Of a DNA stretch of 64,000 nt, positions 1-64,000 are shown piece by piece. The stretch is from an uncultured virus (IMG/VR IMGVR_UViG_3300028577_000007). Taxonomy: Duplodnaviria > Heunggongvirae > Uroviricota > Caudoviricetes. How positions within the stretch are numbered: position 1 is the stretch's first letter; the number at the start of each line of letters is the position of its first letter. The notes beneath the pieces were generated by a model. The model made no database searches, was not told the origin of the DNA, and was given only the letters and a program-made list of their open reading frames with translations. The stretch is taken from IMG/VR virus record IMGVR_UViG_3300028577_000007. One strand, written 5' to 3'. The position numbers and the translations under genes were made by a program.

Positions 1-1
1 A

Positions 2-175
2 GGTTCTGGGCTCTTCTTTGCAGGCGCTCTCTCGAACGCCTACCGCGCCTCCACCCTGTGGCGCTCCGACTTCGCCGACGATCGAAAAGAAGCCATGAAG
101 GCCACGGTCATGACCGTGCTTGGTGTGGGGCTTGCGGGCTACCTCGGCTATCGAGCGCGCGAGGCGCGCGACTGA
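2..175 (+). CDS. 3' part of a small membrane protein (runs off the window)
   Basis: Open frame from the window edge to TGA at 173-175, with hydrophobic stretch VMTVLGVGLAGYLGY. Confidence 0.55.
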   Translation, partial: GSGLFFAGALSNAYRASTLWRSDFADDRKEAMKATVMTVLGVGLAGYLGYRAREARD

Positions 176-196
176 ACACCAAAGAAAAAGGAACCC

Positions 197-520
197 ATGA
201 GCTACGTCGCTTTTCCTCCCGCTCCGCCCCTCGTGAGGCCGCTTGCTCGATCACGGTTTGGCCCGGGTCTCCGCGGTGTCGGTACGCTCATGGACGCGAA
301 CGTGCTCACGTCCGCCTGGTACTTGCCGCTCATCGAGCGGCTGGATCGATCTTCGGCTGCGCGATCGTATCAGTGGGGCCCCATGAAGTATCTTTCGAAC
401 TGGGACGCTCTCAACTACAACATCGGCTTTACCGAGTACACTGGGCTCGTGTCTCAAGAGTCCACGCTCTATCAATGGGACGGGTCCGAGTGGCTAAAAA
501 CGAACGTCGGTAACGTCTGA
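197..520 (+). CDS. hypothetical protein
   Basis: AAGGA RBS upstream; in series with flanking + strand genes. Confidence 0.7.
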   Translation: MSYVAFPPAPPLVRPLARSRFGPGLRGVGTLMDANVLTSAWYLPLIERLDRSSAARSYQWGPMKYLSNWDALNYNIGFTEYTGLVSQESTLYQWDGSEWLKTNVGNV

Positions 521-550
521 CCACCCCGCGCCGGAACAAGAGAGAAAAAT

Positions 551-1402
551 ATGAGCTCCAGCCAGATTGTGCTGATGGACGGGCAGTGGACGATGTGCCG
601 CTTCCTTCGCCCTTTCCCGAACTTCGAGCGTGTGTATCAAGGCAAGGGCGGCACGATCCCCATCGCCTTCCCTGGCGTCCTCGATCTCTTTGCCGAGCGC
701 GGCGTCGTGGGCTTCGACCCAAACCTCATCGCCGGCATCACGGTTCCGTACGGCTCGCGTGTCACGATTTGGATCCCGCAAACCATCGCGGGCTACACGG
801 TCAACGCGCTCTATCAGTACCAGATCATCTGGCGCCTCCGAAGCGTGCGGGACTTCCGGGCAGGTCAAGCAGAAGGCCAGGTCTCGGCGCTGCAAGACTA
901 CTCCGGCTACCACCTCGCGACTTCCGGGCTCGGTCAGCCCGAGCAAAACCCGTCAGTCCCGACTCCGACGTCGGCGACGAAGCGCTACTTCATCCCGGGC
1001 TCGACGAGGACGGTCGCGTTCGAGCAGAGTGAGCCGGCGCTCGGGCTTCCGGGGGTCATTCACCTGACGGGTGAGATGCTGCAGCCGACCCTGAGCCCGA
1101 TCTGGACGCAGCCGCTCACGCCGAGCGGCGCCAACGCGGTCTGGCAGCAGGGCACCTACGTGGGCTCGTCCCAGGCCAACACCGGCGGGCCGTCGTGGCT
1201 CACGTTTACGTGCGACGCCGAAGGCGACGAGATGAGCATCCTCGCCTACAAGATCCCGCCGGACGAAGGCTCGCCGCCCGCGTGGGATTTCACGGCCGCA
1301 GCTCCAGGCGATCTCGCCTTCTCGAACACCTACGGCAACGGCAACGGTCAAAACCAGCCGAGCCCGTTCACGAGCATCATGGTCACGACGGGCACGCGCT
1401 GA
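551..1402 (+). CDS. hypothetical beta-rich protein, possibly virion structural
   Basis: 283-aa ORF, G/T/P-rich, upstream of the fibre/glycosylation cluster; function inferred from context only. Confidence 0.65.
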   Translation: MSSSQIVLMDGQWTMCRFLRPFPNFERVYQGKGGTIPIAFPGVLDLFAERGVVGFDPNLIAGITVPYGSRVTIWIPQTIAGYTVNALYQYQIIWRLRSVRDFRAGQAEGQVSALQDYSGYHLATSGLGQPEQNPSVPTPTSATKRYFIPGSTRTVAFEQSEPALGLPGVIHLTGEMLQPTLSPIWTQPLTPSGANAVWQQGTYVGSSQANTGGPSWLTFTCDAEGDEMSILAYKIPPDEGSPPAWDFTAAAPGDLAFSNTYGNGNGQNQPSPFTSIMVTTGTR

Positions 1403-1409
1403 CCGGACC

Positions 1410-2228
1410 GTGCTCGAGCCGTACCTAGGCCCCCGCGATCCGCAGGTGGACGTGATCTGGGTCATCGTGCCCTTCTCGCGCCCCGAGCACGCCTCGCGCG
1501 TGCTCGCGAACTTCGCCCGCCAACGCTTCGCGGGCAAGCGGCTCATCGTCGTCGGCAATGGAGCATGCGGCGCCGCGGGCTCGCTCTCGATCGGCGGCGC
1601 GCACTGGATCACTTCCGCCGCGCACCCGGCCCACGCCCGGAACGAAGCGCTCGCGTTCATTCGGAAGCGGGGCGGCGGCTTCTTCTCGCTGATGGACGAC
1701 GACGACTGGTACGGCCCGGGCTATCTTGACGAGGTAGCGGGTTACGCGCGCTCCGCCGACGTGGTCGGTAAGCGCCAGCACTTCGTCTCACTCGGAGAGG
1801 GCCTCACCGACCCTGCACCCCAGCTCTTGCTCTGCTACCGGCGCTACGCCGAGAGCGATCCGGCGCCATGGCTCACGGGTGGCGCGATCAGCGGCTGGGC
1901 CGAGACGGCGGTCGACTTTCCCGTCGTCAGGGGGACCGAAGATCTCGCCTGGTGCGATCGAATGATCGCCCAGGGCGCGCGCCTCCGGGGGCTATCCATA
2001 TACCACTACCTGTACCGTCGATCGTACAAGGGCGCTGAGCACACCTACGGCCGCACGCGTGCGGCGCTCGCGGATGATTTGCGGCACCGGGACACCTTGG
2101 AGTTTCCGCTCACGGCGACGGGCGAGATCGATCTCGAGATCGTGACCGGAGAGCGCGCGCCCGAGGCGTACCGCGTGCTCGGGCAGGATCGGTTTATTCC
2201 GGTAGACAGCAGGAAGCTGTCTCCCTAG
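1410..2228 (+). CDS. GT2-like glycosyltransferase
   Basis: VIVPFSRP start, ARNEAL, MDDDDWY (DxD) and GTEDLAW motifs. Confidence 0.8.
   Translation: MLEPYLGPRDPQVDVIWVIVPFSRPEHASRVLANFARQRFAGKRLIVVGNGACGAAGSLSIGGAHWITSAAHPAHARNEALAFIRKRGGGFFSLMDDDDWYGPGYLDEVAGYARSADVVGKRQHFVSLGEGLTDPAPQLLLCYRRYAESDPAPWLTGGAISGWAETAVDFPVVRGTEDLAWCDRMIAQGARLRGLSIYHYLYRRSYKGAEHTYGRTRAALADDLRHRDTLEFPLTATGEIDLEIVTGERAPEAYRVLGQDRFIPVDSRKLSP
2205..2221. promoter_or_regulatory. palindromic operator GACAGC-N5-GCTGTC (site 1 of 6)
   Basis: gacagc aggaa gctgtc lying in a TAGACA...TAGACT promoter-like element before ATG 2240. Confidence 0.6.
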
Positions 2229-2239
2229 ACTCGCGCCCC

Positions 2240-2539
2240 ATGACAACCAATTGCTCAAGCTGTCGGCGCCCTCGCGGACACGTCCCCTCAGACTCTTTTT
2301 TCTGCAGCGAACAGGACGGTCGTGAGTGTCTGCTCGCTCAGGTCTCGCGGCTCAAGGACGATAATGAGCGGCTGCAGGTGCAGCTTGCGGGTTGCGGTGT
2401 CGCCGCGCTCGGCGGCACGGGCGACCCCCAGGTTGCGCGCTCCGAGGGGCCTTCGTCGTATGGCTGGTCCCCTGCGTATCAGGACGTGCTCGATCTTCGC
2501 CGGAAGTACGACCAGCTAACGGGACGTGCTTCTTCATGA
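2240..2539 (+). CDS. hypothetical phage-type protein
   Basis: 99 aa with N-terminal Cys cluster; stop overlaps the next start (ATGA). Confidence 0.65.
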   Translation: MTTNCSSCRRPRGHVPSDSFFCSEQDGRECLLAQVSRLKDDNERLQVQLAGCGVAALGGTGDPQVARSEGPSSYGWSPAYQDVLDLRRKYDQLTGRASS

Positions 2540-3858
2540 TCACGGTCTTCACTCCGCTGTCGAAATCCGGAAACCGCTACATCGACGCCGCCTGGCAGAC
2601 GCTGAAGACGCAGACGCTGCAGGACTTCGAGTGGGTCGTGCTCGAGAATCACGGAGGCGTGCTCCCGGCGCATATCCGGAAAGATCCGCGAGTGAAGTGC
2701 TTCGGAGACGCGAAGCTCCAGGGCATCGGCGCGCTGAAGCGACGCTGCTGCGATCTCTCGAGCGAGTCGAGCTCGATGCTACTCGAGCTCGATCACGATG
2801 ATTTACTCCACGAGACGGCGCTCGAGAAGGCCGCGCTCGCGCTCGAGCACGCAGACTTCGCGTACTCGGACACGGCGGAGTTCAAGGACGGGACCTGGGA
2901 GCCAAACGTCTACGGCACCGCCTTCGGCTGGTCGAGCTACGAGGTGGAGTTTCAAGGGCACAAGCTCCTCGGACAACCGACGCCGCCCGTCACGCCGCAC
3001 AACATGCGTCTCATCGATTTTGCCCCGAACCACTTCCGCGCCTTCCGAAAAGACGCCTACTGGTCGGTCGGTGGCCATAACCCAAATCTCCCGGTCGCCG
3101 ACGATCACGAGCTGATGCTGAAGTTTTTCCTGAAGGGCCTTGTCTTCAGGCACGTGCCGGAGTGTCTCTACTTCTACCGCGTGCACCAGGCGCAGACGGT
3201 CTCCCAAAAGAACGCCCTCATTCGCCAGAAGACCGAAGAGCTCTACGACCGGCACATCTTCGATCTCGCGGAGAAGTTTTCGGACGACGCGAGATGCAAG
3301 ACCGACGTGGACGAGGAGATGCCGCTCTATAAGATCGATCTCTGCGGCGCCATCGACAACAAGCCCGGGTACTTCCCGCTCGACATCACGCTCGGTCACG
3401 ACCTCGACGAGCGCTGGCCGTACGGGGACGGAACCGTCGGCGTCATCCGTGCAAACGACGCCATCGAGCACCTGAAAGATCCCATCCACACCATGAACGA
3501 GGCCTACCGGGTGCTCGCCCCGGGCGGCTTCTTCCTCATCCGTGTGCCGTCGACCACGGGCCCGATCATCCGCACGCCCGCGATGGACGGCGGCGATTTC
3601 CACTGGGTCGCGAGCGCAGGGCGGGGGGCGTTCCAGGACCCGACCCACGTGTCCTTCTGGAACGAAAACTCCTTCTGGTACTACACTAAGCAATCGCACG
3701 CGCGCTACCTCAAGAAGCTCAACGCGCGCTTTCAAGTGCTCAAGCTGCGGACGTTCTATCCGGATGATTTTTGCGCGCAGCACGCGATCCCGTACGTGGA
3801 GGCGCACCTGGTTGCGCTGAAGGACGGGTACAGTCCGATGGGGTTGGTCGAGATCTGA
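2536..3858 (+). CDS. GT2 glycosyltransferase fused to SAM methyltransferase-like domain
   Basis: ITVFTP, ELDHDD, ADDHEL and LYFYRVH (GT-A); C-terminal DAIEHL...MNEAYRVLAPGG...DPTH. Confidence 0.85.
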   Translation: MITVFTPLSKSGNRYIDAAWQTLKTQTLQDFEWVVLENHGGVLPAHIRKDPRVKCFGDAKLQGIGALKRRCCDLSSESSSMLLELDHDDLLHETALEKAALALEHADFAYSDTAEFKDGTWEPNVYGTAFGWSSYEVEFQGHKLLGQPTPPVTPHNMRLIDFAPNHFRAFRKDAYWSVGGHNPNLPVADDHELMLKFFLKGLVFRHVPECLYFYRVHQAQTVSQKNALIRQKTEELYDRHIFDLAEKFSDDARCKTDVDEEMPLYKIDLCGAIDNKPGYFPLDITLGHDLDERWPYGDGTVGVIRANDAIEHLKDPIHTMNEAYRVLAPGGFFLIRVPSTTGPIIRTPAMDGGDFHWVASAGRGAFQDPTHVSFWNENSFWYYTKQSHARYLKKLNARFQVLKLRTFYPDDFCAQHAIPYVEAHLVALKDGYSPMGLVEI

Positions 3859-3862
3859 AGGG

Positions 3863-4617
3863 CTACCAGGGCGCACGTTCGAGCGCCGGTAGCTCTGGCC
3901 GCGCTCGGATCCGGCGCACGTGGGCGGCAAGGGCCGCGAGCTGCTCTGCGGGAGGAGCTTGCCAATTCCAAACGTCGTACAGGTACAGCACGTCCGGGAT
4001 GTGCCGGATGTGCCAGCGCGCGAGCTCCAGCATCGGCAAGATCAGCCCCTGATCATTGGCAAGCTCCCAATACGAGCCGTCGTCGTCTCGGAAGTATTCG
4101 CCGGGCACCGAGCGCAGTAGCCCAACTCGAAACGAGCGGGGGGGGCGCATCGCCAGAACCAGCGCCGGAAGTGGTTTTCCTTGAGGCACTCCGGATGGTA
4201 GGCGCCGTCGTAGATCACTTGCCTGTCTGGCCACGACAAGAACGATCCGTACGTGAACCAGCAGTCCACGTCCTGTGTGTACTCGTAGGCAATGCGATCG
4301 ATCGCGAAGGGGTGAGCGAGCCCGTCATCTCCATCGAGTAGCACCGCAACCGTGTCGTCGGAGTCGTCCTTCAGCGCGGGCAGGATGTTGGCGATGACGC
4401 CCTGTCGGGAGGCGTTCGTGACAAGATGAACGGACGGGTGAGGCGCCGTCGCGCCCGATAGAACGGACTCGATCACTTGTCGGCTTTCGTCGGTGGAGGC
4501 GTCGTCCACGTAGGTCACGCGAAGGTGCTTGTAGGCCTGCGACAGGACCGTGCCGAGGCTCCACGGGATCGAGCGGGCTCGGTTTCGCTGGGTGACGACT
4601 AGATGAACATCGACCAT
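3863..4617 (-). pseudogene. GT2 glycosyltransferase with a frameshift in a C8 tract
   Basis: YVDDASTD and LLDGDD in one frame; RSFRVGLL...DQGLILPMLE...VLYLY continues in another frame after the G run at 4138-4145; both halves resemble the GT2 domain of 28631-31267. Confidence 0.75.
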
Positions 4618-4633
4618 TTTTCGACTTAGGATC

Positions 4634-5317
4634 TCATTTCCCCGGACCGCTCCACACGCGCCCGAGGATCGAGCAGTCGTAAATATTTCCCGGGATGATC
4701 CCAGGAGCACGCTGCTCGCGCCAGAGTACGTAAGGAAGGCTCAGCTGGTCTTGGCAGGACCAGTGCACGCATTCATCGAACCAGCGCTTCTCGAAGCGCT
4801 CGACCGCTGCGTTGTGCCGTCGTCCGATGACGCCGCCCGCATATAGATGGTAGCCGGGATCAGAAGCCGGCATGCCCGCGTCTCGGTAGTGCTCGACTTG
4901 CCTGACGCAGGGCTCCCCCTGGTATTTCGGCATCGTCATCGAGAACGCCGCCTCCTGCTCGAGCGAGCGCTGCTCCTCAGGATGCAGAAAGAAGGCGAGC
5001 TCGCCCCGGGCGTCGCGACTGAGCGCCCGACCAACCTCGGCGATCATCAGGCTCGGGTCCTTCACTCGGATACTGGCATCCAGGTAGATGCTCACCTCGT
5101 GCTGCGGCATCAGATGGCAAGCGGACATCTTGTACCACTTGGCGTCCATGCGCGGCGTGCGGAAGACATTGGGCCGGCGGAAGATCTGCCAGGTATCGAG
5201 CTTGAGATCGGGCGAGTCCGTGAAGCAGAATAAATCGACCACGCCTTGTAGACCGGGAAGCTCCGCAGGCTTATCGTGATCGCCGAAGGCTGCGGTGTAT
5301 ATTGCGAGCTTCGGCAT
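4634..5317 (-). CDS. DUF616/TOD1-MUCI70-like glycosyltransferase
   Basis: IYTAAFGDHD, FCFTD, SIYLDAS and QDQLSLPYVLW motifs. Confidence 0.75.
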   Translation of the reverse strand: MPKLAIYTAAFGDHDKPAELPGLQGVVDLFCFTDSPDLKLDTWQIFRRPNVFRTPRMDAKWYKMSACHLMPQHEVSIYLDASIRVKDPSLMIAEVGRALSRDARGELAFFLHPEEQRSLEQEAAFSMTMPKYQGEPCVRQVEHYRDAGMPASDPGYHLYAGGVIGRRHNAAVERFEKRWFDECVHWSCQDQLSLPYVLWREQRAPGIIPGNIYDCSILGRVWSGPGK

Positions 5318-5929
5318 TCAGTTCTTCCGCACGTTGAAGAAGTAGAGCTGCACGAGCCGCGGCTGCGCGGGAGTAAACCCCTCGTAGCTCGTTGCTGAGT
5401 GGATCAGCTGCGCGTCCCAGAGCACGAGTCGGTTGTAGACGCTGCCCACGCGATCGACGAGCTCCCAGGCGTCCGGGTGCGTCAGATTGTGCTCGCTGTA
5501 GGTCTCCTCGTACGCCACGGGATCCGTCGGCGGCCTCCGGTGGCCATTGAGCGCGTGCCGCCAGAAGCTCGTGCCTGCGTCCACGCGATCGTCCAGCATC
5601 GACCGTCGATCGATCGGCGTGAGGTAGATCGCGGCCGCGTAGCTCTGCGTGTCCGAATGCCACACGAGCGAATCCCGCTCCGTCGTCTTCTGAAACGACC
5701 CATTGGCGGGCTGATCCGTCCAGTCCGTGATGCTCACCCTCAATAACCTCTCGAACTCCTCCTTCACCCACGGGAACAGGAACTTCTCCTTCGACCGCAC
5801 GCCCTTGAAGTAGCGGAGATCTGCCTCGTACTCGCAATTGAGGGCGATCTCCCGGATGGCGTCCGGATCGGAAAAAAAGTCATCCACGACCAAGAGAGCG
5901 GGCGTCCGCGAGTGAAATAGTGGGGGCAT
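5318..5929 (-). CDS. 2OG-Fe(II) oxygenase (DUF6445-like)
   Basis: VVDDFFSDPD, HxD (WHSD), IYLTP, GTSFW, NRLVLW...H and RLVQLYFF. Confidence 0.8.
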   Translation of the reverse strand: MPPLFHSRTPALLVVDDFFSDPDAIREIALNCEYEADLRYFKGVRSKEKFLFPWVKEEFERLLRVSITDWTDQPANGSFQKTTERDSLVWHSDTQSYAAAIYLTPIDRRSMLDDRVDAGTSFWRHALNGHRRPPTDPVAYEETYSEHNLTHPDAWELVDRVGSVYNRLVLWDAQLIHSATSYEGFTPAQPRLVQLYFFNVRKN

Positions 5930-5980
5930 GGGCTCTGGGTACGGGAGCCTAGCCCCAAAACCGCCCCAGCCTCCACCGCA

Positions 5981-6114
5981 AAAACTTGAGATCTGCCCAG
6001 GGAGAGGGGTAGGCTGCCACGGACTAGGCTGGTTTGGCCCACGCGCCTCAATGAGGGGCGTGCCGGCTGGCAGGACGGCAGAGCGGCGCACTGGTGCGCC
6101 CTGGAGCCCGTCCC
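5981..6114 (+). promoter_or_regulatory. promoter (TTGAGA-N18-TAGGCT) plus conserved structured 5' leader, copy 1
   Basis: Shares blocks ACTAGG, GGTTTGG and GGCAGGACGGCAGAGCGGCGCACT..TGCGCCC..GGAGCC with 8681-8817. Confidence 0.7.
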
Positions 6115-7974
6115 ATGTCCGATCGCAGTAGCGTTGCCAGCCGAAATATCGGCGCCTGTGACACCCTCCTTGGGGATGCAGGATCGCTCGAGAATGTCAA
6201 TACGTCGATCCTCGACGACGGCTGCTTCTGCTTCGTGCAGTCGGAGCTCCGGCACTACGAGCTTCACCGGAGCTCGACCCAGACGCCGGCGCCTCCGCTC
6301 GTCATCGCGCCCATTGCGGGCCCCGGACGCTGGGTGCCGGCGACGGGCGGCACGCAAGGCCAGCAGGGCGCGCAGGGCGCGCAAGGCCCGTTCGGGGCGC
6401 AGGGATCTCAAGGCTCGGGCGCCCAGGGCGCGACCGGATCGCAGGGCTTTCAGGGCTTCCAAGGAGCGCAAGGTCGACAGGGCAATACGGGCGCCGCGGG
6501 CACGACGGGCGCCCAAGGCGCTCAAGGCTTCCAGGGGAACACGGGCGGCGCTCAAGGCGCTCAAGGCGCGCAGGGCTTTCAGGGATCGGGCGGCGGCGCG
6601 CAAGGCGCGCAGGGAGCGCAGGGCTTCCAAGGTGGCCTCGGCGCGCAGGGATCTCAGGGCTCGGGCGCGCAAGGCGCGACGGGCGCGACTGGCGCGCAGG
6701 GCGCGCAAGGATTTCAGGGCGCGACGGGCGGCGCGGGCGCTCAGGGCGCGACGGGCTCTCAGGGCGCGCAGGGCTTCCAGGGAGCGACGGGCGCTCAGGG
6801 CGCGCAGGGCTTCCAGGGAGCGACGGGCACGACCGGCGCGCAGGGCGCAACGGGCTCGGGCGCGCAAGGCGCGCAGGGCTTTCAAGGAAGCGGCGGCACG
6901 CAGGGGTCGCAAGGTGCTCAGGGCTTTCAGGGTGGCGGCGCGCAGGGAGCGCAAGGCGCGACGGGCACGCAAGGGTTCCAGGGAGCGCAGGGCTTTCAGG
7001 GTGGCGGCGCGCAGGGCGCTCAGGGATCGACCGGCGCGCAGGGATCGGGCGGCGGCGCGCAAGGCGCTCAGGGAGCGCAGGGCTTCCAGGGCGGACTCGG
7101 CGCGCAAGGCGCCGCGGGCTCGGGCGCGCAAGGCGCGCAAGGATTCCAGGGCGCCGCGGGGGCCGCTGGAGCGCAAGGAGCTCAGGGCTTTCAAGGTGCC
7201 GGCGGTACGGCGGGCGCGCAGGGCGGAGCCGGCGCGCAGGGCGCGACTGGCGCTCAAGGCGCGCAAGGGTTTCAGGGCGCAACTGGCGCTCAAGGCGCGC
7301 AGGGCTTCCAGGGTGCCGCGGGCACAGGCGCTCAGGGCGCGACCGGATCGCAGGGAGCGCAAGGCTTTCAGGGCGCCGCGGGCTCGGGCGCGCAGGGAGC
7401 GCAAGGGTTCCAGGGAGCGGCTGGCACCGCTGGCGCGCAGGGCGCAACTGGCGCTCAAGGCGCTCAAGGCTTTCAGGGTGCAGCTGGCACGGCCGGCGCT
7501 CAAGGCGCGCAGGGGTTCCAGGGCGCGACGGGATCTGGCGCGCAGGGCGCGACGGGATCGCAGGGCGCGCAAGGCTTCCAGGGTGCTGCGGGCTCGGGAT
7601 CGCAGGGCGCTCAGGGCGCCTCTGGCGCTCAGGGATCGCAAGGCGCGCAGGGTGCCAATCAGATCGTCAATGAAGTCAACGCGGGCAACTCCGGCACTGC
7701 CCTCACCCTGAACTTCACCACTGGCCCAAATCAGCTCGTCACGATGACGGGCAACGTCACGTTTACGTTCACGGCGCCATCAAACTCCCGCCACGTGCAG
7801 GTGCGCATGGTGCAGGACGGGACGGGCGGTCGCACGGTGACGTGGCCCGCGTCCGTCAAGTGGGCCTCCGGGACGCAACCCACCTGGGTGACAACCGCTG
7901 CCGCCGTGAACATCGCCAACTTCTTCTATGACGGCACCAACTACTGGGGCGCCGGGCTAACAGGGTTCGCATGA
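6115..7974 (+). CDS. collagen-like fibre protein 1
   Basis: N-terminal anchor domain ending GPGRW, long GAQ/GFQ/GAT triplet tract, C-terminal beta domain ([12 protein letters not shown]) of phage fibre type. Confidence 0.9.
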
Positions 7975-8648
7975 GCATCGCGATCCATGGATCACCCAGC
8001 GTTACAACTAATGGTGGCGGTCCGATTACGGCTAATTGCCCCCCGAGTTCTGCTGGGGATGTTCGCGTTGCGATTCTATCGCTCAACGACAACTCACTTC
8101 AAAACTGGACGTTCCCAAGTGGGTGGACGCAGCGGGTCAACTACCATCACAACGCGACGTTCTTCGACAGCTTCCAGGTCTCGGTGTTCACCTACGTGTG
8201 CTCCGGATCAGATCCGGCGACCGCGCTCTTTTCGGTGGCCAGCGGCACCATCAATCAAGCGATCATCATCGCTTACTCGGGTGTCGATAATACGACGCCA
8301 TGGGACACGTTTTCTGGAGCCGATGGGGGAAACGCTGCCCCGACTGGGGCGAGTATCAACACGGCTGTTGCCAACGAGCTCGTGCTGTGGATTAGCAACA
8401 ACGATGGGCCGCTCACCTCGGTCCCCGCGGGGTTTACAACGCGAGTCGACGGATCGACCAACCAAGGCGCTACGAACACCTTCGTGGGCGTCTACGACAA
8501 GATTTTTCCTGCCTCGGGCGCGACGGGGGCCCTCGCCGGCGCGACCAGCGGAAACAACGACTGGATCGTGGTCGTGGGCGCGCTCACCCCCGCCGCGGGA
8601 GCGGCTCCCGGCGACAGCCTCTTTTTCGGGTGCGGAACGACGAGCTGA
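7971..8648 (+). CDS. beta-sandwich fibre-associated protein
   Basis: Overlaps the stop of fibre 1; PSGWT and PAGFT repeats; C-terminus [10 protein letters not shown]. Confidence 0.75.
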
Positions 8649-8680
8649 CCCCGCCGAGCAATCGCTCCCCCGCTCGCCCA

Positions 8681-8817
8681 AAAACTTGAATCCCAGCCCC
8701 CGGGCGGGGTAGGCTTCGTTTACTAGGTCGGTTTGGTCCGAGATCTTTCCTCAGGAAAGACCGGGGCAGGCAGGACGGCAGAGCGGCGCACTCCTGCGCC
8801 CGGAGCCTCCCGCAGCC
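8681..8817 (+). promoter_or_regulatory. promoter (TTGAAT-N18-TAGGCT) plus conserved structured 5' leader, copy 2
   Basis: Paralogous to 5981-6114. Confidence 0.7.
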
Positions 8818-11800
8818 ATGACTGATCGCAGCGCACTAGCCGATCGCGTGATCGGATCTCGAGCAACCCTGCTCGGCCTCGGCGACTCCCTCGAGAACGT
8901 CGTCACGACGACACTCGACGACGGCGCGCTCTGCTACGTCGCAGGCGAGCACCTTCACTACGAGCTCCACCGCGACGACACGAGCGCTCCCTCCCCCCCG
9001 AACATCATTGCCCCCATCGCGGGCCCCGGTCGCTGGGTGCCGGCGACGGGCGGCACGCAAGGTCAACAGGGCGCGCAGGGGCGTCAGGGCGCGCAAGGCG
9101 CGCAAGGCACGCAGGGCGGCGGCTTTCAAGGCGCGACGGGCGCGCAAGGGTTTCAGGGCGCGCAGGGGTTTCAGGGGTTCCAGGGCGTCGGCGCGCAAGG
9201 CGCGCAGGGATTTCAAGGATTTCAGGGAGCGCAAGGCGCGCAGGGAAATCAGGGGTTCCAGGGCCAAGCGGTCACCGGTCCCCAGGGATCGCCGGGACCT
9301 CAGGGGCCAGGCGGCGGCGCGCAAGGCGCGCAGGGCGCGCAGGGCTTCCAGGGCGCGCAAGGGACACAAGGCTTTCAGGGCGGCGGCTTTCAGGGCGCGC
9401 AGGGGTTCCAGGGGCAAACGGGTCCAGGCGGCGGCGCGCAAGGCGCGCAGGGCGCGCAGGGCTTCCAGGGCGGACTCGGCGCGCAAGGCGCGACCGGCTC
9501 GGGCGCGCAAGGCTCGACCGGCGCGCAGGGCGCGCAAGGGTTTCAAGGTGCCCAAGGCTTCCAGGGAGCGCAGGGTCGCCAGGGGAATACGGGCGGCACG
9601 GGCGCGCAAGGCGCCGCTGGCGCGCAAGGCGCTCAGGGCTTTCAGGGGAACACGGGCGCCACGGGCACGACCGGCGCGCAAGGCGCTCAAGGCTTCCAAG
9701 GGAACACGGGCGCGCAAGGGAGCACGGGCTCGCAGGGATCGCAGGGCGCGCAGGGCGCGCAAGGATTTCAGGGAGCTCAGGGCTTCCAAGGCGCCCTCGG
9801 CGCGCAAGGCAACGCGGGCGCTCAAGGCGCGCAAGGCTTCCAGGGCGCGCAGGGGTTCGGCGCGCAAGGCGCGACTGGCACGCAAGGATTTCAGGGAGCG
9901 CAGGGCTTTCAGGGAGCGCAAGGCGCGCAGGGGTTCGGCGCGCAAGGCGCGACGGGCGTACAAGGATTTCAGGGAGCGCAGGGCTTTCAGGGTGGAGGGT
10001 TCCAGGGAGCGCAGGGGCAAATCGGTCCACAGGGATCGGGCGGCGGCGCTCAAGGCGCGCAGGGCGCTCAAGGCTTCCAGGGGAACACCGGCGGCGCGCA
10101 AGGCGCTCAAGGATCGCAGGGGTTTCAGGGGTCCGGCGCTCAAGGCGCGCAGGGCGCGCAAGGCTTTCAGGGCGCGGCCGGCGCAGGTGGCGCGCAGGGC
10201 GCTCAAGGCTTCCAGGGAGCGCAAGGATTTCAAGGCTTCCAGGGAGCTCTCGGCACAGCCGGCGCGCAGGGCGCTCAAGGCTTCCAGGGAGCGCAAGGAT
10301 TTCAAGGATCTCAGGGCACGCAAGGATTCCAGGGCGCGCAAGGCCGTCAGGGCAATACCGGCACGGCGGGCACGACCGGCGCGCAGGGCTCCCAGGGCGC
10401 GACTGGCGCGGCCGGCGCAACCGGAGCTCAGGGCGCCACGGGAGCAACGGGCGCCACCGGAACAACCGGAGCTCAGGGCGCGACGGGCGCCACGGGAGCA
10501 ACGGGCGCGACGGGCGCGCAAGGGTTTACCGGCGCAACCGGCGCGACGGGCGCGCAAGGCGCAGTCGGTGCTGGCGGCGCGCAGGGTAGCCAGGGTCGCC
10601 AGGGCGCGACCGGTACCGCGGGCGCAACGGGCGCGACTGGCGCTCAGGGCTTTCAAGGCGCAACGGGCGCGACTGGCGCGCAGGGCGCCCAAGGATTTCA
10701 AGGCGCGACCGGCACCGGAGCTCAAGGCGCTCAGGGCTTTCAGGGCGCGGCCATCAATCCCCTGACGCAGGTCTTCTACGTCGACGCGGCCAACGCCGGG
10801 ACGGCCACGGGATCGATCGCTCAGCCCTATGCCTCGCCGACCGCAGCCTTCGCGGCTCACCCGACAGGCAACATCACGCTCCTCATCGCGCCCGCGTCTT
10901 ACGGGGCGGCGCTCGCGATCGGAGGCAACCGCAACATCACGATGATCGGGCTCTGCGAGCCGACCGATCAGACGGTGCAGCTCGGCGCCATCACGACGAC
11001 GTTTACGACGACGGCGGGGCTCACGCTCACTCTCCAGAACCTCACCTGCACGACGCTCACCGACTCGTCGGCCATCCAAGCGAACCTCGCGCTCATCGAC
11101 TGCCATGCGTCCGGTACGATCACGGGATCGGGCAACGGCGCTTCCAACACGATCGTCTACCTGTCGTCGGCCGTCGGCGGCCCGCGCGCGACGGGGATGC
11201 GCACGGAAGCCATCACGACCTCGACGGCCGTCTTCGCCGAGAACGCCTACATCAACGGCGTCGTGAACGTCAAGCGCGCAGGTGCCACTAGCCCGAGCAC
11301 CTACGAGAGCTGCACGTTTATCTCGGCGCCCGCCTCGGGCCCGATGATCTGCGAGGACTGCTTCTTCCCCGCGGGTCTCGCCGCTCCCATCGTCGCGGCC
11401 ACCATCCGCCTGAACAACTGCTCGATCGACGGAGATCTCACGGGCAGCTCGATCAACACGGACACGATCGTGCTGGACAACTGCCGAGTCGGTAATGCGT
11501 CGGCGACCACGACCCAGACCCTCGGCGAGTGGGGCAGCATGATCATCCGGAACACCGCCTTCGGCCCGAAGTCGTCGGGCTCGATTGCGCTTGCCGTGAC
11601 GCTCACCTCGCTCCAGCTCGACTCGGTCTCCGAGCGCAGTCTCTTCACGACGGGCAACGGGCAGGGCGCGATCGGCTCCTCCGCGAACGCCTTCATCGCG
11701 CTCGACGAAGGCGAGCAGAACGGGTTCCCGATCGACGGGATCCTGTCGACCTTCGACTTCACCATGAACCCGCGCCTCTTCTTGGCCCCGAAGACGCTCG

Positions 11801-12021
11801 GCGCCGACAAGACCATTCAGCTCGCGCTCGGGAGCGCCGCGCTCAAGGTGAGGCCCATCGACGTGTACGGCACGAACGGCCACACGCTGACGGTGCAATT
11901 CGGCGGCGTCACGATGCGTGCGATTGGCCCGACCGATCCGGCCCCGGCTCGTTACGTCTTTCAGACCTCTGAGGACAACGCGATCTTCGTCTTCGTCGGA
12001 GTGGAGAACGTCACCACATGA
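8818..12021 (+). CDS. collagen-like fibre protein 2 with probable beta-helix C-terminal domain
   Basis: GPGRW anchor, about 570 aa of G-X-Y triplets, then FYVD...GSIAQPY, typical of the start of parallel beta-helix domains. Confidence 0.9.
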
Positions 12022-12422
12022 CCGTCCCGAACAACGACAAGTATGCGGGCCCCTGGGTGCTCCCCGTCGGGCGCTGGGCAAACGTCCGCGTCAAAAACCT
12101 CAACGGCACGACCTTCGGCACGCTCGTCACGTCAGCCCCGAGCGGGCTCTATCGCGTGTCGATGGCGCTCGCCATCACGACCCCAGGGACAGCTGGGCAG
12201 CTCACCCTCTCGGTGGGGTCGATTGGCGACGACGGCTCGACGGCGACGCAGTCGCTCGCGGGCATCAACATCACGGCGACGGGCATCGTGCAGGACGCAT
12301 TCGTATGCGAGGTCGGTACCGCGAGTAACATCAGCTACGTGGTGACAGCGGCGGGCATCACCGCCGGATCGCTCCAATACTCGCTTCGCATCGTGGTGGA
12401 GCAGCTGTCGGCTCTGCCATGA
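12018..12422 (+). CDS. small beta-sandwich structural protein
   Basis: Translationally coupled to fibre 2; GLYRVS strand pattern. Confidence 0.7.
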
Positions 12423-13165
12423 CCGCGCCCGCCTCCCTTGCGCTCATCACGTACTACGGCCCGGCTCCCTACGAGCACCACGAGTCGGTGCGAAAGTCCG
12501 GGGTGCGCGTCGCGGCGCGCCGTCAGGACTCGTCCATCGACGCCGCGCGCGCAACCTTGCTCGAGACGGGGCTTCGGCAGAAAGAGCACGACGTCTTCGT
12601 CTTCATCGACTCGGATGTAGAATTTACCCGCGCGGGCTACGATCGCCTCGTCTCGTCATGCCACGAGACCGAAGGCGTCGTCGGCGGCGCTTACCTCAGC
12701 AAATCGCTCACGGGCTCTGGGATCTTGGTCGGCTCCCCCGCGAGCCCCGACGCCGAGCTGAAGTTTTACGCGGCAGGCGGCCTCTACCCCGCCAAGACGC
12801 TCGGGATGGGGTTTACCGCCATTCATCGCAAGGCCTGCGAGCGCATCGCGCGGCACCACGCGCTACCGAAGATCTTTTTTCCGGTCGGTGTCGACGGCGG
12901 GATGCTCTGCCACGCCTTCTTCATGCCGCTCGTCCTGCAGAACCAATACATCCGGGAGGACTTCTCGTTTTGTCTGCGCGCGAGCGCAGCGGGCGTTCCG
13001 CTCTTCTTCGATACGCGCCCCGAAGTCGTCCATCACGGGATGCACGGGTTTAGGCTCGAGGACGCGGCGTACCGCTCGGAGAAAAACCCGGGGCTGGTGT
13101 TCCAGATCACGACGGCGTCAGGCGAGGAGAGCGCGCCGCCTATCGCGACCGCCCTAGCCCCATGA
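12419..13165 (+). CDS. GT-A fold glycosyltransferase-like protein
   Basis: FVFIDSDV, GMGFTAIHR and EDFSFC motifs. Confidence 0.8.
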   Translation: MTAPASLALITYYGPAPYEHHESVRKSGVRVAARRQDSSIDAARATLLETGLRQKEHDVFVFIDSDVEFTRAGYDRLVSSCHETEGVVGGAYLSKSLTGSGILVGSPASPDAELKFYAAGGLYPAKTLGMGFTAIHRKACERIARHHALPKIFFPVGVDGGMLCHAFFMPLVLQNQYIREDFSFCLRASAAGVPLFFDTRPEVVHHGMHGFRLEDAAYRSEKNPGLVFQITTASGEESAPPIATALAP

Positions 13166-16062
13166 CGATTCGTTCCAGGATGGGGGCATCCGCGAGCGGC
13201 ACGCCGCGGGTGCCGCCAGGATCCGGAAGCCAAGGCTCGCAGGGGCAACAGGGCTTCCAGGGAGCGCAGGGCTTCCAAGGCGGCGGCGCGCAGGGCGCGC
13301 AGGGATCGACCGGGCCTCAAGGATCGGGCGGCGGCGCGCAAGGCGCGCAAGGCGCGACTGGCACGCAGGGCTTCCAGGGAGCGCAAGGCTTTCAAGGCGG
13401 CGGCTTTCAAGGCGCTCAAGGCGCGCAGGGCGCGACTGGCACGCAAGGCTTTCAGGGCGCGCAGGGAAATCAGGGGCAGCAAGGGCAACAGGGCGCGCAG
13501 GGATTTCAGGGAGCGACTGGCACGCAGGGCGCGCAAGGCGCGCAGGGCGCGCAGGGGTTTCAGGGATCGCAAGGCGCGCAAGGGTTCCAGGGCGCGGTTG
13601 GCGCTCAGGGATCGCAAGGCGCGCAGGGGTTCCAAGGAATGCTGCTGCCGAGCGCGAGCACGGGTCAGCTCCTCTACTTCGACGGATTGGTCTGGAATCA
13701 CACGAACGGCGTCCTCGCCGGCACGAACCTCCTCTCAATCGGTCCGGCTCCGTCGTCTGCGGGGCAGCTACGGCTCTCGGCCTCGCAGAGCGGCATTGCG
13801 CAGGTTACTAGTCGTAACTTCGCGGGCACGGGCGATCTCCTCGTCTACTCAGGATCGACGACGAGTGCCGATAATCAGAATTTCGGTGACCTGACAACGG
13901 CCGGCAGGACCACCATCGGAGGCGGCGCTCAGGTGACGCTCACGATCGGGGGCGGCCTGTCGATGACGCTCTCGGGCATTAGCATCACGACTCAGTTTAC
14001 GTCGCTGATTTTCGGCGCCGCAAATTCCCTCGTCGGCCCGGCCGACCTGAACACTGCCTCCGGTACCGGTACGACCTTCACGGTGCACGGTCAAAACATG
14101 AGCGGCGTCACCTCGACGGGTGGCCAGCTCATCCTCGCGTCGGGGACGGGCACGACGATCGCCGGCACCATCAGCCTCAACTTCGGCGCGACTCCGATCG
14201 TCACAGTTACCGGAAGCGGCATCGCTGTCGCCGGCCAAGTCGTCGCGAACGCGAGCACGGATCAGTTCGTGGCGAATGTCGCGACCGCGTCCATCCGCCT
14301 CGGCCTGGTTGCGGGGAGCGGAGCCGGATCCGCGGCCTCGGGCACGGCGTCGATTCGCGGGTCTTCGACGTTCGCGATCAATGTGCGGAACGCGGGCGAC
14401 AACGCCAACGCCAACGTCTTTTCTTACACCGGCTCCACGAACCTCATCACGATCGGCGAGAACACCGCCAACGTCACCTCGGTCGTTCTCTCGTCCTCGG
14501 GGAGCGTCGCGCTGAAGAGCGCTGGGGTCACGGTGCTCCAGCTCGCGATTGCAAGCTCGGACTTCGTGACCTTCGGGGCCGCGCCGGCCGCGACGGGCAA
14601 CATCCGCCTGCCCTTCGGCGCGAACACCGTCATGATGCGGAACGTCACGAACACCGCCGATCTCGCGGTGTACGGCTCCGATCCGGTCATCAATCAGCAG
14701 AACTTCGGTGACGTAAATAGCTCGAACCTGAACCTCCTCGGAGGAGGCCTCACCTTCGGGGATCCGACCTCGACGCGGCGCTTGTCTCTGTCGAGCACGC
14801 TCTTCCAGGTGAACGTCGTCACGTGGGAGTTCCCGATCACGCTGAGTGGAGCCGCAGCCCTCATCCGGTACGCGGACAACACGACCTCGGTGACCGGCGC
14901 TTCGCTCAGCGTCCGCGCTCAGGACAATACGTTCGCGGCGGGCGTGGGCGGCCAGATGAACGTCCACGGCGGCGACGCCTCCGGCACTGGCGCAACCGTT
15001 GGGGGCAAGGCGCTATTGCGCTCGGGCACGGGCGCCACGGCAGGAGCCCTCGAAGTCCGTGCGGGCGCCTTAACGATCTTCGACTGGGGCGTGACGACCG
15101 CGAACATCACGACGGTCAATAACGCTTCGCAGGTCAACCTCGCGGTCGCGGGCACCTCGAAGATCAGTATCACCGCGAGCTTCGCGCAGCTCCAGGTGGA
15201 CCTGGCTTTCGCCAAAGCGACGCCGGTCATCTCGCCGATTGACGACGCGACGGCGGGCGCGACGGGCACGCTCTTCACGATCCGTGGCCAGAACGAAACC
15301 GGCACGGGCGCGACCGTCGGCGGCAAGCTCCTCATTGCGTCGGGCACAGGAAATACGGCCGGCAATCTCGAGCTCCGAGTCGGCGCCAAAACCGTCTTTG
15401 ACTACGGAGTCACGAACGCCACGACGCTAACTGTCGGCGAGTCGACGATCCCGCTCATCCTAAATGGTGCGGGTGGAGCGAGCGCCATGGTGTTCGAGCT
15501 GGGTGGAGTGGGGCAGCTTCAGATCTTCACCACGCAGATCCAGTGCGTTCCGGGCAAGTTCTACTTCACGTCGACCGGCCAAGTTTCACCGCTGCCCATC
15601 AGCACGAACAGCGCAACGGGCGTAGTCATGACGTTCTCGGGGCAGGACTGCTCGGGCACGACGACGATCGGCGGCGCGACGCTAGTGCGTGGCGGCACCG
15701 GCACGACGCGCAACGGCAACGTCCACTTCCACGCCCAGGCCGCAAACGACCAGGCCATGGGCAACGGCATCTTCATCGGCAACGCGAGCTCGACCCCCAC
15801 CGGCAACCCCGCGTCAGGCGGCTTCCTCTACTCGACCGCCGGCGCTCTCCATTGGCTCGGCTCCTCCGGCACGAACACCACCCTCGGTCCCGCCGAGCCT
15901 CACTGCCCCGAGTGCGGGCGCGACTTCGCGCTCGAGTGGCAGCACGAGGACAAGGATGAGCACCTCGCGGTCTGCCTCCCCTGCCTGATCGGCACGCTCA
16001 GGAAGTCCGGCCACGATCACAAGAAATTCGCATTCGTGCACAAGTTGAAAGGAGCCGCCTGA
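13162..16062 (+). CDS. collagen-like fibre protein 3 with long G/T/A-rich repeat shaft
   Basis: Short G-X-Q tract, repeated GATVGGK-type units, C-terminal CxxC...CxxC. Confidence 0.85.
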   Translation: MTIRSRMGASASGTPRVPPGSGSQGSQGQQGFQGAQGFQGGGAQGAQGSTGPQGSGGGAQGAQGATGTQGFQGAQGFQGGGFQGAQGAQGATGTQGFQGAQGNQGQQGQQGAQGFQGATGTQGAQGAQGAQGFQGSQGAQGFQGAVGAQGSQGAQGFQGMLLPSASTGQLLYFDGLVWNHTNGVLAGTNLLSIGPAPSSAGQLRLSASQSGIAQVTSRNFAGTGDLLVYSGSTTSADNQNFGDLTTAGRTTIGGGAQVTLTIGGGLSMTLSGISITTQFTSLIFGAANSLVGPADLNTASGTGTTFTVHGQNMSGVTSTGGQLILASGTGTTIAGTISLNFGATPIVTVTGSGIAVAGQVVANASTDQFVANVATASIRLGLVAGSGAGSAASGTASIRGSSTFAINVRNAGDNANANVFSYTGSTNLITIGENTANVTSVVLSSSGSVALKSAGVTVLQLAIASSDFVTFGAAPAATGNIRLPFGANTVMMRNVTNTADLAVYGSDPVINQQNFGDVNSSNLNLLGGGLTFGDPTSTRRLSLSSTLFQVNVVTWEFPITLSGAAALIRYADNTTSVTGASLSVRAQDNTFAAGVGGQMNVHGGDASGTGATVGGKALLRSGTGATAGALEVRAGALTIFDWGVTTANITTVNNASQVNLAVAGTSKISITASFAQLQVDLAFAKATPVISPIDDATAGATGTLFTIRGQNETGTGATVGGKLLIASGTGNTAGNLELRVGAKTVFDYGVTNATTLTVGESTIPLILNGAGGASAMVFELGGVGQLQIFTTQIQCVPGKFYFTSTGQVSPLPISTNSATGVVMTFSGQDCSGTTTIGGATLVRGGTGTTRNGNVHFHAQAANDQAMGNGIFIGNASSTPTGNPASGGFLYSTAGALHWLGSSGTNTTLGPAEPHCPECGRDFALEWQHEDKDEHLAVCLPCLIGTLRKSGHDHKKFAFVHKLKGAA

Positions 16063-16373
16063 TGGCTGACGAAACCCCAGATCCCCCGCCGTGGACGAAA
16101 CCACTCCCAGTGACCTTCGTGTCGATCGCTCCCGGAGTGCTCGACAAGCGCATCACGATCTACCACGCGGACGCGGCCTCCGACCCCCCGAACCACCCCC
16201 GCGTCGTGATCAGCGGCACGTACGCGGACGGGACGAGCTTCTCGTTCGATAGGAAGTTCTCTGAGCTCTCGCTGTCGGACGAGCAGAACGCGATGATCGC
16301 AGGCGCCCTCGATGCGGCCTGCGCGCAGGTCATTGCGCTCGAGGGCTTTCTGCCAGCGGCACAAGGAGGCTGA
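16062..16373 (+). CDS. hypothetical protein, possible fibre chaperone
   Basis: Coupled to fibre 3; role inferred from position. Confidence 0.65.
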   Translation: MADETPDPPPWTKPLPVTFVSIAPGVLDKRITIYHADAASDPPNHPRVVISGTYADGTSFSFDRKFSELSLSDEQNAMIAGALDAACAQVIALEGFLPAAQGG

Positions 16374-16379
16374 TTTCCC

Positions 16380-19300
16380 GTGACTGATCGAAGCAGCGTT
16401 GCCAGCAGAAACATCGGGGCGTGCGACACCCTCCTCGGGGACGCAAACTCCCTCGAGAACGTCAACACGTCGCTCCTCGATGACGGCTGCTTCTGCTTCG
16501 TGCAGTCAGAGCTCCTCCACTACGAGCTTCACCGGAGCTCGACGCAAGCGCCCGCGCCTCCGCTCGTCATCGCTCCCATCGCAGGCCCCGGTCGCTGGGT
16601 GCCCGCGACGGGCGGCACGCAAGGTCAGCAGGGCGCGCAGGGCGCCCAGGGCTCGCGCGGCGCGCAGGGGTCGCAGGGCTCGGGCGCGCAAGGCGCCGTC
16701 GGCGCGCAGGGCTTCCAAGGGTTTCAAGGCGCACAGGGTGCGCAGGGCAATACTGGAGCCGCGGGTACGACCGGCACGCAAGGCGCGCAGGGCTTTCAAG
16801 GATCGACGGGCGGCGCGCAAGGAGCGCAGGGCGCTCAAGGCTTTCAAGGATCGGGCGGCGCGCAGGGAGCAACGGGCTCGGGCGCGCAAGGCGCGACGGG
16901 ATCGCAGGGCGCGCAGGGGTTTCAGGGATCGGGCGGCGGAGCGCAGGGCGCGCAAGGGAATCAAGGCGCGCAGGGCGGGCTCGGCGCTCAGGGATCGACG
17001 GGAGCCGGCGCGCAAGGCGCGACGGGATCTCAAGGCAACCAAGGGGCGCAAGGCTTTCAAGGCTCGGGAGCGCAGGGCGCGCAGGGCGGCCAGGGGTTTC
17101 AGGGCGCGCAAGGGCGTCAAGGCGCGACGGGCACGGGCGCGCAAGGCGCGTCCGGAGCGCAGGGATCGACTGGCGCGCAAGGCAACCAGGGCGGAAACGG
17201 CGCGCAAGGCGCAAGCGGCGCGGCGGGCGCTCAAGGCGCTACCGGATCCCAAGGCGCAAGCGGCACCACTGGCGCGCAGGGCGCGCAAGGCGCGCAGGGC
17301 TCGAGCGGCGCGTCCGGAGCACAAGGATCGCAGGGCGCGCAAGGCGCGCAGGGCTCGGGATCGCAAGGCGCGACGGGCGTACAAGGATTTCAGGGCGCGC
17401 AGGGCGCGCAAGGCTCGGGGTTTCAGGGATCGCAAGGCGCGCAAGGGCCGGGCGGCGGAGCTCAAGGGGCTCAAGGCGCGCAGGGGCAACAGGGCGCGCA
17501 GGGCGCTCAAACCTCGCTCGCTACCGCGGCCGGACTCGGCGCGTACACGGGGGACGCGCGCGACGGAGATCTCACCGCGTCTTCCGGCACTACGGTGCTC
17601 TCGCACGACACCTTCTACGGCACGATCACGCTGAGCGGCACGGCCTCGATCGACACGAACGGCTACAAGCTCGCCTGCCTCGTCTTCGACGCTCGAAACG
17701 CCTCCGCGGGCGCCATTCAGTGTAACGGCTCTGCGGGCACGGCCAACACGACGGGCGGCAGTATGGCTGCGGGCGGCACGGGGCGAGTCTCGACGCATTC
17801 GCTCGGCGGCAGCGGCAGCGGCGGCACGGGCGCGGCCTCCGTGGTCAATGGCAGCTCGGGCCTCACGGGCGGCGCCGGGACGGGCGTCTCCCCCTCGAAC
17901 GGCGGCAACGGTGGCGCTTCTGGCGCATCGGGCGCGGGGAGCGGATCGGGTCACGCGAGCGTCGCGGGGGGAGCCGCGACCACGTCGCGCGCGATTGCGC
18001 AGTACGTCTCCGATCTGCTGACGTACACGGCCTCTTCGGTCGCCTACATCGTGGGCGGCGCGGGCGGCGCGGGCGGATCGAGCGGCGGCGCGGGCGCGGG
18101 CGGATCGGACAGCAGCGGCTCGGGCGCGGGCGGCGGCGCGGGCGGCGGCGTCCTCTACTTCGTCGCGGGCAATATCATCACCGGACCGTCGACACCCGCA
18201 GGCGTCGTGCAAGCTCGCGGCGGCGCGGGCGGAGCGGGCGGCGCTGCCGGCGGCACGGGCGCGGGTGGCTCGGGCGGCGCCGGCGGCGGCGGCGGCGGGA
18301 TGGTGTACGCCCTCGTAGGCAACGTCACAGGTCCGCTCGTCAACTCGTTCTTCGACGCCAACGGCGGCGACGCGGGCGCGCCCGGCGCGAAATCCGGATC
18401 GGGCGCCGCGGGCTCGCCGGGCATCGGCGGTATCGGCGGCACCTGCACGGCGATCTATCTGACGGGATCCCGCGCGTACAGCGTGATCAACGGCACCGCG
18501 ATCGGCGCGAACGGCGGCACGAGCGCGCTGAACCTCACGCCGACCCCGGCCTTCGTGGCGGGTCAATGGACAAACATCAGTCCCTCGCAAGAGCGTTTCG
18601 GTGAAATCGGCACCGAAGAGACGCTCTCGATCGGCTGGGCTTTTGCGGCCTCCTCCCCGAATATCATGTTCCTATGCGTGAGCAGCTTCGACTTCGTGAA
18701 CTTCTCACAAGCCGGCGAGCGCGGACACGTCTACAAGAGCACGGACGGCGGCATCAGCTGGGTGGTCTCGGGCAACTTCTCGAACCCCGACATGGTGAAG
18801 ATCGATCCGGCCGATCCCAATCACGCCTACGTCATTGATGGCGTGCGCGGGAACACGATGGGCTTCTTCCGCACGACCGATGGCGGCGCGACATGGGTGC
18901 AGCCGGCGGGCTTTACGGCGCTAGCTAGCGTCGTCGGTACCCTGGACGTGGGCTCGATGTCGGTCGATCCGGCCGACTTTAATCACATCATCTTGGGCTA
19001 CCACGGGACGTGGACGAGCGGCCCGACCGGGATGGCCGTCAGTACGGATGGCGGCACGACCTGGAGTCAGGTTGCTCCCGACGCAGGCATGAGCGGTCAG
19101 GGATACTTTTCAGAGTTTCTCTACGATCCAGTGCACAGCGTGGGGACCCCGTCGACCTGGCTCTTCCTCACGCAAACGAGCGGCATGTGGAAGACCACGA
19201 ACGCTGGCGCGTCCTGGACCCAGGTGACGACGCACAACATGGCGCACGAAGGCGCGCACGTGACGTACTTCAACGGCTACGCTTTCGTCGGCTGCTTCGG

Positions 19301-19583
19301 GTTTTTGCTCCGGAGCGCGGACAACGGCAGCACGTGGACCACGGTGAGCGGACTCCCGTCGGGCTCGTACGTCATAGCGATCATCGCGAACGGGAAAATC
19401 TACGCGCAGCCGAGCGGCTTCGCGAACGTAACTCCCTCTCCGTTCTATGAGAGCAGCGACGGCGTCACCTGGGTGCAGTCCGGATCGGCGACCTTCCATT
19501 CCGGGCCCTGTGACGGCGGCTACGCGAACAACGCGCTCTACGCGTCGATGTACGAAGCCGGTCTCTGGCGCTACCAGTTCTGA
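16380..19583 (+). CDS. collagen-like fibre protein 4 with Gly-rich domain and Asp-box beta-propeller
   Basis: Anchor almost identical to fibre 1; six Asp-box repeats ([47 protein letters not shown]). Confidence 0.9.
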
Positions 19584-19593
19584 GAGAATACCC

Positions 19594-20216
19594 ATGGCAT
19601 CACTCAGCGGCAGCCTCGGCCCCGGCACGAACGTCACCGTCACCGTGCCGATCACGCCCGTCGGCACCACCGACTGGATCGTGTGGATCGACAACGCCCC
19701 GACGGTCGATCAGAAGTTAGGCGGCGGCGGCGCCATCTCCGGGTACACGGCGATCCCTCCCGGGAGCCCCGGAAACATCGCGGGCGCCGAGCGCACGATC
19801 TCCTGGACCAACGGCACGCCACGCTATCCGGCTCCTCCTCGAACGAAATCTTCATTGCGGGCGCGGGCCTCGGGTCGGGGTTCTCGTTTACGGCGCCCGC
19901 CGGGACGGCGACGAGCACGCTCACGATCTACGGGCGCTCGTACGGCGGAGCGACGCAGATCGTAGCAACGCTCTCGGACAGCTCCGCGCCTCCCGTCACG
20001 CTGACGACGGCCGATCCGGGGGCGTTCGCGCATAACCAGATCATCGCGACGTTCACGTTTGCGGCGGCATCAGCGGGGCAGACCCTGTCGATCGTGATGA
20101 CGACGCTTGCCGCGACCAATGGCGCCTCCCCCATCTTGCAGGCGGCAGCGCTGAGCGTCGCGGCTGCCGCCGTCACCGACACGAGCCTGTACTTCGGGGC
20201 CGGGACGACGAGCTAG
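19594..20216 (+). pseudogene. fibre-associated beta protein with an apparent 1-nt frameshift near 19820
   Basis: MASLSGS...WTNGTP continues as TLSGSSSNEIF... in another frame; C-terminus SLYFGAGTTS. Confidence 0.7.
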
Positions 20217-20265
20217 CAATTTGCCCTAGACCGACGGAAACCAGTCGGGGTAAGGTTTCGGTCTG

Positions 20266-20607
20266 ATGATGACGTTCCCCGAGCCTCCCGCGATTCAGGT
20301 CAATGGCAAACCCCTTCCGATGAGGGCGTACCTGAGCGAAGTCATCCTGACGCTCCCGTACTGGCGCTCCACGGAAGAAGCGATGCGGCAAGCGGAAGAG
20401 ATCTTCTGCTGCATCGACGGCATCACGGGCGGGGCCCCAGCTTACCGCATCAAGGACACGACGCACGAGGCGCTGCAGCAGCAGATGAAGCTTGCCGATC
20501 AGAATCTCGTGCAGATGAATCCGCATCTCGCGCGGCTGGCGATTCGGTATGGGCTTGTAGTGAGTCACGCCGAAAAGTACGTCGAGCCGGACCCCTTTCC
20601 CGCTTGA
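20266..20607 (+). CDS. hypothetical protein
   Basis: 113-aa ORF after a TAAGGT -10-like element. Confidence 0.7.
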   Translation: MMTFPEPPAIQVNGKPLPMRAYLSEVILTLPYWRSTEEAMRQAEEIFCCIDGITGGAPAYRIKDTTHEALQQQMKLADQNLVQMNPHLARLAIRYGLVVSHAEKYVEPDPFPA

Positions 20608-20658
20608 TTCCGCGGTAAAGCCTCGCTCGGGGCACTGGCGGCTTCCGCCGCCCGGCTC

Positions 20659-20694
20659 AAAAAGTTGCGAGCGGGCCTGCTCCTCCGGTAGATT
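20659..20694 (+). promoter_or_regulatory. promoter TTGCGA-N18-TAGATT
   Basis: About 32 bp with 2 mismatches to 32078-32109. Confidence 0.65.
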
Positions 20695-20703
20695 TGGCTT
20701 CAT

Positions 20704-21114
20704 GTGGAACCCAAGTCAGCGGAGGGCCGCGCGATGCCAAGCGTAGAGTTGTCAGAAGCGCAGTTCGAGCGGCTCGTGGGGATGCTGGCCGATAACCGCG
20801 TTGCGATTCACACTGTCAAGAATGAGGTGGTCGCGGCTATCGCAGAGAGTGAGGGTCGGCTCAAAAAGGAGATCCAGTTCCTAGGTGCCGGGCTGACTGC
20901 GCTGGAAGAAGATATGGGTCGCGTTCAGGTCGGTATCCGAGAGCTGCTGAAGACTCAGGGCGATCACAGTCAGGCGGTCGACGGGCTCACGCAACTCGGC
21001 AAGACGAACTTCGACATGAACGAGTCGATCCTGAAGCAACTTCACGGTGAGTCTGGGGCAAGCGCACAAGATCATGGCGAAACTGAAGAGAGCCGTGGGT
21101 CTGGTCTCACGTGA
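20704..21114 (+). CDS. coiled-coil protein (may be fused to the downstream REC domain via a frameshift)
   Basis: Heptad-like sequence; 68-nt overlap with the next ORF. Confidence 0.6.
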   Translation: MEPKSAEGRAMPSVELSEAQFERLVGMLADNRVAIHTVKNEVVAAIAESEGRLKKEIQFLGAGLTALEEDMGRVQVGIRELLKTQGDHSQAVDGLTQLGKTNFDMNESILKQLHGESGASAQDHGETEESRGSGLT

Positions 21115-21469
21115 TCCAGTTGTGCTTCTGGTCGACGACGAGCCTACGTACCTAGAAAGTCTAGTGTGCCTCTTGTCGCGCGAGGCGCTGCACATTAAGC
21201 AGGCGCGCTCGGGTCTCCACGCGCTCGAGGTGCTCCAGTCACAGGAAGTCGATGTCGTCGTCGCCGACTACTGGATGATCGGGATGGATGGCATCACCCT
21301 CCTAAACGAGGTCCAGCGTCTCTACCCTGAGACGCGGCGCGTGCTCCTCACTGGCGCGCCCGACTCGGAGATCGTTCTGGAAGCGAAGGCGCACAAGGTC
21401 TTGACGAAGGACATGCGCCCCGAGCTCATTCGGCAGTCGATCTTGCGGGCGGCCCGGCGGAAACCATGA
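21047..21469 (+). CDS. response-regulator receiver (REC) domain protein
   Basis: LLVDDE, VVADYWMIGMDG (phospho-Asp), LLTG and LTK. Confidence 0.9.
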   Translation: MSLGQAHKIMAKLKRAVGLVSRDPVVLLVDDEPTYLESLVCLLSREALHIKQARSGLHALEVLQSQEVDVVVADYWMIGMDGITLLNEVQRLYPETRRVLLTGAPDSEIVLEAKAHKVLTKDMRPELIRQSILRAARRKP

Positions 21470-22239
21470 CGCCGAAGCTCCCGCCCGATCCGCGCACTGA
21501 GCGCACGCTCCCGCCGCCGGGGGCCGCACGCGAAGAAGACTCTCCGCCGGGGCAGTACCGCGCGCTCCCCGCCCGCACGCTCACGGGCGAGCCCATCGCG
21601 CGCATCGCGCTCCGCGCGCCGCCCGTGGCGGTCTCCCCCCAGGAAGAAATGCTCCGTGCCCTTGCGGCCACCGAGGGGCGGATGCTGGCCGAGATCTCAG
21701 ATCGGCGCGAAGAAGAAGAGAAGCGCCAAGCTTCTCAACTGGAGGCCTTCGAAGAGCAGATGCGGCGCGAGCTCCAGAAGCTCGTGGTGCGCGAGCTGAA
21801 GAGCCTGCCCCCGCCGCCGCCCAAGCGGGGATTTGAGTGGGGACACCTGCAGTACGTGGCGGCATTCATTGTGGCGCTCACGTCGCTCCTCGCGCTCGTC
21901 CTGAACGCGCAGAAACCGAGTAGCGAGATCCTGAAGCGCTTCGACGCGGTCGCCGCGGCGCAAGCGGAGATCGATCAGCGCCTCGCCAAACACGAGACGG
22001 CAGAATCCGCTCTTCGCGCGGGCGATCGCTTGAAGGACTATGAGTACCAGCTCAGCGTGCGGAGCTGGGTTACGGACGTGCTCGAGCGCGCCGCCAGCGT
22101 GAAGATCGACGATCCGCCGGGGACTCCCGCGCGCGAACAGCTCCGCTTCTACCCCGCCCCTCGGATCGATCCCCATAAAGTGACCGACACCCACATCGTG
22201 CAACCGCGTGACCCTTACCCGGTCCCGCCCCCACCCTGA
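21466..22239 (+). CDS. single-pass membrane protein with coiled coils
   Basis: TM segment YVAAFIVALTSLLALVL. Confidence 0.7.
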   Translation: MTPKLPPDPRTERTLPPPGAAREEDSPPGQYRALPARTLTGEPIARIALRAPPVAVSPQEEMLRALAATEGRMLAEISDRREEEEKRQASQLEAFEEQMRRELQKLVVRELKSLPPPPPKRGFEWGHLQYVAAFIVALTSLLALVLNAQKPSSEILKRFDAVAAAQAEIDQRLAKHETAESALRAGDRLKDYEYQLSVRSWVTDVLERAASVKIDDPPGTPAREQLRFYPAPRIDPHKVTDTHIVQPRDPYPVPPPP

Positions 22240-22247
22240 GACCGACC

Positions 22248-22694
22248 ATGCCTCAACCGATCCTCGATTTTTACAACTCGATCATGACCAAGAATTGGTT
22301 CGCGACGGCGGCCATCGCCATCATGCTCGGCACGCAGCTCCTGAAGCGCCTGCCCTGGCTCAGCGCGAAAATCTGGGCGCGTATCCCGGTCGGCTACCGC
22401 TTCCTCGTGCCGATCGTTGCGGCCATGGGCATGGCCTTCGTGCATGGATTTTTGACCCACGAGACCCTGACGGCGTCCATCTGGGACGTCATCAAGATCG
22501 CCTTCACGGCCATGGGTGGAGCTGCCGCACTGAAAGAGTCGCCGCTGCCCTGGGACGGCGGTAAGGGCGGAGTGCTCACGGCGGCTAAGGCGCCGCGCCT
22601 CGTGCCACCGCTCGATGATGCCATCGACGACGACAAGACCCCGGTGGACGGCACAGGGCCGCGGCCTTCGAGCAGCCCTCCGCCAGCGGCCTGA
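22248..22694 (+). CDS. multi-TM membrane protein, holin-like
   Basis: Three hydrophobic segments and a hydrophilic tail. Confidence 0.65.
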   Translation: MPQPILDFYNSIMTKNWFATAAIAIMLGTQLLKRLPWLSAKIWARIPVGYRFLVPIVAAMGMAFVHGFLTHETLTASIWDVIKIAFTAMGGAAALKESPLPWDGGKGGVLTAAKAPRLVPPLDDAIDDDKTPVDGTGPRPSSSPPPAA

Positions 22695-22754
22695 TCGCCT
22701 CAAAACGCTCGACTTCACCCCCGCCCCGGTGGTACTTTTCTGCCCGAGGACATT

Positions 22755-23189
22755 ATGGATAAGCGGCAAGCATTCGAGGATGTGCAGGAGCAGGGATTCG
22801 GGGCGCTCGCTGGCAGTGGCACCGAGCAGCTCGATCACGTGGTGACGAAAATCGCTCCGGGCGGCATCGAGTCGACTTGCCTGTGCGAGTACTGCGGTCA
22901 AAAGAACCTCATCGGCTGCAACTGGGACGAGGTCATCACGGGCTCCCTCGGCTACGTGCCGCCGGACTGGCGCGTCGATCAGGCGACCGGCACCCTGTAC
23001 CCTTTCGTGGGGTGCGCCAACGGCGGCTGTCGCCGCCCGCTCATCATTGGCTACGCGCCTCGAGAGCTCAAGCGCTACGTCACGAGCGGCATCGAATCGA
23101 ACCTCCTCACCCGTCAGTACGCCGAGGGCTACGCCGCCCGCGTGATCGGCGCGGCTCAACAAGCCCAGGGTGGTCTCGCTCGCCGGTAG
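22755..23189 (+). CDS. hypothetical Cys-containing (Zn-binding) protein
   Basis: GAGG RBS; CEYC and CANGGC. Confidence 0.7.
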   Translation: MDKRQAFEDVQEQGFGALAGSGTEQLDHVVTKIAPGGIESTCLCEYCGQKNLIGCNWDEVITGSLGYVPPDWRVDQATGTLYPFVGCANGGCRRPLIIGYAPRELKRYVTSGIESNLLTRQYAEGYAARVIGAAQQAQGGLARR

Positions 23190-23200
23190 CGAGCCCTCGC

Positions 23201-23773
23201 ATGTCGCCCCGCCTGAGCGCCGCCGCCCGCTCCGAGCCCCCTCCTGCGTGTCTCCCCGGCGGAGGAGTCACGCCGCTCGCGCCCGAAGAGGCCTACGTCG
23301 TCCTCGAGCCCTACTTCAATGTAGTGCGCGAGGAATACGTCAAATATGGGCTCAAGCTCTGCCGTCGCACGCGACTCTTCGTTGCCCCGGGCATGCACGA
23401 CTCCCCTCGCCACTTCGGGGCGTGCAAGGACGACGGCAGCATGATCCTGCTCGCTCCTGAGCTTGCGGACGTGCCCGACACGGTGATGCTCGCCATCATG
23501 GCGCACGAGCTCGGGCACGCGACCGATTTCCTGTACCCGGGGGAGTTCGTGCTGGGGGATGGGGGCCCGGCGCTTCGCCGCTCGAAGCGGGACACGGACG
23601 ACAAGCAATGGAGCAAATGGCTCAAGGCTTGGCACCGCCGCGACGACGACGTGATCGAGCTCACGGCCGACGCCATCGCCGAGCGCGTGATGGGAGCCCC
23701 CTATGGCTACCAGGGCCCTTGTGCTATCCAGAGCTTCGATGCCGTCAGGGCCCGCCCCATGGGGCTCCGCTGA
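23201..23773 (+). CDS. zincin-like metalloprotease domain protein
   Basis: MAHELGHA (HExxH) with downstream E..AD; start uncertain. Confidence 0.7.
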   Translation: MSPRLSAAARSEPPPACLPGGGVTPLAPEEAYVVLEPYFNVVREEYVKYGLKLCRRTRLFVAPGMHDSPRHFGACKDDGSMILLAPELADVPDTVMLAIMAHELGHATDFLYPGEFVLGDGGPALRRSKRDTDDKQWSKWLKAWHRRDDDVIELTADAIAERVMGAPYGYQGPCAIQSFDAVRARPMGLR

Positions 23774-23803
23774 TGGCCGCCAGAACCACCCAGGAGATCT
23801 CGA

Positions 23804-24004
23804 GTGACGACTGAGGCTACGACTGACCCGCTCGCGCGCATCCGCACTGACTTCATGACCATCGAGCGCATGACGCAGATCCATGTCACCGAAACGCTCG
23901 AGCGCCTCGATTGGCACATGACGCATGCGGCCGTCGCGCTCGGGGTAGATCGCCGGACGCTCTATCGGATGGTCGAGCGGTATGGAATCAAGCGCCCCGG
24001 CTGA
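23804..24004 (+). CDS. stand-alone Fis-family HTH protein
   Basis: THAAVALGVDRRTLYRMVERYG, resembling the C-terminal HTH of NtrC-type activators. Confidence 0.85.
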   Translation: MTTEATTDPLARIRTDFMTIERMTQIHVTETLERLDWHMTHAAVALGVDRRTLYRMVERYGIKRPG

Positions 24005-24683
24005 CGCCAGAACCCCCGTGCCAGAGCGTCGCTCGCGCGAAGCGCGGACGGCGCTCGTGAAGCAGTGGACTCCGCTCGTCAAGAGTATCGCCAATCGCTA
24101 TCTCCGTCGGCTCGGTCGCTGGTACGAGTTTAGTGACCTCGTTTCGGTGGGCCTCGCTCAGCTTTGGGTCGCGAGCGGGAACTACGACGACACCATGGGG
24201 GCGCAGTTCGGGACGTACGCCTACTATGCGATCTACCGGGCCTACGAGGCGATCCTCGAGTACCTGTACAAGAACAAGCGCCGCGACGCGCTCCGGGCGG
24301 TCAGCTACGACGAAGCGTACGAGGACGGAGCCCCGGTGCGAGAGATCCCGGCGCCTGACCTGTCGCCATACGACGCGCTCGATTTGCGTCGCGACGTGCG
24401 GGCCATGGAGCAGGCGCTCCGCGCGCTCCGCCCGAACGATCGCCGGATCATCCTCGGTCGCTTCATGGAAGGGGAGAAGCTCGGCGAGCTTGCGACGGAG
24501 CTTGGGGTCACGAAACAGCGCGCGCTCCAGATCGAGCAGCGCGCCCTCCGGCGCCTTCGCCGCGAGCTCGCCCCGGTCCTTTCGGACCGGGAAGGCGGGG
24601 GTCCGCCGCTCAGCTGCAAGCAGGCGAACATCGGGAAACAGAGGGCAACCGGGAAAGTTGCCTCCGGGCCCAGGATCCCGTAG
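23982..24683 (+). CDS. sigma-70 family RNA polymerase sigma factor
   Basis: Region 2 (LVKSIANRY, DLVSVG, FGTYAYYAI) and region 4 (ELGVTKQRALQIEQRALRRLR). Confidence 0.9.
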   Translation: MESSAPADARTPVPERRSREARTALVKQWTPLVKSIANRYLRRLGRWYEFSDLVSVGLAQLWVASGNYDDTMGAQFGTYAYYAIYRAYEAILEYLYKNKRRDALRAVSYDEAYEDGAPVREIPAPDLSPYDALDLRRDVRAMEQALRALRPNDRRIILGRFMEGEKLGELATELGVTKQRALQIEQRALRRLRRELAPVLSDREGGGPPLSCKQANIGKQRATGKVASGPRIP

Positions 24684-24693
24684 CCTTTTCCTC

Positions 24694-25320
24694 ATGGCGG
24701 ACGCTCCGAAGAAGCAGAAACACCCCTACGGAGCAATGTTTTGGGGAGCCGTAGGGCTCGCCGCAGCGTTTCGAGCGCTCTACCGCCCCTGGCGCGTGCT
24801 CGTGAAGGACGGGTTCCCGTCGCGCTGCTCGGGCGACGGCTCATGCGATCCGTCGATGACGGTTACGAGCTTCCAGGGTCAGACCGAGGTCTACTGCCCG
24901 GTGCGCGGCGTGGTCGCGGACGCAAAGCCTGGCCGTCTCTTGATCATCCCGGACGATCAAGCCGTGGTGCTCGAGTACAACGGCGATCCGGCGACACTCC
25001 TCGTGCAGATGCACTCGGGTGATTCGGTCGGCGCGGGGCAACAGATCGGCCTCTCGAGTCAATTCACCTTCGCGGTCTGGACGCTCGCGCGGTCGAGCTC
25101 GGGTCAGCCTCAGATGGGCGCCGCCATCGAGCCTGCCAGCTGGCTCACGACGCACGGCGCGAAGATCAGTGCGAAGTTCCACGCGCCTTCGCCGCAGGCG
25201 GCGTGGTGCTCGACTGGGCGCCGCCTCGTCGTACCGCAGACGATCGCCTCCCAGTGCGGCACGGTGCTGCCCGCACCGAGCGGTTACGCGCTCCTGCCGA
25301 CCTCTGTCACCATGGGGTAA
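24694..25320 (+). CDS. membrane-anchored protein with a degenerate M23-like fold
   Basis: N-terminal TM; VYCPVRGVV, GDSVGAGQQIG and IEPASWL, but no HxxxD or HxH zinc ligands. Confidence 0.55.
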   Translation: MADAPKKQKHPYGAMFWGAVGLAAAFRALYRPWRVLVKDGFPSRCSGDGSCDPSMTVTSFQGQTEVYCPVRGVVADAKPGRLLIIPDDQAVVLEYNGDPATLLVQMHSGDSVGAGQQIGLSSQFTFAVWTLARSSSGQPQMGAAIEPASWLTTHGAKISAKFHAPSPQAAWCSTGRRLVVPQTIASQCGTVLPAPSGYALLPTSVTMG

Positions 25321-25428
25321 GCGCTGTGCTGGATGACTTGGGCGACGTGCTGATGTGTGTGGCGCTCACGGCCGGGGCTGGGATGGTGGTCGTGCTGGCG
25401 CTCCGCGCCCTGGGGCTCGTGTAGTGCC

Positions 25429-25776
25429 ATGCGCGCGCTCGCGGCTCCCGCGCATGCGCCCACGCCGCTTCCGGCGCTGAGCCCAGCCACGACCCAGCTC
25501 ATTGCCTACGGGCTCTTGCTCGGGGGAGCGGCCGTCGTGGGGAAGCTCATGATCGACGGGCTCGTCGGCGACATGGACGCGGCCAAGAAGAGGAGGGAGT
25601 TCATAGGGCCGATCTACGAGCCACCGAAGCCGCCCAAAGACATCCACGTGCACTTGAGCGACGTGGTGAAGTTCGTGGCGATGGGGGTCAGCGTCTATTC
25701 CATCATTGCGGATCTGCCGACGCTCGTCTCCGAGTGGGGACAGGTGGAGTCTCAGATCCAGGCACTGGTGAAGTGA
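25429..25776 (+). CDS. small membrane protein
   Basis: Two hydrophobic segments. Confidence 0.6.
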   Translation: MRALAAPAHAPTPLPALSPATTQLIAYGLLLGGAAVVGKLMIDGLVGDMDAAKKRREFIGPIYEPPKPPKDIHVHLSDVVKFVAMGVSVYSIIADLPTLVSEWGQVESQIQALVK

Positions 25777-26201
25777 TGCGGGTCTTCGTGGACAAAGGCA
25801 TGCTGATCGTTGACCGCGTGATTACCCATGACGGGTTCGATTACGCCGATCGATCAGGCGCGCTGTACTTCGCGCTCCTCGCCTACCAAGTCTACGACCA
25901 GAACGGCGATCCCATCCCGACGTTTAGCTATCGTGGGCCAGGGGAAATCCACGGGCGCAGGATCATCTTCGGCGATCCGCAGCGCACGACGAACCTCCTC
26001 GAAGGCATCGTCGATGTGGACGCGACGAGCGAGAGCAAGGATCACTTCAACGGCTACTACGAGGCCATTACGGCCCCGCGTCAGCTGTCGGCGGCGCAGT
26101 ACCAGAAGAAGATGTACGGGAAGACCTTCGCGTGGGAAGACGGCTACCGGCAGGGTTATGCTGAGCGTAAGGCGCGCGGCGTGAAGAAGGTGCCGATCTG
26201 A
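25776..26201 (+). CDS. hypothetical protein
   Basis: Coupled ORF starting MRVFVDKG. Confidence 0.6.
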   Translation: MRVFVDKGMLIVDRVITHDGFDYADRSGALYFALLAYQVYDQNGDPIPTFSYRGPGEIHGRRIIFGDPQRTTNLLEGIVDVDATSESKDHFNGYYEAITAPRQLSAAQYQKKMYGKTFAWEDGYRQGYAERKARGVKKVPI

Positions 26202-26584
26202 TGCCTCAACTCACCGACCCCTGGTTTGCCGCGGCGTTTTACGGCGAAGCGACGGCCAAAGGCCACCGCTACCTCGACTCCATCGAGGGCGCTCAAGGGC
26301 TCTTTCTCTGGTGCCCGTGCGGCTACGACAAAGCGGAGTTTCCGCTCGAAGGCGGGCGCCCCCACGGCGTCATGGTCCCCTTCTCGAACCCCCGAAACGC
26401 CCCCGATCTCCCGCCCGATCACGGACCTTACTCAGCCAATGATCCGAGCGGACCGCGCCCGCGTTGGGCGATGACGGGGACCGGTCTCGACGATCTCAGC
26501 ACGACGCCGTCCGTCCAGGTCGGCAGTCCCGCGCACGGGACGGGGTGCTGGCACGGCTATATCACGAACGGAGTCATCACATGA
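26201..26584 (+). CDS. DUF6527-like protein
   Basis: LWCPC, RW..TG, TPSV and CWHGYITNG. Confidence 0.6.
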   Translation: MPQLTDPWFAAAFYGEATAKGHRYLDSIEGAQGLFLWCPCGYDKAEFPLEGGRPHGVMVPFSNPRNAPDLPPDHGPYSANDPSGPRPRWAMTGTGLDDLSTTPSVQVGSPAHGTGCWHGYITNGVIT

Positions 26585-26982
26585 GATTCTGTCAACCGCA
26601 CTGGAACAAGCTCCGGGCTGAGATCGAGCGGGTGGGCTTGGGGAAGTTCGTGAGCGCGGACGGTCATGAAGCCATCGCGAAGACCGTGGCTTCGATCGAA
26701 CGCGCGGACCTAGGAGATCCTCCGAGGCAATCAGAGTTTGATCCCCTCCTGAACGCGCACTGGGCGATCGTGAGTAACGTGATGGGCGTCGTCGGCTTCG
26801 CCATCATGGTCCAGAACGACGACGGCTCCGATCGCTGTCCGCTCTGCTTCATCACAGCGGACCACCTCGCGAACTGCACGATGCCCGACTGCAAGATCAG
26901 AGACTACGATCACTGGATCGGTCGCGTTGCGGAAGATCAGGTGGCTCACGCGAAAGAGCTCGGTCTCATGGGGGACGCATGA
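26581..26982 (+). CDS. hypothetical protein
   Basis: MRFCQPHW...FDPL...CPLC; coupled to both neighbours. Confidence 0.65.
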   Translation: MRFCQPHWNKLRAEIERVGLGKFVSADGHEAIAKTVASIERADLGDPPRQSEFDPLLNAHWAIVSNVMGVVGFAIMVQNDDGSDRCPLCFITADHLANCTMPDCKIRDYDHWIGRVAEDQVAHAKELGLMGDA

Positions 26983-27725
26983 CGATCCGGCAGTCGGTCA
27001 TCGACATTTTTCCGACCTTCACGGCTCCCCTCGAGGGCTGCGTGCTCTGGCCCTACCAGGACATCCTTGGGCTCGTCACGATCGGGTACGGGTGCCTCAT
27101 CGAGCCCGAAGCGCTTGCGGCCGCGATCCCGTATTGGCTCGGCTCGCCGTCGCCATCGGCCATCGCGTCCGAATGGAACAAGGTCAATGCCCTCCCGAAG
27201 GCGATGCACTTTGCGCGCTACAAGGACGCCTGCTCGCTGCGACTCGATCAAGCGGGAGTCGACCGCCTGCTCCAAGATCGGATGAGGGTGTTCGAGGGGA
27301 CGCTGAAGCACTATTTCCCCGCGTGGGACGATTTCCCCGCCGACGCGCAGCTCGCGATCTTGGCGATGGCGTGGGCGTGCGGAGCGGGGTTCCCGAAGGA
27401 GTTTGCGAATTTCACGGGCTTTGTCCTGAAGCGCGACTGGGCGAACGCCGCGCGCTGCGCGAAGATCCGCGAAGACGGGAACCCGGGCATTCACCCGAGA
27501 AATCTCCAGGTGCAGCTCTGCCTCGCGAACGCCGCTGCCATCGACGATGGCGACTACGGGACGCCCGCGCTCTACTGGCCAGGCGCCGTCAAGGACGAGG
27601 CTCCGCCGTCGACCGATCCCTCGCTCGTGCCGCTCCAGGTGCAGGCGGCAGAGGCCTTGGCGAAGTTCGATGTGTACGCGCTCGGGCTGACCGGGCACGC
27701 ACACTGGGAAGATGAGGCGGTATGA
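26979..27725 (+). CDS. phage lysozyme (GH24/T4-like)
   Basis: LEGCVLWPYQDILGLVTIGYG carries the E-x8-D-x5-T catalytic spacing. Confidence 0.85.
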   Translation: MTIRQSVIDIFPTFTAPLEGCVLWPYQDILGLVTIGYGCLIEPEALAAAIPYWLGSPSPSAIASEWNKVNALPKAMHFARYKDACSLRLDQAGVDRLLQDRMRVFEGTLKHYFPAWDDFPADAQLAILAMAWACGAGFPKEFANFTGFVLKRDWANAARCAKIREDGNPGIHPRNLQVQLCLANAAAIDDGDYGTPALYWPGAVKDEAPPSTDPSLVPLQVQAAEALAKFDVYALGLTGHAHWEDEAV

Positions 27726-28627
27726 CTCGGCTAATTATGGGAGCCCCGGAGGTCGACTCGGTTGCGACGAAGAGCTTGCGTGGGCTCGATCTCAAGGCCC
27801 GGAACCGAGGCGACATTTCGAGCGCGATGCTGTCGGCGGGTTACTACGCGCGAAAACTTGGCCATCCGATGTATGGCTACTCAGGAAACTCTTACGGGAG
27901 CCGCGTGTGGCGAGTGTCCGATAAGCCGAGCGAGTACCTGAATCCGATCAACAACACCGGCGGGTACGTATTCTCAGTGACGCCGGAGTTGACCGTGGCT
28001 CGTCATGAGGTAAAACGTCCGGAAGGATTAGAGCCCAACGCCTCCCCGAAGCTCGAATGGGTCAAGGGCGACGGCGTCGACAGCGACGGCCACAACCTGA
28101 CCTGGTGGAAGAACAAGGTCGCCAAGTGGAAGAGTCAGTGGGATCGGCCGACGGTGTTCATCCGGGTCACGACCTGGGATCGCGCAGGGCAACGCGACAA
28201 GTCGCGCTGCGGGGAATTCGATGCAGGCGATCTGAAGGGCGCCAAAGAGTTCGCGAGGGAGGCGACCCTCGCGGGAGGATCCTCTCAGATCGATGCGCGC
28301 ATCGACATCCCTCACCAGAATGGCGTGACGTTCAGCATCGGCGAGTGGAGAAACCCCGCCTCGAACGGCTACTACGTCTGGTCGGTCGACAGGGAGTCGT
28401 ACGTGCCGGTCGCTCGGAATGGCCCCTTCGAAAACCCCGACGACGCCATCGCGCTCGCCAAGCGCAAGGCCGCGAGTGGCCAGACCTATGACGAGGTCGT
28501 GACCTTCGGTGGTGATCCGGAAGCGGGCGACTTCTCGATCTGGAGATCGTTCAAGGCGTGGTCGGGCGAGGTGCACTACACGACGGATCTCCCGAAGGTC
28601 GCGGGCCGCCTCCGGGAGTACCGCTAG
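27722..28627 (+). CDS. modular hypothetical protein
   Basis: 301 aa; apparent small domains joined at LEPN and WRNP. Confidence 0.7.
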   Translation: MTRLIMGAPEVDSVATKSLRGLDLKARNRGDISSAMLSAGYYARKLGHPMYGYSGNSYGSRVWRVSDKPSEYLNPINNTGGYVFSVTPELTVARHEVKRPEGLEPNASPKLEWVKGDGVDSDGHNLTWWKNKVAKWKSQWDRPTVFIRVTTWDRAGQRDKSRCGEFDAGDLKGAKEFAREATLAGGSSQIDARIDIPHQNGVTFSIGEWRNPASNGYYVWSVDRESYVPVARNGPFENPDDAIALAKRKAASGQTYDEVVTFGGDPEAGDFSIWRSFKAWSGEVHYTTDLPKVAGRLREYR

Positions 28628-28630
28628 CCC

Positions 28631-31267
28631 TCACCAGGGCCGCTCAGTGAGCCGATCGAAGCGGGGCAGCCCCTGCAGCCGCGTCACCTCCGCAAGCTCG
28701 ACATCGAGCTCGGCGGAGCGCTCCCGCGTCGCGCAGGAGGCGTGGTAGTTGTACACGCACAAGATCTGACTCACGAACGCCTGATGCTCACCGGCCATCT
28801 CGAGCAGCGGGTACATCACGGCCTTGTCCGTCGCGTGCTCGACCCATGACCCGTCGGGACGGAGTAGGCACCTGGGGACTACGTTGGTGATGGGCTCTGA
28901 GCGGAACGCCGAGTCCCGAATGAGCCGCTTCACGAGCCCCGCCCGGAACGTTTTCAGGTGAGTCGCCCGCCAGGGGCTATTACGCGGCTCTTCTCCCGGG
29001 TGATAGGGTCCGGCGAACCCCACCTCTCCGTCAATGAGCATGAAGCTCCCGTACGTGACCCAGGGCTCCGCGGGTGATTCGTACACCTTGGCCAAGACCG
29101 CGAGCGCCTCGTCGTGCGCGAGCCAGTCGTCGCCGTCGAGCCAGACGATGACTTCGTCATCGGGGAGCGTCTTCCAGATGTTCCAGCAGTTTTCGAGAGA
29201 GGAGCGGCGGATGTCGTTTCGGATCAGGCGGATGTCCTCACCCTGACGTCTGGCACATCCAGCCGTCTTCGATCCGAAGCCCACCTGCCCGTCGCCGCAC
29301 ACGATCGTCTCGGACAGCTGGCCCGCACGAGCCCGGTGTGCATAGGTGCGCGCCACCGCGTGGGTAAAGTCCTCGCTCGCAGCGTCGATGACCACGTGCG
29401 TGAAATTCCGGAAAGTCTGACTCTGCACGCTCTCGATGTGCTTTCCGATCCACTTCTCAGCGTTGAGCGCTGTCCCAACGATCGTCATGTGGAGAGGTTT
29501 CTGCGGCACGAGCACGAAGAAGTTTTCGCGCCCGTACCAGTGCTGCGCTTGGCGCTCGAGCATGAGCTGCTTCAGCTCGGCTGATCGCTTCTGATCGACC
29601 ACCCAACCCTTCGCCTTGAAGCGATCGAGCCAGTAGGGCGGATACTGCAGGTTGATGTGATAGGGCTCGACTTGCCAGGGGCAGGCCGCCGACCAAACGA
29701 TGGTGTTCAGGGCGTAGCGCGTGACGTTGTCGACGATTGCGTCCGCGTGAGCGTGCGGGATGTGCTCGGCGACCTCGGTGCAGATCACGCACGAGACGGG
29801 CTTGGCTTGCGTAGCGTGCGCCGTCAGATCGAAGGGCAAGATCTCGACCCCAGACTCCCGCATCTCGCGGGCCGCTGGAGCAAAGTCTGCGCCCTCGATA
29901 GCGGTCCAGCCGAGCTCTCTGAGGCGAGCGGTCTGGATACCGATCCCGCAGCCAATGTCGAGCGCCGAGCAGTGAGCCCCCACGACTTCGTGGATGCAGT
30001 CGGCGAGCTTCCGGTAGTTGTCCCGGCACGACCGCATGAACTCGTAGAAGGCCTCCGTATTATCGACGGGCATCAGCACGAAGAAGTTGTCGGCATAGGC
30101 CGCGTGCTGCGCCCGAGTGATCCGCATGGCCGTTCGGAGCTTTTGGGTGCGCGGATGGCTCACTGCCCAGTTGAGGGCCTTGAAGCGCTCGAGCCACGCT
30201 TCGGGCGGCTGCAGATTGATGTGCCCTGTGCCGCCTTGTCCGGGAGGGGCCGCCGACCAGACGACGAATTTTCTCGCAAGCGAAGCGATGTTCCGGACGA
30301 CGACATCGGAGAACTGCTCGGGCACGTGCTCGGCGACCTCGGTGCAGATCACGCAGTCGACCGGCTCGAGCATGCCGCCTCCGCCTCCGAGCACGGTGAG
30401 ATCGAAGGGGAGGACGTTTACGTCGGGCTCGCGCAGGGTGCTCGCGAGCGGCGCGAAGTCTGCGCCGACGATGCTCCAGCCGAGCTCCTTCAAGCGCGCG
30501 GTTTGGATCCCGATCCCAGATCCGAGATCGATCGCTAGTTGAGGCTCGCCGATGACGTTGTGGATGCAGTCTCCAAGCCGCCGGGAAGCCTCCCGGCCTG
30601 CTCGCATCTCCCCGAAGAACGCTTCCCCATAGAAGCCGCGGGTGTCGATCGCCGGCTTCACCCGCGCGCACCAGGACGGATACCGGAGGCCCATCCCGTC
30701 GCGATTCTCGAACACCCGCACGCCGTCTCCGAAGAAACGCTCCCCGGGCCAGACTTCTACGCGATCGAAGCGCTCCATCACGGCTTGGATGACGCCGTAG
30801 CCTGGGTAGGGGCAGAAATCGTGGCCGCAAATGACGCCGCCGGGCTTGACCTTCGGGAGCCAAGCGTCGATATCGCGGCAGACTGCCTCGTACGAGTGAT
30901 CGGCGTCGATGTAGACGTAGTCGAGGGAGGCGTTCGGGTAGAGAGCGGCGGCGTCCCACGAGAGGCACTCGAGCATGTCACCGATGACGGCGGCGACGGG
31001 TGAGAGCAGCTGACGCACAGCGGGGGCGCCGCCGGGCGACGCCTTGAACGTGTCGACCAGATCGAGCCGGCCGGGAAATGCCGCGCCCCCGAGGTTGAGG
31101 ATTTCGGTCGCGAGGTAGGCGGCTGACCGCCCCATGAATGACCCGACCTCGACGCCGTGGCCGTTCGGGAACTCCCGGGCAAGCCAGCTGTAGAAGTCCT
31201 GACCGGTGAAGTAGCCCGGGATGGTTTGATAGAAGTGCGGGATCGGTGCTCTCTCGGCTTGATTCAT
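28631..31267 (-). CDS. multidomain protein: three SAM methyltransferase domains plus GT2
   Basis: VEVGSFMGRS...YIDADHSY; two repeats of D(L/I)G(S/C)GIG...CTEVAEH; C-terminal IDAASED and WLDGDDW. Confidence 0.88.
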   Translation of the reverse strand: MNQAERAPIPHFYQTIPGYFTGQDFYSWLAREFPNGHGVEVGSFMGRSAAYLATEILNLGGAAFPGRLDLVDTFKASPGGAPAVRQLLSPVAAVIGDMLECLSWDAAALYPNASLDYVYIDADHSYEAVCRDIDAWLPKVKPGGVICGHDFCPYPGYGVIQAVMERFDRVEVWPGERFFGDGVRVFENRDGMGLRYPSWCARVKPAIDTRGFYGEAFFGEMRAGREASRRLGDCIHNVIGEPQLAIDLGSGIGIQTARLKELGWSIVGADFAPLASTLREPDVNVLPFDLTVLGGGGGMLEPVDCVICTEVAEHVPEQFSDVVVRNIASLARKFVVWSAAPPGQGGTGHINLQPPEAWLERFKALNWAVSHPRTQKLRTAMRITRAQHAAYADNFFVLMPVDNTEAFYEFMRSCRDNYRKLADCIHEVVGAHCSALDIGCGIGIQTARLRELGWTAIEGADFAPAAREMRESGVEILPFDLTAHATQAKPVSCVICTEVAEHIPHAHADAIVDNVTRYALNTIVWSAACPWQVEPYHINLQYPPYWLDRFKAKGWVVDQKRSAELKQLMLERQAQHWYGRENFFVLVPQKPLHMTIVGTALNAEKWIGKHIESVQSQTFRNFTHVVIDAASEDFTHAVARTYAHRARAGQLSETIVCGDGQVGFGSKTAGCARRQGEDIRLIRNDIRRSSLENCWNIWKTLPDDEVIVWLDGDDWLAHDEALAVLAKVYESPAEPWVTYGSFMLIDGEVGFAGPYHPGEEPRNSPWRATHLKTFRAGLVKRLIRDSAFRSEPITNVVPRCLLRPDGSWVEHATDKAVMYPLLEMAGEHQAFVSQILCVYNYHASCATRERSAELDVELAEVTRLQGLPRFDRLTERPW

Positions 31268-31275
31268 TGGGGCAA

Positions 31276-31292
31276 GACAGTACACGGCTGTC
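31276..31292. promoter_or_regulatory. palindromic operator (site 2)
   Basis: gacagt acacg gctgtc in a divergent intergenic region. Confidence 0.6.
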
Positions 31293-31365
31293 TTTCTGAA
31301 AGGAAGGGTCTCTCAGCTCGAAAAGTCGCGCTCGCGGCAGCTCACTGGTAAGATCTTGGCCGCGC

Positions 31366-32064
31366 ATGGGTAACCACCGATCCTCCGGCTCCTTCTGCTC
31401 GCTCGTCGTCTCGACGACGACGGGATTCTTCGATTCGGTCGCTGCCCTGAACCCCACGGCGCTCGGCGACGGCGCCGAGTGCTACTGCATCGCGAACCAG
31501 TCCGTCTACCGTCTCAACATCCTGAACTCGGGCTCGTCGATCGGCGACCTGTTCATTTCCCCGAACTCCGGACCGGGGCGCTGGGCCAAGCAAGACGCGC
31601 AAGCGGGGTACTCCGCAGCCTTCACCGGCACGAACTCCTTCATCGGCTCCACCGTCACGCCGACGGCGAGCCTCTGGGCGGCGCTCCCTTCGTCGGCGGG
31701 GTTCTACGGGGTCACACAGAGCTCGCTGCTCTGGACGATCGACACGACCGCCGGGACCATGACTTACAATGGCCCGACCGGGAAGGTTTATTCCATCACA
31801 GGCATCCTCAGCCTAGCAGACAGTGTGGGGACGCCCAGCACGAGCTTTCAGGTGGATCTGGTCGATCCATCGATCATCGGCACGCCCACCGGATCGCTCA
31901 CGAGCACATTTGGGTCGCTCCCATCGGCCCCAACCGTGGTCCCGCATCAGATCATGGTTACCGTCACGAGCGGGCAGGTATTCCAGCATGCGTTCCGCAC
32001 CTCGACGGTGATCGGCCCCTTCACGTTCTCGCGGTACCAGGCGCTCATCGAGTGCATCGGGTAG
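31366..32064 (+). CDS. short spike-like protein with GPGRW anchor domain
   Basis: LGDGAECYC...YRL...GPGRW resembles the fibre N-termini; no collagen tract. Confidence 0.75.
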   Translation: MGNHRSSGSFCSLVVSTTTGFFDSVAALNPTALGDGAECYCIANQSVYRLNILNSGSSIGDLFISPNSGPGRWAKQDAQAGYSAAFTGTNSFIGSTVTPTASLWAALPSSAGFYGVTQSSLLWTIDTTAGTMTYNGPTGKVYSITGILSLADSVGTPSTSFQVDLVDPSIIGTPTGSLTSTFGSLPSAPTVVPHQIMVTVTSGQVFQHAFRTSTVIGPFTFSRYQALIECIG

Positions 32065-32077
32065 CCCGCTCGCCTTG

Positions 32078-32112
32078 AAAAGTTGCGAGCGGGCCGGCTC
32101 CTCCCGTAGGAT
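32078..32112 (+). promoter_or_regulatory. promoter TTGCGA-N18-TAGGAT
   Basis: Near-identical to 20659-20694. Confidence 0.65.
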
Positions 32113-32121
32113 CTGGGGGCG

Positions 32122-32826
32122 ATGGGTAACCACCGATCCTCCGGCGCCTTCTGCTCGCTCGTCGTCGCGACGACGACGGGGTTCTTCGACTCAGTGCAAG
32201 CACTGAATACCGCCGCCCTGGGCGACGGCGCCGAGTGCTACTGCGTCGCGAACGCCTCCGTCTACCGCCTGAACCTCACGAGCACGCAGGCGACGGTCGG
32301 TGACATTTTCCTGGCGCCGTTCTCGGGCTCCGGGTGTTGGTTCAAGCAGGACGCGCAGAGCCAGCTCTCCTCGAACTTCACCGGGAACTTCCTGGCAGGA
32401 TCGGACTTCGTTCCGACGGTGAATGTCTGGCACGCTCTGCCTGCCACATCGGTGAGCTACTCGGTCGCGAAGAGCTCACTCCTTTGGACGATCAACGCAG
32501 CGACCGGGACCATGACCTATACTGGTCCGGACAATAAGACGTTCTTGATCTTGGGACAAGCGAGCATCATTGACGGCGCAGGTACCCAGAACTTGCAATT
32601 TGATCTGACGGTGCCGTCGGTCATCGGCACGAACACCGTATCCCTCACGTGCGTCCAAGGCACGGTTGGCCCTGGGACCAATAACGCGGCGGCGCTCTCT
32701 CACCAGCTGCTGCTCACGGTGCTCCATGGAGATGTTTATCAGCACGCGGTGCGCTGCACGACCGCTTCCCCGGGAGATCTGTTCTTCCTGTTTTACTCGG
32801 CCACCATCGTGAACGTAGGGAACTGA
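32122..32826 (+). CDS. paralogue of 31366-32064
   Basis: Near-identical N-terminus, diverged C-terminal domain. Confidence 0.8.
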   Translation: MGNHRSSGAFCSLVVATTTGFFDSVQALNTAALGDGAECYCVANASVYRLNLTSTQATVGDIFLAPFSGSGCWFKQDAQSQLSSNFTGNFLAGSDFVPTVNVWHALPATSVSYSVAKSSLLWTINAATGTMTYTGPDNKTFLILGQASIIDGAGTQNLQFDLTVPSVIGTNTVSLTCVQGTVGPGTNNAAALSHQLLLTVLHGDVYQHAVRCTTASPGDLFFLFYSATIVNVGN

Positions 32827-32829
32827 CCC

Positions 32830-33150
32830 TTGCTCGTCGCCCAGAACCGCTCCGAGTACGGGCAAGCCGCGGTCGATCTCTACACGCCGCTCCACTTCGG
32901 CCTCGGGCTCGCAGCAGGCATCGTCGGTGTCTCGCCAGTGAAAGCCGCACTCTTCTTCACGGTGCTGAAGATCGGCGTCGCCTCTCTCGAACGCGGCATG
33001 GGCCACGCGCTCCTAGCCCGCATCCCCGGCGAATCGAACCTCAATGAGCTCTGCGATCTGCTCGCTGAAATCGGCGGGGTCGACGTGGGAGCGAAGATCC
33101 GATCTCGCTGGGCCTCGGCCCCCACAGTCCCCGTGAGCGGACTCCGCTAG
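32830..33150 (+). CDS. small membrane protein
   Basis: Hydrophobic HFGLGLAAGIVG segment. Confidence 0.6.
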   Translation: MLVAQNRSEYGQAAVDLYTPLHFGLGLAAGIVGVSPVKAALFFTVLKIGVASLERGMGHALLARIPGESNLNELCDLLAEIGGVDVGAKIRSRWASAPTVPVSGLR

Positions 33151-33311
33151 TCCTCGTCTTCTTCTCCAGTGAAGAGATCGTCGAAGTCCCCGAGGTAATC
33201 CCGCACGTCCTGGTAGTAGTCGCGCTGGATGATGGAGACGGCGGCGTTCACGTCTTCCTCGGTGACGCGATCGGATCCGGGTTTGGTAGCGGCTTTAGGT
33301 CGGCGAGCCAT
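33147..33311 (-). CDS. 54-aa protein with acidic tail (not in the ORF track)
   Basis: MARRPKAATKPGSDRVTEEDV...FTGEEDED; follows 33315-34664. Confidence 0.55.
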   Translation of the reverse strand: MARRPKAATKPGSDRVTEEDVNAAVSIIQRDYYQDVRDYLGDFDDLFTGEEDED

Positions 33312-33314
33312 GGG

Positions 33315-34664
33315 TTAGCGTTCCTTTACGTGAGCGGTGTAGGTGAGCAATTCCGTTTGGAGGCCGTTCCAGCGGCCGATGTGAGGCTCTTCGCTTGCGT
33401 CCACGACCCAGCCGAGCTCGGGGTTCTCGCGGCACCACGCCTCGAACTCCTCGAGATCTTCGTCTTCGAGTCCGGACGTGTCGCCATTGATGAACGCGCT
33501 CGCCCAGACTGCCGGCGCATCGAACTCTTCGATGGTGATGCCCTGGGCCTTGAGGCCGTCGGTGTTCGGGGTGAGGGATTTGTTCCCGAGCCGGTACTCC
33601 TCGTAGAAGGTCGTCGCGAATTCGTACGCCACGAGCTCGCGCGTGGGTTTCGAGAAGATCTTCGACCACTCGCCCGGTGACGCATACTCCTTCGCGTATT
33701 TCTTCGCGCCTGCCTCGACCAGGTACATCCAGGCCTTCTCGCTCAGCTTCAGATCGAAGGAGCCGTTCTTGATCTTCCTGAGCAGGTTCTTTTCGATGCT
33801 CTGGCCTTGGGAGTTTGGAGCCCCGACGAGGGAGTATTCGTTTTCGATGTAGAGGCTGAGCTCGCGGGCGGCAGTCTCGTCGGCTTGCTCGCGGGCGTTC
33901 TCTTCGAAGTCCATGCCCGTCCCGCGCTTCACCTGGCCGATCTGCTTGAGATCGCCGTTGACGTTCTCGAAGATGATGCCGCTCGTGTAGCCCCGGCGGA
34001 GGGCCTCTTTGCGGACCTCCGCGACGGCGCCCTGCCTGCTCTGGGCGGCCTTTCCGATCGCTTTCACGGCCTTGCCATCGGCGCTGACGCGATCGACGTA
34101 GTATAGGCCGTTGTTACCATGGCGCCAGATGACGTAGTCGTCCTCCTGCGCTGCGGTGTCCGAGTAGATCCCGCGTCCGTTCTTGCGCATGTCGCCCGCT
34201 TCCTCCAGGGCGCCCGCCCCGATGTATTTCCGCAACTGAAAGTCAGTAAGACTGCTGAGCGGCACGAGCGTCGTGCCCTCGGTCGTGTTGATCAGCACTT
34301 CGCGCCGGCTGCCGCTCGAGCCGCGGTAGTCCGCCGGGGTCTTTGCCCAGGCAATCGCCTCGAGCTTGCTCCGGGTGAGGGCGCGGTTCGGGGTCATGTC
34401 CCGCCCGAACGCCTCGTAACCATCGTCGCCATCGGGGACCCTGTCGCCGTCGAGGATGTCTCCGTCAAGGACTTCGCGCTGGACGTAACGTCCGCTCTCC
34501 CGAAGCCGAGCGCGTCCACGCGCCGTGAGGCGCCAAGTCCCGGAAGTGTCGATGAGGCCCGCTCTCGCCAGTTCATGCGCACGTTCCGTGGCGGGGCCCG
34601 TGAGCATGTCGCCGTCGCGTACCGAGGTGAGCACCATCTCGTCAGTCCAGTGGGTCTTGGGCAT
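33315..34664 (-). CDS. modular polyvalent-type protein
   Basis: 449 aa (track entry 33315..34664 -); last module WASAFINGDTSGLEDED recalls DUF6926. Confidence 0.75.
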   Translation of the reverse strand: MPKTHWTDEMVLTSVRDGDMLTGPATERAHELARAGLIDTSGTWRLTARGRARLRESGRYVQREVLDGDILDGDRVPDGDDGYEAFGRDMTPNRALTRSKLEAIAWAKTPADYRGSSGSRREVLINTTEGTTLVPLSSLTDFQLRKYIGAGALEEAGDMRKNGRGIYSDTAAQEDDYVIWRHGNNGLYYVDRVSADGKAVKAIGKAAQSRQGAVAEVRKEALRRGYTSGIIFENVNGDLKQIGQVKRGTGMDFEENAREQADETAARELSLYIENEYSLVGAPNSQGQSIEKNLLRKIKNGSFDLKLSEKAWMYLVEAGAKKYAKEYASPGEWSKIFSKPTRELVAYEFATTFYEEYRLGNKSLTPNTDGLKAQGITIEEFDAPAVWASAFINGDTSGLEDEDLEEFEAWCRENPELGWVVDASEEPHIGRWNGLQTELLTYTAHVKER

Positions 34665-34769
34665 GTTCTAAGGGTCCTACGGCGCCCGGGGCGCAGATCT
34701 TCCTCCCCGAAAACTATCAGTCTCGCCCGGCGGGTGCTACTTTTCGGGCTGAGAGGCCGACCGTCCCGA

Positions 34770-35372
34770 ATGCCCCCCTCCCCCCGCTCGATCCTGCCCG
34801 TGACCCCTGGGGGGCTCGCCCTGACCGCGCTCGGGGCGCTCGGGGCCGCAGCAAGCGTCTGGGCGCTCTGGCCCGTGTCGCCCCGCGTGCGCGTCGCTCG
34901 CGCGGCCCAGGGCGCGCTCGGGAGCTCGGACGCGAGCGTGTACTGGGCGGACGTGCTCCCCGGAACCCCGCCTTCCGGGTACCCGAAAGACTGGTGCGGA
35001 GCGTTCGCGTTGTGGGCGCTGCACCAGGCGGGACTCGCGAAAGATCGAAACTGGATCATCGGAGCTGGGTTCCTCGATGGGCTCCCGACGACGCCGACCC
35101 CCGACGTCGGCGACGTTGCCTACTTCACCACGAACGAGCACCAGGCCGTTGTCGTCGGCGTCGACCTCCCGGGCGGCACGGTCTCCCTCGTGAACGGCAA
35201 CGGGACCGGAGGCGCCGTCAGCCCGAGCGTGACGCCGATGTCGCACGTGGCGGCGTTCTACTCGATCGCGCCGCTGCTCGCGGAGGCACCGAGCGACGGG
35301 AGTCTCCCCTGGATCGCGGCGTCCGCTGTCGTCGTCGGCGCGGGCGCCTGGGTGCTCTTGCCGTCATCGTGA
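34770..35372 (+). CDS. CHAP-like amidase with N- and C-terminal TM helices
   Basis: WCGAF (Cys), GDVAYF, EHQAVV (His) and NGN. Confidence 0.75.
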   Translation: MPPSPRSILPVTPGGLALTALGALGAAASVWALWPVSPRVRVARAAQGALGSSDASVYWADVLPGTPPSGYPKDWCGAFALWALHQAGLAKDRNWIIGAGFLDGLPTTPTPDVGDVAYFTTNEHQAVVVGVDLPGGTVSLVNGNGTGGAVSPSVTPMSHVAAFYSIAPLLAEAPSDGSLPWIAASAVVVGAGAWVLLPSS

Positions 35373-35402
35373 TAAGCTCAGGAGCAGGAAAGAAAGCTGC
35401 CA

Positions 35403-35645
35403 ATGCCCCATCTGGTTTACTCTCCGATCCCGAATGTTCCGGTCGCCACAGGAGCGATAGGATCGCCGCATTTCTCGAACCCCAAGGGGTGGACGCTTGT
35501 CGCGGCGATCGTCGCCGCTGGCTATTACTGGCGCGGGGCCAAGGGAGCCGCGCTTCTCGGCGCTCCAGCGCTTGTCGTCTTGGGGTTCACGTCGGCGTCC
35601 GCTGGGGACGCGATGTTTCAATTTTTGCCTCCGAAGCAGGCATGA
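35403..35645 (+). CDS. small membrane protein
   Basis: AGGAG RBS-like sequence; two hydrophobic segments. Confidence 0.6.
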   Translation: MPHLVYSPIPNVPVATGAIGSPHFSNPKGWTLVAAIVAAGYYWRGAKGAALLGAPALVVLGFTSASAGDAMFQFLPPKQA

Positions 35646-35658
35646 TAAGGGAAAGTCC

Positions 35659-36444
35659 ATGGCCAAACACCAGATCCGGAACCACTCCACCAGTTCGAAA
35701 CAGACGTTCGCGCGTCGGGCGGGGAAGCATGCAGTGGAGCTACTGATGCAGTCGAGCTCGGCGGCCATGCGCTCGATGCGAGCGCTCGACTACGAGGTGC
35801 AGTCGGAGGGCTCGGACGACGTGATCGCGATGCGCGTGGCGGAGGTCGTATCCGAACTGGCGAAGGTAGTCCGCAATGTCGGCTACAACCCGGAGGCCGC
35901 TCAGATCGAGTCAGCGGCGAAAGACATCCTGGCGGAGCTCGGCAAGCGCTACGGTATGAAACCGAACTCCCGCCGCGAGCGCTCGCTCGACGGTCTCTCG
36001 GACGATCCGATCCTGCTCAAGGCCTACTGCGAGATGGCAGCCGAGAGCATTGAGCTCAAAAACTGGAAAGACGCCGAGCCGAACGACGAAGTGCGCGCGC
36101 TCGCGGCCGAGTACGACGAAGAGCTGAAGAAGGCCCTGGCGGATCTCGTCGAGAAGTACCCGCCCGACAACGACGCCACGGCCGAAGATCTCTGGGCCGC
36201 GAACGCCGCTTACCTCGTCCTGATGACGCTGCGCGGGGAAGGCGTCGGGATCTGGGACGGCGACTGGACCGACTTCTACGAAGACACCGACAAGGCCGAA
36301 GCCTTCCTGAAGAAGCGGCTTGGTAAATACGCAGACGACACCGGCTCGGGCAAGCTAGAAGATGCATTCAGAGAGGCGGCCATCGAGTCATGCGGCGAGC
36401 CGGGCGACGACTCGGATGAGGATGACGAAGACGACGAGGACTGA
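35659..36444 (+). CDS. modular acidic hypothetical protein
   Basis: Modules joined at MKPN; GEGVGIWDGDW motif; D/E-rich tail. Confidence 0.7.
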   Translation: MAKHQIRNHSTSSKQTFARRAGKHAVELLMQSSSAAMRSMRALDYEVQSEGSDDVIAMRVAEVVSELAKVVRNVGYNPEAAQIESAAKDILAELGKRYGMKPNSRRERSLDGLSDDPILLKAYCEMAAESIELKNWKDAEPNDEVRALAAEYDEELKKALADLVEKYPPDNDATAEDLWAANAAYLVLMTLRGEGVGIWDGDWTDFYEDTDKAEAFLKKRLGKYADDTGSGKLEDAFREAAIESCGEPGDDSDEDDEDDED

Positions 36445-36496
36445 CTTCTGCTAGGCTCCTCCCCGGTGGCGGAGGGGCCTACCAAGGAGTCATTCA

Positions 36497-37693
36497 ATGG
36501 CGTTTCGAAACTACCTCAAACATCGTCACTTCCGGCACAACACCGCGGGCGTCTCCTACACGCCGAAGCAGCTCGCTCAGATCTACGGGTTCCCGAAGGA
36601 GTTCGATGGGACGGGCCAGAAGGTCGCCGTCATCGAGCTCGGCGGCGGCTACGTGCAGGCCGATCTCGACAAGTACTTCGCTTCGCTCGGCTTGAAGGTG
36701 AAGCCCGTCGTCTTCCACAGCGTGAACGGCGCCCTGAACGCCCCCGGTGACCCGAACGGCCCCGACGGCGAAGTGATGCTCGACCTCTGCGTTATTGGCG
36801 GCATGGCCCCGGGCGCCGAGCTCCACTGCTACATGGCGGGCAACACCGACGCGGATTTTCTCGCCGCGATCAAAGAAGCCATCGCCGACAAGATGACGGC
36901 GATCTCGATCTCCTGGGGCGCGGCCGAAAATCAATGGGCCGCTGCCTCCATCACGAGCTTCAATGCGGCCTTCGCGAATGCCATTGCGGCCGGCGTCACG
37001 GTCACGGCGGCAGCGGGCGACAACGGATCAGGCGACGGAGAAGCCGGTCAGCACGTGGACTTCCCGGCCTCGAGCCCCTACGTGCTCGGCTGCGGCGGCA
37101 CCTCGCTCCCGAGTTCGAGCCCGCTCACTGAAGTCGTCTGGAACGATGGCTCGACGGGCGGCGCGACCGGCGGCGGTACGAGCTCGGTCTTCCCGATCCC
37201 CGACTACCAAAAGGCCTCGAACGTCCCGGGCTCGACCCATCGCGGCGTCCCGGACGTGGCGGGCTGCGCCGATCCCGAAACCGGCTGGAACATCATCGTG
37301 GACGGCCAGCAAATGGTCATCGGCGGCACGAGCGCCGTCGCGCCCATGTGGGCCGCGCTCGCGGCGGTCTTGAGTCAAGCCGTCGGCAAACCCATCGGCT
37401 TCATCAACTCGCAGATCTACGCCCTCCGCGGCTGGAACCGCGACATCACGAGCGGCAGTAACGGGACGTTCGTGGCGAGAGCGGGCTACGACTGTTGCAC
37501 CGGCAACGGCGTCCCCGTGGGGGCAGCTCTCCTCGCAGCGCTGAAGCCCGTCGTGGCGCCGCCCCCGCCGCCTGCTCCGGCCCCCGCGCCTCCGCCACCA
37601 GCGCCCGCGCCGGTGCCGCCACCCGCCTCGCATGTGCACACGATCGTCGTCACGGGAGCTGCAAGCGTGACGATCGACGGTAAGCCCGTCTAA
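36497..37693 (+). CDS. S53 (sedolisin/kumamolisin-like) serine protease lacking the prodomain
   Basis: GEVMLD (Glu/Asp), AAGDNG, GGTSAVAP (Ser) and GYDCCTGNG Ca site; Pro-rich linker. Confidence 0.92.
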   Translation: MAFRNYLKHRHFRHNTAGVSYTPKQLAQIYGFPKEFDGTGQKVAVIELGGGYVQADLDKYFASLGLKVKPVVFHSVNGALNAPGDPNGPDGEVMLDLCVIGGMAPGAELHCYMAGNTDADFLAAIKEAIADKMTAISISWGAAENQWAAASITSFNAAFANAIAAGVTVTAAAGDNGSGDGEAGQHVDFPASSPYVLGCGGTSLPSSSPLTEVVWNDGSTGGATGGGTSSVFPIPDYQKASNVPGSTHRGVPDVAGCADPETGWNIIVDGQQMVIGGTSAVAPMWAALAAVLSQAVGKPIGFINSQIYALRGWNRDITSGSNGTFVARAGYDCCTGNGVPVGAALLAALKPVVAPPPPPAPAPAPPPPAPAPVPPPASHVHTIVVTGAASVTIDGKPV

Positions 37694-37932
37694 AGACGCG
37701 GCTCGTCGCCCGTCTCGTCGATGACGGTGAACGATACCAGGCTCGGCGGATCGACGTAGTCGCCGAGCCAATGGAGGATGATGCCCTTCACGTTGGCGGC
37801 GGCGCTCCACGCCGCCGTCGACCGAGACGAGATCATCCCCGCGCTCGTGTCTGCGGTCGCCAGGATCGGCAGAAGCGCGTCGTGGTCCGGGCTATCCGGA
37901 TCTTCGATGATGCAGGTGATGGTGAAGTGCAT
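37690..37932 (-). CDS. hypothetical protein
   Basis: Part of a 3-gene minus-strand unit. Confidence 0.5.
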   Translation of the reverse strand: MHFTITCIIEDPDSPDHDALLPILATADTSAGMISSRSTAAWSAAANVKGIILHWLGDYVDPPSLVSFTVIDETGDEPRL

Positions 37933-37938
37933 TGGTCT

Positions 37939-38196
37939 TCAGGCGCCGAGACCGGTCATGTCGAGCTGCTGCTGAGCGAAGCTCGGTAGGTACACGGGGT
38001 TCCCTGTTACGTACTCGATCGCGTGCAAGTGGCAGAGTCTGATCTCGGGCTGCCAGATCCCGAGGCGAGCGTCCCAGGACTCCACGACGCGCGTGATGTC
38101 GAGCACGCAGCGCCCAGAACCAGTCCGAAAGAAGCACGTCCTCGGATAGCCTGAGTCGGCGCGCGGGCGCGGGATGACGATGGCGCGGACGGGCAT
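37939..38196 (-). CDS. hypothetical protein
   Basis: Part of a 3-gene minus-strand unit. Confidence 0.45.
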   Translation of the reverse strand: MPVRAIVIPRPRADSGYPRTCFFRTGSGRCVLDITRVVESWDARLGIWQPEIRLCHLHAIEYVTGNPVYLPSFAQQQLDMTGLGA

Positions 38197-38205
38197 GGCT
38201 CGGCC

Positions 38206-38514
38206 CTACTCGCTCGGCGACGAAGGATCCCGCTTACCCCGTTGGGTTTCCGCGTACGCCTTTACCCAGGCCTCCTTCACCCACAGGGGCCATCTGATGC
38301 GCTCGGAGTTGGTCTCGAGCGCGCCGAGCTGTTTCATCGCCCCAGCGACGGCGCCGGCGAGATCTCCGCGGTCGTACGCGATCACGCTCGACGGCCCGTG
38401 CACGTAGGCATGGTAGACGCCGTGCTCGAAGTTCAGGTGGAGCTTGCACTGGGAGCGCTCGAGCCGCTCCTGCACTTCCCCGAGGGTCAGATTTGAGATG
38501 TCGCCAGCAATCAT
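38206..38514 (-). CDS. hypothetical protein
   Basis: GGAG RBS; promoter and operator upstream. Confidence 0.65.
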   Translation of the reverse strand: MIAGDISNLTLGEVQERLERSQCKLHLNFEHGVYHAYVHGPSSVIAYDRGDLAGAVAGAMKQLGALETNSERIRWPLWVKEAWVKAYAETQRGKRDPSSPSE

Positions 38515-38533
38515 AGGGTTTTCTCCGTGGTGT

Positions 38534-38550
38534 GACAGTTATGTGCTGTC
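38534..38550. promoter_or_regulatory. palindromic operator (site 3)
   Basis: gacagt tatgt gctgtc upstream of the 38514 start. Confidence 0.6.
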
Positions 38551-38589
38551 ATACTGCTGGCAGGGTGTCAACCCTTCCCTCGGTCAGGA

Positions 38590-39258
38590 TCAGAGCCAGA
38601 GCCACGCAGCGGCGCCAGCCCCCGCCACGAGCGCTCCGCCGAGCATCCACGTGAGCGCCGAGTCCCCGAGCTTCAGGTACGTGAGGGCCGTGTTGTTGTA
38701 GAGCACGAGCTGGAGCGAGTAGTCGCTGTCTTCGGTGAAGTTGAAGACGTTTTTTCCGGGCGAGCATTGGATGCAGCTCGGGCCGGAGCCTGCGTTGTAG
38801 ACCGAGCCGAGGTACGGTAGCTCGCAGCGCCAGGGGCACGCCGCGCTCGCGCACAAAGTCTTGATGAACGCGACCCCGACGGGGATGTTCACGGAGGGAT
38901 CGAGGAGCTCGGCTCGAGAGTACTTCGTGAAGTACTGGGGCATGAGCTGCATCACGCCGACGGCCCCCGCTCCGCTCACGGCGCTTGCTTGAGCTTGGTA
39001 GTCCTTCGACAGGAACCCCGTCTCGACGCAGGCGAAGGCGAGCGCCCACGAGCGCGGGATGCCGCTTTTGTCGGCGGCCGGCCCGAGCTCGGAGCCGAAG
39101 TTCGACCAGGTGGCGACCATCTCGGGAAATCGAGCGTCCGTCGGTAGAAGTAGCGGGACCCCCATGCCCTCGACTTCGATGAGACCCCCGGGATTCGTGC
39201 GCCAGCGCGCCCCTCCACAGTTATTTGCGGTGAAGTCGGTCGCCATGGCAGACTCCAT
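38590..39258 (-). CDS. lytic transglycosylase (SLT) with C-terminal TM anchor
   Basis: CVETGF (Glu), AVSGAGAVGVMQLMP, DPSVNI and YNAG. Confidence 0.88.
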   Translation of the reverse strand: MESAMATDFTANNCGGARWRTNPGGLIEVEGMGVPLLLPTDARFPEMVATWSNFGSELGPAADKSGIPRSWALAFACVETGFLSKDYQAQASAVSGAGAVGVMQLMPQYFTKYSRAELLDPSVNIPVGVAFIKTLCASAACPWRCELPYLGSVYNAGSGPSCIQCSPGKNVFNFTEDSDYSLQLVLYNNTALTYLKLGDSALTWMLGGALVAGAGAAAWLWL

Positions 39259-39297
39259 CGTACCTGTCTCGATCCCCAGAGTCCAGAAAGCCGCCTC

Positions 39298-39507
39298 GTG
39301 CCCAAACCCAGCGTCGCAACCGGCAAGAAACTGCTCCGAGATCTGACCCGGTACGCCCAAGCAGTGCAGAAGGTCAAAGGCATCGGCTTCTTCGAAGCGG
39401 TGCGATTCATGCGGGACCACGCAGAAGAGGCGGCGCGCGAGATTGGCGTCTCGAGCGCGTTCGTGACGCTTTGGGCTGAGACCGAGCTTCGCCAGGCGGG
39501 GCGCTGA
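39298..39507 (+). CDS. small hypothetical protein
   Basis: 69 aa; weak HTH-like AAREIGVS. Confidence 0.5.
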   Translation: MPKPSVATGKKLLRDLTRYAQAVQKVKGIGFFEAVRFMRDHAEEAAREIGVSSAFVTLWAETELRQAGR

Positions 39508-39518
39508 GAGCGCTCGGC

Positions 39519-40163
39519 ATGCTCACCAATCGCGCCTGGATCTATGTGGGGCTCGGCGCCGCAACGCTCACGGCGGTCGGGCTCGTCGAGATCTTGGGGG
39601 CCCCGACCCTTCGCAAAGGAGATCGCGTGCTCCTGGTCGGCGACTCCCTCGCCGTCGGCTTGTCGGCACCCTTCGGGGCGCTCTGCCAAGAGAGCGGCAT
39701 CGCCTTTCAGGCGCTCGCGACCGTCGGCACGCGGATCGATCAGTGGGCTCAATCGCAACCGCTCTCGGATGCCCTGGCGGCGTTCCAGCCGACGATCGTG
39801 CTCATCTCCCTCGGCACGAACGACGCCTACATGCTGCCGTCACCCGGGCAAGACATCGGCGCCCGCCAAGCGCCCTACATGGAAGAGCTGCTCTCGAAGA
39901 TCGAGACGGCGGGACCTCGCGCGATCGTCTGGATCAGCCCGCCGACGCTCCCTGCCGCGGCCGTCTCCCTTGGGCCCGTGATGGCGCTCATCACGAGCGA
40001 GCACGCCGTCAGCTTTCCGCGCCTGAAGCCGCGCGTGGCGTTCTTTCCGACGCAGAGCCTGGATGTCCCTGTAGAACAGCTCCCGCGAGGCCCCGACGGC
40101 ATCCATCCGGTACCCCGCGGCTACGCGGCCTGGGCGGGCGCGCTGTGGCAGTGGCTGACTTAG
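39519..40163 (+). CDS. SGNH/GDSL hydrolase with N-terminal TM
   Basis: VGDSL, LGTND and DGIHP blocks. Confidence 0.9.
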   Translation: MLTNRAWIYVGLGAATLTAVGLVEILGAPTLRKGDRVLLVGDSLAVGLSAPFGALCQESGIAFQALATVGTRIDQWAQSQPLSDALAAFQPTIVLISLGTNDAYMLPSPGQDIGARQAPYMEELLSKIETAGPRAIVWISPPTLPAAAVSLGPVMALITSEHAVSFPRLKPRVAFFPTQSLDVPVEQLPRGPDGIHPVPRGYAAWAGALWQWLT

Positions 40164-40199
40164 TCGCTTGCGGTCGAGATAGCACTGTGATAGTTCGCT

Positions 40200-40216
40200 G
40201 ACAGCTAGAGGCTGTC
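40200..40216. promoter_or_regulatory. palindromic operator (site 4)
   Basis: gacagc tagag gctgtc, 29 bp before the RHH gene. Confidence 0.65.
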
Positions 40217-40245
40217 TTGAGGCCCATCGAAAGAAATCGGACTAG

Positions 40246-40419
40246 ATGCAGCAGAAGAGACAATCGCTGAAAAACGGCCGCCACACGCTCACGGTGAGGA
40301 TGCAGCCGGAGGACTTCGATCATTTGTTGATCGCTCAAGCAAAGGTGGCGAAAAAAGAGCGGCGCAAGGTGACGCTCAATGAGCTGGTCGTGACCCAAAT
40401 CCGGACGCTCCCGCGATGA
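40246..40419 (+). CDS. 57-aa ribbon-helix-helix (Arc-like) protein (not in the ORF track)
   Basis: MQQKRQSLKNGRHTLTVRMQPEDFDHLLIAQAKVAKKERRKVTLNELVVTQIRTLPR: strand TLTVRM followed by TLNELV helix B; ATGA overlap with the next gene. Confidence 0.7.
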   Translation: MQQKRQSLKNGRHTLTVRMQPEDFDHLLIAQAKVAKKERRKVTLNELVVTQIRTLPR

Positions 40420-40613
40420 GCGACTTCGATGAAGAGCGTCCGTTCCGGCCGATCGAGCGGCTCCATCCGGTGTGGCGGGAGATGTTCGAGGGGGCGTATG
40501 CAGCGGATCCTGTACGCACGCACGCGAAGCTCGTGCATGCGGGGTACTGGTGGGTCGCGGCCCAACTCAAGATCGATCACGCGGTTGGCCGCTTAGGGGA
40601 GCCGCGGGCGTGA
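40416..40613 (+). CDS. hypothetical protein
   Basis: Coupled to both neighbours. Confidence 0.55.
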   Translation: MSDFDEERPFRPIERLHPVWREMFEGAYAADPVRTHAKLVHAGYWWVAAQLKIDHAVGRLGEPRA

Positions 40614-48853: not shown

Positions 48854-50451
48854 ATGACCGCAATTACCCTCCCCGCAAAAGAGCTCTCCTGGCTGACCGC
48901 CCCCGCCTTCGCTTCGCGAAAGCGCACCGTGAAGGTCGAAGTGACGACCCGCGTTTACTTCGGCAACACGTTCTGGGACGGCGGCTCGAAAAATACCTAC
49001 CGCGCTGTCCGCCTCGCCGACGGCAACGTCGCGTCGCTCGAGACGGGCTCGTCGCCCTGGACGGCGGTCGCCGAGGGCAAGGCCGTCGAGCTCGAGCCCG
49101 GTATCGCCATCGTGGAAGAGTCGATCTTCTGCGGCAAGCAGATGCCGCTCCGCGTCTACCTGCACCCCTCGAACGCCGCCCCGCTCCTGGGGAGTAATTC
49201 CCAGCTCCCTCCGTACGAGAGAACACACCAATGGCCAAGCCCACCACCATGCCCGGTAAATTCGGCACGCTGTACCTGTACGAGCTGACCTACACGGACA
49301 CGTCAGACTCCGGCATGGGAGAGCTCACCTGCCGGCTCTGGGCCTACAACCTGGAGCACGCCGAGGACAAGTTCTACGGGGCGCCCGACGCTGACGGCTG
49401 GACGCTGCTCAGCGCAGCGCGCGTGCCGGCTGACTCCTCCTCCATGCACCGCGCAGTGCAACACACCCGCTGACACCCCCATGACCCGCCCCTTCGTCAC
49501 CCAGCAAGAGATCGACTCCCTCCTCCGCCGAGCGGGACTCCCGCTCGCGGAACGCGCCACGAGGCCGCCGCCGCCCTTCGGGACTGAGGGGTTCGATGTC
49601 TACCAAGACGCGATCGATCCGCGCGCCTACCTGAGGCCGGCCCTCCCTGCGCCGAGCTCGCTACTCTCGCATCCGCTGTACTGACCATGATCAACCTAGT
49701 CGCGTCCAACGCTATGGGCACGAAGAAGAACCTCCTCGGCTTCTTCTGCAACGTTGAAGAGGCCAAGGGATACGCCCAAGCCAAGGTGAACGAGATCGGG
49801 CTCTCCGAGCAGCTCTCCTGGAAAGAGATCACCGAGGACTTGCCGCTCCGGGAGCTGTTCATGACGGGGTCGCTGCTGCCCGTGAGCGTGCTCCGCGCGA
49901 ACTATGCCGACTCGTGCCTCATCATCCTGGATTACGGGTTCTGATCGGGGCTGTCATGACCAAGACCCGCACCTTCGTGAACCCCGGCATTTTCCTCAAG
50001 CTCACGAACCAGCAGGCGAGCATGATCCGCAAGGTGGAGTGGAGCTACAAGGAGCTCCACCGCCTCGTCGCTCGCGCCTTCGACGAGCACGCCGCCGGGA
50101 ACCTCCCCGAGGCCCGCATCCTCCTGAACCAAGCCCTCGACATCGAAATCGAGCTCGTCGGAGACTGCCCGGTATTGGGTGATCTCTCCGAGGAGTGGGG
50201 CGTAGACTACGAGCGCGACCAAAGGAAGGCCTAAAATGAGAATCGCCGACAGTTACCTCGAAGAAGTCATCGCCCTGGGCGGCAGCACGCGCCAGGGCCC
50301 CCTCAGTCGCGAGGCAGCGTGCCGCCTCGCGCTCGACCTGCGCGAAGCCCGGGAACAGATCCTGGCCCTCAGAGAAGAGATCTCCGAGTACGAGCGCCTG
50401 AGCCGTGAGCCACGGCGCGCGGGCGGGAAGATTGCTGGCCCCCGAGCGTAG
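48854..50451 (+). other. run of six small hypothetical ORFs (starts 48854, 49231, 49481, 49687, 49956, 50236)
   Basis: Tightly packed co-oriented ORFs typical of phage accessory regions. Confidence 0.6.
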
Positions 50452-50460
50452 TACGTCACA

Positions 50461-50536
50461 GGTCACGCCAGAAGCGGCCCCGCGAGCTTGAGCAGCCCCC
50501 CACTGATTCGCTCGCGGGGCCACTTGTGGCGTGACC
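50461..50536. repeat. 27-bp inverted repeat (2 mismatches) with a 22-nt loop
   Basis: ggtcacgccagaagcggccccgcgagc ... gctcgcggggccacttgtggcgtgacc. Confidence 0.85.
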
Positions 50537-50555
50537 CAGAAAGAAGGAACCCCTG

Positions 50556-50876
50556 ATGACCGACTCGACACCTGCCTCCGTGTACACCGTTTCGTTCTGG
50601 GGCTCGCACCCCGACGAAGAGAACGACGACTGCTGGACGGGCGAAGACTTCACGAGCCTCGACGAGGCTATGGCGGCGTTCCGGGCGGAGTGCCAGGACC
50701 GGGACGTGGCCTGCGTGATGATCGACGGTCCTGACTTGAACATCATCCGCCATAACCCGGGCCACCGCCCGCGTCGTCGCGATGCCGACAGCTACGATCT
50801 CGAGCGCTCAGAGCGCGCCTTGCAGGCCGGGATGGCGTTCGGGTGCGACGGCTACAACGACGAGATGGGCTACTGA
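50556..50876 (+). CDS. acidic hypothetical protein
   Basis: AAGGA RBS. Confidence 0.65.
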   Translation: MTDSTPASVYTVSFWGSHPDEENDDCWTGEDFTSLDEAMAAFRAECQDRDVACVMIDGPDLNIIRHNPGHRPRRRDADSYDLERSERALQAGMAFGCDGYNDEMGY

Positions 50877-50910
50877 GGAAGATCTCCCGGCGCTCCGCGT
50901 AAGACCTAAC

Positions 50911-52065
50911 ATGACCCTCTCACTGCTCGTCCCCCAAGAGGCCTTGCCGAAAGTCCTCAAGCGCCTCGACAAGCTCGCCCGCGCGGCCGGCGTCCTCTGC
51001 GAGGAGGTGCCCGGCACGACGACCCTCATCCGAGACAAGCGCGTGCTCACCTGCGCGCGCCTCACCATCGGAGATCTCCCGAGCGTTGGCGGTTACGAGT
51101 TCGCGGCTCGCATCGAGCACACCGCCGCGGGCAACGTCATCGCTCGCGGCCCGAAGGAGCTCGACTCGCTCGACGCCTCCTGGCGCACGGCAGAGCCCCT
51201 CTGCGAGCACTGTAGCACCAAGCGCCGGAGGAAGGAGACGTTCCTGCTCCGCCAGTACGGCATGCGCCTCATGCAGATCGGCCGCAATTGCCTGGCCGAC
51301 TTTCTGATGACCGACCCGGGCCAGATGATCGCGCTCGCCGAGCTCGTGCGGGCGGCGACCGAGGAACAGAGCGACGAGTGCTGGGGCGGTTACGGCGGCT
51401 ACTGGGAGGTCGCGCCGCTTGCCTTCATCGCGTGCGCGGTCGCCACGACCGAGCGCGACGGCTTCGTCAAGGCGAAGGACGAATTCCGCACCCCCACGGC
51501 CGCTATCGCGACCTTCCTCAGCGATCCTCAGCCCTCGGGCGACAGGTCCGCAGAATGGCTCGCGGGCCAATCGAACGAAGATCACATCGAGACCGCTCAC
51601 GCTGTCATCGCGTGGGCCGCGAGCCCCGGCGACAACGCCTCCGAGTACCTCTGGAACCTTTCCCTCGCGGTGAAACAACCTGGCGTCGGTAAGCACGCTG
51701 GGCTCCTCGCGAGCGCGCCGGCCGCGTACAACCGCTTCCTCGGGAAAGAGGTCCAGAAGAAACTCGCGCCCGCACGCCCCGAGGGCTTCGCCGTCGAGAA
51801 ACACATGGTGTTTTCGGGCGAGGTCACGCTCATCCGCCACTACCTGATGCACGACGAACGCTTCGACACATCGAAAGCGATCTGCACCTTCCGCACGGAC
51901 GAGGGCCACGAGGTGGTATGGTTTGCGACGGGCGTCGCGCCGAAGCCGGACATGCAAGGCATGCGCTTCCACATCAAGGGGCGCTGCAAGAAGCACGAAG
52001 AGTGGAAGGGTATAAAGCGCGCCATCTTGTCGCGCGTGACCTGGAAGCCGATCGAGATCCAATAG
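50911..52065 (+). CDS. phage-type protein with Zn motif and probable C-terminal OB-fold
   Basis: CEHC..RRR...QIGRNC; C-terminal KGRCKKHEEWKG...LSR. Confidence 0.75.
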   Translation: MTLSLLVPQEALPKVLKRLDKLARAAGVLCEEVPGTTTLIRDKRVLTCARLTIGDLPSVGGYEFAARIEHTAAGNVIARGPKELDSLDASWRTAEPLCEHCSTKRRRKETFLLRQYGMRLMQIGRNCLADFLMTDPGQMIALAELVRAATEEQSDECWGGYGGYWEVAPLAFIACAVATTERDGFVKAKDEFRTPTAAIATFLSDPQPSGDRSAEWLAGQSNEDHIETAHAVIAWAASPGDNASEYLWNLSLAVKQPGVGKHAGLLASAPAAYNRFLGKEVQKKLAPARPEGFAVEKHMVFSGEVTLIRHYLMHDERFDTSKAICTFRTDEGHEVVWFATGVAPKPDMQGMRFHIKGRCKKHEEWKGIKRAILSRVTWKPIEIQ

Positions 52066-52076
52066 GAGAAGAGCGC

Positions 52077-54699
52077 GTGATCATCAACACCGAAATATGC
52101 GGCCACTACGAGCGCGTCATGCGCCCGCCCCCCGACGAGCGCCTCGCGCGCTTTCTTGATCAGGTAGGCCGGCGCGCCATGGTCATCCCCCACAAGGGCG
52201 GGCGCTTCGTCTGGCTCCTGGACGTGCCGACAGAAGATCTCTGCCAGGTCCACGACGAAGCCGTAACCTTGAGCCTCAGTCTCTACGATCCTGAGCCCGT
52301 GCCCTTCAGGATTGGCGCCGCGGATCGGGAAAAAAGCGATCAGCTCCTGCTCGAGCGATACGACGCGCTCCGCTCGGCCCCGTCGCGAGGCACCGAAGAG
52401 GATCCATGACTCAGGACGAACGATCCAAGAGTGGGGGACGACGCTGGCTTCCGGGAAGAATCACTCGCCGGAATCAGAGCCCTCGAAGCGGAGCTTCGAA
52501 TGGCTGAGCGTGAATTCGCTCAGCTGTCTAACCAACTGCTGCTTCAACAAGCGGAGGGGGAGCGTGACCGAGCAAACGAGCGAGCAAAAGCGGATCGCGA
52601 TCGATCGGACGCGCTCGCCAGGCGGACGCTCTTGGTAGCCGCGCTAGCGGCAGTAAGCACGCTGGGTCAATGCGTCGCCCCGATCTATAAAATCTTCAGA
52701 CCAGACATCGCCCCCGCTCCGATCGCAATCCCGGCTCCTATCGTAACGGTGACCGTTCCAGCCCCAACTCCACTTGTGATCCCGGCTCCGATCGTCAGCG
52801 TTATTGTGCCGGCCGCGGGCGCTCGCAAATGAATCGTTACGAGAAAATGAAGGAGGGTCCGTGACCGCACCCCGAAAAGAGCTCCTGATCTGGTGGACGA
52901 ACAACGCCGAAGCGATCGCCATCGGCGACGAAGCTCCTGCAGCTCTTCCGGAGGACGTGCGCGAGCAGTACCGCTTGCGGAGGGGCTGGTCGGGCGCCGG
53001 CGCCAAGCTCTGGGTGCCGAAGAAGTTCGGGGAGAGGCAGATTGCTGACTGGCCGGACACATTCATCGCGCGCATGATTCGCAATGGAACATCCGCCGGG
53101 ATTGTGTTCGCGAGCCCAGATCTGAAGCTGTTCAAGGGCGTCCCCGGTGTTCTGACCGACTTCCAATTGCGCGTCGTGGTGATCTGAATGCCCACTCCTG
53201 ATAACCTTCGACAAATCGCTCACCTCTTGGATCTGCTCGTCACCGTCGACCCCATGCACGTCAGGGTCGAGCTGCGCGGCGCGCGATCCATGTCCCCTAC
53301 CCAGACTCGAGCACTCGCGATCGAGCTGCTCTACGCGGCCGACGAAGCCGAGGGCGAAGAGAGCCTCGGCTCCTTCGGCTACACGGCAGAGGACTCGTAC
53401 AAGCTCGGGGAGCTCTACATGACCATCGACGAAGAACTCGGCTGGGAGGATGACGAGCAAGAGCTCGACAGTGACTACCGAGCGAGGATCAAGCAGGTGG
53501 GAGCGTTACTGAAACGTCGACTCAGGCTGGTGAAATCATGACCGCGCGGCAGCTGACCCCGGTTCCTACTCCCCATCAAGCAGTCCAGGTGCTCGAGATC
53601 TTGCAGCGCTGGACGAAGCGCGGCTGGTGGTACGACTCGTATATGACCCGCCACCAAGGCGTCGAGACGTACTACGTTCACTTCAGCGACCCAGACCCCG
53701 ACGCGCCGGAACATTTAGAGACCAAAGGCGTGAACCACTTCGACGCCCTCTGCCAGGCCACGGCCGCGATGCAGATCTTGCTCGAAGAGCGTCCCGAGAC
53801 CTAAATGGCCTTCGTTACCTCCTACGAACGCCGCACCCCGGGCGGACTCCGCACTCGCGTCCTCTGCTGCTACGACGGGCGCCAAGCGCGACCCGATGAT
53901 CCGGTACTGAGCCACACCGTACACTTCTGCCAAGACCCAAGCGGGCGGCTAGCCCACGTGGAAGAGCTCTGGAAAGAGCAGGGCTGGGGCAAGCGCGGAA
54001 AAGATCTTCCGATCTGCCCCGGGCACCGGCAACCAACCGACACCGACTGGACCGACTAACGATGGCTATCTGGTTAGAGGAGCTGAATTCGGGCGGCCGG
54101 GTCGTGGGATGTCACCACGGTAATGAGTCGATGCTGAAACCAACGGACAACGGAAAGCTCGGCGTCGACAGATACCAGATCTACCCGACTCATACCCTCG
54201 AAGTGCCTCGCGACGCCGACCTAGTCGGATGGGCTCGTCGAGGCGGCCGGCTCCCCATCTGCCCCGGGCACAGGCAACCAACCGACACCGACTGGGCCGA
54301 CCCATGACCCTCATTTACACCCCGCGCCACGTCGATCAGCTCATCAATGAGATCGCAAACGATTGGGCCCAGACCAACGACCCCGACATGCACCGCGTAG
54401 CGGACGCTTTCCCGCTCGAAGTGCTCGAGAAGGCCTACCTGAAGAAGCTCGACGCCTTGGCTCCATTGCCAGAGTCCTCCTCAGGGCGCGCTGAGACGCC
54501 GGCCCAAAAGATCCATGTCATGCGGAGGCTGTGCCGCGCATGGTTCCGTGAGCCCCAGCTCCGCATCGGGCAATTCATCGCCACGGCGCTGCTTCACGGT
54601 AACCCCCGGTCTGCCGATGATGCCATGCGGCGTCTCTTCTATCAAGACGACAGCGCGATCGCCGATCTCGTGGAAAAGCGGTATTCTCACCCGAAGTGA
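52077..54699 (+). other. run of small hypothetical ORFs (52077, ~52406, 52861, 53188, 53538, 53805, 54062, 54304)
   Basis: Coupled + strand ORFs; 53805 and 54062 share the C-terminus LPICPGHRQPTDTDW. Confidence 0.6.
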
Positions 54700-55709
54700 C
54701 ATCCGGCATCACGCGCCCCGATCCGCTGCACTTGTCACCCGGCCAGCGCCTGGAGGCAGAGCGGCTCTACGCTCGCGCGTTGGAGTTCGAGAGGGAGGGC
54801 ACGCCGCTCAACACCAAGCGCGCCTACGAGGGCGACTGGAAGCGCTTCAGCGCTTGGTGCTCGGACTGGGGGCACCGCGCGCTCCCAGCCTCCCCGCAAG
54901 TCGTGATCTTGTACGTGACCTATCTCGCCGATCCCGAGCGCCCAGGCGGCTCTCAGAAGCCCGCCACCATCGATCGGGCCATGGCCGCGCTCTCGCATTA
55001 CCATCGCGTGCGGGGCTACGTGTCACCGCGGCAATCAGTGCACGTGCAGACCCACGTCCGGAAGGTCAAGAACGCCCTGAAGCTCGCCCCCGAGCAGGCC
55101 CCGCCGCTCCTCGTGCGGCATCTCGAGAAGATCGTGGCGCGCATGCCGGCGACGGAGCCCGTGGCGATGCGGGACAAGGCGCTCCTCCTCATTGGCTGGT
55201 CGGGAGCGCTTCGGCGGAGCGAAATCGCGGCGCTCGATCGCTCGCACGCGGTCTTCACGCCGGAGGGCATCCAGCTCACGATCGCCTCCTCGAAAACCGA
55301 CCAAGAGGGCCAAGGCGAGCTCATCCCCATCGAGCCCGCCACGAACCCCGATCTCTGTCCGGTCGCAGCCCTGCGCGCCTGGCTCGAGGCGGGGCTCCCT
55401 CACCCGGACTCGGGACTGCTCTTTCCGCGCACGTACTTCGGCGGCCTCGTCTCCGAGCGCATGCCGGACCGGGAGATCAATGACGTGGTGAAGATCTGGA
55501 CGCGAAAGGCGGGCGTGCTCCCGGACCAGCCAGGCGTGGAGTTTAGCGGGCACTCGCTCCGGGCAGGCTTCATCACGGAGGCCGCTCGCGCGGGCCGCGC
55601 CGAGTGGCAGATCATGGGGCATTCCCGGCACAGGAGCTACGAGGCCTTCCGCGGCTACATCCGCCGTGCGAATCTCTTTCAGGATAACCCTGGGCGCGGG
55701 TTACTCTGA
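54696..55709 (+). CDS. Cre-like tyrosine recombinase
   Basis: GALRRSE (R), SKTDQ (K), HSLRAG (HxxR), RHRS and GYIR (Y); N-terminal NTKRAYEGDW. Confidence 0.93.
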   Translation: MTSGITRPDPLHLSPGQRLEAERLYARALEFEREGTPLNTKRAYEGDWKRFSAWCSDWGHRALPASPQVVILYVTYLADPERPGGSQKPATIDRAMAALSHYHRVRGYVSPRQSVHVQTHVRKVKNALKLAPEQAPPLLVRHLEKIVARMPATEPVAMRDKALLLIGWSGALRRSEIAALDRSHAVFTPEGIQLTIASSKTDQEGQGELIPIEPATNPDLCPVAALRAWLEAGLPHPDSGLLFPRTYFGGLVSERMPDREINDVVKIWTRKAGVLPDQPGVEFSGHSLRAGFITEAARAGRAEWQIMGHSRHRSYEAFRGYIRRANLFQDNPGRGLL

Positions 55710-55737
55710 CCCGCGCGCACCCACCAAAGGACCCCTC

Positions 55738-56402
55738 ATGAACCCCTTCGACTCTATCAACATCAACTTTTCCAACATGCTCGGGAAACCCCTCCGTCAC
55801 TGCTTCGTCCCCGCCGATCAGGCGAGCGTGACGTTCGTGTTCGAGGATGGAATGCGGCGCTCCTTCGGCGCCATGAACGCCGGCGGCACGCGCATCACGC
55901 CCGTCGCGCTCACCTCGGGCAAGCCCACCGAAGGCGTCACCTTCACGCGCGTCGACTACCCGCTCGACACGGCCGACGGCATGCTCCTCGTCACGACGGA
56001 GAGCTCGGTGCGGGTGATGTTCCCCGTAGGAGGCTTTCTCACCGAACTACCCGAGTGACCCGTCGCATCGTCGCGAAAGAAAAGTTCCCGTGGCGCGGCT
56101 GGGAATTCCGCCAGTCGCTGTCGACCTCCCGCGAGGTGCACTGGCGGATGAAGCACGGCAAGATCGAAGTGCGGCTCGTCTATCGGGACATCCAAGATCC
56201 GGACGCGCCGCCCGAGTGGACCGCGCTCATTCACATGCACGGGCTCGTCGATGGCGTCGGCAAGCACACGGCGGGAGCCGGGTGCTCGGAGGCGAGCTTC
56301 GAAGAGGCCCTCCTCGAAGCCGAGCGGGACTTCGAGCAGAAGCTCGTGGCGGCGGTTCGGTTGCTCGGTGAGCTTCGCCGAGGAAAACCGCGCGATCCGT
56401 GA
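55738..56402 (+). other. two hypothetical ORFs (55738-56058 and 56055-56402)
   Basis: Coupled ORFs. Confidence 0.6.
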
Positions 56403-56406
56403 TCGC

Positions 56407-56434
56407 TTGACAGCTTCGTGCTGTCTCGTATAGC
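56407..56434 (+). promoter_or_regulatory. TTGACA promoter overlapping operator site 6 (56409-56425)
   Basis: ttgacagcttcgtgctgtctcgtatag; heads the gene run leading to the Cas12m-like gene. Confidence 0.7.
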
Positions 56435-56445
56435 GTGAGCGGGTC

Positions 56446-57941
56446 ATGTCGGACGCGCCTGAGATTCGCTCATTCATCTGCTTTGCGCGTCATCGGGATG
56501 AAAGCCGGAGACCGCGCTGGTCTCTCGTCTCGGCTTGGACCGCGGCCGACGCCATCGCCCAGAGCGAGCTCTACCTGCGCCGGCTGCCATGCAGCTGCGG
56601 TTCACGCTGCACGCACCTGCACCAAGAGTTGATCCTCACCCGAGTCGAGCCATTCGATCGCGAGACTCACGAGTATTTGTTCCTGCACCAGGAAGATCGC
56701 TGGTAGCCCCTCCGTAGGACCACCCAAGATGTCATTCCCACTCGCCTATCTCTTGCCGGCCGCCTATCTGCTCGTGGGCGGCATGCTGATGCTCGGTACG
56801 CAAACCATCGTGGGCAGGATCTTGACCCGCACGGAGATCGTGCGAGGCGTGTTGCTCTGGCCCGTCTTCCTGCTCCTCGCCATCGAACACTTCCTCCTCG
56901 AGCTGATCGGCCGGTACCGTGACTGATCCGGTCATCCTGAGCGATCTCACGCGCGCGCTCCGAGATCTCGAGCTCGTGAGGCCCTACTCGTCGAGCCCGA
57001 CCGCCCGCACGTGGCGGGGGGCCATCGTCAACCTCCGCGGCATCGAAGCCGTGCTCATCGCGATCGACGCCTTCAGGCCAGGGCTCCTCCGGGCTCTCGA
57101 GGCCTCCGCGATCGACGAGATGCTCGTGGTGCACGACGAGCCGATCCCGGAGGTGACGGCGCTCATCCGGCGCTACGCGCGCCGACTGGAGCCACTCCGG
57201 TGAGCGATTTACTCACGGTGACACGGGCGAAGACCCTCTGCGCCGAGGCGCTCGAGAAGCGCTTCGGCTGGCTCCGGCGCGAGCTCGCCCTCAAGGGCGG
57301 CAACCTGAACGAGCTGCCCGCGACGCACCAGCTGCTCTGGTTTGGGCGGCAGAAGGCTATCGGTCGCTACAACCGCATCGGTGAGCAGCGGGACCCGGGG
57401 AAACGTGAGCGCGCTTACCTCAAGCTCGCGCGAGAGCTTCAGCGATGAAGCCTCCCGCGATGAAGCTCCTGAACTGCACGCGCTGCGACGACGTGGTGAA
57501 GCTCGTCGAGAAGCTCCGGTACTGCGAGTGCACGCTCTCGAGCGGACGGACGGAGTTCTCGGGGGCAGAGGTGACGATCGCGGGTCCGGCCCGCGTGCTC
57601 ACGATCGATTGGGAAGTGTACGACGGGATCGCCGAGGGGACCGAGCGACCGTTTGGTGTTCTGCCGCGATCCCAGTACCGGGTGAAAGGCAGCTTATGAA
57701 AGGTCGAAATGTATTCGCCGAAGAGATCACGTTCGTCCTGGTCGATCGTCAGACCGGCGAGCGTCGTGTCGCAACGCGCGATGACATCAAAAAGATCCTC
57801 GCTGAGCTAGGGCTCGAGATCGTTCCAATCGGAACAGTGAACTGGGGAAGGCATCCGGACGCTGACCTTATGGAACGAAGAATCGCTGACCTGACCGAAA
57901 AAATCGCTGCATTGACCAAGAAAGATCCAGTTGCACCATGA
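56446..57941 (+). other. six small ORFs (56446, 56729, 56919, 57200, 57445, 57696)
   Basis: Mostly coupled by overlapping start/stop codons. Confidence 0.6.
57116..57241 (+). repeat. long inverted repeat, left copy
   Basis: Matches the reverse complement of 63078-63200 with a few substitutions and one 3-nt indel. Confidence 0.9.
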
Positions 57942-59500
57942 TGGTCTACCGCTACGGCGCCTTGAAGCCTCGCGTGCTCGATAACGACGGAGCCGAGCTC
58001 CCCTTCGAGACGCTGCTCGACTACCAACGTCTCTCGAACCGCTTCTACAATGCCCTCGTCGAGATCGAGCGCTGGCGCATTGCGGCTGAGTTCGTGACCG
58101 AGATACTCAACGGAGATCGGCTCACCGAAGACCAGAAGAACGAGCACCGGCTCGCTTACAACGCGGACTGCTCTGTCGCGGGTCAAGAGACGACGATCGG
58201 CTGGGGCCAGAAACAGGCCGTGACCGAGATGGTTGCGGCCGCGGTGAAGACCCGTCGCAAAGACGAAGCCAAGGCGCGCCGGAAGGCTGACCTGAAAGAC
58301 TGGCACTGGCTGAAGCGCGTGCTCGCCATCCCGCGGCCCCGCTACCGGCGCTTCGACGGCGAGGGCCCTATTGCGGCAACCGTCCAGGGGTGCAGCAAGC
58401 TCACGGTGAAGTCCGTGCTCTCACCGAGCCCCAAGCCCACCAAGCGGAAGAAGCCCCTGGCGACCCATGTTGCCCTCCGCGTCGTGGAGACCAAGCATCG
58501 CAACTCCCACGCGATCGTCACGCTCCGCCTGTGCGACACGCTCAGTCTCGAAGTGCCGATCGTCTACGCCCCTGAGCGCGCAGAGTATCGCAATTCCGAC
58601 GTGCGCCCGCTCCCGAAGGAGTCCATCGGCCCGAGCGGCGCCCCGTACGATGTCCGCGTCATCTTCGCTCGCTTGCTCGTCGATCGCATTGGGGATCGCT
58701 GGGTGTACTCCGTGCACTTCACGATCGATGCCGTGCACGCGAAGAAACCGACGGGCATCGGGAAGTGCGCCGTCAACTTCGGCTGGCGGCGCGTGCCGGG
58801 AGGCGTCCGGGTCGCCTACGCCGTGGGCGAGGACGGCCGCGAGCAGTCCCTCGTGCTGCCCGATAAGCTCTTCGCTCGCATGGAGCACGCGGAATCCCTT
58901 CGCGGGCTCGCTGACGAGATCGCCGACGCTTACCTCGGCGACGGCGGGCGGCGCGCGAAGTCGCGCAAGGTGGCGCTCTCGTCGCCTCACGCCAATCACC
59001 CCGAGCTCGGCAAGATCCGCTTCACTCTCGAGCAGGCCAAGCTCGGGAGCGCCAAGGACGCCGAGCAGTGGGCGCGGCGCGACCGGCACCTCTATCAATG
59101 GGAGCGAGACGAGTACACGAAAGCGCTTCGCTCGCGGCGCGAGATCTATCGTCTCTGGGCGCGCGAGCTCCTCACCCAGTACGACTCCGTCGTCATCGAG
59201 ACCTTCGACATTCGGCAGGTCATCGAGCGCGGGAAGTACGAAATGAACATCCCGCAGGCGCGGCACTATCGCTTCCTCGTGGGCCCGCACTACTTGAGGC
59301 TCGACATCGAAGATGTGTTCGGGGAGCAGTGCAAGGTGCTACCGCCGGCGAAGCACACCCAGACTTGCCACGTGTGCGGCACCAAGTGCACATGGGATCG
59401 CGCCCGCGAGCTCATGCACGACTGCAAGAAGTGCGGAGCGTCTTGGGATCAGGACGCCAACAACGCCCGGAACCAGCTCGCGGCGGCTGCAGCCGAGTAA
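57938..59500 (+). CDS. Cas12m/TnpB-like protein with RuvC-I Asp replaced by Asn
   Basis: VYRYGALKP...YNALVEIER N-terminus; AVNFGWRR (RuvC-I), VVIETFD (RuvC-II), CHVC...CKKC Zn ribbon, WDQDANNARN (RuvC-III). Confidence 0.85.
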   Translation: MMVYRYGALKPRVLDNDGAELPFETLLDYQRLSNRFYNALVEIERWRIAAEFVTEILNGDRLTEDQKNEHRLAYNADCSVAGQETTIGWGQKQAVTEMVAAAVKTRRKDEAKARRKADLKDWHWLKRVLAIPRPRYRRFDGEGPIAATVQGCSKLTVKSVLSPSPKPTKRKKPLATHVALRVVETKHRNSHAIVTLRLCDTLSLEVPIVYAPERAEYRNSDVRPLPKESIGPSGAPYDVRVIFARLLVDRIGDRWVYSVHFTIDAVHAKKPTGIGKCAVNFGWRRVPGGVRVAYAVGEDGREQSLVLPDKLFARMEHAESLRGLADEIADAYLGDGGRRAKSRKVALSSPHANHPELGKIRFTLEQAKLGSAKDAEQWARRDRHLYQWERDEYTKALRSRREIYRLWARELLTQYDSVVIETFDIRQVIERGKYEMNIPQARHYRFLVGPHYLRLDIEDVFGEQCKVLPPAKHTQTCHVCGTKCTWDRARELMHDCKKCGASWDQDANNARNQLAAAAAE

Positions 59501-59506
59501 GCGAGC

Positions 59507-64000: not shown

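Follow-up and report, generated by a model that had tools for sequence, protein, structure and literature searches.

An uncultured soil phage carries, in the 64,000-nt stretch of DNA analysed here (the window), an intact gene for Cas12m, the effector of type V-M CRISPR systems (formerly V-U1), that has been split from its array; the effector is most likely guided in trans from elsewhere, and the locus is best read as a known system rearranged. Taken by itself the gene is unremarkable within a known family, and both V-M systems of phages and prophages and the binding of DNA without cutting by Asn-type Cas12m have already been published; the new part is the split layout.

The effector and its family

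The open reading frame at 57938-59500 (+) was confirmed, and the original prediction of a Cas12m-type effector was upheld by profile, structure-database and fold matches of its product, P0001. The PADLOC Cas12u1 profile aligns with residues 236-518 (E 7.6e-46) and phmmer aligns the solved Cas12m 23vw_A of the PDB with residues 236-516 (E 4.4e-29), these sequence matches leaving the N-terminal 235 aa uncovered, while a Foldseek search of the PDB with the AF2 model (pLDDT 86, pTM 0.78) places Cas12m2 (8hhl, 8hhm, 8hio) and GoCas12m (8pm4) at ranks 1-4, with query-normalised TM-scores of 0.56-0.68 and E values of 7.5e-19 to 5.8e-16. The modelled structure appears to have the WED, REC, RuvC and TNB zinc-ribbon parts of a Cas12m fold, and the Pfam Cas12f1-like TNB zinc-ribbon domain scores 26.7 bits (cut-off 26.3).

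The active site is likewise as had been predicted: RuvC-I ('CAVNFGWRR') puts Asn280 where the solved Cas12m has Asp ('AAIDLGWR'), the RuvC-II glutamate (Glu421, 'VVIETFD') and the RuvC-III aspartate (Asp504/Asp506, 'WDQD') are found, and the zinc-ribbon cysteines 477, 480, 496 and 499 are invariant in alignments. Asn280, Glu421, Asp504 and the four cysteines are shared by 40/40 close relatives, which make up a compact N-E-D clade of 435-520 aa found in phages of soil and rhizosphere, about 110-136 kb in size; the sister of P0001 in the tree, and its nearest relative, is P0002, encoded on a 136-kb contig. Since the asparagine is fixed in all 40 and members of the clade carry ordinary arrays, it is no sign of special domestication, and the idea that it marks domestication in this virus has to be given up; nor is it decay, being invariant across the clade. 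Cas12m proteins are described as binding without cutting whether their triad is N-D-D, H-D-D or even D-E-D, and RuvC as dispensable for their pre-crRNA processing (PMC11013384, PMC10442227). By analogy, RNA-guided binding of DNA without cleavage is expected of P0001.

Compared with the known type V-M proteins (MmCas12m/Cas12m2 8HHL, GoCas12m 8PM4, 23vw), P0001 is alike in sequence, fold and TNB zinc ribbon and has in common with them a non-canonical RuvC-I residue, 36-nt two-stem pseudoknot repeats (a triplex-pseudoknot is described for the Cas12m crRNA repeat in PMC11013384) and carriage on a mobile element, with no adaptation genes among the window ORFs scanned. It differs in being shorter than the about 600 aa of known Cas12m, with a REC helical insertion that is reduced in the alignment, in its N-E-D triad as against the published D-E-D, H-D-D and N-D-D, and in standing apart from leader and array, unlike the type V-M norm. 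V-M systems are mentioned in 'some prophages' (PMC11656645), and the closest published layout in a phage, as far as its description goes, is that of myxophage MV-1 (bioRxiv 10.64898/2026.09.14.751636), which likewise bears cas12m plus an array and lacks cas1, cas2 and cas4; the MV-1 array adjoins a D-E-D protein of 610 aa, whereas here the protein is a compact N-E-D one and the locus is split. Among GenBank phages there is no near DNA match to our phage, and the one protein match is distant (30% identity).

The split locus and the repeats left behind

The features on which the argument rests are collected in the table.

Table. Features of the window at the former and present sites of cas12m
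Feature	Position	Strand	Remarks
geneX	41127..41945	+	272 aa, no family; directly upstream of cas12m in L001, L002, L035
repeat R1	41948..41984	+	begins 3 nt past geneX stop; one extra G
spacer-like stretch	41985..41996	+	12 nt, between R1 and R2
repeat R2	41997..42032	+	nearest repeat type that of L002, L037, L038
post-R2 stretch	42033..42053	+	21 nt, to stop codon of minus-strand gene; putative guide of an R2 crRNA
minus-strand gene	42054..42368	-	directly after CRISPR array in L001, L037; marks other edge of ancestral slot
promoter-like 27-mer	56407..56433	+	TTGACA, 17 nt, TATAG; function inferred
81-aa ORFan	57696..57941	+	ATGA overlap with both neighbours; coding status uncertain
cas12m (P0001)	57938..59500	+	520 aa; N280-E421-D504 RuvC triad, C-terminal 4-Cys zinc ribbon
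convergent gene	59507..60544	-	ends 6 nt past cas12m

At its present site cas12m is embedded in genes and has no guide locus beside it. The predicted translational coupling is borne out by ATGA overlaps at 57696-57699 and 57938-57941 that join it to two upstream ORFs, and the promoter-like 27-mer stands at the head of the overlapping small genes of which cas12m is the last; the only other copy of this motif in the window lies at 42439-42465 (2 matches against 0 in 100 shuffles). The 81-aa ORF has a GC3 of 0.54, as against 0.83-0.88 in its neighbours, and zero relatives among 5.8 billion proteins, and a guide hidden inside it was rejected, with no repeat match and an RNA fold z-score of -0.45. 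Downstream, the convergent gene was confirmed, its match to the complete relative G001 being restricted to the N-terminal ~80 aa. The 68-nt leader of related loci is absent after cas12m by a profile of 9 leaders, with which the pairwise-looking similarity of a candidate remnant at 59501-59540 was lost; a repeat-profile scan of 57-64 kb returned zero repeats, and contig L034, which reaches about 5 kb beyond the window end, has none beside the effector. With neither leader nor repeats there, nothing speaks for the earlier suggestion of a guide overlapping coding sequence. The reported absence of cas1, cas2 and tnpA is upheld, and extends to cas4, by Pfam over the 79 window ORFs scanned, the window being half of the genome, whose full-length contig is put at about 127 kb by the cluster record; an Rfam scan of the window gave zero families. 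G001 has nothing equivalent to the 115-nt inverted repeat around cas12m, which is not clearly linked to the relocation.

In the relatives the arrangement is regular. A repeat begins 55-88 nt past the cas12m stop, after the conserved 68-nt leader, in 9/9 distinct related loci, so that the array adjacency typical of type V-M holds in all of these and not in the window. Their repeats are 36 nt long and differ from one another by several bases; seven of the nine loci have arrays of 2 to 27 repeats (L001 23, L003 27, L037 12, and, running to the contig end, L002 5, L035 5, L038 6 and L041 2), a single repeat stands in L046, and the one in L039 is cut by the contig end. Their gene order is geneX, cas12m, array, minus-strand gene. 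The window is collinear with G001 (65.9 to 135.4 kb of the latter), and in it geneX and the minus-strand gene, between which cas12m plus array lie in L001 and L037, stand next to each other, while the G001 slot equivalent to window 57.7-59.5 kb holds two other genes instead. Both junctions of the split layout are confirmed by independent assemblies, namely L032-L034 and contigs of runs X4, X5 and X8.

The vacated slot, a 108-nt intergenic gap at 41946-42053, lies 16 kb upstream of cas12m and holds R1 and R2. The original statement that the window has no CRISPR array thus stands for arrays of at least three repeats, but it overlooks these two cognate repeats at 41948-42032. A repeat profile built without the window recovers 42000-42032 at E 0.00097 and 41951-41980 at E 0.2, all its other matches having E values of at least 3.3, and the best hit of the repeat scan of the window besides R1 and R2 reaches 14.9 bits (E 0.057). 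In an alignment of 16 repeats chosen by hand, namely R1, R2 and 14 repeats of relatives, 8/8 pairs of the pseudoknot are formed in 100% of cells and 5/8 covary, a pairing and covariation score reached by 0/500 shuffles; stem II of R1 has a compensatory C-G pair. Both repeats fit the stem I plus stem II pseudoknot of the 36-nt family, and their recognition by the effector is putative. The MFE fold of the mini-array region, in a model without pseudoknots, has an uninformative z-score of +0.81.

These observations are consistent with an ancestral order of geneX, an optional short-spacer mini-array, cas12m, the 68-nt leader, the CRISPR array and the minus-strand gene, from which the effector coding sequence alone would have moved 16 kb downstream, to become the final gene in an operon that is promoter-led and coupled in translation, with leader and array lost and two structurally intact cognate repeats retained in the old slot.

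Where the guide may come from

An effector gene displaced by 16 kb, with two repeats left behind, points to a rearranged known system rather than to a guide-less orphan; the orphan status originally claimed is true in that cas12m has no array beside it, but the protein is probably guided from elsewhere. One contig each in X4, X8 and X10 goes from 41981 back to 41950 via 39 other letters, X8 has a fourth joint from 41981 back to 41946 via 37 letters, and the joints have depths of 7-11 in the public runs, the phage itself being at about 5-12. These contigs show an array of R1-type repeats in the same metagenomes, where it may lie in the genome half beyond the window or in a sister strain, the latter because contigs 90-99% alike co-occur in the X runs. 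The complete G001 has repeat loci only at the canonical site, so that synteny predicts no site for a second array beyond the window. The split locus, the repeats in the old slot and the array in the same metagenomes together argue that the protein is most likely served in trans. Among the sources of guide originally proposed, one encoded elsewhere is therefore favoured and nothing points to one borrowed from the host; a cognate array elsewhere, as in an ordinary type V-M system, which had been named at the outset as counting against the orphan reading, probably exists, be it on the molecule of this phage or on another. By analogy with studied systems, Cas12m would bind a crRNA whose 36-nt repeat is folded as a two-stem pseudoknot and clamp PAM-flanked DNA uncut, thereby blocking transcription or replication, the likely targets in this phage group being competing related phages, in line with the spacer matches of L002 and L001 given below.

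It is unlikely, though worth weighing, that there is no full array and that Cas12m uses only the one or two fixed mini-array guides (R1 with its 12 nt; R2 with the ~21 nt or more that follow it) as a dedicated transcriptional repressor acting on a gene of the phage or of the host, in the manner of TldR or CreR-type elements. The perfect pseudoknot pairing of R1 and R2 would suit such a regulator, as would the intergenic position of the mini-array on the same strand as cas12m and the promoter-like motif ahead of the cas12m operon, whose only other copy adjoins the mini-array slot. Relatives, too, have short-spacer or single-repeat units (L001, G002, L046): in L001, 3 repeats with spacers of 15 and 25 nt precede cas12m, and G002 has 7 repeats with spacers of 15-35 nt, divergent in sequence yet structurally intact. 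Regulatory mini-arrays resembling crRNAs have been described (bioRxiv 10.1101/2023.03.03.530964), among them CreR and repeats that stand alone in type I loci or ahead of cas12a, and the 1-3 repeats with short spacer-like stretches that lie upstream of cas12m in L001 and L035, and similarly in the window slot, resemble them; a partially matching target near a promoter was, however, not found here, and the window mini-array lies away from the effector. The search for targets also speaks against a regulator, none being found for the mini-array guides in the 64-kb window, G001 or viral_contigs: the 20-nt guide has no self-target in the window at up to 5 mismatches and no exact match in viral_contigs, and the 12-nt stretch, very short as a guide, has 13 window matches at up to 2 mismatches (0-9 in 10 shuffles), none convincing. 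Nor do the short spacers of G002 have targets in G002, G001 or the window. Moreover, a regular R1-type array exists in the same samples, and the two repeats may be the mere scar of a repeat-to-repeat deletion. In viral_contigs the R1-type repeat has no exact match, and a degenerate pattern finds L002's contig only.

Rather improbable is a second alternative, whereby the effector is loaded with the crRNAs of co-infecting phages, using or sequestering them and so blunting a rival's system. Phages 90-99% alike do share the same runs, repeat structure is conserved across the clade, and the arrays of relatives are aimed at kin: one L002 spacer matches its own cas12m gene at 36/38 positions and, partially, those of L001, L035 and L037, and an L001 spacer matches its own genome at 26/28. 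The 5' flank of the four cas12m protospacers is TTC or CTC and that of the L001 self-match CGT, a sample too small for a PAM to be called. The proposal is, however, purely inferential, and with repeats that differ among relatives cross-recognition is hypothetical.

It is similarly improbable that the gene is a functionless relic of locus break-up on its way to decay, as the loss of leader and array and the mosaic, variable slot might suggest. The frame is intact, P0001 has the shared residue at 53/53 invariant columns of the 40-sequence alignment (P0001 included), GC3 is of the coding type (0.86), the operon position is tight and ATGA-coupled, and the cas12m DNA is identical in four copies from 4 assemblies.

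A protein of the TnpB/TldR type, whose gene is overlapped at the 3' end by an omega-RNA-like guide, as the original prediction had also entertained, is very improbable: the C-terminal TNB and RuvC do resemble TnpB profiles, but NCBIfam IS200_TnpB scores 23.8 bits (cut-off 425) and guided_TnpB 15.9 (cut-off 100), the matches to Cas12u1 and Cas12m surpass these by about 40 orders of magnitude, the relatives rely on CRISPR arrays, and neither tnpA (Pfam, 79 window ORFs), transposon ends nor a conserved non-coding stretch 3' of the gene was seen.

Meaning for phage Cas12m systems

Cas12m is of interest as a natural, non-cutting and very small programmable DNA binder, and the present clade is smaller still, with a fixed N-E-D site. 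TldR is likewise a small, RuvC-inactivated, RNA-guided DNA binder, yet the analogy is functional only, TldR being of a different family with omega-RNA-type guides at the gene's 3' end instead of the CRISPR arrays of P0001's relatives. That we are looking at a dismantled type V-M system, in which an Asn-type Cas12m, bereft of leader and array and placed within a small-gene operon, has become a hard-wired transcription regulator with fixed two-repeat guides, is in our judgement not probable; if true, a CRISPR effector would have been caught turning into a TldR-like repressor, and the short-spacer units of relatives, divergent but structurally conserved, would serve phage Cas12m systems as a standing layer of regulation. 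The collinear phage set spans a range of locus states, from arrays of up to 27 repeats through a single repeat and short-spacer mini-arrays to an effector apart from its guides, a series along which the passage from an effector of adaptive immunity to a regulator with fixed guides can be put to the test. The set likewise offers natural cases of phage-versus-phage targeting, among them a spacer against a rival's cas12m gene.

RuvC-I asparagine and Cas12m identity

The open reading frame at 57938-59500 (+) does translate into the 520-aa product of the original prediction, with the motifs CAVNFGWRR, VVIETFD and WDQDANNARN and two CxxC pairs. Pfam detects a TNB zinc ribbon as the sole domain; the PADLOC Cas12u1 model covers residues 236-518 (E 7.6e-46), and phmmer against solved structures finds Cas12m 23vw_A (E 4.4e-29), whose AAIDLGWR pairs with CAVNFGWR. 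An AF2 model (pLDDT 86, pTM 0.78) built from a 40-sequence alignment has Cas12m2 (8hhl, 8hhm, 8hio) and GoCas12m (8pm4) as its best four PDB matches, Cas12f and TnpB ranking lower. The protein thus belongs to the Cas12m family and has its fold.

That alignment comprises 40 of the first 41 among 58 proteins returned by a protein search (P0030, a 327-aa fragment, was left out); the members measure 435-520 aa, are 36-73% identical to the window protein (two listings), and show no variation at Asn280, Glu421, Asp504, Asp506 and four Cys. Among 14 distant, longer proteins in a second alignment (35 of the 58), the RuvC-I residue is Asp in 13 and Asn in one, and a scan of 28 related loci gave Asp in 19, Asn in six and a fragment or no motif in three. 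The asparagine is a trait of the clade, throughout which the triad reads N-E-D (N280-E421-D504). In published work, Cas12m with D-E-D, H-D-D or N-D-D triads is reported to bind DNA without cutting it, and RuvC to be dispensable for pre-crRNA processing (PMC11013384; PMC10442227).

Arrays of the relatives and the repeats of the window

In all nine distinct Asn-clade loci a repeat begins 55-88 nt past the cas12m stop codon, after a conserved leader (68 profile positions) whose core, ..CGCTCGCAA..GTAAGT..GGAAT.., is common to the nine. The repeats of these arrays are 36 nt long and the spacers mostly 33-42 nt. At locus L046 the leader is followed by exactly one repeat and then by unrelated sequence, which is a natural one-guide Cas12m locus. 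Loci L001 and L035 also carry mini-arrays between geneX, the gene preceding the effector there (272 aa in the window), and cas12m. In L001 only 29 nt separate the last repeat from the start codon, so the mRNA leader of the effector may hold a binding site for that effector. On G002 (locus L127), the contig of a relative, the main array is at the start and a second cluster at the other extremity, opposite in orientation; the repeats of this cluster diverge in sequence with structure intact, and a search for targets of its spacers in G002, G001 and the window found none.

A structure test on 16 hand-picked repeats (14 from relatives plus the window repeats R1 and R2) revealed two crossing helices of 3 and 5 pairs with 100% of cells paired and five of the eight pairs covarying; none of 500 shuffles did as well and slid controls dropped to 25-49%. 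This pairing agrees with the pseudoknot that stems I and II form in published Cas12m crRNA (PMC11013384). A repeat pattern search of the window gave one match, and direct reading of the 108 nt that separate geneX (41127-41945) from the minus-strand gene 42054-42368 showed two repeats, an arrangement resembling the L001 and L035 mini-arrays. A profile from L001-L003 only recovers R1 at E 0.2 and R2 at E 0.00097, with nothing else in the window under E 3.3, and a covariance model including both yields no further window copies above 14.9 bits. R1 and R2 are cognate repeats.

Coordinates and repeat counts (window unless a locus is named)
Feature	Position	Detail
R1	41948-41984	12 nt to R2
R2	41997-42032	
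Leader	L001 11468-11536	
Arrays	L001; L003; L037	23; 27; 12 repeats
Arrays reaching contig end	L002; L035; L038; L041	5; 5; 6; 2 repeats
Repeat truncated by contig end	L039	one repeat
Leader and single repeat	L046 211-315	
Mini-array directly upstream of cas12m	L001 9824-9971	three repeats, 15- and 25-nt spacers
Mini-array directly upstream of cas12m	L035 9855-9962	two repeats
Second cluster	L127 10300-10692 (G002 110300-110692)	7 repeats, 15-35-nt spacers
Inverted repeat	57137-57251, 63068-63182	115 nt, 94% complementary
Promoter-like motif	42439-42465, 56407-56433	27 nt
Very large proteins	6094-7974, 8818-12021, 13162-16062, 16380-19583	
Direct repeat	54006-54056, 54251-54301	51 nt
Receiver domain protein, sigma-70 family factor	21047-21469, 23982-24683	

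A split locus in a phage genome

L001 lies on G001, a complete genome of 135,429 bp with terminal repeats, and the window is collinear with its reverse strand at 65.9-135.4 kb. Since geneX immediately precedes cas12m in L001, L002 and L035, and a homologue of 42054-42368 immediately follows the array in L001 and L037, the window gap is the ancestral slot minus effector, leader and array. In G001 the place of the present cas12m slot is taken by two unrelated genes. A tree of 32 proteins (the window protein, 16 from loci and 15 of the 40 from the database) pairs the window protein with P0002 as its sister and sets it among array-bearing loci (support 99/99); therefore the absence of an adjacent array is a derived loss. 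The gene recurs, identical and in the same surroundings, on three metagenome contigs (L032-L034), and contigs from runs X4, X5 and X8 span the old slot and the cas12m junctions without differences: the locus is split. The consulted literature outside supplements, which may list such proteins, yielded neither a compact N-E-D clade nor a split V-M locus; a review places V-M on plasmids and some prophages (PMC11656645), and a 2026 preprint describes a 610-aa D-E-D myxophage Cas12m adjoining its array (10.64898/2026.09.14.751636).

The predicted translational coupling was borne out, ORFs 57445-57699, 57696-57941 and cas12m being joined successively by ATGA overlaps, as was the convergent neighbour, ORF 59507-60544, just 6 nt away. 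The middle ORF is a putative 81-aa ORFan coupled at both ends (GC3 0.54 against a genome value of ~0.85), without a relative in a 5.8-billion-protein collection. An inverted repeat brackets the 5.8-kb segment holding cas12m; its right arm copies the stretch where genes 56919-57203 and 57203-57448 meet, and no counterpart occurs in G001. A promoter-like motif, TTGACAGC..CGTGCT.TCTCGTATAG, has exactly two copies in the 64 kb, one adjoining the emptied slot and one heading the operon that ends in cas12m, and none in G001 at <=5 mismatches.

The window, at 62-72% G+C, is phage-like (collagen-repeat fibre proteins, SLT and CHAP hydrolases, a tyrosine integrase, a sigma factor, two tRNAs), and among the phage-encoded products are a protein with a response-regulator receiver domain and a sigma-70 family factor. 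Four very large proteins, probably fibres, account for its whole tandem-repeat signal: three have long collagen-like Gly-X-Y repeats, and the fourth has a sortilin/BNR-type domain, its DNA also bearing Gly-X-Y-type repeat copies. A direct repeat reflects two adjoining small paralogous genes with a common C-terminal LPICPGHRQPTDTDW motif. The 734 nt at 48497-49230 lack any ORF of coding-type GC3 and contain a weak repeat-like match on the minus strand (49185-49216; 13.7 bits, E 0.11).

Guide supply and targets

In runs X4, X8 and X10 a contig passes from 41981 through 39 other letters back to 41950, and X8 has a fourth joint, leading from 41981 through 37 letters back to 41946, at depths of 7-11 against ~5-12 for the phage. 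We read these joints as a regular array of 36-nt R1-type repeats with ~35-nt spacers. Contigs bridge the old slot at full phage depth, so this array cannot be an allele of that slot at equal abundance; its place is either the half of this genome outside the window or a sister strain present alongside the phage. These runs do contain contigs that are 90-99% alike, and G001 has no second repeat locus.

Rival readings would make the window protein a fixed-guide regulator, a borrower of guides or a relic; the TnpB/TldR type is the weakest, TnpB models scoring far under their cut-offs. We favour instead an effector whose guides would reach it in trans, which would bind DNA under crRNA guidance without cutting, and whose expression may be driven by the promoter-like motif copy heading its operon.

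As for targets, an L002 spacer (11794-11831) matches that locus's own cas12m (10110-10147) at 36/38 with TTC on the PAM side, and partially the cas12m of L001, L035 and L037 (5-7 mismatches over 38 nt), which could mean self-regulation or attack on rivals' effectors; a spacer of L001 has a 26/28 match in the genome that carries it. Viral arrays are reported to target kin phages (PMC11656645), and both spacer matches are consistent with such targeting.
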